Shown: positions 1 to 64,000 of the stretch, piece by piece
How the letters are laid out: every line of letters starts with the position of its first letter
Numbering within the stretch: position 1 is the stretch's first letter
Assembly (NCBI GenBank): GCA_037968415.1
Contig: JBBKVM010000136.1
Coordinates: 4,886 to 68,885 of the forward strand
DNA from: Bacteroidia bacterium
GTDB taxonomy: Bacteria > Bacteroidota > Bacteroidia > AKYH767-A > JBBKVM01
DNA length: 64,000 nt
Reading direction: 5' to 3'
Notes under the pieces: model-generated
What the model was told of the DNA's origin: nothing
Database searches by the model: none
What the model saw: the letters and a program-made list of their open reading frames with translations, nothing else
Translations under genes and position numbers: made by a program

Positions 1-1551
1 ACTGCCGGAATATAAAATCTTGCTATCAATTTTGGTGATCAGATTCCTCAGTTCAACATCCAGAAACGGCACACGCACTTCAACCGAATGCCACATGCTC
101 ATATAGTCTGTATCTTTCAATAACTGGTTTTTCATGTACACATTAGTCTCCATCCAGCTTACTATTTCTGCTTCATGATTTTCTTTTCCAAACTCCTTCA
201 TTGCGCCATCAAACAATTTATTCTCTACATCGGCTACACTGGTGTCAAGCAATCCGGCAATTGTAGCCGGAGAAAAAAGCGCTCTGTTGAACAAATACCT
301 TTTCTCGGTAGACGTTCCGCCCAAGTAGGAGATTTTTCGAAACTTATTGGCAGGACTGTGTTCGGCCAACCGTGTAATTACCGAAGGGAGTTTGGATGTG
401 AAGGGCATGTGTGCCGTGCGAGCAAATGAAGGATATCCACCAAACAGTTCATCAGCGCCAATACCTGACAACACTGCTTTCAATCCCATTTCTTTAGCGC
501 AACGGGCTATGAAAAATGTATTGATTCCATCAATGCTGGGTTGGTCCATGGCATGGTAAACTTCCTGCATGCCTTCTTCAAAATCAACGCGTCCTATCAA
601 GCACTCCTTATGCTCACCTCTTGTAATGCCGGTAATGATATGCTGATACTTTTGCTCTGAATAATCGGATTCGTCAAATATAATGGATAGTGATTTCAAA
701 GAGTTGCCTAACTGGCGCGCGGCCAACAACGTGATAAGGCTAGAGTCCACACCACCCGATAAAAACACACCAATGGGCGCATCACTGATTAAATGCCTGC
801 TTACTGCTCGCGTAATTACTGCTCGTATTTGCTCACGCGCTTCAATTACATCAGTGATTAACTCATCTGATTTTTCGAACTTGACATAGCTTTGTAGTTG
901 GCCTGTGCGGTTGCGTACATCGTATTTAAGATAACAGCCGGCTGGCAACATTTTTACATTTGCGAGAGTGGTGTATGGCTCAGGAACAAATCCGTAAGCG
1001 AAGAAATAATACTTCCAATCAGGATTTTCATAAATTTTTAGTCCCGAATGTGTGAAAGCTCTCACCTCTGACGCAAACATGAGGCCTTTTGCAGATGAAT
1101 AATAATAAAGCGGCTTGATTCCTGAATGATCGCGCACCAACCATAGCGATTCATCGCGTTTGTCATGCAAAGCAAATGAAAACATCCCATTGAGTTTTGC
1201 AAATGCTGCCTCACCCCAATTCAAGAAAGCAAGCAAAAGTACTTCGGTATCTGACTCTGATTTAAACTTGAATCCTTTTGCTTCAAGTTCGGTACGCAAT
1301 TCCATGTAATTGTATATCTCGCCATTGTAGGAAATGGTGAGCATACCTGTCATATCTTGCATGGGCTGGTGTCCTCCAGGACTTAGGTCAATGATTGATA
1401 ATCGCCTGTGACCTAAATATACTTTCGACTCAGCATCTACGTGCATACCGGAATCATCGGGCCCGCCTCTGTGCATGCTTTCGCACATGCGCGCAACAGC
1501 CTGTTCGGGTTGCTCAACCAATGCTCCTGCCATGCCAGCTATGCGACACAT
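1..1551 (-). CDS. asnB: Asparagine synthase (glutamine-hydrolysing), N-terminal ~517 aa; the C-terminus lies beyond the window start
   Basis: Minus-strand translation from the ATG at 1551 begins MCRIAGMAGALVEQPEQAVARMCESMHRGGPDDSGMHVDA. This gives the catalytic Cys2 of a class-II glutamine amidotransferase. Downstream are SGGVDSS-type PP-loop motifs (GVFLSGGVDSSLI). The ORF runs off the window edge, so it is missing from the ORF track. Confidence 0.85.
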   Translation of the reverse strand, partial: MCRIAGMAGALVEQPEQAVARMCESMHRGGPDDSGMHVDAESKVYLGHRRLSIIDLSPGGHQPMQDMTGMLTISYNGEIYNYMELRTELEAKGFKFKSESDTEVLLLAFLNWGEAAFAKLNGMFSFALHDKRDESLWLVRDHSGIKPLYYYSSAKGLMFASEVRAFTHSGLKIYENPDWKYYFFAYGFVPEPYTTLANVKMLPAGCYLKYDVRNRTGQLQSYVKFEKSDELITDVIEAREQIRAVITRAVSRHLISDAPIGVFLSGGVDSSLITLLAARQLGNSLKSLSIIFDESDYSEQKYQHIITGITRGEHKECLIGRVDFEEGMQEVYHAMDQPSIDGINTFFIARCAKEMGLKAVLSGIGADELFGGYPSFARTAHMPFTSKLPSVITRLAEHSPANKFRKISYLGGTSTEKRYLFNRALFSPATIAGLLDTSVADVENKLFDGAMKEFGKENHEAEIVSWMETNVYMKNQLLKDTDYMSMWHSVEVRVPFLDVELRNLITKIDSKILYSGS

Positions 1552-1730
1552 ATGATTCTGATTTTGATGTTATTGTGCATTTTACTTTTCAAGAGAACAA
1601 AGCTCCGCTCTCTCAGTCACAGAATTTAATCAAAAACCCTGCTCTCAAGCGGAAAATTAAGGGTTGTAAAGGTAACACTTTTAGCGATTTTCAGCCGAAA
1701 AAAGGCAATTGATTCGCGCTTGCATTTTTA

Positions 1731-2246
1731 TTATTTATCGCTTTTTAAGGCATGCTTCGGAAGGTCCATCAGAATAGATTTTCCAAGCTCCTGGATTTGC
1801 ATCATGACCCGGCCCCGTCCTTTGTAAGTAACCCATGTGCCACGAATACCCTTGAACGGACCGTATGTGACGATGACAGGCTCTCCCGGAATTTTAAAAA
1901 AATCATGCACATCGATAAGTTCAGGCGACTCAAGCAAAATTTTTATCTCGTCAATAACCTCCTGCCTGACAATTGCCGGATGACCTTCGAAGGTGACAAA
2001 CTTCACAGCTCCTTCCAAATTAAGCAAACTAGAGATTTCCTGACTAGTGGCTTTCACAAATAAATAACTCTTAAAAAGTGGTTCTTCTACTTTTTTCTTT
2101 CTGTCACTCCATTGTCGCATGGATTTGATTAATGGCAGATAGGTAACCATATTGCGCTGTTGCAAGATGCCATTCAGCTTCTTTTCATGACGCGAGCGCG
2201 TATACAAAACATACCAAGATTTGCCATCTATATCTGCATCAAGCAT
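1731..2246 (-). CDS. UpxY-family (NusG-like, KOW-containing) transcription antiterminator
   Basis: The KSWYVLYTRSRHEKK motif is typical of the Bacteroidota UpxY/NusG-SP family. The track ORF (1731..2318) overlaps gmd by 38 nt. The internal Met (MLDADIDGKSWYV, start 2246) gives a typical ~172 aa UpxY and removes the overlap. Confidence 0.7.
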   Translation of the reverse strand: MLDADIDGKSWYVLYTRSRHEKKLNGILQQRNMVTYLPLIKSMRQWSDRKKKVEEPLFKSYLFVKATSQEISSLLNLEGAVKFVTFEGHPAIVRQEVIDEIKILLESPELIDVHDFFKIPGEPVIVTYGPFKGIRGTWVTYKGRGRVMMQIQELGKSILMDLPKHALKSDK

Positions 2247-2280
2247 TGAACTGTTTTTGGTTTTGAGGATAGAGGAGGGA

Positions 2281-3393
2281 TTACTCTTTTGAGTCCATGA
2301 TATTAAAACCACCTTCACGTAAAAACTTGCTCCGTTGCATCAACTCCAAGTCAGCGGCCACCATTTCCTTGACCAACATATCCACATCATACTTTGGCTT
2401 CCAACCCAGCTTTTGAAAAGCTTTTGAAGCATCCCCTATCAACAAGTCTACTTCGGTAGGCCTGAAATAATTTTCATCTACGGCTACCACTTCGCTACCC
2501 AGGGCCAATTTATATTCTGCGTTGTTGCATTCAACTACAACGCCAATTTCTTCTGTGCCCGATCCTTTAAACTCCACCACTATACCCAATTCAGCAAATG
2601 CCATTCGTATAAATTCACGAACAGTGGTAGTAATTCCGGTGGCCAACACAAAATCTTCAGCTATGTCATGTTGCATCATCAACCACATGCCTTCTACATA
2701 ATCTTTTGCATGCCCCCAATCTCTCTTCGCATCCAGATTTCCAAGAAACAATTTCTGTTGCATTCCCAATGCAATTTTCGCAACAGCTCTGGTGATTTTT
2801 CTGGTTACAAACGTCTCTCCTCTGATAGGTGACTCATGATTAAACAATATTCCATTACAAGCAAACATTTTGTATGCTTCGCGATAGTTTACTGTTATCC
2901 AATAAGCATACAACTTTGCTACTCCGTAGGGAGAACGGGGATAAAAAGGTGTGCGCTCGGTTTGTGGTGTTTCTTGCACCAGGCCATAAAGTTCAGAGGT
3001 GGAAGCCTGATAAAAACGAGTCTTGTCACTAAGATTCAATATCCTGATGGCTTCTAGCATTCTTAATGTCCCTATGGCATCGGAGTTTGCAGTGTATTCA
3101 GGTGTTTCAAAACTCACCTTCACATGGCTTTGGGCAGCCAGATTATAAATTTCATCGGGTTGCACTTCTTGAATAATTCTGATCAGATTGGTTGAGTCAG
3201 TAAGATCACCGTAGTGCAATCGAAGGTTTACCTCTTGCTCATGCGGGTCTTGGTAAAGGTGATCGATCCTGTCTGTGTTGAGCAGCGAACTTCTTCTTTT
3301 GATGCCGTGAACTTCATATCCTTTGCTCAACAACAGTTCTGCAAGATAGGCCCCGTCTTGACCAGTGATTCCGCTTATAAGTGCTTTTTTCAT
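2281..3393 (-). CDS. gmd: GDP-mannose 4,6-dehydratase
   Basis: 370 aa. N-terminus [33 protein letters not shown] and the NLAAQSHV motif are classic for Gmd of the SDR family. Confidence 0.93.
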
Positions 3394-3406
3394 TTTTTAC
3401 AGATTC

Positions 3407-4351
3407 TTATTGCGTTGTAATTTTATCGTAGTGCTCCACAAAATCTTTATATGCCAGTGCAATTCCTTTATCTAAATTTACTTTGTGCTTATAACCTGTG
3501 CTATGCAATTTATTCACATCGAGCAGTTTTTTAGGAGTTCCATCAGGCTTGCTTGTATCAAATGTGAGCACCCCTTCATACCCAACTATATTCTTCACCA
3601 TATGTGCCAGTTCTGAAATAGAAACTTCCTCTCCTGTACCAATATTCACCAGCTCTATTTCATCATAACTCAACATTAGGTGAAGGCATGCATCTGCCAG
3701 GTCATCCGCAAACATAAATTCGCGCAATGGCTTTCCGGATCCCCACACTTCTACGCTGGGAGCTGAACTGATTTTGGCTTCATGAAACTTGCGGATGAGA
3801 GCAGGCAGGACATGCGATTGCTGTAGGTCATAGTTATCGTTGTAACCGTATAGATTGGTGGGCATTACCGAAATAAAATTGCAGCCGTGTTGCAACCTGT
3901 AACTCTCGCACATTTTTACGCCCGCAATCTTTGCAATGGCATAGGGCTCGTTGGTATATTCAAGTGGCCCTGTAAGCAAACTGTTTTCCGCCAATGGCTG
4001 TGGTGCCATCTTGGGATATATGCATGACGACCCAATAAACATCAACTTTTTCACGCCATTTAAAAATGCGTGATGAATGATGTTATTTTGTATCATCAGA
4101 TTATCATAAATAAAATCTGCGCGATACTCATTATTTGCTGCTATACCGCCCACTTTGGCTGCTGCTAAAAAAACATACTCAGGTTTGTGGTTGCTAAAAA
4201 ATTCAGAAGTGGCAACTTGATTTCGAAGGTCCAATTCGGCTGAAGTGCGAAAAATTTGATTATTAAAGCCAGCCTGCTTTAAACCTTTACTAATCGCGGA
4301 TCCCACCATACCCCGGTGTCCGGCAACATATATCAACGAATCTTTTTTCAC
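3407..4351 (-). CDS. fcl: GDP-L-fucose synthase (GDP-4-keto-6-deoxymannose 3,5-epimerase/4-reductase)
   Basis: 314 aa. [12 protein letters not shown] Rossmann N-terminus. It sits directly downstream of gmd, the canonical gmd-fcl pair. Confidence 0.9.
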
Positions 4352-4376
4352 TTTACTGTAAAAACTAGGTCAATTA

Positions 4377-5981
4377 TTAAAAATCATAGTAGTGATTGGT
4401 AATGGCTGTGCGAAAACCAAATCGCACCAATTGCGAACGTTCTTGTTGTTGATCATTTGAAAGATCGCGCATGGCCACACCCAGCTCAATATTAAAATTG
4501 TATTTAGGATTTACGAGATAAGAAACTGTTACTTCTGTATTCAGAAGTGTGGTTTCCAAGCCCTGAAGCATTTTGTGACCATACTCAAAAGGGCGGCTGG
4601 AATAATTTTTGAAAATATTATGTCCATAATTGAAGCCGGCTGAATCGGCACCATACATTGCGTATACCATTTTAGCATCCAAATGAAAACGGTGATATGA
4701 ATAACCCAATATGCTTACTGATTCCCAGAAGTTGGCTCCCAACGGATGTGCAAGTGCTTCGTTGTAATGCCCGTAGTTTTGTTGCGTGCTCAAATGCTGA
4801 TAAGTGTAGGGTCGCACAAAATTATACTCTGTTTGGAATCTCAAACCAGGAAGTCCCAGGTCCAGACCTTTGTATCCAATCTGAAAGCCTTGCTTATTTC
4901 CATGCCATCCATTGCCGCTTTTAACTTCGTCCAATAAAAATTCATCGAGCACAATTTGGCCGTACAGAATATGCTTGGCAGTAATTCGATAACTTGTGTT
5001 GAGTCCCAATAATGCATTATCGGGTGAACCAAGCGAAAACTCAACAGGACGAAAAAATATAATCGGGTTCAGGTAATTGATGTCGTATCCGCGCTGGCCA
5101 GTGGTATCGCTTTTCCAAATAATGCCTTCAAACAATCCCACACTCAATCGCTTGCCCACCGCCAAATCGAGGTAATGAAATGTTCCATATTTTTTTCGGA
5201 ACCCCACAGCAGGATCAAATGGCGTGCGCAAATCCTGAAAAACCGTATATAAATTGGTATATTTTATTTTCCAGACATCGGTAGTTACTTTCAGGGCCGG
5301 GTAATTGAAAGCATTGTCGGACAAAAGTAATGACCTGTATCCGTCTCCGATAAAATTTTTGTCATTGCCAAACTGGAATGTAAAATGGCGGGAGGGTTTG
5401 AAGATTACATTGCCGTAGGCCATTGCGAAATCAAATCCATTATCCTTAAAAGTTTTGATACGACCCTGACCGGGAACCACTTTATTGATGCGAATACTTG
5501 AATCAAGGTAGTGGACAAAAGTGGCCTGATTTTCAAAAAACATGGTATTGAAATACACTTTGTTTCCAATCTTTCCTTCCGCACGAACTCCTCTTGTGTT
5601 CACATACACATTGTCATCATTCTCCAAATCTCTTCCCACTTGTAAATCAACCAGCGGGTCTATGTTGAGCAAAAAATCTTCTGTACGTACGCGCACCAAA
5701 TTTTCGTAAAGCAATTTACGTCCTACCCATGTGTTGTAAAACTTGCCGTTGCCCACTTCAAAATTGGCCACGCTATCAAAAGCCGGAAGTAAACCAATCT
5801 CATCTAAACGAAACGGTTTTACCGAAGTGTGGATGCCAGAGCCGGGAGCATAAACAATTGGTTCGTACCATTCTACCACTTTCCGATTCAACGGCAAATT
5901 AAATTGCTGAGCGAATGAATGATGGGCAGCAATTATGAATATCAGTATTATAAGTCCTGACAATTTAAGTGAATGATTCAT
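4377..5981 (-). CDS. Secreted outer-membrane beta-barrel protein, possibly capsule-assembly Wzi family
   Basis: The track ORF starts with TTG at 6005. The in-frame ATG at 5981 gives a signal peptide MNHSLKLSGLIILIFIIAAHHSFAQQ. The protein is long and rich in aromatic/Gly residues with alternating beta-strand character, and ends with a C-terminal aromatic (..YYDF). It lies in a polysaccharide-type block. The Wzi assignment rests on resemblance only. Confidence 0.4.
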   Translation of the reverse strand: MNHSLKLSGLIILIFIIAAHHSFAQQFNLPLNRKVVEWYEPIVYAPGSGIHTSVKPFRLDEIGLLPAFDSVANFEVGNGKFYNTWVGRKLLYENLVRVRTEDFLLNIDPLVDLQVGRDLENDDNVYVNTRGVRAEGKIGNKVYFNTMFFENQATFVHYLDSSIRINKVVPGQGRIKTFKDNGFDFAMAYGNVIFKPSRHFTFQFGNDKNFIGDGYRSLLLSDNAFNYPALKVTTDVWKIKYTNLYTVFQDLRTPFDPAVGFRKKYGTFHYLDLAVGKRLSVGLFEGIIWKSDTTGQRGYDINYLNPIIFFRPVEFSLGSPDNALLGLNTSYRITAKHILYGQIVLDEFLLDEVKSGNGWHGNKQGFQIGYKGLDLGLPGLRFQTEYNFVRPYTYQHLSTQQNYGHYNEALAHPLGANFWESVSILGYSYHRFHLDAKMVYAMYGADSAGFNYGHNIFKNYSSRPFEYGHKMLQGLETTLLNTEVTVSYLVNPKYNFNIELGVAMRDLSNDQQQERSQLVRFGFRTAITNHYYDF

Positions 5982-6028
5982 CGCGCAGATAAATTGAGTG
6001 TGCAAGATAGATAAAATAGAGGGCGATT

Positions 6029-6832
6029 TTAGCTGACTAAAAACCAGTCGTTAAGCAGGTTTGGCTTGTTGTATCGCATTCGCTGCCTGCTTTCATAAAA
6101 CACTACAGATTTGCCCGCTGCTTCAATAATGGCTTGCCCCGCGGCTGTGTCCCACTCCATGGTGGGCGCCAATCGAGGGTATACATCGGCAGTTCCATCG
6201 GCAACCATGCACAACTTAAGTGAGCTACCGGCTGATACCAAGTCAACATTACCGTGTTCGCGCTCTAAATCTTGAATGAATAACCTTGTATCTTCTGACA
6301 TGTGCGACCGGGAGGCAATGGCTACAAAATTAGTGCGGGTGTGCGGCAGTGGCAATGAATTTGACAACGCAACCAATTGATTAAAGCTGTTGACATCGCT
6401 CAAATCATTTTTATTTGCATCAAACAAGAAACTTCCTGACTCTAAGCTGCCGAAATAATAAAGATTGCGGTGTGGCAAGGAAACCACGCCCAGTATTGGA
6501 TATCCATTTTGAATCAGTGCGATATTGACAGTAAACTCACCATTGCGTTTCACAAATTCTTTGGTGCCATCCAGTGGATCAACCATCCACAAAAACTCCC
6601 AATTCTTGCGCAATTCATATGGAATGTCTTTCCCTTCTTCGCTCAGCACAGGTATACCCGTGGTCGAAAGAAGCGCATCAATCACCATGTGGGCATTGGT
6701 GTCAGCTTCGGTGAGTGGCGAATTATCTGATTTGTGTTCAACTTCAAAGCTGGTGTTATATACCTGCATGATGGCGTTACCGGCCTGCGCGCAGGCTTTT
6801 ATTGAAATCCATAAAAGTTCAGAATGGTTCAT
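6029..6832 (-). CDS. cysQ: 3'(2'),5'-bisphosphate nucleotidase (PAP phosphatase), inositol-monophosphatase family
   Basis: 267 aa. IMPase-family motifs (WMVDPLDGTKEF; ..SLKLCMVADGTADVY). Adjacent to cysNDC. Confidence 0.8.
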   Translation of the reverse strand: MNHSELLWISIKACAQAGNAIMQVYNTSFEVEHKSDNSPLTEADTNAHMVIDALLSTTGIPVLSEEGKDIPYELRKNWEFLWMVDPLDGTKEFVKRNGEFTVNIALIQNGYPILGVVSLPHRNLYYFGSLESGSFLFDANKNDLSDVNSFNQLVALSNSLPLPHTRTNFVAIASRSHMSEDTRLFIQDLEREHGNVDLVSAGSSLKLCMVADGTADVYPRLAPTMEWDTAAGQAIIEAAGKSVVFYESRQRMRYNKPNLLNDWFLVS

Positions 6833-6833
6833 G

Positions 6834-8123
6834 TTAAATAATCATGCCGGCCCCCACCGTTTCGTGAGTGGATTCATCTACCAATATTATACTTCCCGTG
6901 ACCCTGTTTTTACGATAGCTATCTACAAACAATGGTACGGTGGTGCGCAAGTGCACACGCGCTATGTCGTTCATGCCAATTTCAGTTACGTCTTCAATTC
7001 GATGCAAAGTGTTGATGTCAATTTTATAGCGAATCTCTTTTACCATCACGCGGGCCTCGCGCGTGGTGTGCATCACCACAAGTTTTTGTCCCTGTATTAA
7101 ATTGTGGTCGCTGAGCCAGCAAACCATCACTTCTAAATCCTGGGTAACTGTTGGCATGTTATTTTCGCGAACTAACATATCTCCACGACTGATGTCCAAT
7201 TCGTCATTGAGTGTGACGGTTACTGACATAGGGGCAAATGCCTCTGCCTGCGGGCCTTCATAAGTGTCAATACTTTTGATGGTGGTGGTGAAACCTGATG
7301 GCAACGCCATCACTTTATCTCCGGGTTTAAAAATCCCACCCGCAATGCGCCCTGCATACCCTCGGTAATCATGATGCTCCGAAGTTTGTGGTCGTGACAC
7401 AATCTGTACCGGCAGACGGCAATCGATATGATTGTGATCACCACTTATGTGCACATGCTCCAACTGGTATAACAACGTGCTGCCTTCGTACCAATCCATA
7501 TTAGTTGATTTGTTGACAATGTTGTCACCATGCAATGCGCTGATGGGAACAAACTGTATGTCTTTTACATCTAATTTGGCGCTTAGCTTTTTGTACTCGC
7601 TCACTATCTCTTCATAGACTTGTTCATCGTAGTCTACCAAATCCATTTTGTTGATGCATACAATGATGTGCGGAATCTGCAACAACGAGGCAATAAATGA
7701 ATGACGATTTGTTTGCTCTACAATTCCCTTGCGCGCATCTATGAGTATCAAAGCCAGGTTGGCTGTAGAAGCACCTGTCACCATATTGCGTGTATACTGT
7801 ATGTGGCCGGGTGTATCAGCGATGATAAATTTTCTGCGCGGTGTGGCAAAGTAACGGTATGCTACGTCAATTGTGATTCCCTGCTCGCGCTCGGCTTTCA
7901 ACCCATCGGTGAGCAAGGCAAGGTCAACATGTTTCAATCCTTTTTGCAAGCTGGTGCGTTCGATGGCAGCCAACTGATCTGCAAAAATTGATTTGCTATC
8001 CAGCAACAAGCGACCTATGAGCGTACTCTTACCATCGTCTACGCTTCCGGCAGTGGTAAAGCGCAGCAACTCCATATTTTGCAATTGCGCGGGATTGTGT
8101 TGTTTCGTTTGCGTTTTCATCAA
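6834..8123 (-). CDS. cysN: Sulfate adenylyltransferase subunit 1 (GTPase)
   Basis: 429 aa. GTPase motifs TAGSVDDGKSTLIGRLL, DTPGH, NKMD. Followed by cysD with a 4-nt overlap. Confidence 0.9.
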   Translation of the reverse strand: MMKTQTKQHNPAQLQNMELLRFTTAGSVDDGKSTLIGRLLLDSKSIFADQLAAIERTSLQKGLKHVDLALLTDGLKAEREQGITIDVAYRYFATPRRKFIIADTPGHIQYTRNMVTGASTANLALILIDARKGIVEQTNRHSFIASLLQIPHIIVCINKMDLVDYDEQVYEEIVSEYKKLSAKLDVKDIQFVPISALHGDNIVNKSTNMDWYEGSTLLYQLEHVHISGDHNHIDCRLPVQIVSRPQTSEHHDYRGYAGRIAGGIFKPGDKVMALPSGFTTTIKSIDTYEGPQAEAFAPMSVTVTLNDELDISRGDMLVRENNMPTVTQDLEVMVCWLSDHNLIQGQKLVVMHTTREARVMVKEIRYKIDINTLHRIEDVTEIGMNDIARVHLRTTVPLFVDSYRKNRVTGSIILVDESTHETVGAGMII

Positions 8124-9025
8124 AAATATCCCTGCTTTTTACGGTCCTCCATTGCTGTTTCTGATCGTTTGTCATCCGTGCGACTGTCGCGTTCGGTTAC
8201 GGTGGTAGTGGCAATCTCTGCAATAATTTCGTCCAGTGAGTTGGCTTTGGAACTGATGGCTCCAGTGCAAGTCATGTCACCTACAGTACGAAATCTTACT
8301 TGCATCGGAGCTGGTTTTTCACCGTGGCGCAGAGAAATAAATTCTGAGTATGCAAGTATCCTGTCCTCTCTGATGATGCACTCGCGTTGATGTGTAAAAT
8401 ATACTTGAGGCAACTCTATTTTCTCGGTGGCTATGTATTGCCATATGTCCATTTCGGTCCAGTTGCTAAGTGGAAATATTCTGAAATGCTCACCCACATT
8501 TTTCTTACCATTAAAAATATTCCAGAGCTCTGGCCTTTGGTTTTTAGGATCCCATTGTCCAAATTCATCGCGGTGAGAAAAAAATCTTTCTTTGGCCCGT
8601 GCTTTTTCTTCATCCCGTCTGGCCCCGCCCATTGCCGCATCGGTTTTCAACTCTTCAATGGCATCCAGCAGAGTGGTTGTTTGCAACATGTTGCGGCTGG
8701 CATTGGCGCCCCGCTCCTCTCGCACACGGCCTTTATCTATGCTGTCCTGCACCTTTCGCACAATCAAATTAGCCTTCATCTTTTTTGCAATGGCATCGCG
8801 GTAAGCAATCACTTCTGGAAAATTATGACCAGTGTCTACATGCAACAACGGAAATGGAAATGGGGCCGGGTGAAAGGCTTTCATTGCCAGATGTGCCAGC
8901 ACAATGGAATCTTTACCTCCTGAAAAAAGTAATACCGGCCTTTGAAACTGGGCGGCTACTTCACGAATTACATAAATGGATTCTGACTCCAGTTCGCGCT
9001 GATGGGTGAGATTATAGGAATACAT
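8120..9025 (-). CDS. cysD: Sulfate adenylyltransferase subunit 2
   Basis: 301 aa. PAPS-reductase-like PP-loop VLLFSGGKDSIVLAHLA. Confidence 0.9.
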   Translation of the reverse strand: MYSYNLTHQRELESESIYVIREVAAQFQRPVLLFSGGKDSIVLAHLAMKAFHPAPFPFPLLHVDTGHNFPEVIAYRDAIAKKMKANLIVRKVQDSIDKGRVREERGANASRNMLQTTTLLDAIEELKTDAAMGGARRDEEKARAKERFFSHRDEFGQWDPKNQRPELWNIFNGKKNVGEHFRIFPLSNWTEMDIWQYIATEKIELPQVYFTHQRECIIREDRILAYSEFISLRHGEKPAPMQVRFRTVGDMTCTGAISSKANSLDEIIAEIATTTVTERDSRTDDKRSETAMEDRKKQGYF

Positions 9026-9042
9026 GAATACTATTTGAAACG

Positions 9043-9654
9043 CTAATTTTTTATCTTTTTAAGCACATAATTTGCAACCATGCCGGCACTTTCAGCGATG
9101 CTCAATGAATGTGTATCTATTTCTATTTCTGCATTTGAAGGTGCTTCATACGGGGCACTGACTCCGGTGAACGACTCAATGAGGCCTGCGCGCGCTTTGG
9201 CATAAAGCCCTTTCACATCGCGCTCCTCACACACTTCCAACGGACAGTTTACGAATACTTCAATAAACTCATCGACAGACACCAATTCACGCACTCTGGC
9301 CCGCTCAGCTGCCGATGGTGATATAAAGGAAGACAACACTACCACTCCTGCATCAACAAACAACTTAGCCACTTGCCCCACACGCCTTATATTCTCATCT
9401 CTATCTGCTTCACTAAACCCAAGATCGCTGTTGAGCCCCATCCGCAAATTATCTCCATCCAGCAGATAGGTGTGTATATTTTGGGCATGCAGCATTTCTT
9501 CCACCGCACCGGCCACCGTTGATTTGCCTGACCCTGATAATCCGGTAAACCACACTATTGCCGGTTTGTGCCCAGACTGTGCAATTCTTTCAGCTTTGGA
9601 CACCGGATGATGGTGCGCAAAAATATTTCTTTTTTCGTTCATTCTATCAAGCAA
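9043..9654 (-). CDS. cysC: Adenylyl-sulfate (APS) kinase
   Basis: 203 aa. P-loop [15 protein letters not shown] and LDGDNLR motif. Confidence 0.9.
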
Positions 9655-11416
9655 GTCCGTACAAAAATACCAACATTGTCACAGTAACAATAAAAGCAAT
9701 CAAATTCATAGGTATACCCACTCGTAAAAAATCTTTGAAGTGATATCCACCGGGACCATAAATCATAAGATTTGTTTGATATCCAAACGGTGTGGCAAAA
9801 CTGGCCGAACCTGCAAATGCTACTGCCAAAACAAATGGCTTGGGATCTACTCCCAAGCTGTGCGCAGCGACCACAGCCACAGGAAACACAATAGAGGCGG
9901 CAGCCGCATTGGTAATAAGTTCAGTGAGTAACGTGGTAAGTATGTAAATACCTGCCAACACACCTATAACTCCAAAAGGAGCGAACCAGCCCAAAATGTG
10001 CGATGACATCACTTCTGCCAATCCACTGTTGATAATGGCTTTGCTCAGCGCAATGGCCATCGCAAGTACCAATACAAGATCAAAATCAACGTGCTTTCTT
10101 ATTTCCGCAAAATTGATAATCTTCGCTAACAAACAGATCACCACCAGCAAAAACAAAGATTGAAACAATGGCATCAATTGGAACGTGGACATCAAGATGG
10201 CAATGAATGTACCCCCTATCACCAGTGCTGACGCAGCCTTGTCAACTCTCTTTATTTCTTTCACTTTTGAGATTAGGTAAAGGTCGCGCGAGTTTCGCAT
10301 GCGAGTAAAAAAATCTTTTCCGGTGATGAGCAATATCAAGTCGCCCGCGCGCAGTGTGATTTCTCCAAGCTTTCCGCTTATTCGCTCTCCATCACGATGA
10401 ATGGCTACAATGGCACCATCGAACACACCTCTAAAATCAGTGTCGTTTACTACTTTGCCCACCAGACTTGAATTGCTGGAAACCACTACCTCCACTACTT
10501 CTACTGCATCGCGACCATTTAAATTACTTGCGCTCGGCAGTTGCAAATCCTGACTTTCTTTTAAAAGATCTGCCACCGTTTCAGTAGCGCCAGCAAATAT
10601 GAGTATGTCATTTTCTTCAATCACATCCGAAGGCCCCACGGGTGCAATCTTATAATCCTTGCGCACAATTTCTACCAGAAACAATCCTGTGAGATGACGC
10701 AACTGTGCCTTCTCTACCATCTTACCTATGTAAGTGGATCCGGCCGGCACCACCGTTTCAACAAGGTACTCTCGTGAATGCGATTTAAATTCATCAATCA
10801 CATCTGCACGCTCGGGCAAGAGGCGATGACCGAATAGCAAAAGGAAAATAAATCCAATTACCATCAATGGCAAACCAATCAGCGTAAAATCAAACATGTA
10901 CAACGGCTCAAGCCCCGACTCGGTGGCCAGTCCGTTTACAATCAAATTGGTGCTGGTGCCTATTAAAGTGAGCGTGCCACCTAAAATAGTAGCATAAGAC
11001 AGTGGGATGAGTAATCGCGATGGGCTAATGCCTTTGCGCTTGCCAAGCTGGGTAATGTAGGGCATAAGTATGGCCACCAGCGGGGTGTTGTTTACAAAAC
11101 CCGACACACTACCCGAACTGAACATAATGCGCGCGAGCAACGCACGGTATGACAATTGCCCTTTGGTGAACTTCTTAAATATATATTCGATGAGACCAGT
11201 CTTCTGAATAATACCCGCTACGATGAGGAGCATTACTATGACAGCTATTTCTTTATTGGCAAATCCGGCAAGCGACTCCTCAGGAGTCAGAATTCCTGCC
11301 AGATTAAATACAACCACACAACACATCAATATCATCACCGGACGCATCCAGTTTTTGTACAGCACTACCACCAGCATAGCAAGCGATAGCAACACGATAA
11401 TTGATGATGAATTCAT
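9647..11416 (-). CDS. SLC13/DASS-family anion permease with two central TrkA-C domains (putative sulfate transporter)
   Basis: 589 aa, ATG start. Multi-pass hydrophobic N- and C-terminal halves with a soluble central segment. Overlaps cysC by 8 nt, which suggests translational coupling. Confidence 0.75.
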
Positions 11417-11510
11417 GCCCGGTAGAAAAAATTACTTGAAAAGAATTATTCGTGCCAGTGTTATTCCGCCAAAGATAACATTTGGGGCATGTCGGCCACA
11501 TTAAAAAACA

Positions 11511-12500
11511 TTAAAATCCGATGGGATGCCAGGTGGTCTTTATCTCTTGAAATTTCATGATAAAATAAGGCGACTGACCCTGCGCGCTGTTCCACTTAAT
11601 ATCTTTCGTTATAATTGCCCTTTTTACATTGTCCGCTGCATTTGTTTGCACAAGTTTTGCATGTTCGGCTACATTGCCGCAGTACCACACTGCGTTCACA
11701 TCCATGTGCAAAGAGAAATGGCCGGCCAGTTCTTTTTCAAAACCGGTAATCAAATTAACCACGCCCGCAGGCAGGTCGGAAGAATGAAGCACTTCAGCAA
11801 ACGAAATGGCCGGTGCAGGAGCTCCTTCGGGAGCCAATACTACACAGGTATTGCCACCTGCAATAATAGGTGCTATCACCGATATCAAACCTAATAGCCC
11901 TGAGGCAGGCGGGGCTATCGCGGCCACCACTCCGGTAGGTTCCGGTACCGAAAAATTAAAATGTGATGACTCAACAGGATTTACACTACTAAATAACTGA
12001 ATAAACTTATCGGTCCAACCGGCATAATGGATAAGCCGATCAATGGATTGCTCAACCTGCAGCGATGCTTCGCGCGCGCTCAAGCCCGACCATTGTAACT
12101 CTGCCACAAACTGCTCGCTACGCCCTTCAAGCACCTCAGCCATCCGATACAATATTTGCCCGCGGTTGTAAGCCGACTTATCCGCCCATCCCTGCTGGGC
12201 CTTGCGCGCGGCCACCACAGCATCGCGAAAATCTTTGCGACTGCCGTGACACATATTGGCCACGTTTTTACCCTGCCCATCTTTGAACACAAAATAATGT
12301 CCCGATTCGGTGCGAGGAAATTTACCATCGATGTACAACTTATACGTTTTCAATACTTTCAACCGCTCGCTATTCGCTTTGCCCGAGCCGTTCACAGAGA
12401 CTCCATTGGAGGCTGCTTTTTTTATAGTTTCTTCTTTAGTGTTCTTATCCATTGTATTAATAATCTCAATATTATTATTCCATTGCTTGAAGGTATGCAT
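11511..12500 (-). CDS. Aldehyde-dehydrogenase-like protein, NAD-binding/N-terminal portion only; no catalytic Cys/Glu region
   Basis: 329 aa. It aligns by eye with the upstream full ALDH through the ..GNTCVVLAPEGAPAPAISFAEV..LPAGVVNLITG.. Rossmann region, then ends where the ELGGK / FxNxGQxCxAxSR catalytic motifs should be. Only 94 nt separate its stop from the next gene, so a frameshifted remnant of a full ALDH is unlikely. An alternative start lies at 12452 (MDKNTKEET). Confidence 0.6.
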   Translation of the reverse strand: MHTFKQWNNNIEIINTMDKNTKEETIKKAASNGVSVNGSGKANSERLKVLKTYKLYIDGKFPRTESGHYFVFKDGQGKNVANMCHGSRKDFRDAVVAARKAQQGWADKSAYNRGQILYRMAEVLEGRSEQFVAELQWSGLSAREASLQVEQSIDRLIHYAGWTDKFIQLFSSVNPVESSHFNFSVPEPTGVVAAIAPPASGLLGLISVIAPIIAGGNTCVVLAPEGAPAPAISFAEVLHSSDLPAGVVNLITGFEKELAGHFSLHMDVNAVWYCGNVAEHAKLVQTNAADNVKRAIITKDIKWNSAQGQSPYFIMKFQEIKTTWHPIGF

Positions 12501-13956
12501 CTAGTCCGTGCAGCCCGCCTTCGCGCCCCACGCCACTTTCTTTGTATCCGCCAAAAGGAGAGGTCGGGTCAAACTTGTTGTATGTATTGGCCCATACTAC
12601 TCCTGCTTTCAGATTGGAGGTAACTTTAAATATGCGTGAGCCTTTGTCGGTCCACACACCACCCGACAAACCATAGGGTGTGTTGTTAGCTTTTTCAATC
12701 GCTTCATCCACCGTGCGGAATGTCTGAATGGCCAACACAGGTCCAAAAATTTCTTCCTGCACAATGCGGCTCGACTGTGCCACCCCGGTGAAAAGAGTTG
12801 GTCTAAACCAATAGCCTTTCTTTGGCAATGCGCACGAAGACTGCCACATTTCTCCGCCTTCGTCCACGCCAATTTTCACCAGCTCTTTTATTTTGTTGAG
12901 TTGCATCTTGCTGTTGATGGCACCTATGTCGGTGTTCTTATCAAGCGGGCTGCCTACTATCAAAGTTTCAATCCGATCTTTGAGTTTGCGAATCACTTTG
13001 GGCGCCACACTCTCCTGAACAAACAGGCGTGAGCCCGCGCAACATACATGCCCTTGATTAAAAAATATTCCGTTTATAATTCCTTCTACCGCCTGATCAA
13101 TGGCAGCATCTTCGAATATTATGTTGGCTGCTTTACCACCCAACTCAAGTGTATATTTCTTGTCGGTTCCGGCCAACGCGCGTTGGATTTTTTTTCCTAC
13201 ATCGGTGCTACCGGTAAATGCAATTTTGTGGATGCCTGGATGGTTGACGATGGCCGCACCTGTGGCACCCGCCCCGGTTACAATATTTACAACACCTGCG
13301 GGCAAGCCCGCGTCTTGCATTATCTCAGCAAGCAACAGTGCAGTGAGGGGTGTAGTTTCAGCAGGTTTCAACACTACCGTATTGCCGGCAGCCAGCGCAG
13401 GGGCAATTTTCCAGGCAGCCATCAGCAACGGAAAATTCCAGGGAATAATCTGTCCGGCCACACCCAGTGATTGGGCCTTTCGACCCGGAAATGCAAACTC
13501 AAGTTTATCGGCCCAACCGGCATAATAGAAAAAATGCGCGGCCGCCAATGGAATATCAATGTCGCGCGATTCGCGAATTGGTTTGCCCCCATCCATGGAT
13601 TCCACTATGGATAACTCGCGTGCGCGCTCTTGCATCATTCGTGCGATGCGGTAAATGTATTTGGCTCGTTCCGATGGTTTCATCTTAGACCACACATTGT
13701 CATATGCAGTTCGTGCGGCTTTTACCGCCTTGTCTACATCGGCAGCGTTGGCATCGGCCACCATCGCCAGTTTAGCTTCGGTTGATGGATTGATGGTCTC
13801 AAAATATTTGCCACTTGAAGGAGCCACAAATTTACCGTTGATAAAATGGTCGTACTTGTCTTTGAGTTTTATGTTGCCCGTGCTTTCGGGCGCAGGCGCG
13901 TAACTCCAGTCGGTATCGAAATTGAGCGTTACGTTATTATCTTTTTTCTTCTTCAT
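12475..13956 (-). CDS. NAD(P)-dependent aldehyde dehydrogenase
   Basis: 493 aa. Complete ALDH motifs: GNTVVLKPAETTPLTAL, LELGGKA (catalytic Glu), FFNQGHVCCAGSRLF (catalytic Cys), EEIFGPV. Confidence 0.9.
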   Translation of the reverse strand: MKKKKDNNVTLNFDTDWSYAPAPESTGNIKLKDKYDHFINGKFVAPSSGKYFETINPSTEAKLAMVADANAADVDKAVKAARTAYDNVWSKMKPSERAKYIYRIARMMQERARELSIVESMDGGKPIRESRDIDIPLAAAHFFYYAGWADKLEFAFPGRKAQSLGVAGQIIPWNFPLLMAAWKIAPALAAGNTVVLKPAETTPLTALLLAEIMQDAGLPAGVVNIVTGAGATGAAIVNHPGIHKIAFTGSTDVGKKIQRALAGTDKKYTLELGGKAANIIFEDAAIDQAVEGIINGIFFNQGHVCCAGSRLFVQESVAPKVIRKLKDRIETLIVGSPLDKNTDIGAINSKMQLNKIKELVKIGVDEGGEMWQSSCALPKKGYWFRPTLFTGVAQSSRIVQEEIFGPVLAIQTFRTVDEAIEKANNTPYGLSGGVWTDKGSRIFKVTSNLKAGVVWANTYNKFDPTSPFGGYKESGVGREGGLHGLDAYLQAME

Positions 13957-13987
13957 TACAGATGGTTGAAGTGTGCGGAAATAATTT

Positions 13988-14911
13988 TTAGTCTTTTGAG
14001 AAATAGTCGATAGACTGATAAGCGCCTGTTTGCGATTTCATTAACTGCATGAGCAAGTCATTGGCCAATGCGCTGGCCCCAAAGCGAAAGTAATCTGCAT
14101 GCAGCCATGCGTTGCCCAGCGTTTCGCGCACCATTACCAAATACTGCAATGCAATTTTTGAAGTACTGATGCCTCCTGCCGGTTTCATGCCAATCATTTT
14201 TCCGGTGTTGTAGTAATGATCGCGTATGGTTTCGAGCATCACCAGTGTGACAGGAAGTGTGGCCGCGGGCTGCACCTTGCCCGTAGATGTTTTTATAAAA
14301 TCGGCTCCCGCATGTATGGCCAGCTCGCTGGCTTTTCGCACATTATCAAGTGTGGTGAGTTCACCTGTTTCCAATATTACTTTCAGGTGTGCCTCGCCAC
14401 AGGCTTCTTTCACTGCGGCTATTTCATCAAATACAAAATTGTATTCACCGGTAAGAAAACGGCCACGACTAATCACCATATCAATTTCATCTGCGCCTTC
14501 GCCCACGGCCCAACGCGTTTCTGTCAGTTTAAACTTAAGATTTGACATACCGCTGGGAAATGCAGTGGCCACAGATGCCACATGTATCAGCGACCCTTTG
14601 AGCGCCTCGCGTGCGATCTTCACCATATTGGGGTACACACACACAGCTGCTACGGCAGGCACATCCAATGTTTCGTGAGGTCGTTTGGCTTTGGCGCACA
14701 GTTGTTTCACCTTGCCCGGTGTATCGCGCGCCTCCAGCGTGGTGAGGTCTATCATCGACATGGCCATTTTGAGCGCATGCACTTTCGAATCGGTTTTGAT
14801 GCTACGCTTGCACAGCCTCGCCACCCGTTCTTCCACACCTACCTGATCTATAGGTGTTACAAATTGCTGATCAAACAAACCGGTTGGTTTGCTTATCGCT
14901 GCTTTTTTCAT
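13988..14911 (-). CDS. deoC: Deoxyribose-phosphate aldolase (long form)
   Basis: MSMIDLTTLE.., GADEIDMVI, and FIKTSTGK with the Schiff-base Lys. I chose the start at ATG 14911 (MKKAAISK). The track's longer ORF (to 14998) would run through a terminator hairpin that belongs to the upstream tonB gene. Confidence 0.8.
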   Translation of the reverse strand: MKKAAISKPTGLFDQQFVTPIDQVGVEERVARLCKRSIKTDSKVHALKMAMSMIDLTTLEARDTPGKVKQLCAKAKRPHETLDVPAVAAVCVYPNMVKIAREALKGSLIHVASVATAFPSGMSNLKFKLTETRWAVGEGADEIDMVISRGRFLTGEYNFVFDEIAAVKEACGEAHLKVILETGELTTLDNVRKASELAIHAGADFIKTSTGKVQPAATLPVTLVMLETIRDHYYNTGKMIGMKPAGGISTSKIALQYLVMVRETLGNAWLHADYFRFGASALANDLLMQLMKSQTGAYQSIDYFSKD

Positions 14912-14928
14912 TTCAAAATTCTTTTGTC

Positions 14929-14936
14929 CAAAGTTA
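14929..14936 (-). promoter_or_regulatory. Candidate Bacteroidota -7 box (TAACTTTG on the minus strand) for a deoC-ALDH transcript
   Basis: CAAAGTTA on the plus strand is TAnnTTTG on the minus strand. Its 3' edge (14929) lies 17 nt upstream of the deoC ATG (14911), immediately downstream of a terminator. Confidence 0.25.
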
Positions 14937-14959
14937 AGGAATAATTGGCCACCGAAAAG

Positions 14960-14995
14960 CAACAAAAAAGCGCCAGCCATGCGAGGCTGACGCTT
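14960..14995 (-). terminator. Rho-independent terminator downstream of tonB (15014)
   Basis: Minus-strand RNA: AAGCGUCAGCC-ucgcau-GGCUGGCGCUU followed by UUUUGUUGCUUUU. The stem is perfect (one G.U) only in the minus-strand sense. Confidence 0.55.
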
Positions 14996-15013
14996 CATTC
15001 CGGGAATGTTTAT

Positions 15014-15739
15014 TTACCGGGTTGAGATTCTTATTGGCAGGGTATATATTACCGATACCTTTTGATCGCGCTGCTCGCCAGCGGTCCACACCGGCATATT
15101 GTTCAGCACATTCAAGGCCATCTGGTCAACACCAAAACCCAATGAGTTTTTCAGTTTCACATCGCGCACTTTGCCATCAGCACCCACTACAAAAGTGGTA
15201 TAAAGGGTTCCGTTAACTTTATTCCTGAGTGCTTCATCGGGTATCCGGATATTTTTCTGCAAATACTCCATCAGCGTGGCAATCGAACAATCATTTCGTG
15301 CTTTTTCGCTTCCTCGATTATTGCAACCCTTGAAAACAGGCATGCGCTCTACACTCACAAAAGGCAAGTCATTACCCGGCACATATGGCTCAACAATGGG
15401 TGGCAAGTCTATCAGCAACGAGTCATGGGCGGGTGCAACTGTGGGGTCTGGGTGCGTGTTGGCAACCTGACGAAAACGATCATCAATTGGCTGTGGCTTA
15501 CTAATTTTTTCGAGCTTAAATTTTGGTGGCTCTGGCGTCTTGGGTGGGTCCGTGCGCGTAACAGGAATCATTAGTAAGTCTTCGGTACCTGGCTCCAAAT
15601 TCCAAACAATGGGCGCAGCTATGCGCGTGGTCCAGCTAAAAGCCAGAATAATAACCAATGATGAAACAATGTATCCGATGCGGATAAATACAGGGCGCTG
15701 TTGTTCCAGCTTGCCGGCAGATCTTTTTTGCTTTTCCAT
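15014..15739 (-). CDS. TonB-family energy transducer (C-terminal TonB domain)
   Basis: N-terminus MEKQKR.. plus a TM helix, paralogous to the gene at 16568-17275. Pro/Lys-rich spacer. C-terminal ..FKGC..TLPIRI TonB fold. Start placed at ATG 15739 by homology with its paralog; the track ORF extends to 15808. Confidence 0.7.
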   Translation of the reverse strand: MEKQKRSAGKLEQQRPVFIRIGYIVSSLVIILAFSWTTRIAAPIVWNLEPGTEDLLMIPVTRTDPPKTPEPPKFKLEKISKPQPIDDRFRQVANTHPDPTVAPAHDSLLIDLPPIVEPYVPGNDLPFVSVERMPVFKGCNNRGSEKARNDCSIATLMEYLQKNIRIPDEALRNKVNGTLYTTFVVGADGKVRDVKLKNSLGFGVDQMALNVLNNMPVWTAGEQRDQKVSVIYTLPIRISTR

Positions 15740-15940
15740 GAGATAGGTTTTGTTGGTTTTATTAATTAGATGCAGACACCCTTTATTTTCCATACTATGC
15801 TTTTGCATAACGGTTTAACCATTCTTTTTATTTGTCAAATGACGAAATGAGCTTTTTTCTGCCATAACTCTATTTCCTTTTGCGCATTATTATTGATAAA
15901 TTGACTTTTTCAACAACTAAAACCAATAATTACAAATACC

Positions 15941-16495
15941 ATGAAAAAGTTATTTATCACTTTTATTCTATGTGCACCCGTTGCATTGTTTGCACAAAAA
16001 GCTTCCATTCAGAAAGACATTTCGAGCATGTTGGCTTTCAATCAACAACAGATTTCGTCATTGGCACAAACCATACCTGCCGAAAAATATGATTGGCGTC
16101 CTGCCGATGGGGTGCGGTCTGTTGCCGAAGTTGTCCTACACATAGCTGAGGCAAACTATGGCTTATTAGCCAGCATGGGTATAAACCCACCTGATGGTAT
16201 AAATATTAAGGAGTTGAGCACCATCAGCACTGAAAAAGAAGAGTGTATCGAAATTATGAATCGATCTTTTAAATTCGCCACCGAACAAGTAAAAAACTTT
16301 CCAGAAAAAAATCTCAGCGAAAATGTGAAATTACCTTTCGGTGAATTTAACAAGCAAAGTGTTTTGCTCATCATGCTTGATCATTCGGGCGAACACAAAG
16401 GCCAACTGATTGCCTACGCGCGCATGAACGACATTACTCCTCCCTGGACAGCAGCCAAACAAAAAAAGGATACAGAAAAAGGAGATAAATATTAA
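15941..16495 (+). CDS. Secreted DinB/YfiT-like (DinB_2) family protein
   Basis: 184 aa. Signal peptide MKKLFITFILCAPVALFAQ. Remainder is helical-bundle-like with a His-containing motif (VVLHIAEANYG; DHSGEHKGQ). Confidence 0.55.
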   Translation: MKKLFITFILCAPVALFAQKASIQKDISSMLAFNQQQISSLAQTIPAEKYDWRPADGVRSVAEVVLHIAEANYGLLASMGINPPDGINIKELSTISTEKEECIEIMNRSFKFATEQVKNFPEKNLSENVKLPFGEFNKQSVLLIMLDHSGEHKGQLIAYARMNDITPPWTAAKQKKDTEKGDKY

Positions 16496-16514
16496 CTTAA
16501 ATATTCTTCAAGCA

Positions 16515-16546
16515 CAAAAAAGGCTGCCCGTGGGCAGCCTTTTTTA
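16515..16546. terminator. Bidirectional rho-independent terminator between convergent DinB-family and tonB genes
   Basis: AAAAAA-GGCTGCCC-gtg-GGCAGCC-TTTTTT. Confidence 0.65.
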
Positions 16547-16567
16547 ATTTCTTTTGAAGTTGGGTGT

Positions 16568-17275
16568 TTACTTCAATGTAAATCGAACCGGCAAGTTGTA
16601 TTGAACAGAGACTGCGCGTCCGCGCTGCTGGCCTGGCCCCCACTTGGGCATTGATTTTACAGCTCTCACTGCTTCCTCGTCCAATCCACCTCCTACGCCA
16701 CGCAATATTTTTACATCCTTCACGGTGCCACTGTTATCGATTACAAATGTAACGTATACAGTACCTGTGATTCCATTATCCTTGGCCATAGGAGGATATA
16801 CCACAGTACGGCCAAGAAACTCTTGAATCTTGTTATAGGTGCAACTTGTACGCTGCTCTTCAGACCCTGCATTCTCGCAACCTTTAAATGAAGGCATGCG
16901 CTCCACAATGGTAAAAATTTCTGGCTCTAATGGTCCTTCTTCTTTCTTTGGCTCAATTACTATGATTTTGGTTTCTTGCGTTACTTCTGTCTCTGCAATT
17001 TTCACATCCTCTTTTATTACCACATCATCTTTCACAATTTCAATCTCTGTGGCAGGAGGCGGAGGAGGAGGTGGTGGCTTCTCTTGCTTGGTGATGGGAA
17101 TAATTTCCTCAGGCACATCATCCATTTTCAATTGCCCCAAGTCGAAATCATTTTTGTCATATGATTTCCATTGGAACGCAAGTATCACAACAAGCAGCGC
17201 AAGTACAAGCCCTATTTGGGCATACATGCTCCTGTTTTTCTCCAGGTCTGCTTTTTCATTTTTACGCTTTTCCAT
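16568..17275 (-). CDS. TonB-family protein with poly-proline spacer
   Basis: 235 aa. MEKRKNEK.., TM helix, PPPPPPPPP spacer, and C-terminal TonB domain ..FKGCENAGSE..YNLPVRFTLK. Confidence 0.75.
   Translation of the reverse strand: MEKRKNEKADLEKNRSMYAQIGLVLALLVVILAFQWKSYDKNDFDLGQLKMDDVPEEIIPITKQEKPPPPPPPPATEIEIVKDDVVIKEDVKIAETEVTQETKIIVIEPKKEEGPLEPEIFTIVERMPSFKGCENAGSEEQRTSCTYNKIQEFLGRTVVYPPMAKDNGITGTVYVTFVIDNSGTVKDVKILRGVGGGLDEEAVRAVKSMPKWGPGQQRGRAVSVQYNLPVRFTLK
17051..17078 (-). repeat. GGN/CCN trinucleotide-like tract encoding the poly-Pro linker of TonB
   Basis: ggcaggaggcggaggaggaggtggtggc on the plus strand is Pro9 on the minus strand. A simple-sequence tract that could slip. Confidence 0.8.
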
Positions 17276-17284
17276 TTCTGATTA

Positions 17285-17677
17285 TTAATATTTTAGGTTC
17301 GATACCTTTCCGTAGATAATGTGAAATAACAAAACTCCTATCACAACTCCAACTGAATTCGCAATAAAATCCATTACATCGGCCATTCTGCCATTCTGGA
17401 GGAACATTTGCATGGTCTCCGTAAGTGCACCATACAGTAAACTTATGGTGGCAGCGGCAGGCACAGCAATATAACGCAGGCTTTTGTAGGTGTATTGTTT
17501 TATGAAGCCTACGGTAAGTAGCAATACCAACACGGCAAACACAAATGCATGGGCAGCCTTATCGAAGGTGAAAAAACTCCAAAAAGAAAGGTCAGGAAAC
17601 TCTTCGCCCGATAGCACGCACAGCACAAATATAAATGCCGCCCATACCAACGCATATAAGTTGTACCTGAAAAACAT
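17285..17677 (-). CDS. VanZ-family membrane protein
   Basis: 130 aa with 3-4 TM helices. VanZ-like pattern (..AFIFVLC..KAAHAFVFAVL..). 2-nt gap from gcvH. Confidence 0.55.
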   Translation of the reverse strand: MFFRYNLYALVWAAFIFVLCVLSGEEFPDLSFWSFFTFDKAAHAFVFAVLVLLLTVGFIKQYTYKSLRYIAVPAAATISLLYGALTETMQMFLQNGRMADVMDFIANSVGVVIGVLLFHIIYGKVSNLKY

Positions 17678-17679
17678 TT

Positions 17680-18060
17680 TTAAGCACCTATAAGTTTGCC
17701 ATATTGCGCTGCATCCATCAACAATTCTTTACTGCCGCCAGGTGTTAATTTTACTTTTATCATCCACCCATCACCATATGGATCGTTGTTCACTACTTCG
17801 GGTGTACTCTCAAGTTTGTCGTTCATCTCAACCACTTCACCAGTCACAGGCATAAACAAATCAGAAACCGTTTTCACAGCTTCCACAGTACCAAACACTG
17901 CCTCCGCCTCTAGCGTTTCGCCCACAGTCTCAATTTCCACATACACTATGTCGCCCAACTCGCGCTGCGCAAACTCTGTAATTCCTATAGTAACTATATC
18001 ACCTTCTTCTTTCACCCACTCGTGGTCTTTGGTATACTTCAAATCTTTTGGAATATTCAT
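17680..18060 (-). CDS. gcvH: Glycine cleavage system H protein
   Basis: 126 aa. HEWVK, lipoyl-lysine context [18 protein letters not shown]. Confidence 0.9.
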
Positions 18061-18108
18061 TTCGTAATTTGTTTTGCTAATAATTAATATACTATTGTAT
18101 TCAAATTT

Positions 18109-21100
18109 TTACTGTGCAAGTGAGAATCTCAAACTCACGCCCACACTGGTATTGGAAGTAGGGAAACTCGATGATATGGCAGGCTTGGTTATGTTCTGAT
18201 CATAAAACAACCGCAGATTCAAACGCTCGTTTACCACATAATCGGCCGCTGTTTTGATCGACACAATTTTCGTTCCTGCCGATATCTGATTGGTGCCTTC
18301 CAACAACTTGCGAATGATGGTTGTATTGTCGCGTATAGATAAATCGGCTGTAAGGTTTAAGTCATTGTCGATAGAAGTTTTCTTTCCGAATAAAGCGAGC
18401 GGCAATGTGAATTTGCGTATGCGGTAGCCCAGGCCAATCACAAAGTCGGTGCCTTTCACTTCGGTCACTTGTATCTGCGAATAGATAAGCGATACGGAAC
18501 GATCTTTCTTAAACTCGAATCGGGTGAGTAATCCACTCTTCCAACTCATGTCAATACCGATCAACGGTGCGTATTGTTCTGAAAGTGACACCTGATTGAT
18601 TTGATATTGCGGGATGAAGTCTCCGGTCACATCACGCGCGGTGCCACCGCTATTCACCCACTCCAGGTTGCTGCTGAAAGAGTTCACATTGTAAGTAGAA
18701 CGATATCCGTGTGTAAGCGATACCGAAGAGAAATATTTTTTCGACCACTTCATTTTTGAAAGGCCGTCATATGTAATTCGCCAGTTAGGCTTGGGAACCG
18801 CAGGGAAATTGTCTATTGCTATGTTGTTGGCATCCTTGCCTGAATATGCTGCCAGAAACGACATTGTCAACACTTCCTGCGAATTGAGTCCGTAGCCATC
18901 AATGCCCAATCGTTGAGAAATAATGGCACGGTTGGCGGCAAAGTCCTTGAACACTTCAGAAGAAAAATCATTGTTGTCTTTGGCAAATGAAGTTTTATAT
19001 AACAGGTACGAAATACTGTAGTTACCTGTCTCGGTAGGCGTGAACGACTCGAAGTCACCGTTGCTGTTGGCTCTGAAATATTCCGATTTATTGATAGATC
19101 GATTCTTTGTTCCGGTGAGTTCAATCCTCAATCCGTTAAATGGCTCAATGCTACTCCGCGCATTCAGGTTCACTGTTTTATTTCTGGTGAATGGATTGTT
19201 TTGTGTGGTATCCTTTGTGATCCAGCCGTTCTGAATGGCTTGTCCGCGAATGTCTTTCTGGCTACCGAAAATAAATCCTACACCCGGTGCAGTAAAATCA
19301 TCATTGAGTCCGAGGAATCGGTGCTTGGGTATAAAGCCGGGAAGCATGGTACCGTTCGTCTCACTCGCATTGAGAGAGAATGTTTTTATCATCATCAAAG
19401 TTTTCGCGCTGTAATACAATGGAATGGGAATTACTTTGAGTGGTTTTTTCAGACTGTCTTTGGGCGGCCGCGGTGGTGGCTTTGCGCCTGGCTTGGTGGT
19501 GTTCACACGCTTTAGGTACGGCACTTTATTGTACAACTGTGTGAGATTCATCTGTCCGGTTACCTCTTTGCGGTTGGAGTTTTGAATAGTATTGGCAAAG
19601 CTTTGTGCGTTGAGCGATGGCGCACTCCAGTCGTAATCGACTGAGTAGCGGGTGTTGATGGTGGTCCAGTCGAGCGGTGGCAGTTTGGTAGTGGGCAGAG
19701 CGTAGTTGGCGTTGGCCGTGTGATGGTAGCGTGTGTTGCGGCCCAGTTTCCAGAAGTTGGTGCGCACCGAATCTTTTTTGGCTTCAGTGTCGAGCGCACC
19801 GGCAGGTTCATCCACGCGCGATTCATTATTGGCGTTGAAATCAACTTTCAGCGACTTGGCAAGATCATGCCGGTATTCATATCGCCTTGTCATGCGGAAA
19901 TCTTTGAAGTAGGTAGGCTCAATTTGAATATCGAGTGGCGTGGTGTTGCGTTGCTTGGCTTCCTGATATACACGAACAACATCGGTGCGGAAAGCCAGCG
20001 AGCTTGGCTTCAAATTGAAGTTGAAGTCTTTGACCAGCGATGCGTATTTGGTGGTTCCGAAAACGGTCGTTTTCTGGAAGGGTGATATGCTCTTGGGTGT
20101 GGTGCTGAAGTTGTATCCGATGGCACCATTATATGTTTTGCGTGTATCGTAATCTACAGTGGGCGTGCGCCTGTACTCTTCGGTGTATGCGTATGTCAGG
20201 CTTAAATTTTCTACATCGTAGATTCGCGATTTGGTGCTGCCGCCACGCTTCTCTTTCTTCACGTTGGTGAAATTGATGGACCTACGTTTGGTATAATCTT
20301 GTGTGAGATGTTTCAGCGAATCGCGCGCTTCGGATGACGACAAGTTGTCAATAGAATTTTTCAGCAGCACATCGGGGTCGAGTGGATTGTACTGAGGATT
20401 GCGAAAGGCTTCCGAGAATCCAAGGTACATCGGCACACGCAGCCCTACTTTATCCGGCAGGAATTTTCCCATTTCAAACGTGGACGACAAGTCGTAGGAA
20501 GTAATGTTTTCGCGGCTGCGCTCATTTATTTTTTGCTCCAGCTTTCCCCACCCAAAAGTGGAGTGCGTGCCGGCCAGTGATATATTTCCAAAGTCAGCCA
20601 GCTTGGTGGTGATGCGTGAGTTGGCCGCCCACCCTCCGTTCTCATCAAAGTCGGTAAGACGCAATTCGTTTACCCACACTTCGCCACATTTCTCCAGTCC
20701 GTCATCGCCATCATTTGCCAACAGTTTTTTAGGATTGCGAATACCGATCATCAGCGTGCGCACATCACTTAAGTTAGGCGTACCCACTATGGTGATTCTG
20801 CGCGTGTTGCCATTTTCATCTGTGATGCTTACTGTGTATGGCGAGCTGAGCGAGATGGAACTGTTTTGCTGCATGGCCACATTTCGCATTTGTTTTGCAT
20901 CCAACAAATCCTGCAATTCGATAATCATGTCGTTGGCGGCAGGCCATATCAAATTGGGGTCGCTGGTGGGTGGCTTTGTTACTTTCAGCGGCACCTCATA
21001 TTCGTAGTAGTTGCTGTTGAAATCGATACCCATACGCACAAACACGCTAAGGTCTCCATCATTCAAAGCATCGTTGCCGGGGCCGGCTTCTGCGTGAATA

Positions 21101-24100
21101 AACATGCGAATCTTCTTGTAGTTTCGCACATCAAACTGTGTATTTTTAAATGCCGCGCGCGCCTGGCCATCCTGCAACTTACACACACGCAGCAACAAAG
21201 ATTGTTCGTTGAGTTTCTGCAGGTTACTAGATCCCACATTGATCTCCCTGTCTATGCCGGGAGGCAACACGTAAGGAATCGGCTTCTTGGAAGAGTTCTC
21301 TTCAATGTTCACCGTGGTCACATCAAACGTGGTACCAAATGAATTATCGTCTGGCAAATACTCACCGGCCTGATCAAGGTTGAAGGTGTATTTGCGCCAT
21401 TCGCCACGCACCAGCTGCAGCTTGGCAAAACGCAGGATAATGTTTTTGTCAAATCCTTTTACAAACATGCGCACAAAACCTATCGATTTAAAATCTTCAA
21501 TGTTACCTACAGTGGTCTCTGGCGATTTTACAGGAATCTTAAACTGGTACCAGGTTACTGTTTCTACATCGTTGTTCTTCACCTTTACGGTGGCTTCTAT
21601 TTTATCGGTGATATAGTTTTGGCCAACCACCAGCGAGTTGGGTGTGAGTGCCACACGGTACTGGAAATAATTTTCGGCTGTGTTGAGCGTATTGTCACGG
21701 TTTATATCCTCGTTGTCAGGAATATTGGTAGCAGAAGTTGGATACGATTCGGGCGATTGGTTTGAAGTGGGTGAATTGCCATCAGGCATATTGAACTGTT
21801 TGTATCTGTTCTGGATGTTCACCTGTGAATTGTCAAAATCGGTACCGCGATAGTAATGGAAATTATCGCCCGATGGATCACCATTAGCAAGTTGATATGC
21901 ACCTGAATTCACACCGTGCAACGCGGCAATCTCATCAAGGTAGGCTGCTTTAAAGAACACTTTTTCATTTGCTGTACTCAATCCATCCAATCCCACATCT
22001 TGAAATGCGCGAGAGGCGGGATCGTTATCAAACGCGTTGACCAGCGCCTGGCTGGCGGGCACAATGCCCCACACGGTAGTTTCAGTAGCAGATGGAATGT
22101 TGGCTGTGGGCAACCCGTTTTCAAAGCTCTTTTTGCCATCGCGCAACACATCTTCCGAAATATTTCCAAGGTTGAAATACAAGTCACCAGAGGTTGGGCC
22201 CTCTCCGCCCAGCTTGCCGGTAATGAAAGGATCGAGCATCCAGAATTCGATAAACTCCACGTTGGAAGCTTCAAAGTCAGTGGTCTCGAGCCTGCGCTGC
22301 AAGCCTGCCCAACGCGTTTGCGGGTTGGCAAGTGTACCATCTGCATTAATACCGCTTGATATGCCTGCAACAGGAGCCACGTCAAAATTGTATGGGCCGC
22401 GCTCCGTTGGGTAATAGGCGAGATTGAATACAGAAAGTGCGGTGGCCTGGCCGGTGCCGCTTTCTTTGTTGGGAAATATTTCAGTCTCTAAAACCTCGCG
22501 TACGTAGTGGTTGGAAGCCAGGTCGGGGTTGTTTTTGATATGCGTGGGCGTGAGCGTATTGTCACGATAAAATAATGGGTCTACTACATACCAAGCGGCA
22601 AGCGCGCGGTTGAATCCGCTCTGAAGTGATGATGCGAACCCGGCTTCAGGAAACAATGAAGGCTGATTTTGAGGTACGCTGGAATGAAACCAAGTGCCAA
22701 TGTTTTTCAAATCGATGGTTGATTCACTGCCTTCAAAATCATCGATGTATGCCGCACCAGCTTTGGTGATTGACTTGGGGTGGCCGGGCACAAACTGCGC
22801 AAACTCACCTGTCACGGTTACTGTTGATACCTCTTTGGTTTCGAGCAGTGGCAGTTTATCAACCAGTTTGGTAATGAACCGCGATTCGGTGCGATAGGTT
22901 CCGTCTATTCCCCAAATGGTGTTGGAGATTGGCTCATCACCAAAATTTACTTTTTTGGTAAGTGGTCGTTCGTTAAGATGTAACAACGTTGCGCCCAAAG
23001 CAAAATCTTTATTGATTTCGTAATCAAAGCGGGTACCAATCAACGTTTTGCTTTGTATGCTGAACAATGAATTACTCTCAAGGGAAATATCAATAGGTGT
23101 TCCTGAATTGAGAATTCCCTGATTGATGATTTTCACACGACCTAAATTATAATCTACAGTGTAGTCTACATTCTCGGTAAGTTTTATTCCGCCAGCGGTA
23201 ACCGACACTGCACCTTGCGGTATGTTGAATGCATTGAGCGAAATTTCTGAACTTGAAGATGACTGATAGGTTCCCTTGAGTGTAAACTTGTTGAGGTGCG
23301 GAAACTGCTGCTGTGCGGTGGTTTTGGTAGAGTCGTAGAGTGGATCAAATACGTATGCGTTGGCCAACGGGTCGCCCGGGTTAAACTTTGTCCGCAGGTG
23401 ACTGCCAAATGGCTCGAGCACAGGGAAAATAATTCTTCCATTGGATGAACGGATGGTGGTACCTTCCAAATAGTCAAACACTCCATCGGGCTGCGGGTCG
23501 TTTTGCGAGTTTAGGTTATCAAGGTTCATGACCCGAATCAAAGGTATGCCTGTGATGCCGGGTTGCCCGCTGATGGGTATATAGGGAATGCTTGTGCCGG
23601 TGTTGCTATCGAAATAAAGCACATCTAGTTTGAAGTCTTTGGGCTGAACCTGAAATGCACCAATTGAATAAATGTTCTTCATCATCAGTTGCCAGGTGGG
23701 CAACTTGGTACTCACATTACTACTCTTCAGCATTTTCACAAACAACACCTGTGGTGGTGTAATTCCGTCTGTGGTGAGGTCACCTACTTTGTAAATAGTG
23801 TTTCCAATTGTGTACTCAAATCCTACTGCAAGCATTTCGCCTGAGTTCAAAGCGTTGTTGAGCGAAATATATCCCAGTTTGCTGTTGAATGTGTACTCCG
23901 TAGTGCTCAGTTTTTTTGCAAATTCAAGTTGTTCGTAATCAACGCCAGCGGAGAAAGCGTTGAGCGCACCATCAATGCTGGAAAAATCCCGAGAGGGCAA
24001 AAGCGTGTTTACATTAGCATACAAGTTGTTTGCAGGATTGGCGGGATAAATTGCGGGTGAGCCCACCACTTGCGTGGTGTTGTAAGGGTTGGGTTCGGCC

Positions 24101-25206
24101 AAATCGAGAAGTCCCAGGATGTTTCGTGTGTTTTCAGTCACCCCAGATTTGTTGGTCACCCATACCTCAATTTTGGTAATGTTGAAGGGAGATGATATGA
24201 TCGGCAGATTGGAAAGAAATTGATCGTAGTTGTCTTTGAAATATTGCGATATGAAATAGTGCTTGTTCGACTCATACTGATCGGCAGAAATTTCAAACGT
24301 GCTTGTTTGTGCGCCACCTGCCACTTGCACTGTTGATGTTTTTCCTTTTTGCTGCGAAAACACCGTGGTCATTGTGAGGCGGCCAAACTTGAGGGCCGTT
24401 TTTATTCCAAACAAACTCTGCGAACCAGTGATGAGCGATCCTGAAAGCGGAAGTGTCACATTACCCGCTTCTATTTTTTGGATGATTTCATCTTCGTATC
24501 CTGTGTACTCCAGTTTCATCTGATTCTCGAAATCGAAAGTAGCCTCGGTATTGTAATTGGTGGTAATCTTGAGCTTGTCGCCAATTTGCCCTACCACATT
24601 CATCTGTATGCGTTCTTTGAAGTCGAAGGTGGTGAGTCTGCGTTGTTTTTCGGGCAGCGCAGGGTTTTCGTTTTTAGAAATATTGGCGCCAAAAATCAAC
24701 TCAGCTGAACCCTGCGGGCGAATGTCTACTGTGTTGCCTCCAAATATGCGGTCGAATGCTTGGCCACCCACGTGTAGTTTGGGAATGATGCCTTTGCGTT
24801 GCACCAGCAAATCCTCGCCCGACCTTTGTTTCCAATATTTGCGCGTAGAGTTACGATACTCCTCATTCACAAAATCATTAAAAGTCATATATGTGGGGTT
24901 GCGGTAAAACATCTCCCCAATATTTTCATTGATGTTGTACTCGTGAGTTTTGGGATCGTATTCTACGGTGGTGGTAACGTTAGATGGATCGCCAAGGTAA
25001 AGGGGGCTGTTGCTGTATGGGTTGCTAAATATATCGGTGTTGCGATCGGGAAAAGGATAAGGTAACACAAGTGTATCAGAGTCACCGGGCGCAAGCGCCC
25101 CCAGCGCTGAAGTATCATACGGATCAGCAGGTCCTGAGGCCCAAACACCAGAAAGCACTGTCAGCGCACCTACACCGGACAAAAAGTATTTAGTTACGCT
25201 ATTCAA
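18109..25206 (-). CDS. sprA: SprA, type IX secretion system translocon / gliding-motility cell-surface protein
   Basis: 2365 aa beta-rich giant protein with a signal peptide. Size and composition match SprA/Sov. It starts with TTG, with no in-frame ATG near the N-terminus. Confidence 0.85.
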   Translation of the reverse strand: MNSVTKYFLSGVGALTVLSGVWASGPADPYDTSALGALAPGDSDTLVLPYPFPDRNTDIFSNPYSNSPLYLGDPSNVTTTVEYDPKTHEYNINENIGEMFYRNPTYMTFNDFVNEEYRNSTRKYWKQRSGEDLLVQRKGIIPKLHVGGQAFDRIFGGNTVDIRPQGSAELIFGANISKNENPALPEKQRRLTTFDFKERIQMNVVGQIGDKLKITTNYNTEATFDFENQMKLEYTGYEDEIIQKIEAGNVTLPLSGSLITGSQSLFGIKTALKFGRLTMTTVFSQQKGKTSTVQVAGGAQTSTFEISADQYESNKHYFISQYFKDNYDQFLSNLPIISSPFNITKIEVWVTNKSGVTENTRNILGLLDLAEPNPYNTTQVVGSPAIYPANPANNLYANVNTLLPSRDFSSIDGALNAFSAGVDYEQLEFAKKLSTTEYTFNSKLGYISLNNALNSGEMLAVGFEYTIGNTIYKVGDLTTDGITPPQVLFVKMLKSSNVSTKLPTWQLMMKNIYSIGAFQVQPKDFKLDVLYFDSNTGTSIPYIPISGQPGITGIPLIRVMNLDNLNSQNDPQPDGVFDYLEGTTIRSSNGRIIFPVLEPFGSHLRTKFNPGDPLANAYVFDPLYDSTKTTAQQQFPHLNKFTLKGTYQSSSSSEISLNAFNIPQGAVSVTAGGIKLTENVDYTVDYNLGRVKIINQGILNSGTPIDISLESNSLFSIQSKTLIGTRFDYEINKDFALGATLLHLNERPLTKKVNFGDEPISNTIWGIDGTYRTESRFITKLVDKLPLLETKEVSTVTVTGEFAQFVPGHPKSITKAGAAYIDDFEGSESTIDLKNIGTWFHSSVPQNQPSLFPEAGFASSLQSGFNRALAAWYVVDPLFYRDNTLTPTHIKNNPDLASNHYVREVLETEIFPNKESGTGQATALSVFNLAYYPTERGPYNFDVAPVAGISSGINADGTLANPQTRWAGLQRRLETTDFEASNVEFIEFWMLDPFITGKLGGEGPTSGDLYFNLGNISEDVLRDGKKSFENGLPTANIPSATETTVWGIVPASQALVNAFDNDPASRAFQDVGLDGLSTANEKVFFKAAYLDEIAALHGVNSGAYQLANGDPSGDNFHYYRGTDFDNSQVNIQNRYKQFNMPDGNSPTSNQSPESYPTSATNIPDNEDINRDNTLNTAENYFQYRVALTPNSLVVGQNYITDKIEATVKVKNNDVETVTWYQFKIPVKSPETTVGNIEDFKSIGFVRMFVKGFDKNIILRFAKLQLVRGEWRKYTFNLDQAGEYLPDDNSFGTTFDVTTVNIEENSSKKPIPYVLPPGIDREINVGSSNLQKLNEQSLLLRVCKLQDGQARAAFKNTQFDVRNYKKIRMFIHAEAGPGNDALNDGDLSVFVRMGIDFNSNYYEYEVPLKVTKPPTSDPNLIWPAANDMIIELQDLLDAKQMRNVAMQQNSSISLSSPYTVSITDENGNTRRITIVGTPNLSDVRTLMIGIRNPKKLLANDGDDGLEKCGEVWVNELRLTDFDENGGWAANSRITTKLADFGNISLAGTHSTFGWGKLEQKINERSRENITSYDLSSTFEMGKFLPDKVGLRVPMYLGFSEAFRNPQYNPLDPDVLLKNSIDNLSSSEARDSLKHLTQDYTKRRSINFTNVKKEKRGGSTKSRIYDVENLSLTYAYTEEYRRTPTVDYDTRKTYNGAIGYNFSTTPKSISPFQKTTVFGTTKYASLVKDFNFNLKPSSLAFRTDVVRVYQEAKQRNTTPLDIQIEPTYFKDFRMTRRYEYRHDLAKSLKVDFNANNESRVDEPAGALDTEAKKDSVRTNFWKLGRNTRYHHTANANYALPTTKLPPLDWTTINTRYSVDYDWSAPSLNAQSFANTIQNSNRKEVTGQMNLTQLYNKVPYLKRVNTTKPGAKPPPRPPKDSLKKPLKVIPIPLYYSAKTLMMIKTFSLNASETNGTMLPGFIPKHRFLGLNDDFTAPGVGFIFGSQKDIRGQAIQNGWITKDTTQNNPFTRNKTVNLNARSSIEPFNGLRIELTGTKNRSINKSEYFRANSNGDFESFTPTETGNYSISYLLYKTSFAKDNNDFSSEVFKDFAANRAIISQRLGIDGYGLNSQEVLTMSFLAAYSGKDANNIAIDNFPAVPKPNWRITYDGLSKMKWSKKYFSSVSLTHGYRSTYNVNSFSSNLEWVNSGGTARDVTGDFIPQYQINQVSLSEQYAPLIGIDMSWKSGLLTRFEFKKDRSVSLIYSQIQVTEVKGTDFVIGLGYRIRKFTLPLALFGKKTSIDNDLNLTADLSIRDNTTIIRKLLEGTNQISAGTKIVSIKTAADYVVNERLNLRLFYDQNITKPAISSSFPTSNTSVGVSLRFSLAQ

Positions 25207-25280
25207 ACTTTATCAATGGTTCTGAGCATAATCAATTAGCATGATGTTGCTTTGGCTTACAATACTTATTTCGTGAAAAC

Positions 25281-25300
25281 AAAAAACCCCTTTCAAAGGG
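25281..25300 (-). terminator. Terminator downstream of ruvA, preceding the sprA promoter region
   Basis: Minus-strand RNA CCCUU-uga-AAGGG followed by GUUUUUU. Confidence 0.45.
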
Positions 25301-25350
25301 TTCAAAAATAATTAAAATATAAAAAAGCAGAAGCTTCTTTGTGGTTAGTT

Positions 25351-25929
25351 TTAAAGACTTTTCAACGATAGCTTCACAAGGTCTTCTATGGCCATCTCTG
25401 TATTGTCTTTCAAAATCTTATCTAGTGCTTTCTCTACTGCTAATTTTGGGAAACCTAATGTTACCAGTGCACTTAACGCTTCTGCACGGTGTGTATTGCC
25501 CTTTCCGGCCACCAAAGTGTACATTTCTTCCTTTTTCATTTTGTCTTTCAGATCAATAATAATACGCATGGCCGATTTTGCTCCAATACCTTTAATGCCT
25601 TGTAACAGTGGGGCATTGCCTTCGGCTATGGCATGTTGAATCTCTGCCGGTGACATAGACGACAAAATCATCCTTGCAGTACCAGCGCCAACTCCTGATA
25701 CAGATATCAGCTGCCGAAAAATCATACGCTCTTCTTCATCTACAAATCCAAACAACGTGTGTGCGTCTTCTTTGATTGACAGATGGGTGAAGATAGTCAC
25801 CTGTTCTGTATCAGGCACGCGGGTGTATGTATGCAAGCTGATATTGATAAAATATCCTACTCCTGCAGCTTCAACTACAAGTTGAGTGGGTGTTTTAGAC
25901 ACTAATCGGCCTTTAATAAATTCTATCAT
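25351..25929 (-). CDS. ruvA: Holliday junction branch-migration protein RuvA
   Basis: 192 aa. MIEFIKGRL..GVGY..HhH motifs GIGAKSA. Confidence 0.9.
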   Translation of the reverse strand: MIEFIKGRLVSKTPTQLVVEAAGVGYFINISLHTYTRVPDTEQVTIFTHLSIKEDAHTLFGFVDEEERMIFRQLISVSGVGAGTARMILSSMSPAEIQHAIAEGNAPLLQGIKGIGAKSAMRIIIDLKDKMKKEEMYTLVAGKGNTHRAEALSALVTLGFPKLAVEKALDKILKDNTEMAIEDLVKLSLKSL

Positions 25930-28196
25930 CCGTTGGTGCGTGATTGGGCATCCACTACGGCAATGGTCACCATGTTAACTATTTCGCGCACCGAACTTCC
26001 CAGTTGCAAAATGTGCACGGGCTTGTTCATTCCAAGAAGTACCGGCCCTATGGCCTCAGCCTCGCCAAGTTCCTGCATCAGTTTGTATGCAATGTTTCCG
26101 GCTTCAAGGCTTGGGAATATCATGGTGTTGGCGCCTGAATGCGCCAATTCTGAAAATGGGAAGTTGTCGCGTAACAGGCTGGGGTTGAGGGCAAAATTGG
26201 CCTGTATTTCACCATCGATAATGATATCAGGGTATTTCACATGTATGCGCTCTACGGCTTCGGCCACTTTGCGCGCACGCGGATCTTCTGACGAACCAAA
26301 ATTAGAGAACGACAGCATGGCTATGCGTGGGGTGTGGTTAAATTGCCTTACTGCAGTGGCTGTGAGGTGGGCTATTTCTACAAGTTCTTCTACAGTAGGA
26401 TTAACATTGATGGTGGTATCAGCAAAAAAGAATGGACCTTTTTTGGTAACCAAAATGTACATTCCTGCCACACGGGCTACGCCTTCCTGCGTTCCGATAA
26501 TTTGCAGCGAGGGCCTGATGGTATCGCTGTATTTTCTGGTGAGTCCAGAAATGAGTGCATCCGCTTCGCCCAACTCTACCATCATAGATGCAAAATAATT
26601 TCGCTCGCGCATGATTTTTCGCGCTTCGTACATGGTAAAGCCTTTGCGCTTGCGCTTCTGGAAAAAGATTTCGCCAAAGCTTTGGAGCTTTGATTCATCT
26701 GCGCGTGGGTCAATGATGGTGATGTCGCCCAGCTCCAGGTTGTTTTCTTCCATCAGGCTGGTAATCTTCTCTACGTTGCCGAGCAATATCGGATGTGCTA
26801 TGCCTTCATCACGCACCACTTGTGCGGCTTTCAATATTTTATAATTGTCGGCTTCGGCAAACACCACGCGCTTTGGGTTTTGGCGCGCTTTGCTGGTCAC
26901 GATACGTATCAGTTTGTTGTCAAGCCCCAGTCGCTTTACCAATTCTTCGCGGTAGTCGTCCCAGTTGGCTATTGTTTTTTGTGCCACACCCGAATCTATG
27001 GCGGCCTTGGCCACCGCAGGAGCTACAATTTCGATTAGGCGTGGGTCGAGTGGTTTGGGTATAATATATTCTCTGCCAAATACAATGTTCTTTTTGTTGT
27101 AGGCCAGGTTCACGATTTCAGGCACAGGCTCGCGCGCCAGATCGGCCAGTGCGCGCACTGCGGCAAGCTTCATTTCTTCATTGATGCGGGTGGCTCTTAC
27201 GTCCAAAGCACCACGAAATATGTAAGGGAACCCCAGAACGTTGTTCACTTGATTAGGATAATCAGATCTGCCGGTAGCGATGATGATGTCCGTCCGTGCC
27301 TCCACAGCTTTTTCGTAGGCTATCTCAGGGTCGGGATTGGCGAGGGCAAATACAATGGGGTTTTTGGCCATCGACTTCACCATCTTCTGCGTTACCACAT
27401 CTCCTTTCGATAGGCCCAGAAAAACGTCAGCGTCTTTCATGGCTTGCTCGAGGGTGTCTATCTTCCTGTCAGTGGCGAAATATTGCTTGCTCGCATCAAG
27501 ATTCTCGCGCTTCTTGTTTATCACTCCGGTGCTGTCCAACATTACAATGTTTTCGAGTTTGGCCCCCAGGGCTAAGTACAACTTTGCGCATGAAATGGCC
27601 GAGGCTCCTGCTCCATTCACTACTACTTTTACTTTCCCTATTTTTTTCTTGGCCAACTCGAGCGCGTTAATAAAAGCGGCAGCAGAAATAATCGCTGTAC
27701 CATGCTGGTCATCATGCATGATCGGAATATTCAACTCCTCTTTCAATCGTTGCTCTATCGCAAAACACTCCGGTGCTTTTATGTCCTCAAGATTGATGCC
27801 TCCAAAAGTAGGTGCGATGGCCTTCACGGTGGCAACAAATTCCTCCACACGCTGTTCGTTTATTTCAATATCAAAAACATCGATGTCAGCAAATATTTTG
27901 AATAGCAGCCCCTTTCCTTCCATCACTGGCTTGGATGCTTCGGGCCCAATGTTCCCCAATCCCAACACCGCGGTGCCATTGGTAATCACTGCTACCAAAT
28001 TTCCTTTTACTGTGTATTTGTAAACATCTTCAGGGTTTTCGCTAATGCGTATGCAGGGCTCGGCCACGCCCGGTGAATAAGCAAGGGCAAGGTCGCGCTG
28101 TGAACTGTATGGTTTAGTCGGAACTACTTCTATTTTGCCGGGACGGCCTTGTGCGTGATAATCGAGCGCGTCCTGTTTCCTGTTAATCTTGGGCAT
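25926..28196 (-). CDS. maeB: NADP-dependent malic enzyme with C-terminal phosphotransacetylase-like domain
   Basis: 756 aa. Malic-enzyme N-terminal motifs (YSPGVAEPC, VVNGAGASAI) plus a PTA-like C-terminal half. The stop overlaps the ruvA start (ATGA). Confidence 0.9.
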   Translation of the reverse strand: MPKINRKQDALDYHAQGRPGKIEVVPTKPYSSQRDLALAYSPGVAEPCIRISENPEDVYKYTVKGNLVAVITNGTAVLGLGNIGPEASKPVMEGKGLLFKIFADIDVFDIEINEQRVEEFVATVKAIAPTFGGINLEDIKAPECFAIEQRLKEELNIPIMHDDQHGTAIISAAAFINALELAKKKIGKVKVVVNGAGASAISCAKLYLALGAKLENIVMLDSTGVINKKRENLDASKQYFATDRKIDTLEQAMKDADVFLGLSKGDVVTQKMVKSMAKNPIVFALANPDPEIAYEKAVEARTDIIIATGRSDYPNQVNNVLGFPYIFRGALDVRATRINEEMKLAAVRALADLAREPVPEIVNLAYNKKNIVFGREYIIPKPLDPRLIEIVAPAVAKAAIDSGVAQKTIANWDDYREELVKRLGLDNKLIRIVTSKARQNPKRVVFAEADNYKILKAAQVVRDEGIAHPILLGNVEKITSLMEENNLELGDITIIDPRADESKLQSFGEIFFQKRKRKGFTMYEARKIMRERNYFASMMVELGEADALISGLTRKYSDTIRPSLQIIGTQEGVARVAGMYILVTKKGPFFFADTTINVNPTVEELVEIAHLTATAVRQFNHTPRIAMLSFSNFGSSEDPRARKVAEAVERIHVKYPDIIIDGEIQANFALNPSLLRDNFPFSELAHSGANTMIFPSLEAGNIAYKLMQELGEAEAIGPVLLGMNKPVHILQLGSSVREIVNMVTIAVVDAQSRTNG

Positions 28197-28271
28197 TTTA
28201 GATTTTTATTGTAAGGCGTTAAAATTACTATATAATATGGAATTGGATACGGAGAACGCGTGGGCTTAAAA

Positions 28272-28310
28272 AAAGCAAAAGCCGCAGATAAAATCTGCGG
28301 CTTTTGCTTG
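28272..28310 (-). terminator. Rho-independent terminator downstream of the T9SS cargo gene and upstream of maeB
   Basis: GCCGCAGAT-aaa-ATCTGCGGC, a perfect 9-bp stem flanked by A- and T-runs. Confidence 0.6.
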
Positions 28311-28323
28311 TTATAATTTTTTA

Positions 28324-29046
28324 TCAGTTGGCGCGCTTGTGCGCAACGACAATTTTGCGAGTAACGATTGGCTTGTTGCCATCAACCAGGCTCACAAAAT
28401 AAAATCCGGCATCAAAAGCCCAGGTAGGTATTACGACCACACCGGAACGCTCTGTCAACGGTTGTTCTTTCACTATGGAGCCCAAAATATTGCGAACTAC
28501 AAGTTTGGCATCAAAACTCATTCCTACTGCGTCAAAACGGAAGGCCACTGCGCGATCAGCAGGATTGGGATATCCCTGAGAGAAAATCTTAGCCTTTACT
28601 GATTCATTGATGCCGGTTGAATTTACATCATATGTAATGGTGATGCTGGCTTTGTCATTGGGATTATTGAGATCGTAAACTGTGTATTCCACAATGCTTA
28701 CGCCCACGTTATTGTAAGGGCTGATGGTCCCTTTAAAGGAATTGTCTGTGACTCCCGCTCCAAGCAATACGGTATCAGTAGCTACATCCGTACCAGGACC
28801 ATAGCAAGAAGGACCCCAGCAAAAATTATTGAACTGCCCCGAAGCCAGCGTTACAATCTGACGCTTGGCAATCACATATTTCATAGTAGAACTGGTGTTC
28901 ACTACCTGCATGTAGGCATCTATTGCAGATGCAGGGTCACCGGTGTAGGTGGTTTGCGCGCTGGTGATGGTGAAACTTTGAGCGCTGGCTATTCCGGCTG
29001 CAAATATGGTAATTGCGAAAAAAGAAAGTAATTTTTTAATCATCAT
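28324..29046 (-). CDS. Small secreted protein with T9SS C-terminal sorting domain
   Basis: Signal peptide MMIKKLLSFFAITIFAAGIASAQ (start moved to the ATG pair at 29046/29043). C-terminus ..LVVRNILGSIVKEQPL..GFYFVSLVDGNKPIVTRKIVV is a typical type-A CTD. Confidence 0.6.
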   Translation of the reverse strand: MMIKKLLSFFAITIFAAGIASAQSFTITSAQTTYTGDPASAIDAYMQVVNTSSTMKYVIAKRQIVTLASGQFNNFCWGPSCYGPGTDVATDTVLLGAGVTDNSFKGTISPYNNVGVSIVEYTVYDLNNPNDKASITITYDVNSTGINESVKAKIFSQGYPNPADRAVAFRFDAVGMSFDAKLVVRNILGSIVKEQPLTERSGVVVIPTWAFDAGFYFVSLVDGNKPIVTRKIVVAHKRAN

Positions 29047-29109
29047 GTTTAATTTTCGGAGTTGTAAAAATAGCATTTCTCTTTTTACCATCAAAGGAAA
29101 AAGATAGCC

Positions 29110-30546
29110 TTATCGGACAATAAGTTTTTGCGTGCATTGTTGCGTAACAGACTCTCTTTTAATCACATAAACACCTGCGGGAAGGGAAACAGAGATAGGA
29201 TCCATCACATTTTGGCCTGTCCACATGTTTCTTCCGTTCATATCAATCACTTCAATTTGCGTGCTCAGATTTCCAAGGGGCTTAATAGAAACAGACTCTT
29301 TGTTTGCCGGATTGGGATACATAGCCTCCTCACACAAGGCATGCGCGAGAGGTGTGCGTATGGACAAGAGCCCATTTTGATTGAGGTGCAATAACAGATA
29401 ATCGTTGTCATTGAGATAAGAAGTACCGCAAGCATAGAACCCGGAATGCCCATCGGAAATGATGCCGTAACCGATGTCAATGCCAGTGTCGCCATAATGT
29501 GTTTCCCACAAAATAGTTCCTGTGTAGTCGGTCATAAACACCACCATGTCGAGCGGCAGGCTGGGGTTGTGGCTATTTGAATAACCCGTGAAAACAAATC
29601 CACTCCCCGGCACTTCGACCGCACTAAATGCAGCATCTCCGCCAGGACCACCAGGTGTGGCGGTCCATATTTCATTGCCGGCAGTATCAATCAGCACCAG
29701 GTTGTAATCAAACATAACTCCCGGAGCGGGAACCGTTTCACCAAACATCAAATAATTACCTGACTGCGTCACAATCAGTCCCTGGCAACCATTTGCCAGG
29801 CTATCGCCATAAGTGGCATCCCACAACACATTACCAAAACTATCAGTTTTAACCAACCACAGGTCATAATCACCTGCTCCATAGCTTCGGGTATCGCCAT
29901 GTATTAAGAAGGACCCATCCGCCAATACCACCGCACTAATTGCATAGTCATTGTCACTGCCACCATAAATTTTTTCCCATTCAAAGTTACCCTGGGCGTC
30001 AAGTTTTATCATCAGCATATCATTCGCATTGGTGGGGTGAGCTCTTGATCCCACGATGATAAACCCACCATCCGCAGTTTGCCTTAATGCTTTACCTCCT
30101 TCGTTGGCAGGCGTAGCAAAGGCGTTGTTTACCAATACATTGCCTGCCGTGTCTATCTGCAAAAAAACCACATCGCTGCCTGCAGTTCCACCAATAGCTT
30201 CCCCAACAATGGCCAAACTTCCATCTGCACACAAAATAATTTCATTAGCTACTTCATCTATGTTTTTACCATAGTATTGTGTCCAAATCAGGTTGCCCAA
30301 AGTATCAGCCTTTGTCACTGTGATATCATAGGTCCCGGTGGGGGATGCATTTGAAAATCCACAAAAGTAAAGGTGGCCTGATGGTGCTAATAATACATTA
30401 CGTGCACGGTCATCAAGCGAAGTCCCCAATCGACTTTCAAAATAGGTTGCTTGACAAACACCTGAATTACAGGCCGCTAGAATACAAAAAATTCCTAAAA
30501 AAAAACGTTTCAATATTAAGGTTTTTTGGGTATTATTGTCGTCCAA
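29110..30546 (-). CDS. T9SS-secreted beta-propeller protein (SBBP-like repeats) with C-terminal sorting domain
   Basis: Six or seven ~50-aa repeats of the form ..D(T/A)xGNxxWxxxYGG... C-terminal CTD (..VSLPAGVYVIKRE..QKLIV). The track start is TTG at 30546. An in-frame TTG at 30513 gives MKRFFLGIFCILAAC. There is no in-frame ATG. Confidence 0.65.
   Translation of the reverse strand: MDDNNTQKTLILKRFFLGIFCILAACNSGVCQATYFESRLGTSLDDRARNVLLAPSGHLYFCGFSNASPTGTYDITVTKADTLGNLIWTQYYGKNIDEVANEIILCADGSLAIVGEAIGGTAGSDVVFLQIDTAGNVLVNNAFATPANEGGKALRQTADGGFIIVGSRAHPTNANDMLMIKLDAQGNFEWEKIYGGSDNDYAISAVVLADGSFLIHGDTRSYGAGDYDLWLVKTDSFGNVLWDATYGDSLANGCQGLIVTQSGNYLMFGETVPAPGVMFDYNLVLIDTAGNEIWTATPGGPGGDAAFSAVEVPGSGFVFTGYSNSHNPSLPLDMVVFMTDYTGTILWETHYGDTGIDIGYGIISDGHSGFYACGTSYLNDNDYLLLHLNQNGLLSIRTPLAHALCEEAMYPNPANKESVSIKPLGNLSTQIEVIDMNGRNMWTGQNVMDPISVSLPAGVYVIKRESVTQQCTQKLIVR
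30497..30505 (-). repeat. A9/T9 homopolymer inside the signal-peptide codons of the beta-propeller cargo gene
   Basis: Plus strand aaaaaaaaa encodes ..KRFFL.. (AAA CGT TTT TTT TTA) on the minus strand. It is the longest mononucleotide run I saw in the window. Confidence 0.9.
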
Positions 30547-30578
30547 ATATCTACAATCTTAACTTAACATTTGAAACC

Positions 30579-32462
30579 ATGAAAAAATTTACTTTTCTGT
30601 TATTAATTACTATTGCCAGCAGTGTAGCTTTTGCGCAGTCGCAAAGGTTGGTTCTTATGGAGTATTTCACACAAGCCTCTTGTGGTCCTTGTGCAACATA
30701 CAACCCCAATATCAATGCCTTGCTTGCTGCCAACCCCAACCTGGTGGTTGCGCTCAAATACCAAACTTCTTGGCCTGGATATGACCCAATGAACTTGCAC
30801 AATCCAACAGAAATCCAAAACCGTGTTTCTTATTACGGTGTTTCTGGAGTTCCGGCTGGAGTAATTGATGGCAACTATTATCAAGGACATCCAAATGGTA
30901 TAAACCAAACTTCTCTCAACACCCGTGGTGCAGTGACAAGTCCATTTACCATTGTGCTCAACCACACATTGTCTCCTGCTTTAGATGCCATCAATATTAC
31001 AGGCACAATCACTGCTACCGGTGCACTGAGCGGAAGCTATGTGGTGCGTGTAGCCGTAATCGAAAAGCAAATTTCATTCAATACTGCACCAGGTACCAAT
31101 GGAGAAAAAGTATTTCACAGTGTGATGAAAAAAATGCTGCCTACTCCAAATGGAGAGGCACTTCCTGCTACTATCAACGTAAACGACCAATTTACTATCA
31201 GCCAATCATGGCAGTTGGCCAACATCTACGACCTCAATCAGGTTGCGGTTGTTGCCTTTATACAAAACACTGCTAACAAAGAAGTGATGCAAGCAGGCTA
31301 CAGCGGTCCTCAGCAATTGGCTATTGATGCCGGTGTATCAGCTGTGACTGCAGTGCCGTTGTTCACTTGTGCGAACACAATCACACCTACTGTTACCATC
31401 AAAAACTTTGGTGCCAGTGATGTGACTTCGCTTGATATTAATTACGCAGTAAATGGTGGTGCCGTTTCTACACAACCTTGGGCCGGTACACTGGCTTCAG
31501 GCGCTACCGCCAACGTAACGCTTCCTTCTATCACTGTTCCTGCTGCTGCGTCAAATGCTTCAAACGTGAGCATTTATGTTTCAGGCACTAACGGAATCGG
31601 TGAGTTGAATCATGCTAACGACACAGCACGTAAGTCTTTTGATTACATCACCAATTATGCCATGGCCCCAGTAGCTGAAGGTTTTGTGGGTGTTCAGTTT
31701 CCTCCTGCTGATTGGATGTTGAACAATCCTGATGGTGGTGCTACCTGGTCGCGCAAAACAGCTGCCGGTGGATTTGGTGCTTCAAGCACTTGCTCTAAAA
31801 TGGATTTCTATAACAGCACCAGCGGAAACGTGGATGAACTGTACATTAAACCATTGAACTTGTCAACTGTGTCTGGTCCTTTATCATTGGTATTCAACAT
31901 GGCGTATTGCCAGTACCAAGCTGAAAACGACAGACTGGAAGTACAGGTATCTACCAACTGCGGTGCAAGCTGGAATACAGCATTCACCAAGCAAGGTGCC
32001 GCTATGTCTACAGCACCTGCACAAACGGCATCATTCACTCCAAACGCTACACAATGGCGTGGAGAAATGGTAGACCTTACAACCTACCTGGGTCAAACAG
32101 AAGTATTGATTCGATTTAAAGCCACCAGCGCTTATGGCAACAATATGTACATTGACGATATCAATGTGGCCAACGTAACAGGTGTAAATGATTTGGCTAA
32201 CACTGCCGTGAACTTCAACATATACCCTGTGCCCGTAACCGAGAAAGCTACTATCTCTTTTGAACTGAAAGAAAAATCAAAAGTGGAGATTGCTATGATT
32301 AACAATTTGGGCGAAACAGTGATAGTGAATTCATTAGGTAATGTATCGGCAGGTAAACATGCTCACAGCATGAATGTATCTGAATTACCTGCAGGCATTT
32401 ATTTTATGACCCTTACTACAGGCAACCAATCTGTAACACGCAAAATCGCTGTTGCACGATAA
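30579..32462 (+). CDS. Omp28-related CxxC protein fused to a T9SS C-terminal sorting domain
   Basis: Start at ATG 30579 (MKKFTFLLLITIASSVAFAQ). The track start at 30345 overlaps the divergent gene. N-terminal LMEYFTQASCGPCATYNP is a thioredoxin-like CxxC context, paralogous to VLVEDYTGHTCGNCP of the gene at 34756. C-terminal type-A CTD (..NFNIYPVPVTEKATISFEL..GIYFMTLTTGNQSVTRKIAV). Confidence 0.6.
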   Translation: MKKFTFLLLITIASSVAFAQSQRLVLMEYFTQASCGPCATYNPNINALLAANPNLVVALKYQTSWPGYDPMNLHNPTEIQNRVSYYGVSGVPAGVIDGNYYQGHPNGINQTSLNTRGAVTSPFTIVLNHTLSPALDAINITGTITATGALSGSYVVRVAVIEKQISFNTAPGTNGEKVFHSVMKKMLPTPNGEALPATINVNDQFTISQSWQLANIYDLNQVAVVAFIQNTANKEVMQAGYSGPQQLAIDAGVSAVTAVPLFTCANTITPTVTIKNFGASDVTSLDINYAVNGGAVSTQPWAGTLASGATANVTLPSITVPAAASNASNVSIYVSGTNGIGELNHANDTARKSFDYITNYAMAPVAEGFVGVQFPPADWMLNNPDGGATWSRKTAAGGFGASSTCSKMDFYNSTSGNVDELYIKPLNLSTVSGPLSLVFNMAYCQYQAENDRLEVQVSTNCGASWNTAFTKQGAAMSTAPAQTASFTPNATQWRGEMVDLTTYLGQTEVLIRFKATSAYGNNMYIDDINVANVTGVNDLANTAVNFNIYPVPVTEKATISFELKEKSKVEIAMINNLGETVIVNSLGNVSAGKHAHSMNVSELPAGIYFMTLTTGNQSVTRKIAVAR

Positions 32463-32486
32463 GGCCAACTGATTTTTAAATATATT

Positions 32487-32537
32487 AAATCAGCAGTTTG
32501 GTGCAATTTTTGATACCAAACTGCTGATTTCTTTTTA
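32487..32537 (+). terminator. Strong rho-independent terminator (16-bp perfect stem)
   Basis: AAATCAGCAGTTTGGT-gcaatttttgat-ACCAAACTGCTGATTT followed by CTTTTTAT. Confidence 0.7.
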
Positions 32538-32560
32538 TACAACACTTACCAAATATTGAC

Positions 32561-33082
32561 ATGAACAGAATTACAATTTTAGTGCTCTCATTGATGCTGG
32601 TATGCGCGACTGCTGCCACTGCGCAAGATGGTTTGAAACAACTTCCACAGATTAACATCAAAACCATGGCAAACAAAAACATTAATACGGCTTCGTTTGA
32701 GAATGATGGCAATCCGATAGTGGTTAGTTTCTGGGCCACATGGTGTAAGCCTTGTGTGAGCGAACTTACGGCAATGGCCGAATTATATGATCAGTGGCAG
32801 AAAGAAACCGGTGTGAAAATTATTGCCGTGTCAATTGACGATGCCCGAAATATGGCCAAAGTAGCACCATTTGTCAATGGCAAAGACTGGTATTACGAAG
32901 TTTACATTGACCCCAATAGCGACTTCCGCAGATCTATGAATGTAAACGTAATACCACACACATTTTTATTAAACAGCGAAAAAGAAATTGTTTGGCAACA
33001 CAACTCTTATGCTCCTGGTGATGAACTTAAACTTTATGAAAACATCAAAAAGCTAAAAGAGGGTAAACCTATAACCGAATAA
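32561..33082 (+). CDS. TlpA-like periplasmic thiol:disulfide oxidoreductase (thioredoxin fold)
   Basis: 173 aa. Signal peptide. WATWCKPCVSELTAM matches the TlpA/ResA WCxxC active site. Confidence 0.8.
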   Translation: MNRITILVLSLMLVCATAATAQDGLKQLPQINIKTMANKNINTASFENDGNPIVVSFWATWCKPCVSELTAMAELYDQWQKETGVKIIAVSIDDARNMAKVAPFVNGKDWYYEVYIDPNSDFRRSMNVNVIPHTFLLNSEKEIVWQHNSYAPGDELKLYENIKKLKEGKPITE

Positions 33083-33104
33083 CCGCTCACAAACCCTAAT
33101 TATT

Positions 33105-34724
33105 TTGAAACCAAATTACGCATTGGCCCTGGTGGCCTCACTTTTTATTTCGTTCCAATCTCAAGCACAAATAGCCGGTGGCTCGATTAGCGGTAATTTC
33201 CAAACGGATGTGCAGTACTACATAGAAGACACAATCATAGGCGTACCCGATGTGCCTGAAACCATGCTCATGAATGGGTTTGCCAATGTGATCTATAGCA
33301 AGGATAAGTTCTCTGCAGGCCTTCGTTATGAATCGTATTTGAACCCACTGTTGGGGTTTGATTCGCGCTACAAAGGTGCCGGCATTGTATACAGGTATGC
33401 TACTTACGAGTACGAAGGGCTCGAAGTAACTGCAGGTAGTTTTTATGAGCAATTCGGAAATGGAATGATTTTGAGAAGCTACGAGGAGCGTGGGCTGGGA
33501 TTTGACAATGCACTGGATGGCATTCGATTGAAATACAAACCGGTATCAGGCCTTTATCTCAAAGGATTTATTGCGCGTCAGCGTTCGTTTTTTGCCTACG
33601 GCCCTGGCATTGTGCGCGGATTTGATGCCGAACTGGCGTTGAATGAGGCTTTTGCAAAACTGAGTGAACGCAACACCAACATTACAGTGGGTGGGAGTGT
33701 GGTAAGCAAATTTCAAAAAGATGAAGATCCTTTGTACCGCTTGCCCGAAAACGTGGCCGCCTTTTCCGGCCGCACCACCATCACGCGCGGCAAGGTCGCG
33801 CTGAATGGAGAATATGCTTACAAAATTAATGACCCACAATTTGTGAATGACCGCATTTACCGCAATGGCCAGGCCCTGCTGGTCTCTGCATCTTATTCAC
33901 AAAGAGGTATGGGCCTGATCCTTAGCGCCAAGCGCGTGGACAATATGAACTTCCGATCGGACAGAAACTCTTTTGGCAACGACCTCGGATTAAACTACTT
34001 ACCCGCCCTCACCCGCCAACACACCTACACACTTGCCACCGTTTATCCCTACGCCACCCAGCCCAATGGCGAAATGGCCGCACAAGGCGAATTCACCTAT
34101 AAGTTCAAACCTTCAACCACATTGGGAGGTAAGAATGGCACTGCTTTGTTTATCAATTTTTCACGAGTCAACAGCATCGATACCATAAACTATAACGACC
34201 CCCGCGGTTACAAATCAGATTTCTTCGCGGTGGGTGATGAAATTTATTATCAGGAACTGAGCGTGGATGTGACCAAAAAACTGACTGACAAACTGAAACT
34301 CAGCGTGAGTGCCATGGATGTAATTTATAACAAAGGCGTAGTGGAAAAACCGGGGGAACCCATCGTCTATGCCAACATTGGCATAATCGACCTCACCTGG
34401 AAAATAAGGCCTACCCGCACCCTACGCACCGAGATTCAACACCTCTACACCGAACAGGACAAAGGCAACTGGGCCATGTTGTTGTTTGAATATTCAGCAG
34501 CTCCTCACTGGTTTATCACCGTTTTTGACGATTACAATTATGGAAATGATGTGATAGAAAAACAAATTCATTACGCCACTGCGGGCATCACCTATGTGAA
34601 AAGTGCCAATCGGTTTTCGCTCACATACGGCAGACAAAAAGAAGGCATCTTTTGTGTGGGTGGAGTATGCCGCAACGTACCTGCCACCAATGGATTCTCG
34701 TTTACGGTAACCAGCAGTTTTTAG
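33105..34724 (+). CDS. Outer-membrane beta-barrel protein of unknown function (DUF6029-like)
   Basis: 539 aa. Signal peptide. Alternating aromatic beta-strand pattern. C-terminal ..CVGGVCRNVPATNGFSFTVTSSF with a terminal Phe. The family assignment is from memory of the C-terminal signature only. Confidence 0.5.
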   Translation: MKPNYALALVASLFISFQSQAQIAGGSISGNFQTDVQYYIEDTIIGVPDVPETMLMNGFANVIYSKDKFSAGLRYESYLNPLLGFDSRYKGAGIVYRYATYEYEGLEVTAGSFYEQFGNGMILRSYEERGLGFDNALDGIRLKYKPVSGLYLKGFIARQRSFFAYGPGIVRGFDAELALNEAFAKLSERNTNITVGGSVVSKFQKDEDPLYRLPENVAAFSGRTTITRGKVALNGEYAYKINDPQFVNDRIYRNGQALLVSASYSQRGMGLILSAKRVDNMNFRSDRNSFGNDLGLNYLPALTRQHTYTLATVYPYATQPNGEMAAQGEFTYKFKPSTTLGGKNGTALFINFSRVNSIDTINYNDPRGYKSDFFAVGDEIYYQELSVDVTKKLTDKLKLSVSAMDVIYNKGVVEKPGEPIVYANIGIIDLTWKIRPTRTLRTEIQHLYTEQDKGNWAMLLFEYSAAPHWFITVFDDYNYGNDVIEKQIHYATAGITYVKSANRFSLTYGRQKEGIFCVGGVCRNVPATNGFSFTVTSSF

Positions 34725-34755
34725 TAAATTACATTTTGAAAAAATATTACAACCA

Positions 34756-35631
34756 ATGAACAAGTTGACAAGAATGATCGCATTGATTGCGGTTATCGTT
34801 CTCTCTTCATGCGACAAAATTGATGCTCCTTACTTTGACGATATCATTACAGGGCCTACCGACACCACTCAATTTGTTCGCAAAGTATTGGTGGAAGATT
34901 ACACAGGACACACGTGTGGCAATTGCCCTAAAGCAGCCGAAGAAGCAGATGCCATTGCTCAATTGTATGGAAATAAAGTAGTGTTGATGGCTGTGCATGC
35001 AGGTTTTTTTGCCGTTCCTGCACCCCCCGCTCCATTGCCATCGGGCGCTCCTACCGGTTCGTTTGCTACTGATTTTAGAACTACCGCAGGTGATATATAT
35101 GATGGCCAACAATATTTTGGAATATCGAACATTGGTAATCCCAATGGAATGGTGAACCGTAAAAAAGTCAACAACAATTATGTGGTGAGTTATACCAACT
35201 GGGGCGCGCAAGTTGCAGCATTGCTGGCTACGGCACCTCAGGTAGGCACGAACCTTTCCGCTGATTACAATACCACCACCCGCACAGCAAACATCACTTT
35301 GACCACGCGCGTTCTTTCCCCTCTGACATCCAGTTTTAAAGTAGTAGCATGTATCACCGAGAGCAACATTATTACCTGGCAACGTGATGACCGGCTAACC
35401 AACCGCAACGTGCCCGACTACAATCACAAACATATACTGAGGGCCAATATTAACGGAACCTGGGGTGACGACATAGTTTCCGCCTCCAATGCCGTAGGCA
35501 CTGATGTAACGACTACTTTCACCTATTCACTTCCTGCTAACTTCAATGAGAATAATTGTTCGGTGGTGATTTACATTTACGACACCACCTCGCTTGAAGT
35601 GATACAAGCAGATGAAGTAAAATTAAAATGA
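34756..35631 (+). CDS. Omp28-related outer-membrane lipoprotein with thioredoxin-like CxxC
   Basis: 291 aa. Lipobox VLSSC. VLVEDYTGHTCGNCP motif. Confidence 0.55.
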   Translation: MNKLTRMIALIAVIVLSSCDKIDAPYFDDIITGPTDTTQFVRKVLVEDYTGHTCGNCPKAAEEADAIAQLYGNKVVLMAVHAGFFAVPAPPAPLPSGAPTGSFATDFRTTAGDIYDGQQYFGISNIGNPNGMVNRKKVNNNYVVSYTNWGAQVAALLATAPQVGTNLSADYNTTTRTANITLTTRVLSPLTSSFKVVACITESNIITWQRDDRLTNRNVPDYNHKHILRANINGTWGDDIVSASNAVGTDVTTTFTYSLPANFNENNCSVVIYIYDTTSLEVIQADEVKLK

Positions 35632-35642
35632 TGCTGTTCTGA

Positions 35643-36254
35643 ATGCGAATAATTGTCCTGTTCTTTTCAATGATATTCACTATGTGGGCTGCTCAGGCGC
35701 AGCGATTCGATGCAGGTGCGATAGCAGGTGCGAGCACTTCACAGGTATCGGGCGACAGACTAGCCGGATACGATAAAGTGGGCCTGAATTTGGGTGGGTT
35801 TGTGGTTACATCATTCAGCGATAAAATTAGTTTTGGTTTTGAACTCACTTACATTCAAAAGGGCAGCCGAAAAAATTCGAAGCCTGAACAGGGTGATTTC
35901 ACAGCATATCTGCTCAAACTCAATTATGCAGAAGTACCAATGCTTGTTAAGTTTCGTTACAACAATCGGTTTGAATTTGAAGCAGGACCCTCAATTGGCG
36001 TATTGCTAGGTTCGAAAGAAGAAGATGAAAACGGCACAATACCTGTGCAAATAGCCTTCGAAAAATATGATCTGTCACTGGCCGCTGGAATGAATTATTA
36101 TTTCACTGACAACTTGTTCCTCAACTCCCGCATTTCGAATTCTATATTGCCGGTACGTCCGCATGAGTCAGGAGCTGTATCAGGATTCAACAGAGGTCAG
36201 TACAATTCGGTACTCGCATTTACACTTCGGTATCAGTTTAACAAAGCTGAGTAA
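35643..36254 (+). CDS. Small outer-membrane beta-barrel (PorT/OmpA-like porin family)
   Basis: 203 aa. Signal peptide ..AAQAQ. About 8 amphipathic strands. C-terminal ..RYQF. Confidence 0.5.
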   Translation: MRIIVLFFSMIFTMWAAQAQRFDAGAIAGASTSQVSGDRLAGYDKVGLNLGGFVVTSFSDKISFGFELTYIQKGSRKNSKPEQGDFTAYLLKLNYAEVPMLVKFRYNNRFEFEAGPSIGVLLGSKEEDENGTIPVQIAFEKYDLSLAAGMNYYFTDNLFLNSRISNSILPVRPHESGAVSGFNRGQYNSVLAFTLRYQFNKAE

Positions 36255-36265
36255 AACAAAAACTC

Positions 36266-36832
36266 ATGGAACAAAAACACAAAATAATTGTTTCTGTATC
36301 TGGCGCCAGTGGAGCGATATACGCACGTAGCCTATTTGAAAGACTGGCATCATTAAAAGATCAGATCGAGGCGGTAGGTGTGGTGATGTCGGACAATGCA
36401 AAGCAAGTATGGACACACGAATTGGGTGAAGCGAAGTATGATGATTATGGATTTACATTTTACGACAAGCGCGACTTCATGGCACCGTTTGCTTCCGGTT
36501 CTGCACGTTATGGCACTATGATTATTTGTCCATGTTCCATGGGTACACTAGGTCGCATTGCGGCAGGAATTTCAGATGATTTAGTAACGCGCGCTGCTGA
36601 CGTGATACTAAAAGAAAGACGCAAATTAGTTCTTGTCACACGAGACACACCGCTCAACCTGATTCATATTGAAAACATGCGTAATGTTACGCTTGCAGGT
36701 GGAATCATTTGCCCGGCAACACCTTCGTTTTACAGTCACCCAAAAACCTTGGATGATGTAGCCAAGACTGTTGTGGATAGGGTAATTGATTTATGTGGGC
36801 TAGAAAACAACTCCTATCGCTGGGGTAGCTGA
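36266..36832 (+). CDS. ubiX: Flavin prenyltransferase UbiX
   Basis: 188 aa. KIIVSVSGASGAIYA..MIICPCSMGTLGRIAAGISDDL is the typical UbiX/Pad1 flavoprotein pattern. Confidence 0.88.
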   Translation: MEQKHKIIVSVSGASGAIYARSLFERLASLKDQIEAVGVVMSDNAKQVWTHELGEAKYDDYGFTFYDKRDFMAPFASGSARYGTMIICPCSMGTLGRIAAGISDDLVTRAADVILKERRKLVLVTRDTPLNLIHIENMRNVTLAGGIICPATPSFYSHPKTLDDVAKTVVDRVIDLCGLENNSYRWGS

Positions 36833-36946
36833 TAAACAAAGTATTGAAAATGAACGTGTTGTAAGTTTTAATATCAATTTAACATCTATTGGACAATTAA
36901 TCACATATATTGTTGTTCAATATAATACCAACAGTAGTAAAGTAAA

Positions 36947-37135
36947 ATGCTAGAATACTCAAAGGAAATCCTTCTCAAAGTTAGTTTCGATAAAGTACTC
37001 TTCACCAAAGAACTTGGCAAAGCAATCAAGTGGTTAAAAAATGATGAACAACGTGTGTTAATGATGTGGTGCCTTGCCACTTTTGGGGCAAAGTATTCCG
37101 ATGTTATCATCAGCATGTTCAGGAGAGCTTACTAA
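36947..37135 (+). CDS. Hypothetical small protein (62 aa)
   Basis: The only ORF in an otherwise empty ~290-nt gap. Its 3' end overlaps the convergent queG stop. No recognisable motif. May be spurious. Confidence 0.2.
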
Positions 37136-38048
37136 TATAACTTACATTTCTTTTCATACCTGCAGCACCCGTGCGGGACAATGCCGAAGTTCCAAATTTC
37201 TCTTTAAAAATTTCCTCCGTTAACTCAAGCCAGTCGCTGGTTTTCATTTGTTGCAATGATTCGTTTGCAGCAAACTCCTTTTCGTTCGTGGGTTTTGAGA
37301 ACCGATTCCACGGGCACACATCCTGACAAATATCACAGCCAAACACCCACTTGCCAAACTTTTCAGGCTCAGGATAGGGAATCTGATCTTTGAGTTCGAT
37401 GGTAAAATAAGATATGCATTTACTACCATCTACCACATAGGGTTCAACAATTGCCTGCGTGGGACAAGCATCTATGCAGCGCGTGCAGGTGCCGCAAAAA
37501 TTCTGCGCGTGTGCATCGTACTCTAATTCCAGGTCAATTATAAGTTCAGCGATAAAGAAAAAACTTCCACTTTGCTTGTTGAGTAGATTGGAATTTTTCC
37601 CGACCCAGCCAAGGCCACTGCGCGCGGCCCATACTTTATCCATCACTGGGGCACTGTCTACAAACACACGGCCACCCACTTCTCCAATCTCTGATCTGAG
37701 GGTGTGCATCATTTCTTGCAGCTTTGTTTTTATCACAGAGTGATAGTCATTGCCATAAGCATATTTAGAAATTTTCAGCGCCTCATTCCCCGATTCGTTT
37801 TCGGGAAAATAATTCAACAACAACGATACTACACTTTTGGCTCCTTCAACCAGTTTGGTGGGATCCAATCGTTTGTCGAAATGATTCGCCATGTAATGCA
37901 TCTCACCATGCATGCCTTTGCTAAGCCACTCCTCCAGCCGTACAGCTTCTGGTTCCAAAAATTCTGCACGCGAAATACCACATGCCATAAATCCCAACCG
38001 CGCAGCTTCATCTTTGATGATGCGTGTGTGTCGGGCCTTATTGTTCAT
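37119..38048 (-). CDS. queG: tRNA epoxyqueuosine(34) reductase
   Basis: Two ferredoxin-like Cys clusters [12 protein letters not shown] and [11 protein letters not shown]. Start moved from the track's TTG (38075) to ATG 38048 (MNNKARH..). Confidence 0.85.
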
Positions 38049-38084
38049 AATGAAAGGATGTGAATGCCTAAGCAAGTTGTTGCA

Positions 38085-39113
38085 CTAGTCAAACAAAGTG
38101 TTGGATCCGTGGGTTTTCTTTTTTCCCAAATGTGCGTAGGCCCTATCTGTCACTTCTCTGCCACGCGGGGTACGCATAATAAATCCTTGCTGAATGAGAA
38201 AGGGTTCGTACACTTCTTCAATAGTGCCGGCTTCTTCGCTCACTGCGGTGGCAATGGTGTTGAGACCCACAGGGCCACCTTTAAACTTATCGATGATGGT
38301 GGTAAGAATACGCACATCCATTTCATCAAGGCCACGTTCATCCACATTGAGCGCTGAAAGAGAAGATCTTGAAATGTCCATATCTATATTGCCATTGCCT
38401 TTTACCTGCGCGAAGTCTCGCACACGCCTTAGCAGCGCATTGGCAATACGCGGGGTGCCGCGGCTCCGGCTGGCTATTTCAAATGAGGCGTCATCTTCAA
38501 TCTTTATTTTCAAGATATCCGCACTACGGTTTACGATCAATTGCAGGCGTTCGGTATCGTAATATTCTAGTCGCGAGGTGATGCCAAAGCGGGCCCGTAG
38601 TGGTGATGTGAGAAGGCCTGAGCGCGTGGTGGCGCCAATAAGCGTAAATGGGTTTAATTGTATTTGCACTGAGCGCGCGCTGGGTCCTGAGTCAATCATG
38701 ATATCGATACGATAATCTTCCATGGCCGAGTAGAGATACTCCTCTATTACCGGACTAAGGCGGTGAATCTCGTCAATGAACAGCACATCATTTGGCTCCA
38801 GATTAGTGAGGAGACCGGCTAGATCACCGGGCTTTTCAAGCACCGGGCCCGAAGTTAGTTTCATGGACACTCCCAACTCGTTGGTGATGATACTGGCCAG
38901 TGTGGTTTTACCTAGTCCGGGCGGGCCATGCAACAATACGTGATCAAGTGCTTCACCTCGCTGCTTAGCAGCAGTAACGAATATGCGCAGATTTTCTACT
39001 GTTTTTTGTTGACCCGTAAAATCTTCGAAAGCGACCGGGCGAAGTGCCCTGTCTATTTCTTTTTCTTCTGGCGAAAACGATTCGCCTGTGGCATCAAGTA
39101 AAGGATTGACCAT
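38085..39113 (-). CDS. ruvB: Holliday junction ATP-dependent helicase RuvB
   Basis: Walker [14 protein letters not shown], sensor motifs, C-terminal winged helix. Start moved from the track's TTG (39158) to ATG 39113 (MVNPLL..). Confidence 0.9.
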
Positions 39114-39177
39114 GGATTGAGAATGTGCTTGGTGCAAACAAAAATAACAAAAAACCAAACAGGCTTGTGCCGCCCTT

Positions 39178-39214
39178 AAACACTTCAGGCCTGCAATGCA
39201 GGCCTGAAGTGTTT
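39178..39214 (-). terminator. Long palindromic hairpin downstream of the cytochrome oxidase subunit I gene
   Basis: AAACACTTCAGGCCTGCA-a-TGCAGGCCTGAAGTGTTT, a near-perfect 18-bp inverted repeat containing AGGCCT. T-rich on the plus side. Confidence 0.5.
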
Positions 39215-39228
39215 TTATTTATATCCGA

Positions 39229-41043
39229 TTACTGATGATGTTTATCTTCTTCGGTATTCGATTCCGGTGTGTCAGTATAAGGCACTGTTTGTGGAATAAA
39301 ATCATCGGGGGCTCCGGGCTTGCTATAGTCGTAAGGCCAACGGTATACGGTAGGTATTTCGCCAGGCCAGTTGCCATGGATATGCTCCACCGGTGTGGTC
39401 CATTCAATGGTATTCGATTTCCATGGATTTTGTGTGGCAACTTTACCACGATACATGCTATAGAAGAAATTGTAAATGAAGATAAGTGAAGCAACACCTC
39501 CCAGTATGGCAAACACACTGATCAATGCATTGATGTTTACCATCTCTTCAAAACCGGCATAAGCTGTGTTGGCATAGTATCTACGCGGTACACCACCCAA
39601 TCCAATGAAGTGCATAGGGAAAAACACTCCGTATACAGATATGATGGTGAGCCAGAAGTGCCAGTAACCCAGCGTCTTGTTCATCATGTGCCCAAACATT
39701 TTCGGGAACCAGTGATAGACACCTGCAAACATTCCGAAAATTGCAGAGCTACCCATTACGATGTGAAAGTGTGCCACCACAAAATAAGTATCGTGCAGAT
39801 TGATATCGAGTGCTGAGTCAGCAAGAATGATTCCTGTTAAACCACCGGATATAAAAAACGAAACCACACCAATGGCAAACATGACAGCCGGGGAGAATAC
39901 GATGTTTCCTTTCCATAGTGTGGCAAGCCAGTTGAATACTTTTACTGCAGACGGTATGGCAATAAGCAGTGTTGTAAATACAAACACCGAACCCAGGAAT
40001 GGATTCATACCTGTGATAAACATGTGGTGACCCCAAACAATAAAGGAGAGGAAACCAATTACCAATATAGAACCAATCATCGCTTTGTAACCAAAAATGG
40101 GTTTGCGCGACATGGTAGAAATTACTTCGGATGTAAGTCCCAGTGCGGGCAATATCACGATGTATACTTCTGGGTGACCAAGGAACCAAAACAAGTGCTG
40201 GAACAAAATGGGGCTACCTCCAGTGTGCTCGATGGCAAGTCCGTTGATGAATATGTCGGAGAGATAAAAGCTGGTGCCAAAACTACGATCAAATAACAAG
40301 AGCAACGCAGCGGCAAATAAAACAGGGAATGATAACACACCCAAAATAGCAGTTACAAAGAAAGCCCAAATCGTCAACGGCAATCGTGTCATTGACATGC
40401 CTTTTGTGCGCAAGTTGATAACGGTAGCAATGTAATTGATACCTCCCAAAAGAGAAGATGCAATGAACAACACCATACTCACTAGCCACAGAGTCATACC
40501 CAATCCTGAGCCTGGAATAGCTTGAGGCAATGCACTTAGTGGGGGATATATAGTCCATCCGCCAGATGCAGGGCCTGCTTCTACAAACAGCGAAGCAAGC
40601 ATCACAGTAGTACTGGCTGCGAAGAACCAAAACGAAAGCATGTTCAGAAATCCTGATGCCATATCGCGCGCGCCTACTTGCAAAGGAATAAGTAAGTTGG
40701 AAAACGTTCCGCTAAGACCACCTGTAAGTACAAAGAAAACCATAATGGTACCGTGAATGGTAACCAAAGCAAGATAAAATGATGGATCCAGCACACCGTC
40801 TTTTCCCCATTTGCCCAGCAAAGTTTCCATGATAGGGAACTTCACATCAGGCCATCCCAATTGCAGGCGGAATAACACAGACATTCCCATGGCAAGTAGT
40901 GCCATAAATATCGCGGTAACCAAAAACTGCTTGGAGATCATTTTGTGATCCGTACTGAAAATGTACTTGCTTATAAAACTCTGCTCATGATGATCGTGGT
41001 GGTCATTGTGATCAGCGTGGGCATCGTGCTCGGCATTATGCAT
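39229..41043 (-). CDS. ctaD: Cytochrome c oxidase subunit I (heme-copper oxidase), with His-rich N-terminal tail
   Basis: 604 aa with 12 or more TM helices. Conserved WFFGHPEVY and HH pairs. N-terminus MHNAEHDAHADHNDHHDHHEQ. Confidence 0.9.
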   Translation of the reverse strand: MHNAEHDAHADHNDHHDHHEQSFISKYIFSTDHKMISKQFLVTAIFMALLAMGMSVLFRLQLGWPDVKFPIMETLLGKWGKDGVLDPSFYLALVTIHGTIMVFFVLTGGLSGTFSNLLIPLQVGARDMASGFLNMLSFWFFAASTTVMLASLFVEAGPASGGWTIYPPLSALPQAIPGSGLGMTLWLVSMVLFIASSLLGGINYIATVINLRTKGMSMTRLPLTIWAFFVTAILGVLSFPVLFAAALLLLFDRSFGTSFYLSDIFINGLAIEHTGGSPILFQHLFWFLGHPEVYIVILPALGLTSEVISTMSRKPIFGYKAMIGSILVIGFLSFIVWGHHMFITGMNPFLGSVFVFTTLLIAIPSAVKVFNWLATLWKGNIVFSPAVMFAIGVVSFFISGGLTGIILADSALDINLHDTYFVVAHFHIVMGSSAIFGMFAGVYHWFPKMFGHMMNKTLGYWHFWLTIISVYGVFFPMHFIGLGGVPRRYYANTAYAGFEEMVNINALISVFAILGGVASLIFIYNFFYSMYRGKVATQNPWKSNTIEWTTPVEHIHGNWPGEIPTVYRWPYDYSKPGAPDDFIPQTVPYTDTPESNTEEDKHHQ

Positions 41044-41073
41044 TGATGTATCGTTTTTAAATCCTAGTTAAAA

Positions 41074-42294
41074 CTAATTCATTGATATCTGTGCAGGCGC
41101 AGAGATACTATCGGTAGGTGCAGCGGCTGGTGCAGCAGGTGCTTCCTCTATTGCAAACACGGCTTTCTGCTCACTCAACCATTTCTTATATGCTGGCGCT
41201 TCTTCAATGTACACGTCCATCTTCATGTTGAAGTGTGCGGTACCGCATATCTTGTTGCACAACAAAACGTAATCAAATTCTTTCTTGTTCATGATCTCGC
41301 GCATTCGCTCAGAAGTGATGGTGGGCTTGAAACCAAACTGAGTAACCATACCCGGCACACAGTTCATCTGTACCCTAAAGTGAGGCAGATAGGCACTGTG
41401 AATCACATCCTGCGAACGAAATTTCATCATTACATTTTCGTTCACCGGCAGGCGCAACTCGTTAGTGACAATGTCATCTTCGCCATTGTTTTCGAACTTG
41501 TCATACTGCAATCTGTCCTTGATAGCGTACAATCTACCCAGGTGACTTTGCAGCGTTTTTAATCTTTTCGAGAGGTCGTTCAATTGTACTACCTCATCAT
41601 TGTATGTGTTGTCTAGTTCTATTTTGGTCTCTGCTATCTGCGTTTCAATTTCCTCAATCTTTGCTTTTACAGATGCGGGTGTTACAATTCCTGTGGTGTT
41701 GGTGCCGGAAATAAGATTGTAATTTGCTTCACCCAATTTACCATCAGGGCCGGGGTAACGCACCTGCCAATTAAATTGACGGCCATAAACTTCTATTGTA
41801 GTTACACCTTCAGAAGGTGCATTTATTACTGCATTCCACTGCTGCAATCCATAAATGATAATTCCGCTCAACACAATTGCAGGTACTACAGTCCAAATAA
41901 ATTCCAGCTTGTTGTTTTCAGGGTAGTAAAGAGCTTTGGAGTCTTTTTTGTGACTGTATTTATACGCAAACCAAAACAACAATATTTCAGTGATGAAGAA
42001 TACAATTCCAATGATGATGAGGTTGACGTTCATCAGTTTATCAAGGCCTACGCCATGTTCCGAAGCGGAAACAGGAAGCAAATAACGACTGTAACGCAAA
42101 GTCATATACACCATGAGACCGAGGCCTAAAACCATAAACACAAGCATAAAGAAACCATTCAGCTTGTTATCGGCTTCTGTTATTTTAGAATCGTCACGAC
42201 CACTGATCTCAGACGATAATTCTGAAATTCTTACGATGTGTGCCAATGCGACTACCGCAAGTATTATAACCAGAACAATGAGGAAGTTTATCAT
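41074..42294 (-). CDS. ctaC: Cytochrome c oxidase subunit II (CuA), extended form
   Basis: 406 aa. N-terminal TM helices. CuA ligands H..CNKICGTAHFNM. Confidence 0.8.
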   Translation of the reverse strand: MINFLIVLVIILAVVALAHIVRISELSSEISGRDDSKITEADNKLNGFFMLVFMVLGLGLMVYMTLRYSRYLLPVSASEHGVGLDKLMNVNLIIIGIVFFITEILLFWFAYKYSHKKDSKALYYPENNKLEFIWTVVPAIVLSGIIIYGLQQWNAVINAPSEGVTTIEVYGRQFNWQVRYPGPDGKLGEANYNLISGTNTTGIVTPASVKAKIEEIETQIAETKIELDNTYNDEVVQLNDLSKRLKTLQSHLGRLYAIKDRLQYDKFENNGEDDIVTNELRLPVNENVMMKFRSQDVIHSAYLPHFRVQMNCVPGMVTQFGFKPTITSERMREIMNKKEFDYVLLCNKICGTAHFNMKMDVYIEEAPAYKKWLSEQKAVFAIEEAPAAPAAAPTDSISAPAQISMN

Positions 42295-42333
42295 TTGATA
42301 TTCAAATTATTTCTTAAAATCTTCTTTACTCAA

Positions 42334-43524
42334 CTATATATGGTGATGCACGCTTTCTACCAACATGGGGTGATTGGCTGGCTCCAGTGGCGCCTTGGCC
42401 AACGAACTAAAGAACACATACATGAACAAGCCTATAAAGCCAAGCGTAGTTCCTACCTCTATAAAACCTATGTGCCAGTGTGCACCCACAACGCCAGGCA
42501 TTACTATTAAAAATAAATCTACCCAATGGCCGCCTATCAATACCAAACACACGACCATAAGCCATTTATAATTTCTTTTTGAAGGTCGTGACATCAACAT
42601 TAACAATGGGAACATAAAATTGACAACCAAATTGGCTGCAAACAAAAATTTGTAGTGCTCTATTCGTTGAACAAAGTAAATTACCTCTTCGGGTATGTTG
42701 GCATACCAAATGAGCATAAACTGAGAGAACCACAAGTACGTCCAGAATACACTGAATGCAAACACAAACTTACCAAGGTCATGAATGTGGTTGGCATTTA
42801 CACGTGGCATGTAACCATTGTCCTTAAGATATAAAACCGCGATAGTAGTAACTACCAATCCGCTGATGAACATTCCGCTAAAAGTGTACCAGCCAAACAA
42901 CGTGCTAAACCAGTGTGTTTCTATAGACATCAGAAAATCCCATGCAGATGTAGATGAGGTGATTGCAAACAACACCAAAAAAACGGCTGACAACGTCACC
43001 GACTTGTTGTAATGCTTCAGGCCACCATTCAAATCTTCGCGCAATGATTCGCGTCTCAGCATCCAGGTAAATCCTGACCAGATCACAAAGTACAGTATCA
43101 TACGAACAATGAAGAAAGGCGTATTTAAAAATGCTTTCTTTCCATTTATGATAGGGTCAAACTCGGGATTGGGCGTGCCATCGGCCAACAAAGGCTCGTA
43201 TAAAGTGTGGTGTGTCCAGTGATAAATATCATGGCCACCAAATATGAATATCAACAACATGAAAATACCCGCAAACGGTAAATATTGTCCCATGGCTTCG
43301 GGCACACGTTTAATGAGTACAGGCCATCCTGATTGTGCTGCATAGTTGATAGCCACTATAAATGTGCCTGCCAGTGCAATGGCCATCAGATAGAAATTGC
43401 CTATCAACAGACTGGCCCAAATGCGTTTTACATCCGTCATAAATCCGAATACAACGGCTGCCAGACCTATCACCATCAATGCGATGGCCAGTGTTTTGTT
43501 GTTCTTGGTAAATACGTAATTCAT
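42334..43524 (-). CDS. actF: Alternative complex III subunit ActF (NrfD-like membrane subunit)
   Basis: 396 aa polytopic membrane protein. It is the last gene of an actABCDEF-ordered block that directly precedes coxII/coxI. Confidence 0.65.
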   Translation of the reverse strand: MNYVFTKNNKTLAIALMVIGLAAVVFGFMTDVKRIWASLLIGNFYLMAIALAGTFIVAINYAAQSGWPVLIKRVPEAMGQYLPFAGIFMLLIFIFGGHDIYHWTHHTLYEPLLADGTPNPEFDPIINGKKAFLNTPFFIVRMILYFVIWSGFTWMLRRESLREDLNGGLKHYNKSVTLSAVFLVLFAITSSTSAWDFLMSIETHWFSTLFGWYTFSGMFISGLVVTTIAVLYLKDNGYMPRVNANHIHDLGKFVFAFSVFWTYLWFSQFMLIWYANIPEEVIYFVQRIEHYKFLFAANLVVNFMFPLLMLMSRPSKRNYKWLMVVCLVLIGGHWVDLFLIVMPGVVGAHWHIGFIEVGTTLGFIGLFMYVFFSSLAKAPLEPANHPMLVESVHHHI

Positions 43525-43555
43525 CGTTTTGCCTTTTATCTCCGGACTGTTTTTA

Positions 43556-44191
43556 TTACTCGGCCGCTGCTGTTGGCGCTGCCTGATTATTCAACTGATC
43601 TATTAATTGTAATTTCTGAACATACAGAATTACTTTCCACCTTTCGGCCGAATTGAGTTGTGATGCATGCGAGCCCATCAGGTTTTTCCCATAGGTGATG
43701 GTCCAATACATTTTACCCTCAACCAAATCCTTCAGCTGGCCTGAATAAGATGGCGGTGGCGGAAATTTTTCGTTCTTAATGATTGTGCCATCGCCCTTAC
43801 CTTCTTTGCCATGGCATTGCATACAGAATACTCCATACAGCCTTTCACCTTCTATCAAATTTTCCTCCGTGCGTGCCAAAGGACTCTTCAACTCTGTTCC
43901 TGCCGCTTCGTATCCTTCATTTGTGTTTGGGTATCCAAAGGGCATAAATCCGCGAGGAATGGTTCCTTTTACAGGTTGCCTGGCTGTCATGCCATCTTCA
44001 AAATTGGGGTTGGCAGAATAGGTTTCGTATGAAGGTGAGCGATACATGTCGGGCATAAATTCGTAGCCCGGATCTTTCTTGTCATGCGAACAGGAATGCA
44101 ACACCATAATGATGGCCGCAACCAGCAAGCTCACCGGCAATTTCCCCTTCATCAGGTTTTTCATTTGATTATTTTTTATGCGTGTCATCAA
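43556..44191 (-). CDS. actE: ACIII monoheme cytochrome c subunit ActE (lipoprotein)
   Basis: 211 aa. Lipobox LHSC. Single CMQCH heme-binding site. Confidence 0.7.
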   Translation of the reverse strand: MMTRIKNNQMKNLMKGKLPVSLLVAAIIMVLHSCSHDKKDPGYEFMPDMYRSPSYETYSANPNFEDGMTARQPVKGTIPRGFMPFGYPNTNEGYEAAGTELKSPLARTEENLIEGERLYGVFCMQCHGKEGKGDGTIIKNEKFPPPPSYSGQLKDLVEGKMYWTITYGKNLMGSHASQLNSAERWKVILYVQKLQLIDQLNNQAAPTAAAE

Positions 44192-44206
44192 GTTCTTTTT
44201 TATGCT

Positions 44207-44725
44207 TTACGCTAAAACTTCTTCAGCTCCGTGAAGCTTCATAATTTGCGCTGCCTGCTCGTGCGAATCGGATTGGTTCATTTCAACTTCTATTACCAAT
44301 TTGTCGTCAGTTACACGTGGGTGCGACACATAAGCAGTAGCGCCAGGTAATATTTTACTCACTAGCAGGAACGTGATCACCATACCATGTGCAGCAAATA
44401 GTACCGTGATCTCGAATGTGATTGGAATAAATGCCGGAAGATTCTGAAGCAATGTGAAGTTAGGTTTACCACCTATGTTCATTGGCCAGTCGCTCACCAT
44501 CATAAACCACATCATCAACAGCGCCATGCTTGTACCTGTGGCTCCATAAATAAATGCGGCAATGGAAAGGCGCGTAGGTTTTATGCCCAGCAGTTTATCG
44601 ATACCATGTATCGGAAACGGGCTGTATACGTTGCGTATGGTAATGCCTTTTTCGTTCAGTTCCTGAACGGCTTCTTTCAGCATATCGCCATCGGCAAAAA
44701 CTCCTTTTATAACTTTTTTATCCAT
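44207..44725 (-). CDS. actD: ACIII subunit ActD (DUF3341)
   Basis: 172 aa with two TM helices. Overlaps actC by 8 nt. Confidence 0.65.
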
Positions 44726-46088
44726 GATGCTCTTTCTTTGGCGCAGATGTAGGCTTCAAAATAGTTTTCAACTCACTCAGCGCGATCACAGGGAACACGC
44801 GTGCAAACAACAGGAACAAAGTAAAGAACAACCCTATGGTGCCCAGATATATACCTATCTCCACCCATGTTGGTGAATACATTGTCCAACTTGAAGGTAG
44901 GTAGTCGCGGTGAAGTGAAGTAACAATGATTACGAAACGCTCAAACCACATCCCGATATTTACAAATATTGAAATAATGAATGTGGCGGTGAGGCTTGTG
45001 CGGATTTTCTTAAACCAAAACAACTGAGGGGTTATCACGTTGCACGTCATCATAGCCCAATATGCCCAGAAGTAGGGGCCAAATGCCCGATTGATAAATG
45101 CGTATTGCTCGTATTTTACTTGGGAGTACCACGCCATAAAGAATTCGGTGATATACGCTATACCTACAATAGATCCAGTGAGGATGATAATCTTGTTCAT
45201 CAACTCCACGTGCTGTACGGTGATGTAATCTTCAAGATTCAACACCTTACGAGCGATAAGCATGAGCGTGAGCACCATGGCAAAGCCCGAGAAGATTGCA
45301 CCAGCAACAAAATACGGAGGGAAGATGGTAGTGTGCCAACCGGGAACCAGCGAAGTGGCAAAGTCCATACTTACGATTGTGTGAACCGAAAGTACAAGCG
45401 GTGTTGACAAACCAGCAAGAATCAACGATACTTCTTCGTATCGTGACCAGTCTTTGGCTGAACCTTTCCAACCGAAACTTAGTATGCTGTAAATCTTTTT
45501 GCGTAGGCCATTGGCGCGGTCGCGGATGGTGGCCAAATCAGGGATTAGACCTAGGTACCAGAAAACAAGTGAAACCGAGAAGTAAGTAGAGATGGCAAAC
45601 ACGTCCCACAACAGTGGCGAGTTAAAGTTTACCCAAAGGCTTCCAAACTGATTTGGTAAAGGCAACACCCAGTAACCAAGCCATGGACGACCCATGTGTA
45701 TAATTGGAAAAAGGCCCGCGCACATTACCGCAAATATCGTCATGGCTTCTGCCGAACGGTTGATAGAGAGACGCCACTTTTGACGGAATAACAACAAGAT
45801 GGCAGAAATCAAAGTACCCGCGTGGCCGATACCGATCCACCATACAAAGTTGGTGATGTCCCACGCCCAGCCCACAGTTTTGTTAAGTCCCCAAGTTCCG
45901 ATACCGGTCCCAATGGTATAAGCAATGGCACCCATACCCCACAGCATAGTGCACACTGATATAATAAAAGCTGCCCACCAGTACTTGTTGGCTTTGCCTT
46001 CTACGGGTCTGCAGATATCTTCAGTGGCCTGATGATAACTCTTGTTCCCGAGTATTAATGGTTCTCTTATAGAAGCTTCGTGTTGCAT
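44718..46088 (-). CDS. actC: ACIII quinol-oxidising membrane subunit ActC (NrfD/PsrC family)
   Basis: 456 aa with ~10 TM helices. NrfD-like. Confidence 0.75.
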
Positions 46089-46121
46089 ATTGATACCGGC
46101 TGTGTGCCTTTTATTAATGTA

Positions 46122-49100
46122 TTAGGCTTGGTTCGGATTGATATTTCTGATTTTCGTTTTGTACAGTACGTTGGGGCGCACATCCAACTCTTCGAGCAGT
46201 TGGTATGAGCGCTCGTCAACAGTGCTGGCTGCAAGTTTGCTGTTTTTGTCGTTGTAGTCGCCAAAGGTAATTGCCTTGGTTGGGCATGACTGCGCGCAGG
46301 CTGTGTTGATCTCGCCATCGCGAATCTTGCGCTTCTCTTTCTTGGCGGTGAGTTTGCTGTACTGTATGCGTTGAACACACAATGAACATTTCTCCATCAC
46401 TCCGCGCGATCTCACCACTACATCAGGATTGAGGACCATTTTGCCCAGGTCGTCATTCATATTGTAATCAAACTGATCGTTGTCAGAATATTTAAACCAG
46501 TTGAACCTTCGTACTTTGAATGGGCAGTTATTCGCGCAATAGCGTGTGCCCACGCACCGGTTGTATGCCATTTGGTTCATGCCATCATGACTGTGAGTGG
46601 TGGCGGCCACCGGGCAAACCGTCTCGCACGGAGCGTGGTTGCAGTGCTGGCACATCACCGGCTGGAAAGCCACTTTGGGGTTTTCTGATGCCGTCTCCAT
46701 TCCTTTTAGGTCGTTGGCATCGGCATCGCTGCTGTAATATCTGTCTATGCGCATCCAATGCATTTCACGGCTGCGCATCACTTCGTCTTTTCCTACTACG
46801 GGCACATTGTTTTCGGCTGAACAAGCCACCACACACGATCCACATCCAATGCATGAGTTCAGGTCGATGGACATGCCCCAGTGGTGATTTGGAAATTCAT
46901 GCTCGGCCCACAAAGTCACATCTTTAGGTGCTTTGCCCACCTGCTTGTGGTCTTCCATCACTGGAATGAGCACTGGTGGGTTGCCTGCGCGCGCATCTTG
47001 CTTGTATTCAGCAAGCGTAGATTCTTTGAGTAGCGCTCTGCCCATCATGGTGTGATGGGTCTGAGTTGATGCCAATGCGTAATCAGCATCCAAAGTTTTG
47101 TTTACTTCGGCAGCAGCCATCATTTGGAAAGTGCCGTTGACAAGGCTCACCATGCTGTATGCATTGGCGCCAATGTTGTTGGCCACTTTGCCTGCCATGG
47201 TGCGGCCGTAGCCTACGGCCAGCGCCACTGTGTTCACATGCAAACCTGGTTGAACTACCACGGGGGCTTTTACAGTTTGACCATTGGCTTTCACCTCCAC
47301 CACGTTGCCTTGGCGCAGTCCTTTTTCTTTAGCCATGGCCGGGCTTACGCACAGGTAGTTGTCCCATGTTATTTTGGTAACCGGATCAGGAAGCTCTTGT
47401 AGCCATGGGTTGTTGGCCTGGTTGCCGTTGCCCAATCCTGTCTTTTCGTATATCACCAGCGCTATGCCTTCGCTTTTCTTGTTTCCAACTATAGATGTGA
47501 TGTGGCGCGAAAGGTCACCTTGCAGTGTATAGAAGGTGGCAGGCCTGGCATCCATTTCGATGATGCCGTTTTGTAAGCTCTGATTCCAGAAAGATTCGAA
47601 TGTACCTGCGCCTTGCAGCGTTGGGTATGTGTTGGTGCGCCATTGGTTGCGCATGTAATCGTAGTAGTTAGTGTCGTTACCCGCCCACTTCAACAGGCTC
47701 TCTTGTGCAGCACGTGTTTTAAAAATAGGCGCAATGGTCGGCTGAGTGAGTGTAAGAATACCTGCGCGTGGCATGGCATCGTTCCACGACTCCAGATAAT
47801 GGTGATCAGGACAAATATATTTTGCCATGGAGGCTGTTTCGTCTGCGCGGTCGGCAAAAGAAACAGTGAGTCCAACTTTCTTTATAGCATCTTCAAACTT
47901 CATAGAAGTTGGAAGTGTGTAAGCAGGATTGGTGTTGTACATAATGAGGGCCTTCACCTCTCCACCTTGCATATCGTTTACCAATTGAGTCATCTCCGCG
48001 TCTCTACCCTGGCGGATGTATGAAGGATTATCGAGATCAATAGTGTTACCGTAACTCTCAAGCAACACGTTTATAACATTTGTAAGCACCTGATGTGCAT
48101 GGTCATTGGAACCGCATACCAACAGGGCTTTGCCTTTGGCGGCAGCCAATTCTGCAGCTACTTTATTTACCTCTTCATGCGCGTCAAACGAAGGAGCTGA
48201 AGAGCTACCTCCTAATTTATTATATAGTGCGAGCAAAGTAGCGCCCACATCTCCGGGTGCTATTCTGATGCGCGTATCCGCATTACTTCCGGTAAGGGAA
48301 AGCATGCTTTCTATCTGTATGTGACGCGACATGGTTTTGCTCTCATCCAGCTTACGCTTTTGTGCATATTGGTAGCTATTCTCTATTGGCGAAATCCAGT
48401 TGGTCAAAAAATCGGCTCCTACACTCACCAGCAATTCGGCTTTGTTGAATGCATAAGTGGGCAGCACGGCTTTTCCAAAATTTTCTTCGTTGGCAGTAAT
48501 CATGGCCGAGTGCGAAACCGCATCGTAGGTCACGTGCTTGGTGGTAGGATATTTTGCAACAAATTCAGCTATCACTGCTTTGGTAGATGGGCTGATGATG
48601 GATGAAGAGAGTATTCTCACCTTGCCACCGGCAACTGCAATGTCAGACAGTTCTTTTGTGATCTGTTGGTCTACTTTGGCCCAAGCGGCTTCTTCGCCAT
48701 TGATGGTAGGGGTTTTGAGTCGGCCCGAATCATAGAGGCTGAGTACAGATGCCTGAACGCGTGCGCTAGTGCCGCCTTTGGTGAGCGAACACAAGTCGTT
48801 GCCATCCACTTTGATTGGGCGGCCTTCGCGTGTTTTTACAAGTATGCTGCAAAAGTCGTGACCATCGGCATAGGTAGATGCATAGTAGTTAGGAGTGCCC
48901 GGATTTACTTCTTCGGGGCGAACAACGTAAGGGATTGCCTTTTTCACAGGTGTTTCGCAAGCGGCCAGGGTGGCGGCTGCGATACCAAATCCCATAAATT
49001 TCAAAAAGTCTCTGCGGTTGGTCGAGGTACTGTTCTCGGCCTTGGTAGTAAAGATTTCATCGAGCGGAAGCAATTCAGAAAACTCATTATTCTTGTGCTT

Positions 49101-49157
49101 CACAAACTCAGCGTCATTTCTGAGCTCTTCCAAACCTTTCCAGTATTTCTTTTCCAT
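46122..49157 (-). CDS. actB: ACIII subunit ActB (molybdopterin-oxidoreductase-like domain fused to 4Fe-4S ferredoxin domain)
   Basis: 1011 aa. Tat motif NRRDFLKFMGFGIAAATLAAC. C-terminal Cys clusters CIGCGSCVVAC, CQHCNHAPCETVCP, CVGTRYCANNCP. Confidence 0.85.
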   Translation of the reverse strand: MEKKYWKGLEELRNDAEFVKHKNNEFSELLPLDEIFTTKAENSTSTNRRDFLKFMGFGIAAATLAACETPVKKAIPYVVRPEEVNPGTPNYYASTYADGHDFCSILVKTREGRPIKVDGNDLCSLTKGGTSARVQASVLSLYDSGRLKTPTINGEEAAWAKVDQQITKELSDIAVAGGKVRILSSSIISPSTKAVIAEFVAKYPTTKHVTYDAVSHSAMITANEENFGKAVLPTYAFNKAELLVSVGADFLTNWISPIENSYQYAQKRKLDESKTMSRHIQIESMLSLTGSNADTRIRIAPGDVGATLLALYNKLGGSSSAPSFDAHEEVNKVAAELAAAKGKALLVCGSNDHAHQVLTNVINVLLESYGNTIDLDNPSYIRQGRDAEMTQLVNDMQGGEVKALIMYNTNPAYTLPTSMKFEDAIKKVGLTVSFADRADETASMAKYICPDHHYLESWNDAMPRAGILTLTQPTIAPIFKTRAAQESLLKWAGNDTNYYDYMRNQWRTNTYPTLQGAGTFESFWNQSLQNGIIEMDARPATFYTLQGDLSRHITSIVGNKKSEGIALVIYEKTGLGNGNQANNPWLQELPDPVTKITWDNYLCVSPAMAKEKGLRQGNVVEVKANGQTVKAPVVVQPGLHVNTVALAVGYGRTMAGKVANNIGANAYSMVSLVNGTFQMMAAAEVNKTLDADYALASTQTHHTMMGRALLKESTLAEYKQDARAGNPPVLIPVMEDHKQVGKAPKDVTLWAEHEFPNHHWGMSIDLNSCIGCGSCVVACSAENNVPVVGKDEVMRSREMHWMRIDRYYSSDADANDLKGMETASENPKVAFQPVMCQHCNHAPCETVCPVAATTHSHDGMNQMAYNRCVGTRYCANNCPFKVRRFNWFKYSDNDQFDYNMNDDLGKMVLNPDVVVRSRGVMEKCSLCVQRIQYSKLTAKKEKRKIRDGEINTACAQSCPTKAITFGDYNDKNSKLAASTVDERSYQLLEELDVRPNVLYKTKIRNINPNQA

Positions 49158-49194
49158 TTATCCTATTGTATTATAATATGGTGGATTGTAGTGA

Positions 49195-50430
49195 TTAGTA
49201 GTGGCAGCGGGCACATTCGAGTCCACCGATTTTTTCCACTGTCATTTTTTCTTTGCCATCGCTGTGCGGGTAAATAGAATGGTAATCATCATAATAAGCG
49301 TTGCCGTCCATTTTTACTTCTGTAGTGCGGTGGCAGTCAATACACCATCCCATGGTGAGGGGCGCGTGCTGGTTGGCCACAGTTTGTTTTTCCATTTCTC
49401 CATGGCAGGTCTGACATTCTATCTGTCCTACAGTTACGTGCTGAGCGTGGTTAAAGTAAGCCAGATCGGGCAGGTTGTGTACGCGGGTCCACTGTATGGG
49501 TTTCTGATTGGAGCCATAGGTGTTGGTAGCCGGATCGTAATCGAGGGCGGTGTATATCTTGGCAATTTCTTCGGTGCCTGTTGTAGGACCCTCTTTGATG
49601 TATTTGTGGCAATTCATACATACGTTGGCTGAGGGTATGCCGGCAGTCTTGTCTTTGGCAGCGCTTGAGTGGCAATACTGACAATTGATTCCGTTTTGCC
49701 CGGCATGTATTTCGTGCGAAAAGGCAATAGGTTGGTCAGGCTGGTAGCCTTGTGAAATGCCAATGCCGGCCAAGGCATCCCATCCTGCTTTGCCACCCAT
49801 CACGATCAATACCAAAATGCTGATGGCTACAATTTTCTTGTGCCCACCCATCCAGTTGCCAATGGCTTGTCCCATAGGAACAGGCTCCAGCGTGGGCAAG
49901 CCTTTGCGCTCGCGTGATACGGCAGCGAGAGCCGATTTAATCCGACCCAAAATCAGAATGAGGATGAACAAGATACCAGCAACTAACAAAAGTGTATTTG
50001 TAGGATTGGACTTAGCAGCTTCCGGTGCTGGAGCGCCTGCGCCAGCTGTTGTGCCGGCAGGTATTTTGCTTTCTTCGGCTTTCACATAAGCGAGTATGGC
50101 GTCTATTTCTTCAATCTTAAGATTGAAAACAGGCATCACACTTTTGTTGTACTCGTTGAAAAGAGCAACTGCAGTCTTGTCACCCGATTTCACCATTGCC
50201 TGCGAATTCTGAATCCAGTTGTGCAACCACTCTTTGTCGTGGCGGGTATCCACCCCTTTGAGGCCTGGACCTACCACCAGCTTATCGCTAGTGGCATGGC
50301 ACTGCGCGCAATTGCTTTTGAATAATGCCTGCCCATCAGGCTGCGATACTGCAGTGTTGACTGATGTCAAAAAAACGATTGTGAGGACAAAAAAAGCGTA
50401 GAAATTTTTCTTCAAATGGCTAATTGTCAT
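49195..50430 (-). CDS. actA: ACIII multihaem cytochrome c subunit ActA
   Basis: Six CxxCH motifs (CAQCH, CQYCH, CMNCH, CQTCH, CIDCH, CARCH). Start placed at ATG 50430 (MTISHLKKNFYAFFVLTIVFL, signal/anchor). The track ORF starts with TTG at 50508. Confidence 0.8.
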   Translation of the reverse strand: MTISHLKKNFYAFFVLTIVFLTSVNTAVSQPDGQALFKSNCAQCHATSDKLVVGPGLKGVDTRHDKEWLHNWIQNSQAMVKSGDKTAVALFNEYNKSVMPVFNLKIEEIDAILAYVKAEESKIPAGTTAGAGAPAPEAAKSNPTNTLLLVAGILFILILILGRIKSALAAVSRERKGLPTLEPVPMGQAIGNWMGGHKKIVAISILVLIVMGGKAGWDALAGIGISQGYQPDQPIAFSHEIHAGQNGINCQYCHSSAAKDKTAGIPSANVCMNCHKYIKEGPTTGTEEIAKIYTALDYDPATNTYGSNQKPIQWTRVHNLPDLAYFNHAQHVTVGQIECQTCHGEMEKQTVANQHAPLTMGWCIDCHRTTEVKMDGNAYYDDYHSIYPHSDGKEKMTVEKIGGLECARCHY

Positions 50431-50630
50431 TATGTTAAGTTTTACAGGTAATCCATGCATCGTATGACCGGATTGAAAAATCTCTTGCCTTTTGGTCACA
50501 AAAAGCACTTTTAACCGCGCACAAATTTATGATATTCTTTTTTTTCCGAAAATAATTAGCACAATTAAACTAATTTAAAATCATTCTAAATAACAACTCC
50601 AGCACACTCACCCCAAGTGGTTATAATTTT

Positions 50631-50638
50631 ATAATTTT
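50631..50638 (+). promoter_or_regulatory. Candidate -7 box TAATTTTG (tandem TATAATTTTA TAATTTTG) 8 nt upstream of the SPOR gene ATG
   Basis: Matches the Bacteroidota sigma-A -7 consensus TAnnTTTG. The spacing implies a leaderless or very short-leader mRNA. Confidence 0.25.
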
Positions 50639-50646
50639 GACGCCTT

Positions 50647-51078
50647 ATGAAACATGTCCGCCAATCACCCTTCCGCACTTTTCTTTTCATCCTGCCGTTG
50701 GGTTTTTTTTCACTGCTGCATCACGCTACCCATGCGCAGCCGAATGCTGGCAAGGTAGAAATAAATTGCGACCCTAAACTCACCCAATATGTTGAACAGC
50801 TTACGCTTCTCAACGACCTCAAAAAAACGGTGCCGGGTTACCGTGTTCAAATATACTCTGGCGCCAACCGCTCCCGAGCAACTGAATTAAAAAACGAGTT
50901 CTATAATAAATACCCTTTGGTGCCTTCATACCTGTTGTACCATCAGCCCAATTTCAGGGTGCGTGTGGGCGATTTCCGCACCCGTCTGCAAGCCTGGAAG
51001 TTTCATGAGCAAATCACATCGTCATATGCCACATCATTCATTGTGCGCGATGATGTGAGGTATCAGGACGCCAAATAA
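50647..51078 (+). CDS. SPOR-domain (peptidoglycan-binding) protein
   Basis: 143 aa. Signal peptide. C-terminal GYRVQIYSGANRSRATELKNEF..RVRVGDF is SPOR-like. Confidence 0.6.
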   Translation: MKHVRQSPFRTFLFILPLGFFSLLHHATHAQPNAGKVEINCDPKLTQYVEQLTLLNDLKKTVPGYRVQIYSGANRSRATELKNEFYNKYPLVPSYLLYHQPNFRVRVGDFRTRLQAWKFHEQITSSYATSFIVRDDVRYQDAK

Positions 51079-51092
51079 AGACTTACTAATAT

Positions 51093-51128
51093 AAAAAAGC
51101 CCGCTTCGTATCGAAGCGGGCTTTTTTT
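51093..51128. terminator. Bidirectional terminator between the SPOR gene and infB
   Basis: AAAAAA-GCCCGCTTCG-tat-CGAAGCGGGC-TTTTTTT. Confidence 0.75.
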
Positions 51129-51147
51129 ACTTATTGGATGTTGAGGC

Positions 51148-53904
51148 CTACGCGTTCAGCGTACGTTTCACCTCTACTTTGGTATATCCTTCTACTATAT
51201 CGCCTACTTTGATGTCGTTGAAATTGGCAATGTTCAATCCACACTCGTACCCATTGGCCACTTCTTTCACGTCATCTTTGAAACGCTTGAGTGAAGCCAA
51301 TTCCCCGGTGTACACCACGATGCCATCGCGTACCACTCTTATCTTGGTGTTGCGGGTAACTTTACCATCGAGCACCATACAACCTGCAATGGTACCCACT
51401 TTTGGAATCTTGAACACATCACGTATTTCAACGTTGCACACTATTTTCTCTTCATACTCTGGCGCCAGCATTCCTTGCATCGCATCTTTCAGCTCGTTGA
51501 TGGCATCGTAAATGATGGAGTACAGTCGCACGTCTATCTGTTCGTTTTCGGCCAGTTTTCTGGCGTTGATTGATGGACGTACCTGGAAACCAATGATAAG
51601 TGCGTCTGACGCAGAGGCCAGCAACACGTCCGATTCGGTGATCTGTCCTACCGACTTGTGTATCACGTTGAGTTGTATCTCTTCGTTTGATAGTTTCAAA
51701 ATAGAATCGGCCAATGCTTCAACAGATCCATCCACGTCACCTTTCACAATCACGTTGAGTTCTTTAAAGTTACCGATCGCGATCCTTCTGCCTATCTCTT
51801 CGAGCGTAATGTGCTTGTGTGTGCGTATGCCCTGCTCACGCTGTAATTGCAGTCGTTTATTGGCAATGTCGCGCGCCTCGCGCTCATCCGACATCACATT
51901 AAACTTATCACCGGCCTGTGGCGCACCGCTCAGTCCCAGCACCATTACCGGTGCCGATGGACCTGCTTCTTCTATGCGGGTGCCTCGTTCGTTGAACATC
52001 GCTTTTACACGTCCGCTGTGACAACCGGCAATGAGGATGTCGCCTCCACGCAAAGTGCCTGCAGAAACGAGCATAGTGGCCACATATCCGCGTCCTTTGT
52101 CGAGGGTAGCTTCTATGATGGTGCCCACCGCATTCTTGTTTGGGTTGGCAGTCAGCTCTAACAATTCTGCTTCAAGCAAAACTTTCTCGAGCAGCTTGTC
52201 AATATTAAGGCCTTGCTTGGCTGAAATTTCCTGGCACTGGAACTTGCCGCCCCAGTCTTCTACCAGTATGTTCATATTGGCCAGTTGTTCTTTTATTTTT
52301 TCCGAATTGGCATCGGGCTTATCCATCTTGTTGATGGCAATCACGATAGGTACCTCTGCGGCCTGTGCGTGGTTGATGGCCTCCACCGTTTGCGGCATAA
52401 CGCTGTCGTCTGCTGCTACCACAATAATGGCCACGTCAGTTACTTTGGCTCCGCGCGCACGCATGGCCGTAAAGGCTTCGTGACCGGGAGTATCGAGGAA
52501 TGTGATGTGCTTGCCGTTTTCCATGGTCACTTCGTAAGCGCCAATGTGCTGTGTGATACCGCCTGCTTCACCGGCTATTACGTTGGCTTTGCGCACATAG
52601 TCAAGCAAAGATGTTTTACCATGATCTACGTGACCCATCACCGTAACAATCGGTGGGCGCGATACCAAGTCTTCCGGCTTATCTTCTTCTTCTATAATGC
52701 TGTCCTGCACATCGGCCGACACAAATTCTACTTTAAAACCGAACTCTTCCGCTACCACAGTTAGCATTTCCGCATCCAGTCTTTGATTGATAGATACCAT
52801 GCGCCCTAAGTCCAAACAAGCGGCTATGATCTGATTTACATTTACGTCCATCAGCTTGCTGAGCTCGCTCACGGTTACAAACTCGGTCACCTTAATAACC
52901 TTGTCCTGCAACCTCTCTTTTGCTTCCGCTTCGGCCATCTCTTTGTCCTCCCTGCGTTCTCTTCTGCGGGTAGAGCCTTTAGATTTGCGCGAGGGTGTAA
53001 GCCTTGCCAGCGTATCTTTTATTTTATCCTGAATTTCTTTTTGCGTAGGCTCTTCTTTCGACTTTGGTGCTTCTTTGCGACCGGCCGGACGTTGCTGCCT
53101 GGTGTCACGTTTGGCAGCAGTGTCTGCTTCACCCGGCTTACGCTCGGTGCGTTTGCGCTTGCGTCTTTTGCTTAGCTTGTCGGCTTCCGATTCGTTTGAC
53201 GAGGCTACCGGTTTTGGTTTCCTTTTTTCGGGCAATACTATTTTACCTATGAGTTTTACTCCCGCCAGTTTTTCGGCTTCAGCTTTTATCAATTGAATTT
53301 CCGGTGGCAGTTCCACTGCCGGTGTTACAACTTCAGGTTCCGGAGTTATTTCTTCTGCCTTCACTTCGGGCACAGCGGCTTCAGCCTCTTTTTTGGCTTT
53401 TTCCTCAGCGGCCTTTTTCTTTTTCGTTTTAGAATCAAATTGCTCGAGGTCAATCTTATCTACCACTGTTACACCTTTGCCTTTTGCAGTAGTAGCCTTT
53501 ATCGTTTCGGGCTCTTCCTTGGCAGGCTCTACCTTCACTTTCTTGGTAGTCTTTTTAACCGGTTTCTCGGTCTCTATTTCTGCAGATGCACCATGCGTTA
53601 CAATCAACACTTCTTCCTGGTCTGCTTTCTTGCGCTTCTCAGCAGTAGGTGCTACGATGGTTTCTTCTTTCTCGCGCAACTCGTGCGTTTCTTTGCGCAG
53701 CTGCTCTGCTTCTTCCTTTTTCGATTTATCCGACTGAAATTCTTTTTGTAACAAGTCGTACAACTCCCCATCTATCTTGGCATTGGGATTACTCTCCACC
53801 TCATAACCCTTGAGTGTGAGAAAATCAACGATAGTCGGTAGAGCTATGTTGAGTTCCCTCGCTACTTTACTGAGCCTGATAGATGTTACTTCTTTTGTTG
53901 GCAT
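51148..53904 (-). CDS. infB: Translation initiation factor IF-2
   Basis: 918 aa. Lys/Glu-rich N-terminal region. G-domain [25 protein letters not shown]. Confidence 0.95.
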
Positions 53905-53963
53905 ATATTCTTTTCCTTTTATTCTTGTTACAGGTGTGGTTGTTAATGCATATTACAAAGTTA

Positions 53964-55220
53964 TTATTCGAATTCCGATTTCAGAATGCGTATCACTTCC
54001 TTAATTGTTTCTTCTTCGAGGTCGGTGCGTTTTACCAAATCTTCGAGGCCTATGTCTATTACACTCTTGGCGGTATCGCAACCGATGGCTTTCAGCTCGT
54101 CAATAATCCACACATCTATCTCGTCAGTAAATTGATCGAGATCCACGTCCTCCATTTCATCTTCCGAGTCGCGGTACACATCTATTTCGTATCCGGTAAG
54201 GCGGCCTGCTAATTTAATGTTGAATCCGCCTTTGCCTATGGCCAACGATACCTGATCGGGTTTCAGGAACACCGCAGCTTTTTTATTTTCATCATCCAGC
54301 GTGACGCTGGTTATTTTGGCCGGGCTTAGCGCGCGGGTAATGTACAATATGGTGTTGTTGGTGTAGTTGATTACGTCAATGTTTTCGTTGCGCAGCTCAC
54401 GCACGATACCGTGTATGCGCGATCCTTTCATACCAACGCATGCACCTACAGGATCAATGCGGTCGTCATACGACTCCACCGCCACTTTAGCGCGGTCGCC
54501 TGGTTCGCGAACAATGTTTTTGATGGTAATGAGTCCGTCAAATACTTCGGGTACTTCCTGCTCGAACAATCGCTCCAGGAACAATGGCGAAGTGCGCGAC
54601 AATATAATTTTGGGCGTGCCATTGATCATCTCTACTTTAGATACTACCGAACGCACGGTGTCGCCTTTCTTGAAATAATCAGAAGGGATTTGTTCTGTTT
54701 TTGGCAGCAACAATTCGTTGCCCTCGTCATCCAATATGAGTGCTTCTTTCTTCCACACCTGGTATATCTCACCGGTTACTATTTCGCCTACGCGGTCTTT
54801 GTATTTGCGGAACATGTTGTCTTTCTCCAGCTCCATGATGCGCGACTTAAGGTTCTGCATGGCAGCTAATACCGCTCTGCGGCCAAAGCCCAGCAACGGC
54901 AGTTCTTCCGACACTTCTTCTCCTACTTCAAAATCGGGCTCTATTTTGATGGCTTCCGAATATGCTATCTGTGTGATCTCATCTTCTAATTGTCCGTCTT
55001 CCACTATCTCGCGGTTGCGAAATATCTCAAGATCACCTTTGTCAATGTTGATGATTACGTCAAAATTTTCGTCAGTGCCATATTTCCTACGTATCATGCT
55101 GCGGAATACATCCTCCAGAATACTCATCATGGTCGGACGGTCTATGTTTTTGCTTTCTTTGAATTCTGCAAATGACTCAACAAGTACCGAGGGTTCAATT
55201 GCTTTTGGTGCTGTGCTCAT
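53964..55220 (-). CDS. nusA: Transcription termination/antitermination factor NusA
   Basis: 418 aa. S1 and KH domains (..GEIVTGEI.., ..PGDRAKVAV..). Confidence 0.95.
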   Translation of the reverse strand: MSTAPKAIEPSVLVESFAEFKESKNIDRPTMMSILEDVFRSMIRRKYGTDENFDVIINIDKGDLEIFRNREIVEDGQLEDEITQIAYSEAIKIEPDFEVGEEVSEELPLLGFGRRAVLAAMQNLKSRIMELEKDNMFRKYKDRVGEIVTGEIYQVWKKEALILDDEGNELLLPKTEQIPSDYFKKGDTVRSVVSKVEMINGTPKIILSRTSPLFLERLFEQEVPEVFDGLITIKNIVREPGDRAKVAVESYDDRIDPVGACVGMKGSRIHGIVRELRNENIDVINYTNNTILYITRALSPAKITSVTLDDENKKAAVFLKPDQVSLAIGKGGFNIKLAGRLTGYEIDVYRDSEDEMEDVDLDQFTDEIDVWIIDELKAIGCDTAKSVIDIGLEDLVKRTDLEEETIKEVIRILKSEFE

Positions 55221-55223
55221 TGT

Positions 55224-55700
55224 TTATTTTCTGAAATTAATGTCAAATAATACTTTGGTTTCTGTAATGTCGCTGAAAGGGATAAAAGATTTTGTCTCTT
55301 CGCTAACTTTCTTTTTGCCTTCCTTATAAATTCTTGTTTTCAATAATTCTATTCCATCTTCGGCTACTAGTTGCATTACACCCTGGTGTTCGATGCCGTC
55401 TTTGGTTTTTACATTCACTTTGTTGCCCTGCCGCTTGGTATATTGCTGATGTACAACCAACGGCTCGTCCATACCAGGCGATGATACTTCCAGTATCCGG
55501 TGCTCCCACACGCCTTGTTCTTCCAACGCTTCCGACAAATACCGGTGCAGTTTTGCACATTCAGCTATGGTGATGGCTGGCGCCTTGTCAATAGTGACAA
55601 ATACCCTGTTGGGGGACACTTTTACAGCCACCGGAAAACACTCCGTGCCTGCAAGCTGCTCGCTTACCAATTGTTCGATATGTGCCTGTATGTCGTTCAT
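55224..55700 (-). CDS. rimP: Ribosome maturation factor RimP
   Basis: 158 aa, immediately upstream of nusA (3-nt gap), the conserved rimP-nusA-infB order. Confidence 0.85.
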   Translation of the reverse strand: MNDIQAHIEQLVSEQLAGTECFPVAVKVSPNRVFVTIDKAPAITIAECAKLHRYLSEALEEQGVWEHRILEVSSPGMDEPLVVHQQYTKRQGNKVNVKTKDGIEHQGVMQLVAEDGIELLKTRIYKEGKKKVSEETKSFIPFSDITETKVLFDINFRK

Positions 55701-55719
55701 TAAAAACTTCCGAAATATA

Positions 55720-55742
55720 AAGAGGGGACATCGTCCCCTCTT
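55720..55742 (-). promoter_or_regulatory. Hairpin (terminator/attenuator-like) 20 nt upstream of rimP
   Basis: AAGAGGGGAC-atc-GTCCCCTCTT, a perfect 10-bp stem followed by a U-rich tract on the minus strand. Too close to the rimP ATG to leave room for a separate promoter. Confidence 0.5.
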
Positions 55743-55840
55743 ATCTCGTTTCTTTTATTTCCGCTGCAAATATAATAAAAATGATGCAAAAACCTACAAA
55801 TCTTCCCCCCTTTTCCTAATAAAAAGCTTCATGCAAAACA

Positions 55841-56233
55841 TTAATTACCTCCGTGCTGGTAACACATGCTATTGGGGCTGCGTGTCATGCGCTTGCAGCG
55901 CGCCCCCGACTCCAGCGTGGCATCGCAGCGCACGGCTATCAGTCGCTTGCCATCGGCTACCGAGTCGCGCAGGGCGGCTGCATCGGTAGTATACTGCTCG
56001 GCATGCTGGTCACAAAAGCCATTTTCATTGGCCGTCATGTGCTTGCAACGCTCCCCTTGCTGCGTTTGCCCCAGGCACCGCGATGACAGGTTTTGTGAAT
56101 CGGAGGTGCTGTCACCGGAGGCACCGCCTTTTTCATTTTTGCGGTTGCCCGGCATGCACGCAGCCAGCAATCCCGCGGCCAGCGTCAGCATTATAAATGG
56201 CATAAGTTTCTTCAATCGCTTCATGGTTACCAA
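55841..56233 (-). CDS. Small lipoprotein with duplicated Cys/His motif
   Basis: 130 aa. Lipobox LLAAC. Two repeats G-x-RCK-x-MT-x(5)-C-x-QH (GERCKHMTANENGFCDQH and GARCKRMTRSPNSMCYQH). Confidence 0.5.
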   Translation of the reverse strand: MVTMKRLKKLMPFIMLTLAAGLLAACMPGNRKNEKGGASGDSTSDSQNLSSRCLGQTQQGERCKHMTANENGFCDQHAEQYTTDAAALRDSVADGKRLIAVRCDATLESGARCKRMTRSPNSMCYQHGGN

Positions 56234-56268
56234 ATTACAAAATAATCGGTTGTGTGGTCACAATGGCG

Positions 56269-56306
56269 GAAAAAACAAAATTCCCGCTCCTTCAAAGAAG
56301 CGGGAA
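56269..56306 (-). terminator. Terminator hairpin just 3' of tRNA-Gln
   Basis: Minus-strand RNA UUCCCGCU-ucuuugaagg-AGCGGGAA followed by UUUUGUUUUUU. Confidence 0.5.
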
Positions 56307-56311
56307 TTTCG

Positions 56312-56384
56312 TTGTCCTACTAGGGCTCGAACCTAGACTCTTCTGAACCAAAATCAGACGTGTTGCCAGTTACACCATAGGACA
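56312..56384 (-). tRNA. tRNA-Gln (anticodon UUG)
   Basis: Minus-strand 73 nt TGTCCTA-TG-GTGT-AACTGGCA-ACAC-G-TCTGA-TTTTGGT-TCAGA-AGAGT-CTAGG-TTCGAGC-CCTAG-TAGGACA-A. The 7-bp acceptor, 4-bp D stem (with GG in the loop), 5-bp anticodon stem (U33, anticodon TTG, R37) and 5-bp T stem with TTCGA loop all pair perfectly. CCA is not encoded. Confidence 0.9.
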
Positions 56385-56441
56385 ATTTTCGGAGCACAAA
56401 AGTATGAAAATAAGTAACGATTATGCAATTATTTTAAAAAA

Positions 56442-57227
56442 TCATGGCTTCCCGATGATGGCGTAGATATCCCACGTTTCGTCAAGGTCATTGGATTGCA
56501 GGTTAAAATCGCTGGTGGTGATATCGGTTGTGGTGTCAACTTTCTCCATCAGGTTGCGCCTCATCAGTGAGGTAATCCAGTTGTAAGGGCCTGTGAGCAG
56601 TTTTGCCGGAATGAGGGTATGCAGTTTCAGCACATCCCACTTCAGGATGCTGCGCACCCATTTGCCGTTTTCGGCATAGTAGTTATTTACCACCTCGTTG
56701 CCCTGCAGTCCTTGCAGCGCGATGTGGGGCGTAAGCGCGCTCATCTCCTCCTGCATTTCGGCAAAGGTGTATTCGTGCACATGAAACGGATTGCGCGCCA
56801 GCGATTTTTTTGCGTTGGGTGTAGTCACAATCAGCTTGCCACCGGGGCGCAGCACGCGCAAACAGTCGGCCACAAATTCCTTGCGCTTCTCTATGTGTTC
56901 GATAAATTGAAAAGCTGTGATCACATCGGCCGAGCTGTCGGGCATATTGAGCGGTGGCACCTGCGATGCCTTGAACGACATGTTGGTGACGTTGCGGTAC
57001 TGATGCTTGTTGGCTTCGATGGTGGCGGGGTCGTAATCGAGCCCGGTGATGTGTGCGGCCTCGCGCGCCATGAGGGCCGTGCCGTAAGCCAGCCCACAGC
57101 CTACGTCTACCACATCCTTGCCTTTCACCAATGGCAATGCGTATTCGTATGCATAGAGACAACGCTGGTAGGTTACATTGTTAGAAATATGGTCATCGGC
57201 TCGTTCGTGACTGCTTTTGGTCTTCAT
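56442..57227 (-). CDS. Class I SAM-dependent methyltransferase
   Basis: 261 aa. Motif I VVDVGCGLAYGTALMA, and post-I LDYD. Confidence 0.8.
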   Translation of the reverse strand: MKTKSSHERADDHISNNVTYQRCLYAYEYALPLVKGKDVVDVGCGLAYGTALMAREAAHITGLDYDPATIEANKHQYRNVTNMSFKASQVPPLNMPDSSADVITAFQFIEHIEKRKEFVADCLRVLRPGGKLIVTTPNAKKSLARNPFHVHEYTFAEMQEEMSALTPHIALQGLQGNEVVNNYYAENGKWVRSILKWDVLKLHTLIPAKLLTGPYNWITSLMRRNLMEKVDTTTDITTSDFNLQSNDLDETWDIYAIIGKP

Positions 57228-57403
57228 AATGCTGCGTAATGGACGACAAAAATAGGAAAATCAGAAGTGACCGAATTTATTATTGCAACGCACTGCCATC
57301 CAGCATTTTGCAACCGTAAAATTGGCGCGTGTGCGCAAGGCTGTGTGCAATAATTTTATAACTTCGCACGCTTAAAGAAATTTTATTCGGAAACCACGCG
57401 CAC

Positions 57404-60400
57404 ATGAAACAATACAGTTTGATTAACAACATTTTAGGTTGGATAATTTTTGGCATCGCGGCCTTTGTTTTTTTATCGACCATTGAGCCAACAGCAAGTT
57501 TCTGGGACTGCGGTGAGTTTATTGCCACAGCATTCAAACTACAGGTAGGACACCCGCCCGGAGCGCCTCTCTTCCTTATGCTCAGCCGCATCATGTCGTT
57601 GTTTGCAGGATCTAACCTGGAGCAAGTTCCGGTTATGGTAAACATACTGTCGGCACTGGCTAGCGCGTTCACCATCCTATTTATGTTTTGGACCCTCACC
57701 ATGATAATCAAAAAAATGGTACTAAAAGAGGAAGAAGAAATGACCACCGGAGCCATGATGACCATACTGGGCGCGGCATCTGTAGGTGCTTTGGCGTACA
57801 CATTTTCTGATTCATTTTGGTTCTCTGCTGCCGAAGGCGAAGTATATGCCACGTCATCGTTTTTCACTGCTTTTGTGGTGTGGGCCATGTTTAAGTGGGA
57901 AAAGGTAGCAGACGAGCGACATGCTAATCGGTGGCTTATACTCATCGCGTATATGATGGGCCTGTCTATCGGTGTTCACTTACTCAACCTGCTGGCCATA
58001 CCAGCTCTTGCCTTTATTTATTACTTCCGCAAATATGATATCACACGAATGGGCATCATCAAAACTGCGCTGGCAGGCGTGGGCATATTGGTGGCTGTGC
58101 AGTATGGCATCATACCGGGTATAGTTATTGTGGCCACTAAGTTTGAATTGATTTTTATCAATGGCTTTGGTTTACCTTTTGGCACCGGCATTATTATTTA
58201 TTCTATCCTGATAGTAGTTGGCATTGTGTGGGGCCTGCTGTATACCAAAAAGAAAAATCAACCTACGTACAACACCGCCATCCTTTGCCTCACTTTTATC
58301 ATTATCGGCTACACTTCGTTTGCGCAAATTGTAATCCGTTCATCTGCCAACCCACCCATGGATGAGAACGATCCCGAAAATGTATTTTCATTGTTGTCGT
58401 ACCTCAACCGCGAACAATACGGTGACCGCCCGCTGGCTTATGGTCAATACTACGATGCGCAAGTAGTGAAGCAAGAAGAAGGCGCTGACACATACATAAA
58501 AGGGGAAACTAAATATGTGAGCACAGGCAAAAAAGTAGAAGCGACTTACGACCCCAAGCGTTCTACAGTGTTACCCCGTATGTACAGTTCGCAAGCCAAC
58601 CACATATCGGCTTACAAGGAGTGGAGTGGAGTCAAAGGCGATCAGAAAGCCGAGTTCTCCAACAACATCAAGTTTTTGGTTTCATACCAGCTGGGACATA
58701 TGTACTGGCGCTACTTTATGTGGAACTTTGCGGGCCGGCAAAACGACATTCAAGGCCATGGCGGCATTACCAAAGGAAACTGGCTCAGCGGAATAAATTT
58801 CCTGGACGAGATGCGCCTGGGCAAGCAATCGGAACTATCGGAAAGCATGCGCAGCAACAAAGCCTACAACAAGTTTTACATGCTGCCAATGATACTGGGA
58901 TTAATCGGGTTGTTATTCCATTTTAAAAACGACAAACACAACGCGTGGATTGTGACATTGATATTTTTCTTTACCGGTATCGCAATTGTGATTTACCTTA
59001 ACGGTACACCTTATCAGCCACGCGAGCGTGATTACGCATATGCCGGTTCGTTTTATGCATTCGCATTCTGGATAGGCATTGGCGCGCTGGCCATCATCAA
59101 TTTTTTAAAAAAATATGTGAATGTAAAATTGGCTGCACCCATCGCTACGGTAGCTTGTCTGCTATTTGTACCCGGCATTATGGCCAAAGAAGGCTGGGAT
59201 GACCACAGTCGTGCGCACCGTTTTACATCGCGCGATTTTGCCACCAACTACTTGAACTCATGCGCACCCAACGCCATCATATTCACCAACGGTGACAACG
59301 ATACTTTCCCACTTTGGTATGCTCAAGAAGTAGAAGGTGTGCGGACAGATGTGCGCGTGGTAAACCTGAGTCTGCTCAACACTGATTGGTATATAGACCA
59401 AATGAAACGCAAGGCTTACATTTCAGATGCTGTGCCTTTCAGCTTGGAGCACAGCCAGTATGTGCAAGGCACCCGCGATTACATTCCTTACTACAAGCGT
59501 TTTGACGACTCGGTAGAGATAAAAGAACTGGTAGATTTTATTTCGAGCGAACGCACCGAGGCAAAGGTAACTGCGCAGTCGGGCGTTAAACTCAACTACT
59601 ACCCTACAAAGAAATTCAAGCTCACGGTTGATAAAGCCGCGGTGCTGAAAAATGGGGTGGTAAAACCCGAAGATGCTGACAAAATGGTAGATGTAATCGA
59701 ATGGTCGATAGACAAAAACTACCTGATGAAAGCCGACATCATGATTCTGGATTTGCTCGCCCACTTTGCCTGGAAGCGCCCGATCTATTTCGCGGTAACA
59801 GTAAATAGCGAAAACTTTTTGGGGCTCGATGACTATTTCCAATTGGAAGGATTAGGCTACCGTTTTGTTCCCATCAAAACACCTTCCACCTCATCAAGCC
59901 AGCCCGGCCGTGTAGAAGAAGATGTGATGTATGACAACATGATGAACAAGTTTGAATGGGGGAATATGAAAGACCCACGCGTATATCTCGATCAGAACAA
60001 CGTAAACATGACGAGTAATTTCCGCAACAACTTTGGCCGCCTGGCTGAATCGTTGTTGTCGGCAGGCAAGCGCGACTCAGCAGAAAAAACTCTGGACAAA
60101 TGCATGGAAGAAATGCCTGACGCCACTGTGCCGTACAATGTGTTTGTGATTCGTTTGGCTGAGCTCTACTATTTGTGTGACTCGCCATTGCTCAATGCGG
60201 GGCAGGAGTTGACGGCAAGCGGGCAAACGCGAAAGGCTGGCGCCACCCAAAAAGCTAATGAAATTGTAAAACGATTATCAGAGATTTATCAGGACGATCT
60301 GCATTATTACTTCTCACTCAAAGGCACACCGTTTGCCAAGTATGTGGAGCGCGATATGAATCAAGCCATGGCCATCATGCAGGAGCTGATACGCATTTCG

Positions 60401-60487
60401 CAAAACGCGCAGCAAACCGAACTCACCAAGCAGTTGCAAAGCAATTTCGCACAGCTACAAATAATGTACACGGGCGGTAAAAAATAG
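57404..60487 (+). CDS. DUF2723/TMEM260-like large polytopic membrane protein (GT-C-fold glycosyltransferase-like)
   Basis: 1027 aa. N-terminal ~550 aa with many TM helices and an early acidic motif FWDCGEF in the first loop, like the GT-C DE motif. C-terminal ~450 aa soluble and helical. Confidence 0.7.
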   Translation: MKQYSLINNILGWIIFGIAAFVFLSTIEPTASFWDCGEFIATAFKLQVGHPPGAPLFLMLSRIMSLFAGSNLEQVPVMVNILSALASAFTILFMFWTLTMIIKKMVLKEEEEMTTGAMMTILGAASVGALAYTFSDSFWFSAAEGEVYATSSFFTAFVVWAMFKWEKVADERHANRWLILIAYMMGLSIGVHLLNLLAIPALAFIYYFRKYDITRMGIIKTALAGVGILVAVQYGIIPGIVIVATKFELIFINGFGLPFGTGIIIYSILIVVGIVWGLLYTKKKNQPTYNTAILCLTFIIIGYTSFAQIVIRSSANPPMDENDPENVFSLLSYLNREQYGDRPLAYGQYYDAQVVKQEEGADTYIKGETKYVSTGKKVEATYDPKRSTVLPRMYSSQANHISAYKEWSGVKGDQKAEFSNNIKFLVSYQLGHMYWRYFMWNFAGRQNDIQGHGGITKGNWLSGINFLDEMRLGKQSELSESMRSNKAYNKFYMLPMILGLIGLLFHFKNDKHNAWIVTLIFFFTGIAIVIYLNGTPYQPRERDYAYAGSFYAFAFWIGIGALAIINFLKKYVNVKLAAPIATVACLLFVPGIMAKEGWDDHSRAHRFTSRDFATNYLNSCAPNAIIFTNGDNDTFPLWYAQEVEGVRTDVRVVNLSLLNTDWYIDQMKRKAYISDAVPFSLEHSQYVQGTRDYIPYYKRFDDSVEIKELVDFISSERTEAKVTAQSGVKLNYYPTKKFKLTVDKAAVLKNGVVKPEDADKMVDVIEWSIDKNYLMKADIMILDLLAHFAWKRPIYFAVTVNSENFLGLDDYFQLEGLGYRFVPIKTPSTSSSQPGRVEEDVMYDNMMNKFEWGNMKDPRVYLDQNNVNMTSNFRNNFGRLAESLLSAGKRDSAEKTLDKCMEEMPDATVPYNVFVIRLAELYYLCDSPLLNAGQELTASGQTRKAGATQKANEIVKRLSEIYQDDLHYYFSLKGTPFAKYVERDMNQAMAIMQELIRISQNAQQTELTKQLQSNFAQLQIMYTGGKK

Positions 60488-60495
60488 CGAATATC

Positions 60496-61110
60496 ATGTA
60501 CCTTTCATACACACCCTATTTACTTCGTAAGTTTTATGGTTCATTGATATGGAAGATGCCCAAGGCCGGCAACCGTATATATCTCACGTTTGATGACGGC
60601 CCACATGCCGAGCAAACACCCTGGGTGCTCGATATGTTGGACAAGCACCACGCGAAAGCCACTTTTTTTTGTCTGGGCAAAAACGTGGAAGCGCACCCTA
60701 CTCTTACGCACGAACTCACCGAGCGCGGCCACACGGTAGGCAACCACACCTACAACCATCTAAACGGTTGGAAAACTTCTACAACACAATACCTAAATGA
60801 CATTGCAATGTGCCGCGACAAAGTGGAATCCACTCTCTTTCGCCCACCCTACGGTCGCATTACGCGCAAACAGGTGAGCCAAATTTTACCGCACTACAAA
60901 GTGGTGATGTGGAATTTGTTAAGTGCCGATTTTGATACCAACATCGACAAGAAAAAAAGTTTGCGAAATATTGTCAACCGCGCTACAGCTGGCAGTATCA
61001 TTGTGTTTCACGACAGCGACAAAGCGGCCGAAAATCTTCGCTACCTGCTGCCGCGCACGCTCGAACACCTGTCACGACTGGGGTTCAGCTTTGCCGCCAT
61101 CCCTATGTGA
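60496..61110 (+). CDS. Polysaccharide deacetylase (NodB-homology, CE4) family protein
   Basis: 204 aa. LTFDDGP (TFDDG motif), HTYNH, RPPYG. Confidence 0.8.
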   Translation: MYLSYTPYLLRKFYGSLIWKMPKAGNRIYLTFDDGPHAEQTPWVLDMLDKHHAKATFFCLGKNVEAHPTLTHELTERGHTVGNHTYNHLNGWKTSTTQYLNDIAMCRDKVESTLFRPPYGRITRKQVSQILPHYKVVMWNLLSADFDTNIDKKKSLRNIVNRATAGSIIVFHDSDKAAENLRYLLPRTLEHLSRLGFSFAAIPM

Positions 61111-61803
61111 TGCCTTACGCGTAACGCCTTCCAGCACAATCACAAATTCACCACGAGGAGCCTGCTGTGTGAAATGCGCCAGCACTTCTTCTAACGTACC
61201 GCGTACTGTCTCTTCATACATTTTTGACAACTCGCGGCACACCGCTACCTGCCTTTGCTCGCCCATGGCGTCACTCAGCTGTTGCAATGTTTTTAGCAAT
61301 TTGTGTGGAGACTCATACAAAATGAGCGTGCGACTTTCGGTAGCGAGCTCCTGCAACCTTGTGGCACGGCCTTTCTTCAAAGGCAAAAATCCTTCGAACA
61401 CAAAACGGTCGGCCGCCAGGCCCGAACAAACCAATGCGGGAATGAGCGCAGTAGCACCGGGTAAACATTGCACTTCCACACCAGAGGCTATACATTCGCG
61501 CACCAGCAAAAACCCCGGATCAGAAATCCCTGGTGTACCAGCATCGGTAATCAACGCCATCGACTCACCGCGCACAAGCCTTGCCACCAGCGATTTTACA
61601 GCGTGGTGTTCGTTGTGTTGATGATGCGATGTCATTGGTTTTTCAATAGCAAAGTGATTGAGCAGCACCTTGCTTTTGCGCGTGTCTTCAGCCAGAATAA
61701 GGTCTACGCTTTTCAACACTTCGAGTGCGCGCAGGGTGATATCCTGCAAGTTGCCTATGGGCGTGGGTACGATGTAAAGCAATTTCGAAAAATCAATCGC
61801 CAA
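61072..61803 (-). CDS. rsmI: 16S rRNA (cytidine1402-2'-O)-methyltransferase
   Basis: 243 aa. LYIVPTPIGNLQDITLRAL..ILAEDTR tetrapyrrole-methylase fold. Its 3' end overlaps the convergent deacetylase gene by 39 nt. Confidence 0.9.
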   Translation of the reverse strand: MAIDFSKLLYIVPTPIGNLQDITLRALEVLKSVDLILAEDTRKSKVLLNHFAIEKPMTSHHQHNEHHAVKSLVARLVRGESMALITDAGTPGISDPGFLLVRECIASGVEVQCLPGATALIPALVCSGLAADRFVFEGFLPLKKGRATRLQELATESRTLILYESPHKLLKTLQQLSDAMGEQRQVAVCRELSKMYEETVRGTLEEVLAHFTQQAPRGEFVIVLEGVTRKASHRDGGKAEPQS

Positions 61804-62599
61804 ACCTGCGGCTCAGCAGTTCGTTAAACACGTCCACCGTTTGTGGCGCCTTTTCCCATTTGTACTTGCCATGCAAATTGGATTGTATAAAACTCATGGC
61901 TTCTTCGCGCGAGGACATCTCGTTGATGGTAGAAATTTTCTCGTTGTATTCCTGCAGGTTGCCATCAAACAATTCGTTGATGAACTGAAATTTCTCGTTG
62001 ATGCCGATCACACTTTTGAGGTCGGCTACTTTTTGTTTTTTGAGTTTGTCCACCACTGCCGAATCGCTGATGTTGTTGCCGGCCATTTGCTGTTGAAAAG
62101 AGGGCTTGTCTTTGAAAGATTGGGCCACAATGGGCGAATCGTCAAACAAAGTAACAGGAGCCTGCCGCGCGGGTGCGGGTTGAGTCGGAGCGGGCTGAGG
62201 TGCGACTGGCTGAGGAGTGGGCGGCTGAACTGCAGGTGCTTCTGCCGCTACCGGAGTAAACTTGGGAGCGGAAGCTTCGATGGTAGCGGGCTGTGAAGGA
62301 ATTTCTTTTTCTTCAACTACAGGTGGCGCAACGGCCGCGGGTTTGGCAGGAGCCTCTTCTTCAAACGGTGCGGGAGCCACGGTGGCCGCGGGCTGAGGTG
62401 CAGGCGCTGCCATGTGCTGCTGGCCACGGTTGGCTTCATTAAGCACCGTGAGGTGCTCATAGAGTTTTCGGATATTGGATAACACAAGGTCTAATTCTAT
62501 CTGCGGAATGCGACCTGTACGGGAAGCAATATGCTTGTGCTGTTCGGCAATGGTTTCAAGCAAGTTTGTGATTTGCTGATGGAGGTTGTTTGCGCTCAT
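61793..62599 (-). CDS. Hypothetical protein with central Pro/Ala-rich low-complexity linker
   Basis: 268 aa. Helical N-terminal ~60 aa, about 90 aa of AP/PQ-rich linker, and a conserved-looking C-terminal ~100 aa domain. The stop overlaps the rsmI start by 11 nt. Confidence 0.45.
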   Translation of the reverse strand: MSANNLHQQITNLLETIAEQHKHIASRTGRIPQIELDLVLSNIRKLYEHLTVLNEANRGQQHMAAPAPQPAATVAPAPFEEEAPAKPAAVAPPVVEEKEIPSQPATIEASAPKFTPVAAEAPAVQPPTPQPVAPQPAPTQPAPARQAPVTLFDDSPIVAQSFKDKPSFQQQMAGNNISDSAVVDKLKKQKVADLKSVIGINEKFQFINELFDGNLQEYNEKISTINEMSSREEAMSFIQSNLHGKYKWEKAPQTVDVFNELLSRRFGD

Positions 62600-62643
62600 G
62601 CTTTGCTTTTTATTTCTTAAACCTATTATTGGATCAATTATTA

Positions 62644-62651
62644 TAATTTTG
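62644..62651 (+). promoter_or_regulatory. Candidate -7 box TAATTTTG for tdk, with a divergent TAACTTTG (62691-62698, minus strand) for the hypothetical-rsmI transcript
   Basis: TAnnTTTG matches on both strands in the 127-nt divergent gap. A TTG about 19 nt upstream of the plus-strand box. Confidence 0.3.
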
Positions 62652-62726
62652 TGCGGCCGATTGGGCGAGTTGATAACGCCAAAAGTCAGTCAAAGTTACT
62701 AATTAAAATTTCCGCAGCGCGACCAC

Positions 62727-63314
62727 ATGTTTCTTGAAATCAATAAAAATCAGCACCGCAAAAAAGGCTGGATAGAAGTCATATGCGGGTCGATGTTTTC
62801 GGGCAAGACGGAGGAATTGTTGCGCAGGCTCAAGCGCGCGCGCATCGCCAAACAACAGGTGGAGATTTTTAAACCACAGGTAGACGTTCGGTATGATGAG
62901 AAGGAAGTGGTGTCGCACGATGCCAATCGCATTCAGTCTACTCCGGTTCCATTATCGAGTCATATTTTGTTGTTGGCACAAAATGTAGATGTGGTAGGTA
63001 TTGACGAAGCGCAGTTTTTTGATAATGAACTACCAATTGTGTGCAGCAAACTTGCCGATAGTGGTGTGCGTGTGATTATAGCCGGGCTCGATATGGACTT
63101 TCGCGGCAACCCTTTTGGGCCCATGCCCGCTCTGTTGGCCACGGCTGAGTATATTACCAAGGTGCATGCCATATGTATCGACTGTGGAGACCTGGCATTG
63201 AACTCCTACCGCACCAACGACAACGAATCGCTGGTGGTGCTGGGAGAGCAGGAAAGCTACATGCCGCTGTGTCGAAGTTGCTTCAATAATAGAGAACAAA
63301 TAAAAACCACATAA
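62727..63314 (+). CDS. tdk: Thymidine kinase
   Basis: 195 aa. P-loop [15 protein letters not shown]-terminal Zn-ribbon cysteines (CIDCGD..CRSCF). Confidence 0.9.
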
Positions 63315-63352
63315 ATTTACACACGGCCGCTTTTTAAATTGCCGGCAACGAA

Positions 63353-64000
63353 ATGAACACACTGGAGTACAACATAGAACGGATCGCACGAATAGTTGAA
63401 GGGAAAATTATTCTCAAAGACTCCAACAAAACGCTTACGCTACATCTTTCTACCGACAGCCGCAAAGTAGTCACACCTGAATCTACCGTGTTTTTTGCAA
63501 TCGGTGGCGAACGAAATGATGGACACGCTTTTATCATGGATTTGTATAAACGCGGAGTGTCCAACTTTGTGGTTTCAGAGTTTCCTGAACATCTCAAAAA
63601 CCTCCGCGCAAATTTCGTGGTGGTAAAAGATTCGCTCGAAGCGCTTCAACAACTTACTGCCTACCACCGCAGACAGTTTGCCATCCCAGTAGTAGCTATC
63701 ACCGGCAGCAACGGAAAAACTGTGGTTAAAGAATGGTTGTACCAGTTGCTAAGTCCTGATCAACACATTGTGCGCAGCCCCAAAAGCTACAACTCTCAAA
63801 TAGGAGTGCCGCTTTCGGTATGGCAAATGAAAGTTGATAATGAACTTGCCATTTTTGAAGCAGGCATCTCGCTGCCCGGAGAAATGACGAAGCTGCAGAA
63901 TGTGATCCATCCACAAATTGGAATCTTTACAAACATAGGGCAAGCACACGCTGAAAATTTCGAAAACACCGACCAGAAAGTGCATGAAAAACTGCAACTG
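63353..64000 (+). CDS. murF: UDP-N-acetylmuramoyl-tripeptide--D-alanyl-D-alanine ligase, N-terminal part (continues beyond the window)
   Basis: ATG 63353. MNTLEYNIERIARIVEGKII..TDSRKV..FFAIGGERNDGHAF..ITGSNGKTVVKEW is a Mur-ligase N-terminus. Not in the ORF track because the ORF has no stop inside the window. Confidence 0.85.
   Translation, partial: MNTLEYNIERIARIVEGKIILKDSNKTLTLHLSTDSRKVVTPESTVFFAIGGERNDGHAFIMDLYKRGVSNFVVSEFPEHLKNLRANFVVVKDSLEALQQLTAYHRRQFAIPVVAITGSNGKTVVKEWLYQLLSPDQHIVRSPKSYNSQIGVPLSVWQMKVDNELAIFEAGISLPGEMTKLQNVIHPQIGIFTNIGQAHAENFENTDQKVHEKLQL

Follow-up and report, generated by a model that had tools for sequence, protein, structure and literature searches.

The window analysed here, a 64-kb stretch of DNA from an uncultured, aerobic environmental member of the Bacteroidota, carries an array in the order SLC13/DASS-type permease, cysC, cysD, cysN, cysQ, outer-membrane barrel gene, fcl, gmd, UpxY gene and asnB-type amidotransferase gene (Table 1). 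Every gene named in the initial annotation was found where it had been placed, all on the minus strand; the range of 4377-11416 proposed for the cys module does enclose the cys genes, but it also takes in the gene for the outer-membrane protein. The array is tightly packed: cysC overlaps the 3' end of the permease gene, stop codon included, by 8 nt, cysD begins 17 nt past cysC, cysN and cysD overlap by 4 nt and cysQ starts 1 nt past cysN (spacings of -8, 17, -4 and 1 nt), while the onward gaps to asnB measure 47, 25, 13, 34 and 179 nt. The host has alternative complex III, a cytochrome oxidase and a type IX secretion system (T9SS).

Table 1. Features of the sulfate activation and polysaccharide array and its upstream neighbours
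Feature	Coordinates	Strand	Evidence
DeoC	13988-14998	minus	Pfam/NCBIfam; upstream neighbour of cys operon
Aldehyde dehydrogenase, full-length	12475-13956	minus	Pfam/NCBIfam; upstream neighbour
Short Aldh paralogue	11511-12500	minus	Pfam/NCBIfam; upstream neighbour
Intergenic region upstream of permease, 94 nt	11417-11510	minus	One Bacteroidetes-type -7 motif, TATCTTTG, 11470-11477
SLC13/DASS-type anion permease	9647-11416	minus	Pfam CitMHS 1.6e-64, TrkA_C 6.6e-22 (two stretches), Na_sulph_symp 4.5e-15
cysC, adenylyl-sulfate (APS) kinase	9043-9654	minus	PF01583 1e-67; TIGR00455 252.9 bits (cutoff 138.7)
cysD, ATP sulfurylase small subunit	8120-9025	minus	NF003587 450 bits (cutoff 195)
cysN, ATP sulfurylase GTPase subunit, no cysC fusion	6834-8123	minus	TIGR02034 557 bits (cutoff 336)
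cysQ, 3'(2'),5'-bisphosphate nucleotidase (PAP phosphatase)	6029-6832	minus	TIGR01331 249.1 bits (cutoff 228.8)
Outer-membrane 18-strand beta-barrel, Wzi-like, 534 aa	4377-5981	minus	Signal peptide, C-terminal YYDF, AF2 + Foldseek
fcl, GDP-L-fucose synthase	3407-4351	minus	NF047922 2.6e-143, 477 bits (slightly below cutoff 500); Epimerase 8.8e-62
gmd, GDP-mannose 4,6-dehydratase	2281-3393	minus	TIGR01472 594 bits (cutoff 415)
UpxY-family (NusG-like) antiterminator	1731-~2246	minus	NF033644 136.5 bits (cutoff 100)
asnB-type glutamine amidotransferase, cut by the window's left edge	1-1551	minus	TIGR01536 4.7e-117

All four PAPS-pathway enzymes (CysC, CysD, CysN and CysQ) exceed curated NCBIfam cutoffs. 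The permease, which is the first gene product of the predicted cys operon, features two cytoplasmic TrkA_C domains, matches VcINDY and human SLC13A1 in the PDB by sequence, and is predicted to be a sulfate importer. The database copy of CysQ (P0123) has a later annotated start and is 246 aa long. The region upstream of the permease is a weak candidate for the promoter of this operon; its single -7 motif is of a kind no more frequent in the window than chance predicts (55 observed, 56 expected). The gaps that separate the genes from cysQ to asnB contain no such motif, and promoter and terminator scans of the window returned signals at background level. We infer that the array is co-transcribed.

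Pfam or NCBIfam scans that covered almost every long ORF in the window (all but a 2365-aa SprA-like ORF and the short ORFs at 50647-51078, 55841-56233 and 55866-56336) detected neither a PAPS/APS reductase domain nor a NIR_SIR or Sulfotransfer_* domain. An iterated sulfotransferase HMM run against all ORFs of 80 aa or more in the window identified no sulfotransferase, and tblastn of E. coli CysH, CysI and CysJ against the whole 64-kb DNA gave no genuine reductase match, the sole match being a weak cross-match of CysH onto cysD. These searches confirm the earlier statements that no cysH, cysI or cysJ lies near the cassette and that no sulfotransferase is visible in the window. The cys block is, as had been proposed, a self-contained unit for uptake, activation, PAPS synthesis and PAP recycling in 64 kb of DNA devoid of a reductase gene, and it is physically continuous with the polysaccharide genes (barrel, fcl, gmd, UpxY and asnB) on the same strand.

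Pfam and NCBIfam scans of the barrel protein gave no significant match, and a profile of its family found no match in the PDB by sequence. Its AF2 model (pLDDT 71.6) features an N-terminal helical region ahead of a predicted 18-strand barrel, and Foldseek groups it with 18-strand barrels, where the best query TM-score is to Wzi (2YNK; 0.47 over 558 columns, with 12% sequence identity in the structural alignment) and the E-values for OprD/Occ and AlgE barrels are similar to that for Wzi. Among the matches listed, 13 of 120 homologues carry PF14052, the family of the group 1 capsule outer-membrane lectin Wzi. The protein shares with Wzi the predicted strand number, the helical region and the setting in a polysaccharide locus, but itself falls below Pfam significance; the label 'Wzi-like' holds at the level of fold and remote family and no closer. 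The family is large in the Bacteroidota and often adjoins WecA-type GT4 and polysaccharide genes.

As gmd and fcl lie in the same array, the glycan made here is probably fucose-containing. The UpxY start was inferred at MLDADIDG, 34 nt past the gmd stop; genes of this family stand at the start of polysaccharide operons in Bacteroidota. The first gene past it is asnB, whose full-length database copy (P0243) encodes 607 aa, and in the closest relative (locus L176) asnB is followed by genes for a methyltransferase and a GT4 glycosyltransferase.

Related loci place sulfotransferases in comparable surroundings. Five of them (L005, L010, L034, L035 and L048) encode a Sulfotransfer_3/_1 enzyme within a Wzx/Wzy cluster that lies upstream of this barrel gene, and cysQ lies further upstream of that cluster in all four of these with enough flank; the genes that these relatives carry between cysQ and the barrel gene are polysaccharide genes. 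L034, for example, runs cysN, cysQ, Wzx, Wzy, sulfotransferase, GT1, a second GT, GNAT, deacetylase, barrel, WecA, Epimerase_2 and UDP-ManNAc dehydrogenase. Its sulfotransferase (PF13469, 6.5e-14; PF00685, 4.3e-11), to which the enzymes of the other four loci are 47-51% identical, has as its closest solved relatives the bacterial sulfotransferase 3rnl and heparan-sulfate 3-O-sulfotransferases, themselves carbohydrate sulfotransferases. In a metagenomic set of 80 loci with CysD 67-72% identical, cysC lies directly upstream of cysD in 70, and among the 36 loci whose flanks extend 5 kb or more, 12 encode one or more members of the L034-type family. Polysaccharide-biosynthesis families dominate the flanks of these 36 loci and reductase genes are rare: Pfam analysis of 266 flank ORFs counted 33 NDP-sugar epimerase/dehydratases, 18 UDP-sugar dehydrogenases, 13 Sulfotransfer_3 proteins and 12 Wzx flippases, together with GT1 and GT2 glycosyltransferases, and neither NIR_SIR nor PAPS_reduct is among the families in the listed counts. 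In L118, cysCDNQ sits mid-operon with sugar dehydrogenases on one side and Wzx, two sulfotransferases and GT1 on the other. The cys genes share their strand with UpxY, fcl or gmd in L121, L154, L156 and L166.

Collectively, we propose, with a probability of about 0.5, that the cys genes form a cassette dedicated to PAPS supply and heading a surface-polysaccharide biosynthesis locus of the O-antigen or capsule type. Sulfate would enter through the SLC13-type permease, CysDN would form APS and CysC would phosphorylate it to PAPS. A putative PAPS-dependent carbohydrate sulfotransferase, predicted to be encoded beyond the left edge in the UpxY-asnB operon or elsewhere in the genome, would then sulfate the glycan repeat unit, the presumed acceptor, on the cytoplasmic side, CysQ would clear the inhibitory by-product PAP, and the Wzi-like barrel may display or anchor the polymer at the outer membrane.

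A PAPS supply cassette inside a polysaccharide locus is an arrangement of an already known kind. Vibrio sp. KMM 8419 has a structurally proven sulfated capsule and a locus with a second cysNDC copy and sulfotransferases (PMC11641403), and the presence of PAPS genes and sulfotransferases in one locus is, according to the authors, a hallmark of sulfated polysaccharide synthesis (PMC11641403, PMC11766843). As in the window, cysNDC lies inside a polysaccharide locus with nucleotide-sugar genes in both this strain and Cobetia marina KMM 1449 (PMC11641403, PMC11766843). Those loci, however, have identified sulfotransferases, a chemically determined sulfated product, second-copy cysNDC and ABC/Kps-type export, whereas no sulfotransferase was found in the window, where the sulfated product is a prediction and the context is UpxY and a Wzi-like barrel, with Wzx/Wzy in relatives. 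The synechan (xss) cluster of Synechocystis (Maeda et al. 2021, PMC8205485) is, like L034 and L118, a Wzx/Wzy-type cluster with dedicated sulfotransferases; it comes from another phylum, with its own regulators and no UpxY or Wzi-like barrel context, and is likened by cluster type rather than gene content.

The proposal that PAPS serves glycan sulfation is partly supported by the relatives with sulfotransferases and polysaccharide flanks, but not by those nearest in synteny. No sulfotransferase lies within reach in L081, L082, L085/86, L091/92 or L176, and none could be assigned to this genome. Housekeeping genes border the array of L085 and L091 (cysQ, gmd, fcl, barrel, WecA and a second barrel), leaving no room for one there. 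Of the 80 genome loci that encode a barrel homologue, the majority lack cys genes within 10 kb, and such genes are likewise absent near the homologue in L174 (54% identity). The DeoC-Aldh-Aldh trio adjoins the cys genes in L082, L085, L087, L125, L127 and L173, as do both aldehyde dehydrogenases in L081, where the position of DeoC is beyond the contig end. These genes are syntenic with the cys genes with no evident functional tie to sulfation; the neighbourhood is therefore not purely functional, and adjacency alone is weak evidence. In several genomes the array also lies beside SprA, GcvH and VanZ, which is typical of lineage synteny. The PAPS could instead feed ordinary assimilation through a CysH of the PAPS-reductase type and a sulfite reductase, both encoded in other parts of the genome, with polysaccharide adjacency as inherited synteny, or both uses could coexist. 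L125 matches the window in fcl, gmd, cysQ, Aldh and DeoC, and has the order cysC, cysD, cysN, a 149-aa ORF and, 0.8 kb after cysN, a 212-aa CysH-like protein of the PAPS-reductase type (31% identical to E. coli CysH, C-terminal ECGLH); L163 and L168 have cysH-like genes too, and L146 has a CysI-like fragment at a distance of 9 kb. A free-living aerobe would plausibly need sulfate assimilation, and E. coli, which has homologous CysD, CysN, CysC and CysQ and the same PAPS intermediate, likewise keeps cysDNC, cysJIH and cysQ in separate units. There, however, PAPS passes to CysH and sulfite reductase, whereas the window has no reductase gene in 64 kb and joins cysQ and the permease into the cys operon, as in the sulfotransferase-feeding Bacteroides cluster. 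Across about 170 related loci, moreover, a reductase gene lies near the cassette in only 4, against 17 loci with sulfotransferases. Given the nearest relatives, the DeoC/Aldh genes and the L125 cysH, we therefore regard assimilatory use as possible, if somewhat doubtful.

That Bacteroides cluster also raises the idea that a small molecule or lipid (sterol, phenol or glycolipid) is the acceptor of a sulfotransferase encoded elsewhere, with the polysaccharide genes as bystanders. In B. thetaiotaomicron, BT_0411-BT_0415 supply PAPS to the sulfotransferase BT_0416 (Le et al. 2022, PMC9417993). The composition of the cassette is identical, a single block of predicted sulfate permease, APS kinase, CysD, CysN and PAP phosphatase that lacks a reductase, and the window permease occupies the position of BT_0412 (PMC9417993). 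PAPS is there an end product passed to a sulfotransferase, gut Bacteroides make many PAPS-derived sulfated small metabolites (PMC13449962), and L088 has a stand-alone cysCDNQ cassette close to a PKS/NRPS gene. Nevertheless, we consider this use improbable. BT_0416, which acts on cholesterol and other steroids, is the next gene in Bacteroides, whereas neither a BT_0416-like nor any other sulfotransferase adjoins the cassette in the window, where the neighbours are polysaccharide genes. The Bacteroides framing of the initial annotation was also mistaken: the host is an environmental aerobe rather than a gut symbiont, and the closest homologue of its barrel protein shares only 60% identity. The sulfotransferases of the relatives, by comparison, are carbohydrate-sulfotransferase-like and lie inside Wzx/Wzy/GT clusters.

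All genes relevant to the PAPS cassette lie on the minus strand of the window between positions 1 and ~25,200, and their order and family assignments bear out the gene content proposed in the initial annotation. Pfam and NCBIfam analysis identified a heterodimeric ATP sulfurylase (CysD and the GTPase CysN), CysC and CysQ, which together form a predicted unit for PAPS synthesis and recycling. The NCBIfam cutoffs were exceeded by all four of these enzymes, Gmd and the antiterminator UpxY, and were narrowly missed by Fcl. The cassette has the same composition as BT_0411-0415 of Bacteroides thetaiotaomicron, where the PAPS genes feed the cholesterol sulfotransferase BT_0416 (PMC9417993), and a DASS/SLC13-type permease stands beside the PAPS genes in both BT_0411-0416 and the window. 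By analogy with the position of BT_0412, the window permease is predicted to function in sulfate uptake. However, BT_0416 is adjacent to the B. thetaiotaomicron genes, whereas the window cassette has no sulfotransferase beside it.

Minus-strand genes of the cassette region, listed in 5' to 3' order
Feature	Position	Strand	Remarks
SprA-like giant protein	18109-25206	-	
GcvH	17680-18060	-	
VanZ	17285-17677	-	
TonB_C proteins, two	16568-17275 and 15014-15808	-	
DeoC	13988-14998	-	
Aldehyde dehydrogenase (Aldh), full-length	12475-13956	-	
Aldh paralogue, short	11511-12500	-	
SLC13/DASS permease	9647-11416	-	CitMHS, 2x TrkA_C, Na_sulph_symp architecture
cysC, APS kinase	9043-9654	-	TIGR00455, 252.9 bits (cutoff 138.7)
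cysD, ATP sulfurylase subunit	8120-9025	-	NF003587, 450 bits (cutoff 195)
cysN, GTPase ATP sulfurylase subunit	6834-8123	-	TIGR02034, 557 bits (cutoff 336)
cysQ, PAP phosphatase	6029-6832	-	TIGR01331, 249.1 bits (cutoff 228.8)
Outer-membrane protein (barrel), 534 aa	4377-5981	-	Signal peptide; C-terminal YYDF
fcl	3407-4351	-	477 bits (cutoff 500), just under
gmd	2281-3393	-	Above curated NCBIfam cutoff
UpxY	1731-~2246	-	NF033644, 136.5 bits (cutoff 100)
asnB-type amidotransferase	1-1551	-	Cut by left edge of window

The genes are tightly packed. From the permease to asnB, successive gaps measure -8, 17, -4, 1, 47, 25, 13, 34 and 179 nt, such that cysQ, the barrel gene, fcl, gmd, UpxY and asnB follow one another on one strand at no more than 179 nt and the cassette is contiguous with polysaccharide genes. 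This spacing is compatible with a single transcript from the permease to asnB. A 94 nt gap separates the short Aldh gene from the permease and contains one Bacteroidetes-type -7 motif (TATCTTTG, 11470-11477). The Bacteroidetes motif TAnnTTTG occurs across the window at the frequency expected by chance, and scans of the window for sigma-70 promoters and terminators returned only background signal, which means that sequence alone cannot place the operon boundaries.

The initial annotation had also stated that the window carries neither sulfate-reduction genes nor a sulfotransferase, and this was upheld across the 64 kb by three kinds of search. Pfam or NCBIfam profiles were run on nearly all long open reading frames (ORFs), leaving out the 2365-aa SprA-like ORF and three short ORFs, an iterated sulfotransferase HMM was run on each ORF of at least 80 aa, and the window DNA was queried by tblastn with Escherichia coli CysH, CysI and CysJ as well as a CysH-like protein from a related locus (L125). 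Neither the profiles nor tblastn revealed a PAPS/APS reductase in the window; the sole CysH signal from tblastn was a weak cross-match onto cysD, as expected. Similarly, the 64 kb yielded no NIR_SIR domain or CysI/J match that would indicate a sulfite reductase. No Sulfotransfer_* domain or sulfotransferase HMM match was found anywhere in the window, and hence none beside the PAPS genes. A regular-expression search of all ORFs for PAPS-binding motifs retrieved only already-known sulfotransferases. The only tetrapyrrole-methylase gene in the window (TP_methylase, 61072-61803) was considered as a hint of siroheme synthesis (CobA) and rejected, as it encodes RsmI (TIGR00096, 256.9 bits). The window also contains no Wzx/Wzy or ABC assembly and export genes and no glycosyltransferases for this locus, which exits the left edge at asnB. 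These genes are expected past that edge; their counterparts in related loci are seen in L034, L082, L118 and L176.

The outer-membrane protein encoded between cysQ and fcl has no match in Pfam at E ≤ 1e-3 and none in NCBIfam. It belongs to a large family: more than 6000 of the 8000 candidates scored were homologues at E ≤ 0.001, and 13 of the 120 homologues listed have a precomputed match to PF14052 (Wzi). An AlphaFold (AF2) model features N-terminal helices and ~18 strands (pLDDT 71.6), and Foldseek matched this model to 18-strand barrels, with the top query TM-score of 0.47 for Wzi (2ynk) and about equally good scores for OprD/Occ and AlgE barrels. A profile of the family matched no sequence in the PDB. 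The "Wzi-like" label appears fair at the fold level only. In relatives, the barrel gene is very often located beside a WecA-type GT4 gene and is frequently a tandem pair, and this neighbourhood ties the barrel to glycan assembly. The closest homologue, from 'Bacteroidia' MAGs of soil or uncultured origin, is only 60% identical, and the top match among GTDB representatives is 54% identical.

Comparison with loci of relatives, retrieved as homologues of the window barrel or CysD and designated by L numbers, showed that much of this arrangement is shared. The two loci with barrels 60% identical to that of the window (L081 and L176) share (cysQ,) a methyltransferase, the barrel, fcl, gmd, UpxY and asnB. 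In L081 these are preceded by two Aldh genes, cysC, cysD and cysN, while L176 (GCA_051003275.1) continues after asnB with a methyltransferase and then a GT4 glycosyltransferase. The Methyltransf_24 gene between cysQ and the barrel in both loci (L081:7090-7983 and L176:1-505) occupies what is only 47 nt in the window, which marks the cysQ-barrel junction as a variable slot. L082 (GCA_037969175.1; barrel 55% identical) repeats the order TonB, DeoC, Aldh, Aldh, SLC13, cysC, cysD, cysN, cysQ and barrel, followed by ~10 kb of sugar-modifying genes encoding Epimerase_2, UDP-ManNAc dehydrogenase, DegT, AsnB, a formyltransferase, a WbmS-type deacetylase and a hexapeptide transferase. The array is rearranged yet recognisable in L083, L085/86 and L091/92, where cysN, cysD and cysC are divergent from DeoC, (Aldh, Aldh, SLC13,) cysQ and gmd; in L085/86 and L091/92, gmd is followed by fcl, barrel, WecA and a second barrel. 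In all three, the array adjoins either SprA, GcvH and VanZ or cytochrome-oxidase assembly genes. The link of the cys genes with the GDP-fucose genes, the barrel and WecA is therefore old and conserved. AsnB was rejected as a further synteny anchor, since its best non-self match is 51% identical (Chitinophagaceae, Sphingobacteriales).

No sulfotransferase was seen in L081, L176, L082, L083, L085/86 or L091/92. Two candidates were rejected: a 265-aa ORF without Pfam domains after cysN in L085 is a lipoprotein present only in L085 and L086, with no homologue in the window and no match in a sulfotransferase HMM scan of all loci, and the WbmS-like protein of L082 is a polysaccharide deacetylase (PDB 3hft).

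Cassettes that do sit with sulfotransferases were found in other relatives. In Ca. Pollutiaquabacter aromativorans (L034, CP185379.1), the cysQ-barrel slot contains genes for Wzx and Wzy, then for a sulfotransferase (PF13469, 6.5e-14; PF00685, 4.3e-11), two glycosyltransferases, a GNAT protein and a deacetylase, followed by the barrel, WecA and UDP-ManNAc genes. L005, L010, L035 and L048 each have a homologue of this sulfotransferase in the equivalent position, at 47-51% identity, and its nearest relatives of solved structure are a bacterial sulfotransferase and heparan-sulfate 3-O-sulfotransferases. A metagenome search with the window CysD found homologues, 67-72% identical, at 80 loci; cysC is directly upstream of cysD in 70 of these, and cysQ commonly follows cysN. 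Sulfotransferase-family members are encoded in 12 of the 36 CysD loci with a flank of at least 5 kb, and in several CysD loci UpxY, fcl or gmd shares a strand with the cys genes. Pfam analysis of 266 ORFs within 6 kb of CysD-related cassettes identified 33 NDP-sugar epimerase/dehydratases, 18 UDP-sugar dehydrogenases, 13 Sulfotransfer_3 proteins, 12 Wzx flippases and several GT1 and GT2 glycosyltransferases, with no reductase families among the family counts listed. L118 illustrates this clearly: two UDP-sugar dehydrogenases, an epimerase, DUF2061, cysC, cysD, cysN, cysQ and Wzx are encoded on one strand, followed on that strand by two sulfotransferases separated by one further ORF, and then by two unannotated ORFs and a GT1. 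PAPS cassettes within sulfotransferase-bearing polysaccharide loci appear widespread in environmental Bacteroidota, which is more interesting than the window itself.

The likeliest reading, to which we assign a probability of about 0.5, is that the window cassette supplies PAPS for sulfation of a surface glycan by a sulfotransferase encoded outside the window. The interpretation in the initial annotation is partly supported, in that the cassette is contiguous with polysaccharide genes and some relatives bear sulfotransferases, but its Bacteroides-type framing does not apply: the respiratory and type IX secretion (T9SS) genes of the window, and a closest barrel homologue of only 60% identity, indicate that the host is not a gut Bacteroides. 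The locus also bears a resemblance to those for sulfated capsules in Vibrio sp. KMM 8419 (PMC11641403) and Cobetia marina (PMC11766843), in which cysNDC and sulfotransferases lie inside the capsule locus and the product has been chemically proven.

PAPS can be used for both sulfation and reduction, so sulfation and assimilation are not mutually exclusive, and ordinary assimilation or dual use is a serious but less likely rival. The cassette of L125, which shares window-type synteny, is followed 0.8 kb downstream of cysN by a gene for a 212-aa CysH-like protein (L125:13114-13749) that is 31% identical to E. coli CysH and ends in the ECGLH motif of PAPS reductases. L125 is the only DeoC-linked locus with such a PAPS-reductase-type CysH, but cysH-like genes also lie beside cysD in L163 and L168, and a CysI-like fragment lies 9 kb away in L146. 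Set against this, the window has neither of the assimilatory genes (cysH and sulfite reductase) within its 64 kb. The majority of barrel-family loci lack neighbouring cys genes and L088 carries a stand-alone cysCDNQ cassette, both of which count against glycan sulfation. Use of PAPS for sulfation of a small molecule, as in the cholesterol sulfotransferase system, is a minor and improbable alternative.

Environmental Bacteroidota are usually regarded as degraders of sulfated glycans. The phylum abounds in soils, freshwater and the sea, and its members have been studied mostly as consumers of sulfated algal glycans. One study of a mat metagenome detected no sulfotransferase in its Bacteroidetes MAGs and regarded these as degraders of sulfated EPS. 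The literature searched contained no description of sulfated polysaccharide synthesis or sulfated O-antigens in Bacteroidota, which is not proof of novelty. We tentatively advance a joint reading, possible but short of probable, in which environmental Bacteroidota commonly make their own sulfated surface polysaccharides via PAPS cassettes (cysC, cysD, cysN, cysQ and an SLC13 or DUF2061 protein) within polysaccharide loci. The window host would sulfate a fucose-containing O-antigen or capsule using a sulfotransferase either encoded outside the window or from a family not yet recognised, and the deeply conserved cys-gmd-fcl-barrel(s)-WecA array adjoining SprA would serve as the core module of an anionic, sulfated glycan at the cell surface. 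If the cassette truly feeds glycan sulfation, Bacteroidota would join the short list of makers of sulfated surface polysaccharides, with implications for the cycling of sulfur and carbon in the sea and in soils, for cell-surface recognition by phage and predators, and for the supply of carbohydrate sulfotransferases for biotechnology. The window alone represents a modest gain: its component enzymes are all from familiar families, and the sulfotransferase, the crucial enzyme, lies out of sight.

DUF2061 (PF09834), a small protein that is internally duplicated and predicted to lie in the membrane, is encoded directly upstream of cysC or beside cysQ in many related loci (for example, L118:3858-4325, L087:9563-9997 and L063:~1950-2160; in one alignment it accounts for 9 of 144 flank ORFs). 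In the window this slot is occupied by the SLC13 permease. The two look like positional alternates, and DUF2061 may be an unrecognised membrane component tied to sulfate or PAPS.

The short Aldh paralogue (329 aa) spans only profile positions 9-233 of 461. It is conserved as a separate gene just after the full-length Aldh in L081, L082, L085, L087, L125, L127 and L173, and is not a pseudogene. DeoC precedes this pair in those loci wherever the contig extends far enough. Why DeoC and the two Aldh genes accompany the cys genes is not apparent from their functions; this link is old and conserved, like that with the fucose genes, and has no evident tie to sulfation. By synteny with L083 and L091 (PF14349, SprA_N), the 2365-aa ORF is predicted to be the T9SS translocon SprA, and the cys, fucose, barrel and WecA array sits beside SprA in several distant genomes.

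In addition to SprA, the window encodes T9SS cargo proteins, alternative complex III and cytochrome c oxidase. The respiratory genes form a contiguous operon (39229-50508, minus strand) in which genes for cytochrome oxidase subunits II and I come after those for alternative complex III (a multihaem cytochrome, a Mo-pterin/FeS subunit, NrfD, ActD, a cytochrome c and a 396-aa protein that matches no Pfam family). The operon shows an aerobic lifestyle; the host is an aerobic, environmental member of a deep-branching Bacteroidota lineage. The region 28324-36254 resembles an island of surface-protein genes, encoding T9SS C-terminal-sorting-domain proteins, two Omp28-family proteins, a DUF6029 protein of full length (3.3e-187) and a small beta-barrel outer-membrane protein. 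A plus-strand gene at 57404-60487 encodes 1027 aa with a TMEM260-like protein O-mannosyltransferase domain at the N-terminus (1.1e-73) and is followed by a polysaccharide deacetylase (60496-61110); it may function in protein or glycan glycosylation, separately from the cys/polysaccharide locus.

Follow-up and report, generated by a model that had tools for sequence, protein, structure and literature searches.

Of all branches of the aldehyde dehydrogenase (ALDH) superfamily, ALDH16 is, to our knowledge, the most poorly understood, and we know of no established physiological substrate or established role for its extra domain. This domain, at the C-terminus, lies against the catalytic module in the crystal structure much as one protomer lies against the other in classic ALDH dimers. 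The human protein, ALDH16A1, is a pseudoenzyme and is linked to gout. The C-terminal domain has been described as a cofactor-binding domain that is not functional and whose contacts within the molecule mimic the quaternary contacts of ALDHs, and the ALDH16 dimer mimics the classic ALDH tetramer (PMC8160307, PMC12041015). It is reported not to bind nucleotide, and hexanal and other medium-chain aldehydes were used in assays of the sole ALDH16 that has been characterised (PMC12041015). Mammalian ALDH16A1 lacks the catalytic residues (PMC12041015, PMC8160307). The C-terminal domain of type B and C PutA likewise has a Rossmann fold derived from ALDH, binds no NAD, and stands in for a dimer partner of the catalytic ALDH module (PMC12041015). 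That domain, however, shares its chain with PRODH and P5CDH modules, belongs to another ALDH clade, and has no deoC context.

Here we describe a locus in which the two parts of ALDH16 appear to be encoded by separate genes next to deoC. In the window, by which we mean the whole 64,000-nt stretch of DNA from a Bacteroidia bacterium that was analysed, the ORF list contains three consecutive minus-strand ORFs, namely, deoC, a complete ALDH gene, and a short ALDH-like gene (Table 1), as an earlier sequence-only reading had noted. Because both ALDH-related proteins match 6MVR (767 aa) best and do so colinearly, at residues 11-475 and 500-766, the locus reads as a two-gene, or split, ALDH16. It shares the degenerate Rossmann and beta-flap domain without a catalytic domain with the ALDH16 of Loktanella (6MVR, 6MVS, and 6MVU) and with human ALDH16A1, and its deoC neighbourhood with the fused bacterial forms. 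Whereas ALDH16 is otherwise one polypeptide of about 750 to 830 aa, in the window, and in every one of the 65 relatives that have an ALDH upstream, two ORFs are present and a stop lies between them, here with a 22-nt spacer and in relatives with up to 1.3 kb including inserted genes. The locus, which would work as ALDH16 does, is a split variant and not a canonical member, and assembly must be intermolecular in the split form. PutA membership does not apply, as there is no PRODH or P5CDH context in the window and the 60 PDB matches listed include no PutA chain. The ALDH16 family itself is known, but neither a natural split ALDH16 nor a link with deoC was found described in the literature searched, where ALDH16 and deoC or DERA occurred together only in proteomics lists.

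Table 1. Features of the deoC and split ALDH16 region, in coordinates of the window
Feature	Position	Strand	Basis and remarks
Terminator-like hairpin, 12 bp followed by a T-run	14967..14996	-	Ends the upstream TonB-like gene; upstream boundary of the unit
TAACTTTG	14929..14936	-	Match to the Bacteroidetes -7 consensus TAnnTTTG, motif match only; 17 nt before the deoC ATG
deoC, DERA, 307 aa	13988..14911	-	PF01791, TIGR00126, E. coli DERA structures, Lys/Lys/Asp motifs
ALDH16-type catalytic subunit, complete NAD(P)-dependent ALDH, 493 aa	12475..13956	-	PF00171; best PDB match 6MVR
AT-rich spacer, 22 nt, from the ALDH stop to the probable short-gene start (Met17)	12453..12474	-	Start backed by P0001 and homolog alignment
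Free-standing ALDH16 C-terminal-domain homolog, 313 aa	11511..12452 (longest ORF, 329 aa, to 12500)	-	6MVR residues 500-766; AF2; Foldseek
TATCTTTG, Bacteroidetes -7-like motif	11470..11477	-	Motif match only; lies in the 94 nt that precede the SLC13/cysCDNQ genes

We consider it likely that this is a split ALDH16 with a structural pseudo-enzyme subunit, which oxidises the aldehyde released by DeoC. The 493-aa protein would be the catalytic subunit and the 313-aa protein the counterpart, as a chain of its own, of the C-terminal domain of ALDH16. The former covers PF00171 positions 2 to 458 of 461 and carries the equivalents of Asn169, Lys192, Glu268 (in ELGGK), Cys302, and Glu399, in agreement with the first description of a full ALDH with catalytic Glu and Cys. 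Its best PDB match is ALDH16, 6MVR residues 11-475 (538 bits, E 2e-160), followed by the next family at 446 bits, and it is 49 to 52% identical to the N-modules of the fused ALDH16 proteins P0249 and P0202. These best matches, rather than a full phylogeny, place it in the ALDH16 clade. The five residues are kept in 67/67 orthologs of this partner ALDH, and the dN/dS ratio of the gene is 0.076. Mammalian ALDH16A1 has lost its catalytic residues, whereas those of the ALDH in the window are intact.

The short protein matches PF00171 only at positions 9 to 233 of 461 and contains no overlooked region with Cys302, Glu268, or Glu399. It aligns with 6MVR residues 500-766 (HMMER, E 4e-60) up to and including the last beta-strand; its final ~35 residues correspond to the C-terminal beta-strand of ALDH16 (QEIKTTWHPIG versus TEVKTIWVPYG). 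Judged from these alignments, the catalytic domain was lost by an internal deletion and not by truncation. Thus, the claim that the protein keeps only an NAD-binding/N-terminal part without ELGGK and Cys was right about the absent catalytic stretch but wrong in that nothing else was retained. An AF2 model (pLDDT 83) shows residues 1 to 33 disordered, as would be expected for a linker remnant. Behind this tail of ~33 residues lie the degenerate Rossmann domain and a three-stranded beta-flap, that is, the extra ~270-residue domain without a catalytic domain that characterises ALDH16. In Foldseek, ALDH16 structures came out on top (TM 0.82 over 292 columns). Ordinary ALDHs followed with a TM of ~0.75 over ~250 columns, so the NAD-domain fold is the same as in the classic ALDH homodimers and tetramers (ALDH1 and ALDH2), with the beta-flap as the predicted inter-subunit element. 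Mean column identity in the alignment of the short family is 67%. Invariant columns are about twice as common on the strands of the beta-flap (19/39) as elsewhere (54/241), and the family has very strongly conserved surface motifs.

As the short protein keeps an ALDH-type Rossmann fold, and as about half of the family keeps the equivalent of Glu195, it could be an NAD(H)-sensing or regulatory subunit, which was one of the roles first proposed. The residue map makes this very improbable, and we rejected the cofactor sensor on that basis. The equivalent of the NAD-contacting Lys192 is Leu in 60/60 sequences of the short family, that of Gly250 is Ala or Ser, that of Ser246 is variable, and those of Trp168 and Asn169 are lost. 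The homologous domain of ALDH16 is also reported not to bind nucleotide (PMC12041015). Of the three residues by which a catalytic ALDH is recognised (Cys302, Glu268, and Asn169), the short protein has none at its place: the stretch with Glu268, Cys302, and Glu399 is missing in 60/60 family members, and the position of Asn169 is variable. Stand-alone members named by the source databases carry labels such as "aldehyde dehydrogenase family protein," but from their residues they cannot act as dehydrogenases by themselves.

The length of 329 aa first given for the short protein came from the longest ORF. The gene call of NCBI itself (P0001) is 313 aa, and 19/19 aligned homologs begin at or after Met17, with no counterpart of residues 1 to 16 in any of them. 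With the ATG at 12452 as the start, there are 22 nt between the two genes, and the 26-nt overlap is probably an artefact of the longest ORF. Since it results from the choice of the start codon, the overlap is no evidence for the translational coupling that had been read from it, although tight spacing is real in relatives: many loci of Woeseiaceae have overlaps of 1 to 4 nt or spacers of 2 nt.

In a collection with one genome per species, at least 593 stretches encode a relative of the short protein. We surveyed 80 loci and scored the upstream ALDH in the 69 that had enough upstream sequence. A same-strand ALDH lies upstream in 65 of these and is a separate ORF in every case. The dN/dS ratio of the short gene is ~0.14, which indicates purifying selection and not a decaying pseudogene. 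These results bear out the proposal of an intact, diverged paralog kept beside its catalytic partner, though the adjoining ALDH is not always present. It might be argued that the split is not genuine or is of recent, accidental origin, in that a fused ALDH16 gene carries a frameshift or a sequencing error or that a truncated duplicate is decaying. The longest ORFs lie in different frames and share 26 nt, which can give the look of a frameshift, and frameshifted fused genes do occur at two metagenome loci (L100 and L160). The frameshifts at those two loci, however, lie inside the N-module, away from the domain boundary. Moreover, reading frames and spacers between the ALDH and short genes vary among relatives, with inserted genes of 0.3 to 1.3 kb at some loci, and a rough neighbour-joining (NJ) tree separates the large stand-alone clade from the fused one. 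The 80-locus survey, the dN/dS ratio, and the tree together make an accidental origin hardly credible, and we ruled it out. The long spacers, found at 10 loci, were also considered as a place for an additional component of the system, but the ORFs in them resemble unrelated small selfish genes; by sequence appearance they are of the four-helix-bundle/23S-IVS type, toxin-antitoxin-like, or HNH-like.

Four of the 69 close loci (L049, L050, L071, and L078) have no adjoining ALDH, and the same is true of some distant members (L089 and L090); in another distant member, L087, the ALDH is on the opposite strand. As some loci lack an adjoining ALDH, the partnership is not obligatorily in cis. One could also conclude from such stand-alone members that the short protein is independent of the neighbouring ALDH, binding for example another partner, and that adjacency is a relic of tandem duplication. 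We regard this as very unlikely. The two genes have stayed side by side in Bacteroidota, Gammaproteobacteria, Marinimicrobia, and Balneolaceae, and a relic would not be expected to persist in this way; the gene has recurrently been fused with exactly this clade of ALDHs, and partners may also be encoded in trans. The other role that had been proposed, that of a hetero-oligomer partner, fits best with a free-standing homolog of the protomer-like ALDH16 C-terminal domain, and from this homology we infer the heteromer.

The first gene was correctly recognised as deoC. Its product scores 195 bits against TIGR00126 in a profile search (cutoff 117.3), which is at the equivalog level, and residues 40 to 290 match E. 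coli DERA structures (E 7e-53). The lysines in FIKTSTGK and KPAGG and the aspartate in EID align with Lys167, Lys201, and Asp102 of E. coli DERA, in agreement with the E. coli DERA PDB matches. The protein is a long, animal-type DERA with ~40 additional N-terminal residues compared to that of E. coli. The start is most likely the ATG at 14911, as first annotated, because the longest deoC ORF contains the terminator-like hairpin.

Synteny gives strong support to the functional tie to DeoC that had been proposed. deoC lies upstream in 55/64 split loci, in 40/41 fused metagenome loci, and in 4/4 prokaryotic fused representatives. Nevertheless, three fused prokaryotic representatives directly behind deoC (P0206, P0264, and P0207) lack the Cys, Asn, or Glu catalytic residues, as does mammalian ALDH16A1, so the link with deoC cannot rest on aldehyde oxidation alone. 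It is conceivable, if rather unlikely, that the main task of the short protein, or of the entire ALDH16, is docking or channelling for DeoC, in a DERA-ALDH complex that passes on acetaldehyde, sequesters it, or regulates DERA, with oxidation being secondary or dispensable. Besides the dead representatives, the near-universal linkage in both split and fused forms and the very strong conservation of the surface motifs would fit such a role, and the related C-terminal domain of type B PutA is associated with substrate channelling (PMC12041015). On the other hand, some family members have no deoC nearby, and the catalytic residues are all strictly kept in the clade of the window and in 66 fused metagenome loci, so that catalysis matters there. 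Docking on DeoC partly overlaps with the reading that we prefer.

No further deo or nucleoside genes adjoin the unit in the window, and no leader RNA or riboswitch was found by Rfam between positions 9000 and 16000. The Bacteroidetes -7 promoter consensus is TAnnTTTG, and the -7-like motif that precedes the SLC13/cysCDNQ genes is the probable boundary of the unit on that side. As only 94 nt separate the short-gene stop from the next gene, no catalytic half can be hidden downstream. The unit had been seen as continuing into the sulfate-activation genes, but this adjacency is positional and lineage specific. We rejected a functional tie, as cysC follows the short gene only in L003, L005, L010, and L066 (4/80 loci) and a promoter-like motif lies in between.

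In the split ALDH16 with a structural subunit that we favour, homology with the fused enzyme suggests that the short protein would take the place beside the catalytic subunit that a second protomer takes in classic ALDH dimers, and its beta-flap would rest against the catalytic domain of the partner. A pair of these heterodimers would make up an α2β2 particle resembling the tetramer of classic ALDHs. Unlike a protomer of the classic enzyme, the short protein has no catalytic domain, nucleophile, general base, or key NAD-contacting residues, and the proposed complex would carry half the active sites. The short protein would then be a structural pseudo-enzyme subunit rather than a cofactor sensor. 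DeoC cleaves 2-deoxyribose-5-phosphate, which yields glyceraldehyde-3-phosphate and acetaldehyde, and most likely the ALDH16 complex would oxidise the released aldehyde, in the simplest case acetaldehyde to acetate. DmpFG and BphIJ are aldolase-dehydrogenase pairs. In SPU microcompartments, DERA is paired with an aldehyde dehydrogenase for the disposal of acetaldehyde (PMC11585597). In all these systems, as here, the gene for an acetaldehyde-releasing aldolase lies next to that for a dehydrogenase by which the acetaldehyde is disposed of, but those dehydrogenases are CoA-acylating and either encapsulated or tunnel-linked, whereas the window has a hydrolytic-type ALDH16 and no shell genes.

As the two-gene form is widespread, the extra domain can be separated from the catalytic module, that is, expressed, deleted, or titrated, which offers a direct route to its role. 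In bacteria, a long, animal-type deoC accompanies the split and the fused form in nearly all cases, which suggests that ALDH16 handles an aldehyde that arises from deoxyribose-5-phosphate cleavage, and this gives ALDH16 a testable pathway context. It is a speculative extension, and one we would put forward with much reserve, that ALDH16, whether split or fused and active or dead, has since ancient times been dedicated to the long animal-type DERA as its partner, in a module, physical or functional, for deoxyribose-5-phosphate breakdown where the Rossmann and beta-flap domain serves for assembly or docking. In this view, the two-gene form of bacteria may be the original tandem duplicate, from before the genes became fused. 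Were the partnership to apply in bacteria and animals alike, the gout-associated human orphan ALDH16A1 would find its place in deoxynucleoside catabolism beside DERA.

The deoC gene, a complete aldehyde dehydrogenase (ALDH) gene and a short ALDH-like gene follow one another on the minus strand (see the table), as the sequence-only reading had described. In profile searches, the deoC product (DERA) matches PF01791 and scores 195 bits against TIGR00126 (cutoff, 117), and it aligns with E. coli DERA structures over residues 40-290 (E 7e-53). The 493-aa ALDH is indeed complete, since it spans positions 2-458 of the 461 in PF00171; the short protein covers positions 9-233 only. The top solved-structure match of both is a single chain, 6MVR, the 767-aa ALDH16 of Loktanella: the ALDH aligns with residues 11-475 (E 2e-160; 538 bits, versus 446 for the next family) and the short protein with residues 500-766 (E 4e-60). 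As the latter match runs through the last beta-strand of 6MVR (QEIKTTWHPIG versus TEVKTIWVPYG), the short protein is not a simple N-terminal fragment. The earlier description of it as an N-terminal portion was right about the absent catalytic segment and wrong about the C-terminal strand, which is retained. The short protein is an ALDH with an internal deletion of the catalytic domain, in which the Rossmann domain and the beta-flap are kept. An AlphaFold2 model built with 60 homologs (pLDDT 83) places three ALDH16 structures on top in Foldseek (TM 0.82 over 292 columns), versus a TM of about 0.75 over about 250 columns for ordinary ALDHs. Residues 1-33 are disordered in the model, which agrees with where the linker between the domains lies in fused proteins.

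Coordinates of the features discussed (window positions, except for rows that name another locus)
Feature	Position	Strand	Remarks
deoC, longest ORF	13988-14998	-	336 aa; ORF reading
deoC from ATG 14911	13988-14911	-	307 aa
ALDH	12475-13956	-	493 aa; ORF reading, PF00171
Short ALDH-like gene, longest ORF	11511-12500	-	329 aa; ORF reading, PF00171
Terminator-like hairpin	14996-14967	-	12 bp; inside longest deoC ORF
TonB-C-terminal-like gene	15014-15808	-	
TonB-C-terminal-like gene	16568-17275	-	
-7-like motif TATCTTTG	11477-11470		motif match
SLC13/CitMHS-type permease	9647-11416	-	two TrkA_C domains; 8-nt overlap with cysC
cysC, cysD, cysN, cysQ-like inositol-monophosphatase-family phosphatase gene	6029-9654	-	after permease
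542-aa ORF	4377-6005	-	
Fused ALDH16 gene, locus L081	1338-3656		N-module catalytic residues lost; directly behind deoC
Fused ALDH16 gene, locus L084	939-3401		N-module catalytic residues lost; directly behind deoC
Fused ALDH16 gene, locus L085	4507-6741		N-module catalytic residues lost; directly behind deoC
P0158 gene, locus L089	930-1871		313 aa
P0158 gene, locus L090	1123-2064		313 aa

Reviews describe the C-terminal domain of ALDH16 as a non-functional cofactor-binding domain that apparently binds no nucleotide, whose tertiary contacts resemble the quaternary ones in a classic ALDH dimer; the ALDH16 dimer imitates the classic ALDH tetramer (PMC8160307, PMC12041015). The window system is orthologous to both ALDH16 halves and would work alike. 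Because ALDH16 is a single polypeptide and the window holds two genes, we file the system as a split variant of ALDH16. The C-terminal domain of type-B PutA is an analogous case from a different clade (PMC12041015). Our literature search, with the primary structure paper outside its coverage, found no two-gene ALDH16 and no genomic link between ALDH16 and deoC/DERA.

When 60 members of the short family were aligned to their neighbouring ALDHs (ALDH2 numbering), the entire segment carrying Glu268, Cys302 and Glu399 (catalysis, NAD ribose) was missing in all 60, in keeping with the earlier claim that the catalytic motifs are absent. The equivalent of Lys192, an NAD ribose contact, is Leu in 60/60, that of Gly250 (NAD binding) is Ala or Ser, and those of Trp168 and Asn169 (the latter forming the oxyanion hole) are lost or variable. 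The protein is thus predicted not to bind NAD, which argues against the proposed NAD sensor. The partner ALDH has the equivalents of Asn169, Lys192, Gly245, Gly250, Glu268, Cys302, Glu399 and Phe401 in 67/67 sequences, namely the window enzyme and 66 orthologs from across phyla that are 71 to 83% identical to it. In the short family, 19 of the 39 columns in the beta-flap strands (residues 150-172 and 295-310) are invariant, versus 54 of 241 elsewhere, a concentration that we would expect if the flap is a working interface. The other suggestion, a pseudo-enzyme partner in a hetero-oligomer, fits the short protein as a homolog of the ALDH16 C-terminal domain. If the two proteins pack as in the homologous fused crystal structure, the short one would replace the second protomer of the classic ALDH dimer, with its beta-flap placed on the partner's catalytic domain, and two such heterodimers would form an α2β2 pseudo-tetramer.

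The two-gene arrangement is widespread. A representative search with the short protein (E ≤ 1e-30) gave 474 clusters at 50% identity, and the best 150 were mostly stand-alone proteins of 260 to 320 aa, together with nine fused proteins (744 to 1154 aa) that matched over their last ~280 residues. Among the proteins found, P0250 (1154 aa) is ALDH16-like, with no catalytic Cys and with about 400 additional residues N-terminal to its ALDH module. In a one-genome-per-species scan, at least 593 stretches encode a relative; the best 80 came from Chitinophagales, Flavobacteriales, Saprospiraceae, Woeseiaceae, Steroidobacteraceae, Marinimicrobia and Balneolaceae. Of these 80, 69 extend 2 kb or more upstream, and 65 of the 69 have an ALDH16-type ALDH ahead of the short gene in the same orientation, so the short paralog is kept beside its partner in most of these relatives. 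In all 65 a stop codon separates the two ORFs, and the frames vary. Purifying selection acts on the short gene, with a Nei-Gojobori dN/dS of 0.14 (median, 362 pairs; ALDH, 0.076), and in a rough neighbor-joining tree of 101 representatives, drawn without bootstrap support, eight fused forms make up one clade and the stand-alone proteins another. These results rule out a pseudogene or a frameshift.

In ten of the best 80 loci the spacer between the two genes measures 0.3 to 1.3 kb, and by inspection its ORFs are unrelated small selfish genes. Inserted ORFs occur at L030, L031, L055, L061 and L065, and also at L024, L035, L001 and L076; judged by sequence, they resemble toxin-antitoxin-like pairs, four-helix-bundle/23S-IVS-type proteins, one HNH-like protein and one of GxxExxY type. 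Selfish genes appear to use the spacer as an insertion site, and such inserts show that the two cistrons can be separated. Distant stand-alone members vary: L091 has an ALDH directly upstream, L087/L088 lacks deoC and has its ALDH on the other strand, and L089/L090 has neither gene within 6 kb or elsewhere on the contig. The product of the latter, P0158, a stand-alone C-terminal-domain homolog, may have a partner encoded in trans or an independent role. Its gene adjoins an ORF12-like beta-lactamase-fold gene; L089, the longer of the two contigs, also has two clpP genes nearby.

The proposed coupling to DeoC is borne out by synteny. Of 64 split loci with enough sequence, 55 have deoC ahead of them in the same orientation, and all 4 prokaryotic fused representatives that were looked up have it immediately upstream (another two are eukaryotic genes with introns). 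With fused C-terminal domains as queries, a metagenome scan gave 80 loci, comprising 66 fused, 2 frameshifted inside the N-module and 12 cut off by a contig end. Where a fused locus had 950 nt or more of upstream sequence, deoC preceded the gene on the same strand in 40/41 cases, within 200 nt in 34. In the prokaryotic sets examined, the pairing is thus nearly universal for split and fused genes alike, and it is less regular in the distant stand-alone members. The two frameshifts (L100 and L160), which lie away from the domain boundary, are probably sequencing errors or pseudogenes. The DeoCs linked to ALDH16 in the window and at L081, L083, L084 and L085 are of a long form, with about 40 extra residues at the N-terminus. 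Human DERA, taken as a sequence of 318 aa, is 54 to 61% identical over nearly its full length to DeoCs beside fused bacterial ALDH16, 48% to the window DeoC and 38% to E. coli DERA; if that sequence is correct, it gives a lead that the linked aldolase is the animal-type long DERA.

Loss of catalytic residues is seen in three of the fused bacterial proteins encoded behind deoC: P0206 (no Cys; Asn→Asp, Lys→Ile), P0264 (no Cys) and P0207 (Asn→Thr, Glu268→Ala). The genes at L081, L084 and L085 look like bacterial ALDH16 pseudoenzymes still tied to DERA. These losses suggest that the DERA partnership may include a non-catalytic role, for example, docking or regulation.

The longest deoC ORF contains a terminator-like hairpin, followed by TAACTTTG 17 nt ahead of ATG 14911, a motif match to the Bacteroidetes -7 promoter consensus, TAnnTTTG. 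For these reasons the true deoC start is most likely ATG 14911, and deoC the first gene of a transcription unit. Two TonB-C-terminal-like proteins with proline-rich linkers are encoded upstream on the same strand, and the nearer gene ends at the hairpin. Rfam found no RNA elements in 9000-16000, and no further deo genes adjoin the unit in the window. The reported 26-nt overlap of the two ALDH frames requires ATG 12500, the longest-ORF start of the short gene. The NCBI call is 313 aa (P0001, 100% identity), all 19 aligned homologs start at or past Met17, and residues 1-16 have a counterpart in none of them; these points favor Met17 (ATG 12452) as the start. With that start the overlap disappears, and an AT-rich spacer of 22 nt follows the ALDH stop. 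Despite this, tight spacing is typical of the family, with 1- to 4-nt overlaps or 2-nt spacers in many Woeseiaceae loci and mostly tens of nucleotides in Bacteroidota.

Downstream, the permease and the cysC, cysD, cysN and cysQ-like genes resemble a compact operon of sulfate-uptake and PAPS genes. The block had been seen to continue into these genes, and the same-strand adjacency is real; a functional link did not hold up, as only 4 of the best 80 of at least 593 loci have cysC after the short gene, all among the nearest relatives by ALDH identity, and the -7-like TATCTTTG lies in the 94-nt spacer between. In our reading these genes are neighbors by position rather than by function. A 542-aa ORF with no Pfam match at E ≤ 1e-4 separates the cysQ-like gene from a GDP-mannose dehydratase/epimerase pair.

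The sole characterised ALDH16 was assayed with medium-chain aldehydes (PMC12041015), and SPU microcompartments offer a precedent in which DERA is paired with an aldehyde dehydrogenase and toxic acetaldehyde is removed (PMC11585597). For ALDH16, an orphan enzyme family, the link with DERA provides a pathway hypothesis, and the natural split form a means to dissect its extra domain.

What the first reader, a model, noticed from the sequence alone, without database searches (positions are those of the whole stretch)
30579..36254. Conserved-looking envelope module: TlpA-like thioredoxin + DUF6029-like OM barrel + two Omp28-related CxxC proteins (one T9SS-secreted) + PorT-like barrel
Five co-directional, tightly spaced genes (gaps of 12-98 nt) encode three thioredoxin-like/CxxC proteins and two OM barrels. 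The CxxC proteins are a WCKPC TlpA-like protein and two paralogous proteins with ..E(D/Y)(F/Y)TxxxCGxCP.. motifs. Those two are addressed differently: one has a type-A T9SS C-terminal domain and so would be surface-attached, and the other has a lipobox. All five are predicted to be exported. This looks like a dedicated thiol-redox (or thiol-dependent transport) pathway that reaches from the periplasm to the cell surface. It could supply reducing equivalents to T9SS cargo or handle a redox-active substrate at the outer membrane. I know of no characterised function for the Omp28-related/DUF6029 pairing. The paralogous CxxC motif in a T9SS cargo protein is unusual, because surface proteins rarely keep redox-active thioredoxin motifs.
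Basis: partly seen in the sequence, partly recalled or inferred. Interest (0 to 1): 0.7.

Follow-up and report, generated by a model that had tools for sequence, protein, structure and literature searches.

The report
Conserved outer-membrane thiol-redox gene module
The finding is real: its core is a three-gene unit (a periplasmic thioredoxin-like reductase, a large outer-membrane barrel of unknown function and a thioredoxin-fold lipoprotein) kept together across Bacteroidota, including Porphyromonas gingivalis, where it sits beside the secretion regulator PorA, and its function has never been studied.

Summary
All five genes exist as described. The conserved unit is smaller on one side and larger on the other.

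**Core.** TlpA-like reductase (32561-33082), DUF6029 barrel (33105-34724) and Omp28 lipoprotein (34756-35631). In 80 genomes carrying DUF6029, TlpA lies directly upstream in 72/75 loci and Omp28 directly downstream in 65/68.

**DUF6029.** It models as a 24-strand, usher-sized barrel. Its only two cysteines are invariant and sit in the last outward-facing hairpin.

**Accessory genes.** The T9SS-anchored paralog (30579-32462) is followed by a terminator. The small barrel (35643-36254) travels with ubiX, not with the trio.

**New link.** The upstream 28324-29046(-) gene is PorA-like. In P. gingivalis the order is TlpA-like, DUF6029, Omp28, PorA.

**Best reading.** An outer-membrane thiol-disulfide module serving surface proteins that carry Cys pairs. 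The mechanism is inferred, not shown.

The parts
32561..33082 (+). Core gene 1: periplasmic TlpA/ResA-like thiol-disulfide oxidoreductase (173 aa). Signal peptide ends ATA|Q. Motif WCKPC with Glu at +3 after the second Cys.
   Evidence: Pfam AhpC-TSA, Redoxin and Thioredoxin_8 are above cutoff. The best NCBIfam hits are ResA and StoA, both below their equivalog cutoffs. C62, C65 and E68 are at least 90% conserved in 74 syntenic homologs. The gene lies directly upstream of DUF6029 in 72/75 loci.
33105..34724 (+). Core gene 2: DUF6029 outer-membrane barrel (539 aa), modelled with 24 strands. Its only two cysteines, C517 and C522 (F-C-V-G-G-V-C-R-x-V-P), sit in the hairpin between the last two strands.
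34756..35631 (+). Core gene 3: Omp28-family lipoprotein (291 aa). Lipobox Cys19, a conserved tether C-D-[KY]-[IV]-[ED]-x-P-[YF], a thioredoxin-like domain (44-157, C54-G-N-C57-P) and a beta-sandwich (163-289).
30579..32462 (+). Accessory gene: T9SS-anchored Omp28/HBP35-like thioredoxin-domain protein (627 aa). Domains: Trx-like/Omp28-like region (about 20-250, S-C-G-P-C), CARDB, choice-of-anchor J and a type-A CTD.
   Evidence: A large Trx/Omp28-like paralog lies within 6 kb of DUF6029 in 13/40 loci with full flanks. The family profile hits thioredoxins (E 1e-3) and HBP35 only weakly (E 0.1).
32487..32530 (+). Terminator-like hairpin followed by a U-run, between g1 and the core operon.
   Evidence: dG -25.5 kcal/mol, z -5.95, 0 of 200 shuffles fold as well.
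28324..29046 (-). It has an Ig-like N-domain with an invariant F-C-x4-C-Y-x-P pair, plus a type-A CTD.
   Evidence: The CTD is supported by Pfam and TIGR04183. The family profile A3 hits the PorA N-domain crystal 6KJK, which has no CTD, at E 3.3e-6. Full-length homologs lie near the trio in 28/80 loci and in 20/40 loci with full flanks. In P. gingivalis, porA directly follows omp28.
35643..36254 (+). Small generic outer-membrane barrel (203 aa). Probably not part of the module; it is linked to ubiX instead.
   Evidence: OMP_b-brl_2 only, with no PorT-specific model hit. It is present in 20/80 loci. The g5-ubiX pair also occurs detached, on the opposite strand upstream of the trio, in L008, L012 and L013. 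It is absent from the P. gingivalis module.

Best explanation
The region encodes a conserved thiol-disulfide oxidoreductase module associated with the outer membrane. Its core operon has three genes.

- A Sec-exported, soluble TlpA/ResA-type periplasmic reductase.
- A 24-strand DUF6029 barrel in the outer membrane, carrying one invariant Cys-x4-Cys hairpin on its outward-facing end.
- An Omp28-family lipoprotein made of a thioredoxin-fold domain (CxxC) and an Ig-like beta-sandwich, the same two-domain fold as HBP35.

Proposed mechanism. The TlpA-like protein is recharged by an inner-membrane CcdA/DsbD-type protein encoded elsewhere. It passes reducing equivalents to the Omp28 thioredoxin domain, which is held at or in the barrel by its lipid anchor and its conserved N-terminal tether. 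The Omp28-barrel pair then reduces or isomerises Cys pairs of outer-membrane and surface proteins. The best client candidates are the proteins whose genes travel with the trio: the PorA-like T9SS cargo (invariant Cx4C), the T9SS-anchored HBP35-like thioredoxin paralog, and the barrel's own Cys pair.

Shown here: family membership, the predicted folds, the invariance of the Cys pairs, and synteny that includes P. gingivalis. Inferred: the direction of electron flow, physical association of the three proteins, which way Omp28 faces, and the identity of the clients.
For: 1. Synteny. TlpA is immediately upstream of DUF6029 in 72/75 loci and Omp28 immediately downstream in 65/68. In loci with full flanks the figures are 39/40 and 38/40. 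The loci span Bacteroidales, Flavobacteriales and Ignavibacteria/Kapaibacteria MAGs. No other neighbour family is shared by more than 22 loci. Median intergenic gaps are 23 and 11 nt.

2. Same order in the complete P. gingivalis genome. Redoxin (160 aa), DUF6029 (581 aa), Omp28, then PorA, with gaps of 55, 19 and 25 nt.

4. Experimental precedent. HBP35 has insulin-reductase activity that depends on its two Cys residues (PMC2907840).

5. One Cys pair per core protein. Each of the three core proteins keeps exactly one invariant Cys pair: TlpA in 74/74, DUF6029 in 81/81, and Omp28 in all 74 ORFs downstream of the barrel. The PorA-like family keeps a pair in 29/29.

6. Reductase-type motifs. g2 has WCxPC with Glu at +3, as in ResA/CcmG (plus my own knowledge of ResA). 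g1 has CGPC. NCBIfam also holds an 'Omp28-related selenoprotein' model, which fits a catalytic redox role for this position.

7. Outer-membrane location. PG2174 (DUF6029) is detected in P. gingivalis outer-membrane vesicles (PMC4335976).
Against: - No experiment bears on any of the three core proteins as a unit.
- No CcdA/DsbD gene was found among the window genes scanned with Pfam (9647-17275, 18109-30546 and 36266-53904) or among the conserved neighbour families that were inspected. Genes at 1-9600 and 53964-64000 were not scanned.
- Which way Omp28 faces is unknown. Its post-Cys motif does not match the published Bacteroidota lipoprotein export signal (plus my knowledge of that signal).
- In P. 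gingivalis, mutating PorA Cys92/96/137/181 did not affect PorXY-SigP activation (PMC12152298).
- No oxidative-stress phenotype was found for hbp35 mutants.
- The barrel's Cys pair could simply be a structural staple.
- A few DUF6029 genes stand alone (L011, L019).
- Both structures are predictions.
Confidence: 0.5

Rival explanations
1. DUF6029 is mainly a protein conduit or assembly platform. It would be a wide, usher-sized barrel that brings the Omp28 lipoprotein, the small Ig-like PorA-type protein, or both, to the cell surface independently of the T9SS translocon. The TlpA-like and Omp28 CxxC motifs would act only as folding or quality control, keeping the passenger's Cys pair reduced until it is outside.
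For: - The PorA N-domain is Ig-like and most similar to the FimH lectin domain (PMC7712824).
- porA is the next gene after omp28 in P. gingivalis.
- PorA-like genes accompany the trio in 20/40 loci with full flanks.
- A conserved tether motif follows the lipidated Cys of Omp28.
Against: - Similarity to ushers covers barrel size only. There is no plug, N-terminal or C-terminal usher domain, and no chaperone or pilin genes.
- Half of the genomes have no PorA-like gene nearby.
- Long conserved loops (113-136, 279-321) may occlude the lumen.
- No data show that DUF6029 is required for PorA or Omp28 exposure.
Confidence: 0.2
2. The module is a nutrient-uptake system for haem, iron or another metal. 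HBP35/Omp28-type proteins would bind the ligand at the surface, with the CxxC (plus conserved His) reducing or coordinating it, and DUF6029 would be the diffusion channel.
For: - HBP35 binds hemin through its C-terminal part, and hbp35 mutants grow poorly when hemin is limited.
- hbp35 is up-regulated in an hmuYR mutant.
- A 2026 preprint proposes iron-related roles for similar T9SS and lipoprotein thioredoxins.
- Omp28 has an invariant H81 and a nearly invariant H52 next to the CxxC.
Against: - The trio is conserved in free-living aerobic and anaerobic Bacteroidota that are not haem auxotrophs.
- No TonB-dependent receptor, haem or iron gene is among the conserved neighbour families that were inspected.
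- hbp35 is not induced by hemin limitation.
- DUF6029 has no plug or TonB box.
Confidence: 0.12
3. DUF6029 is a polysaccharide export or anchoring porin (Wzi-like), and the redox genes are unrelated neighbours.
Against: - Wzi has 18 strands, whereas the model has 24 and matches ushers better.
- No OPX, PCP, flippase or glycosyltransferase family is among the conserved neighbour families that were inspected or in the called genes around the P. gingivalis module.
- Linkage to TlpA and Omp28 above 95% is not compatible with chance.
Confidence: 0.05
4. The TlpA-like protein serves cytochrome c or CuA oxidase maturation, like ResA or TlpA, and merely sits near outer-membrane genes.
For: The best NCBIfam hits are ResA, StoA, DsbE and TlpA. 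An ACIII plus caa3 oxidase cluster lies 3-14 kb downstream in the window.
Against: - All equivalog cutoffs are missed by a wide margin (79 against 170 bits, and similar).
- The same trio occurs in rumen and digester Bacteroidales and in the obligate anaerobe P. gingivalis.
- The oxidase cluster is not a conserved neighbour.
Confidence: 0.05

Closest known systems
HBP35 (PG0616/PGN_0659) of Porphyromonas gingivalis, PDB 5Y1A
   Different: In P. gingivalis, hbp35 is monocistronic and is not one of the genes in the 20 kb around the omp28 module. g4 is a lipoprotein without a CTD. g1 has extra CARDB and choice-of-anchor J domains and only weak sequence similarity to HBP35 (E 0.1). Hemin binding was not tested for either protein.
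Omp28 (PG2173) of P. gingivalis, PDB 2R2C, with its neighbours PG2175, PG2174 and PG2172
   Same: g4 passes the Omp28 lipoprotein HMM. The full-length P. gingivalis protein also has the lipobox C-D and the F-T-G-x-x-C-x-x-C-P motif. Its gene sits in the same order, Redoxin then DUF6029 then Omp28 then PorA.
   Different: The crystal structure covers only the part from residue ~108 onward (the tail of the thioredoxin-like domain plus the beta-sandwich), so the CxxC segment is missing from it. In the window, the PorA-like gene is upstream and divergent instead of downstream, and a T9SS-anchored paralog has been added.
PorA (PGN_0123/PG2172), T9SS cargo and PorY ligand, PDB 6KJK
   Same: The window's 240-aa protein has the same size and architecture (signal peptide, Ig-like domain, type-A CTD). 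The profile hits the PorA N-domain at E 3.3e-6. The conserved Cys pair is at the aligned position. The genomic partner genes are the same.
   Different: Pairwise identity is very low. The spacing is Cx4C here and Cx3C in P. gingivalis. The regulatory function through PorY is untested outside P. gingivalis, and PorA's cysteines are dispensable for that function.
TlpA/ResA/CcmG periplasmic reductases fed by CcdA/DsbD
   Same: A thioredoxin fold, the WCxPC motif with a downstream Glu, and an exported location.
   Different: The protein is below every equivalog cutoff. It is soluble rather than membrane-anchored. It is linked to outer-membrane genes rather than to cytochrome maturation genes.
MtrCAB porin-cytochrome conduit (functional analogy only)
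   Different: There are no haem-binding CxxCH motifs. Electron carriers here would be dithiol/disulfide pairs. No evidence exists for insertion of either partner into the barrel.
Chaperone-usher pore (FimD/PapC)
   Different: There are no plug, N-terminal or C-terminal usher domains, no chaperone or pilin genes, and only 10% identity.

Membership tests
Omp28 family outer membrane lipoprotein (NF033782 / PF11551), for g4 | HMM score above the curated cutoff | tested here: met
   NF033782 scores 175.4 bits against a cutoff of 150. PF11551 scores 100.2 against 34.9.
Omp28 family outer membrane lipoprotein (NF033782 / PF11551), for g4 | Lipobox Cys, and a C-terminal domain homologous to the solved Omp28 domain | tested here: met
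HBP35-like thioredoxin plus Ig-like surface proteins, for g4 and g1 | Two-domain fold with CxxC at the N-terminus of helix 1 | tested here: met
HBP35-like thioredoxin plus Ig-like surface proteins, for g4 and g1 | Sequence homology of g1 to HBP35 | tested here: inconclusive
   The g1-type profile A4 hits 5y1a at E 0.1, although over the full length. The g4-type profile A1 hits it at E 0.005.
HBP35-like thioredoxin plus Ig-like surface proteins, for g4 and g1 | Type-A T9SS C-terminal domain | tested here: met
   g1 meets it: PF18962 E 1.6e-13 and TIGR04183 E 1.1e-11. g4 has no CTD and is a lipoprotein instead.
HBP35-like thioredoxin plus Ig-like surface proteins, for g4 and g1 | Disulfide reductase activity and hemin binding | not testable with these tools
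   These are known only for HBP35 itself (PMC2907840).
TlpA/ResA/CcmG-type periplasmic thiol-disulfide oxidoreductase, for g2 | Exported thioredoxin fold with WCxPC and a downstream Glu | tested here: met
   Pfam Redoxin and AhpC-TSA are above cutoff. W61, C62, P64, C65 and E68 are at least 90% conserved. The signal peptide is visible by inspection.
TlpA/ResA/CcmG-type periplasmic thiol-disulfide oxidoreductase, for g2 | Orthology to a named member (equivalog cutoff) | tested here: not met
   ResA scores 79.5 against 170, StoA 69.7 against 210, DsbE 45.3 against 123, and TlpA 41.6 against 230.
TlpA/ResA/CcmG-type periplasmic thiol-disulfide oxidoreductase, for g2 | Electron supply from CcdA/DsbD | not tested
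   None was seen among the window genes scanned or among the conserved neighbour families that were inspected. The whole genome was not available.
DUF6029 (PF19494), for g3 | Full-length HMM match | tested here: met
   623.8 bits against a cutoff of 27, covering profile positions 7-538 of 538.
Chaperone-usher usher, for g3 | 24-strand barrel plus plug, N-terminal and C-terminal domains, with a cognate chaperone and pilins | tested here: not met
   Only the barrel size and fold match. The protein is all barrel, and no chaperone or pilin families are among the neighbours.
Wzi-type polysaccharide porin, for g3 | 18-strand barrel linked to OPX or capsule genes | tested here: not met
PorA (T9SS regulator cargo), for window 28324-29046(-) | Ig-like N-domain homologous to 6KJK, plus a type-A CTD, at about 240 aa | tested here: met
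   Profile A3 hits 6kjk at E 3.3e-6 over the N-domain. The CTD matches at E 2.6e-7 and 3e-8.
PorA (T9SS regulator cargo), for window 28324-29046(-) | Activates PorY-PorX-SigP through its CTD | not testable with these tools
   Counts of basic residues in the CTD do not discriminate.
PorT (T9SS outer-membrane component), for g5 | A specific PorT/SprT model hit, or linkage to T9SS genes | tested here: inconclusive
   Only the generic OMP_b-brl_2 matched, plus a below-cutoff TDE1717-family hit. The gene travels with ubiX.

The most novel reading that the evidence does not exclude
The trio is a thiol-based redox conduit across the outer membrane. Its architecture is analogous to MtrCAB and its logic to DsbD. 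Reducing equivalents would pass from the periplasmic TlpA-like protein, through a relay held in the 24-strand DUF6029 barrel (its invariant outward-facing Cys pair, an Omp28 thioredoxin domain inserted in the lumen, or both), to thioredoxin-fold and Cys-pair proteins displayed on the cell surface (HBP35-like and PorA-like). That would explain how a surface thioredoxin such as HBP35 can be recycled at all. A sister version, equally not excluded, is that the same barrel is the unknown T9SS-independent route by which PorA reaches the surface.
Probability: 0.15. Interest if true: 0.9.

Novelty: new variant of a known kind. Interest (0 to 1): 0.64.

Why it matters
Three P. gingivalis proteins have been studied separately for years: Omp28 (an antigen with a partial structure), HBP35 (a surface thioredoxin and hemin binder whose thioredoxin role is unknown) and PorA (the T9SS regulator, with an unexplained T9SS-independent route to the surface and an N-domain of unknown function). 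This work places them in one conserved gene neighbourhood with two unstudied partners, PG2175 (TlpA-like) and PG2174 (DUF6029).

That turns two open questions into simple knockout and thiol-trapping experiments in a tractable organism. How is a thioredoxin outside the outer membrane kept reduced? How does PorA cross the outer membrane without Sov?

It also gives DUF6029, a family with thousands of members, its first concrete functional context. And it shows that PorA-like proteins are widespread in environmental Bacteroidota.

Tried and rejected
1. **Selenocysteine variants.** NCBIfam lists an Omp28-related selenoprotein. I re-read in frame the 19 Omp28 ORFs that had failed a strict motif regex. 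All have ordinary CxxC, and no in-frame TGA replaces a Cys.

2. **Promoter motifs.** The sigma-70 scan is uninformative for Bacteroidota. The Bacteroidota -7 motif TAnnTTTG is not enriched in the window (55 found, 56 expected) and no copy lies upstream of g1 or g2.

3. **PorA-type basic CTD.** Counts of basic residues do not separate the PorA-like family from other CTDs.

4. **Lipoprotein export signal.** The residues after the lipid Cys form a conserved motif of their own (C-D-[KY]-[IV]-[ED]-x-P-[YF]) and not the published K-(D/E)2-type signal. Surface exposure of Omp28 therefore remains undecided.

5. **g5 as 'PorT-like' and part of the module.** Rejected on synteny and for lack of a specific HMM hit.

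6. **Polysaccharide export and cytochrome or CuA maturation roles.** Considered and given low weight; see the rival explanations.

7. **Source organism.** The two window proteins are singletons with no name in the protein collection.

8. **Literature on PG2173-PG2175 / PGN_0120-0122.** Only proteomic listings turned up. The 'PGN_0120' hit is a mislabelled W83 capsule locus.

9. **Complex prediction.** The structure-prediction cap (2 jobs) was reached, so no complex could be attempted.

Full report
**Observation**

The gaps are 98, 22, 31 and 11 nt.

HMM searches confirm each family assignment.
- g1 combines an Omp28-related region, CARDB, choice-of-anchor J and a type-A T9SS C-terminal domain.
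- g2 is a Redoxin/AhpC-TSA thioredoxin-fold protein with WCKPC.
- g3 is a full-length DUF6029 (E 3.3e-187).
- g4 passes the curated cutoff of the Omp28 family lipoprotein model (175 against 150 bits) and has a lipobox.
- g5 is a generic OMP_b-brl_2 barrel.

Four of the proteins have A-x-A|Q signal-peptidase sites, read directly from the sequence. Two things were missed. ubiX follows g5 after 11 nt. A strong hairpin with a U-run (32487-32530, dG -25.5 kcal/mol, z -5.95) separates g1 from g2, so g1 is probably its own transcription unit.

**Which genes belong together**

I fetched 80 genomic loci that encode a DUF6029 relative at 43-57% identity. They come from Bacteroidales, Flavobacteriales, Lentimicrobiaceae, Prolixibacteraceae and Ignavibacteria/Kapaibacteria MAGs. 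I searched their ORFs with the window proteins.

- A TlpA-like gene lies immediately upstream of DUF6029 in 72 of 75 loci that have room for it.
- An Omp28-type lipoprotein gene lies immediately downstream in 65 of 68.
- In the 40 loci with at least 5 kb on both sides, the figures are 39/40 and 38/40.
- Median gaps are 23 and 11 nt.

All-against-all clustering of every ORF in the loci found no other family shared by more than 22 loci apart from the small T9SS-cargo family described below. The largest of these were inspected, and they are lineage-specific housekeeping genes. The trio is therefore the conserved unit.

The other genes are less consistent. A large Trx/Omp28-like paralog of the g1 type is present in 13/40 loci. 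The g5 barrel is present in 12/40. The g5-ubiX pair also occurs detached, on the opposite strand upstream of the trio (L008, L012, L013). I therefore do not count g5 as part of the module.

**An unexpected member**

The 256-aa ORF upstream on the minus strand is a small T9SS cargo. Its likely start gives 240 aa (28324-29046). Full-length homologs lie near the trio in 28/80 loci, and in 20/40 of those with full flanks. They sit either just downstream of omp28 on the same strand or upstream and divergent. The family has an invariant Cys pair, F-C-x4-C-Y-x-P.

**The P. gingivalis connection**

I reconstructed the sequence of the Omp28 crystal fragment (2r2c) from the alignments and used it to recover full-length P. 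gingivalis Omp28. That protein also has the lipobox C-D and an F-T-G-Q-K-C-L-N-C-P motif, which the crystallised fragment lacks.

In the complete genome CP024594 the gene order is:
- Redoxin/AhpC-TSA (160 aa)
- DUF6029 (581 aa)
- Omp28
- a 240-aa protein

The gaps are 55, 19 and 25 nt, and the cluster lies directly after nqrA-F. The P. gingivalis DUF6029 ends in ...N-C-S-G-G-V-C-R-V-V-P.... The 240-aa protein is PorA (6KJK, E 8.9e-85).

A profile of the window's small-cargo family hits the PorA N-domain crystal, which contains no CTD, at E 3.3e-6. The window gene is therefore PorA-like.

PorA is the T9SS cargo whose CTD activates PorY-PorX-SigP. [quoted passage not shown] Its N-domain has no known function, and its cysteines are dispensable for signalling (PMC7712824, PMC12152298). 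Neither PorA paper mentions Omp28 or the neighbouring genes. Searches for PG2173-2175 and PGN_0120-0122 returned only proteomic listings, including PG2174 in outer-membrane vesicles.

**Structures**

*Omp28 (g4).* The model was built from 58 homologs (pLDDT 92). It has beta1 at 44-50, C54-x-x-C57 at the N-terminus of helix 57-74, beta2 at 75-81 ending in invariant H81, invariant P129 before beta3, and helix 146-157. A beta-sandwich follows at 163-289.
- The next matches are the DUF1223 protein 2axo and the Omp28 fragment.
- The sequence profile also hits thioredoxins, and HBP35 over the CxxCP...H segment.

HBP35 is a T9SS cargo with Cys-dependent insulin-reductase activity and separate hemin binding. 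A redox-type CxxC in a T9SS cargo is therefore established, not unusual.

**Mechanism**

Each core protein carries exactly one invariant Cys pair. Two of them have thioredoxin folds with reductase-type features. g2 has WCxPC followed by Glu at +3, as in ResA/CcmG (my knowledge of those proteins). The g1 paralog has CGPC.

The most economical reading is a reductive or isomerising thiol-disulfide pathway anchored at the outer membrane. It would be fed from the periplasm by the TlpA-like protein, and ultimately by a CcdA/DsbD-type protein that I did not find among the window genes scanned. The likely clients are the Cys-pair proteins whose genes co-travel with the trio: the PorA-like cargo, the HBP35-like paralog and the barrel itself. 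I put this at 0.5.

The rivals are:
- a protein conduit or assembly role for the barrel, attractive because of PorA's T9SS-independent export and its FimH-like fold (0.2);
- haem or metal acquisition (0.12);
- polysaccharide export (0.05);
- cytochrome or CuA maturation (0.05).

Against my own best reading: there is no phenotype for PorA Cys mutants in signalling, no oxidative-stress phenotype for hbp35 mutants, the orientation of Omp28 is unknown, and the barrel's Cys pair may simply be structural.

**Novelty and verdict**

The parts belong to known families, so this is not a new kind of protein. The conserved TlpA-DUF6029-Omp28 unit and its association with PorA-like and HBP35-like cargo appear to be undescribed. 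They give a testable frame for two open questions in the T9SS and P. gingivalis field. I rate it a new variant of a known kind, with interest about 0.64.

The most novel reading not excluded is a dithiol relay across the outer membrane, or the barrel acting as PorA's alternative exit. I put that at about 0.15 probability, and it would be of high interest if true.

Noticed in passing
window 18109-25206 (-): A 2365-aa SprA/Sov homolog (SprA_N, E 5.8e-205), the T9SS translocon. It lies about 3 kb from the PorA-like gene and is followed by ruvA and a malic enzyme gene. The window therefore holds the translocon, three T9SS cargo genes and the redox trio within 18 kb.
   Followed up: partly
window 39229-50508 (-): An alternative complex III (ActD, NrfD-like, molybdopterin/Fe-S subunit, multihaem cytochrome c) plus cytochrome c oxidase subunits I and II. 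The organism is therefore an aerobic respirer. The cluster is not conserved next to the trio in other genomes.
   Followed up: partly
window 34810-34833 (g4 residues 19-26) and alignment A1: The residues just after the lipidated Cys of Omp28 form a strongly conserved motif, C-D(58/58)-[KY]-[IV]-[ED]-x-P(56/58)-[YF]. Conservation this strong is unusual for a lipoprotein tether. It suggests a docking or sorting peptide, and it does not match the published Bacteroidota surface-export signal.
   Followed up: partly
window 34650-34682 (g3 residues 516-526) and 28747-28776 (-) (PorA-like residues 91-100 of the 256-aa ORF): The barrel and the PorA-like cargo carry look-alike motifs around their invariant Cys pairs: F-C-V-G-G-V-C-R-N-V-P in the barrel and F-C-W-G-P-S-C-Y-G-P in the cargo. 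This may be a shared recognition hairpin or a coincidence.
   Followed up: no
window 28273-28309: A perfect 17-bp GC-rich inverted repeat with T-runs on both strands lies between the malic enzyme gene and the PorA-like gene. It looks like a bidirectional terminator.
   Followed up: no
window 29110-30546 (-): A 478-aa T9SS cargo with beta-propeller-type repeats (SBBP / delta-60-like) sits between the PorA-like gene and g1. Homologs are near the trio only in close relatives (L028, L034, L040; similar-sized CTD proteins lie at the same position in L081 and L082). The annotated TTG start leaves only 32 nt to g1, so the true start is uncertain.
   Followed up: partly
proteins P0277-P0302: The PorA-like family is large, with 1134 cluster representatives at E<1e-10. 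It includes versions of about 370, 500 and 695 aa with two, three or four matched stretches, presumably tandem copies of the N-domain.
   Followed up: no
window 11511-12500 (-) and 12475-13956 (-): Two adjacent, slightly overlapping aldehyde dehydrogenase ORFs. One is full length (493 aa). The other matches only the N-terminal half of the family profile (329 aa). This may be a truncated duplicate or a pseudogene.
   Followed up: no
locus L009 3146-7650: One Bacteroidales MAG lacks the Omp28 lipoprotein after DUF6029. It has a T9SS-type paralog with HBP35's exact CGYC motif directly upstream of TlpA. It also has a cytoplasmic-type thioredoxin (WCGPC, 105 aa) divergently next to it.
   Followed up: no
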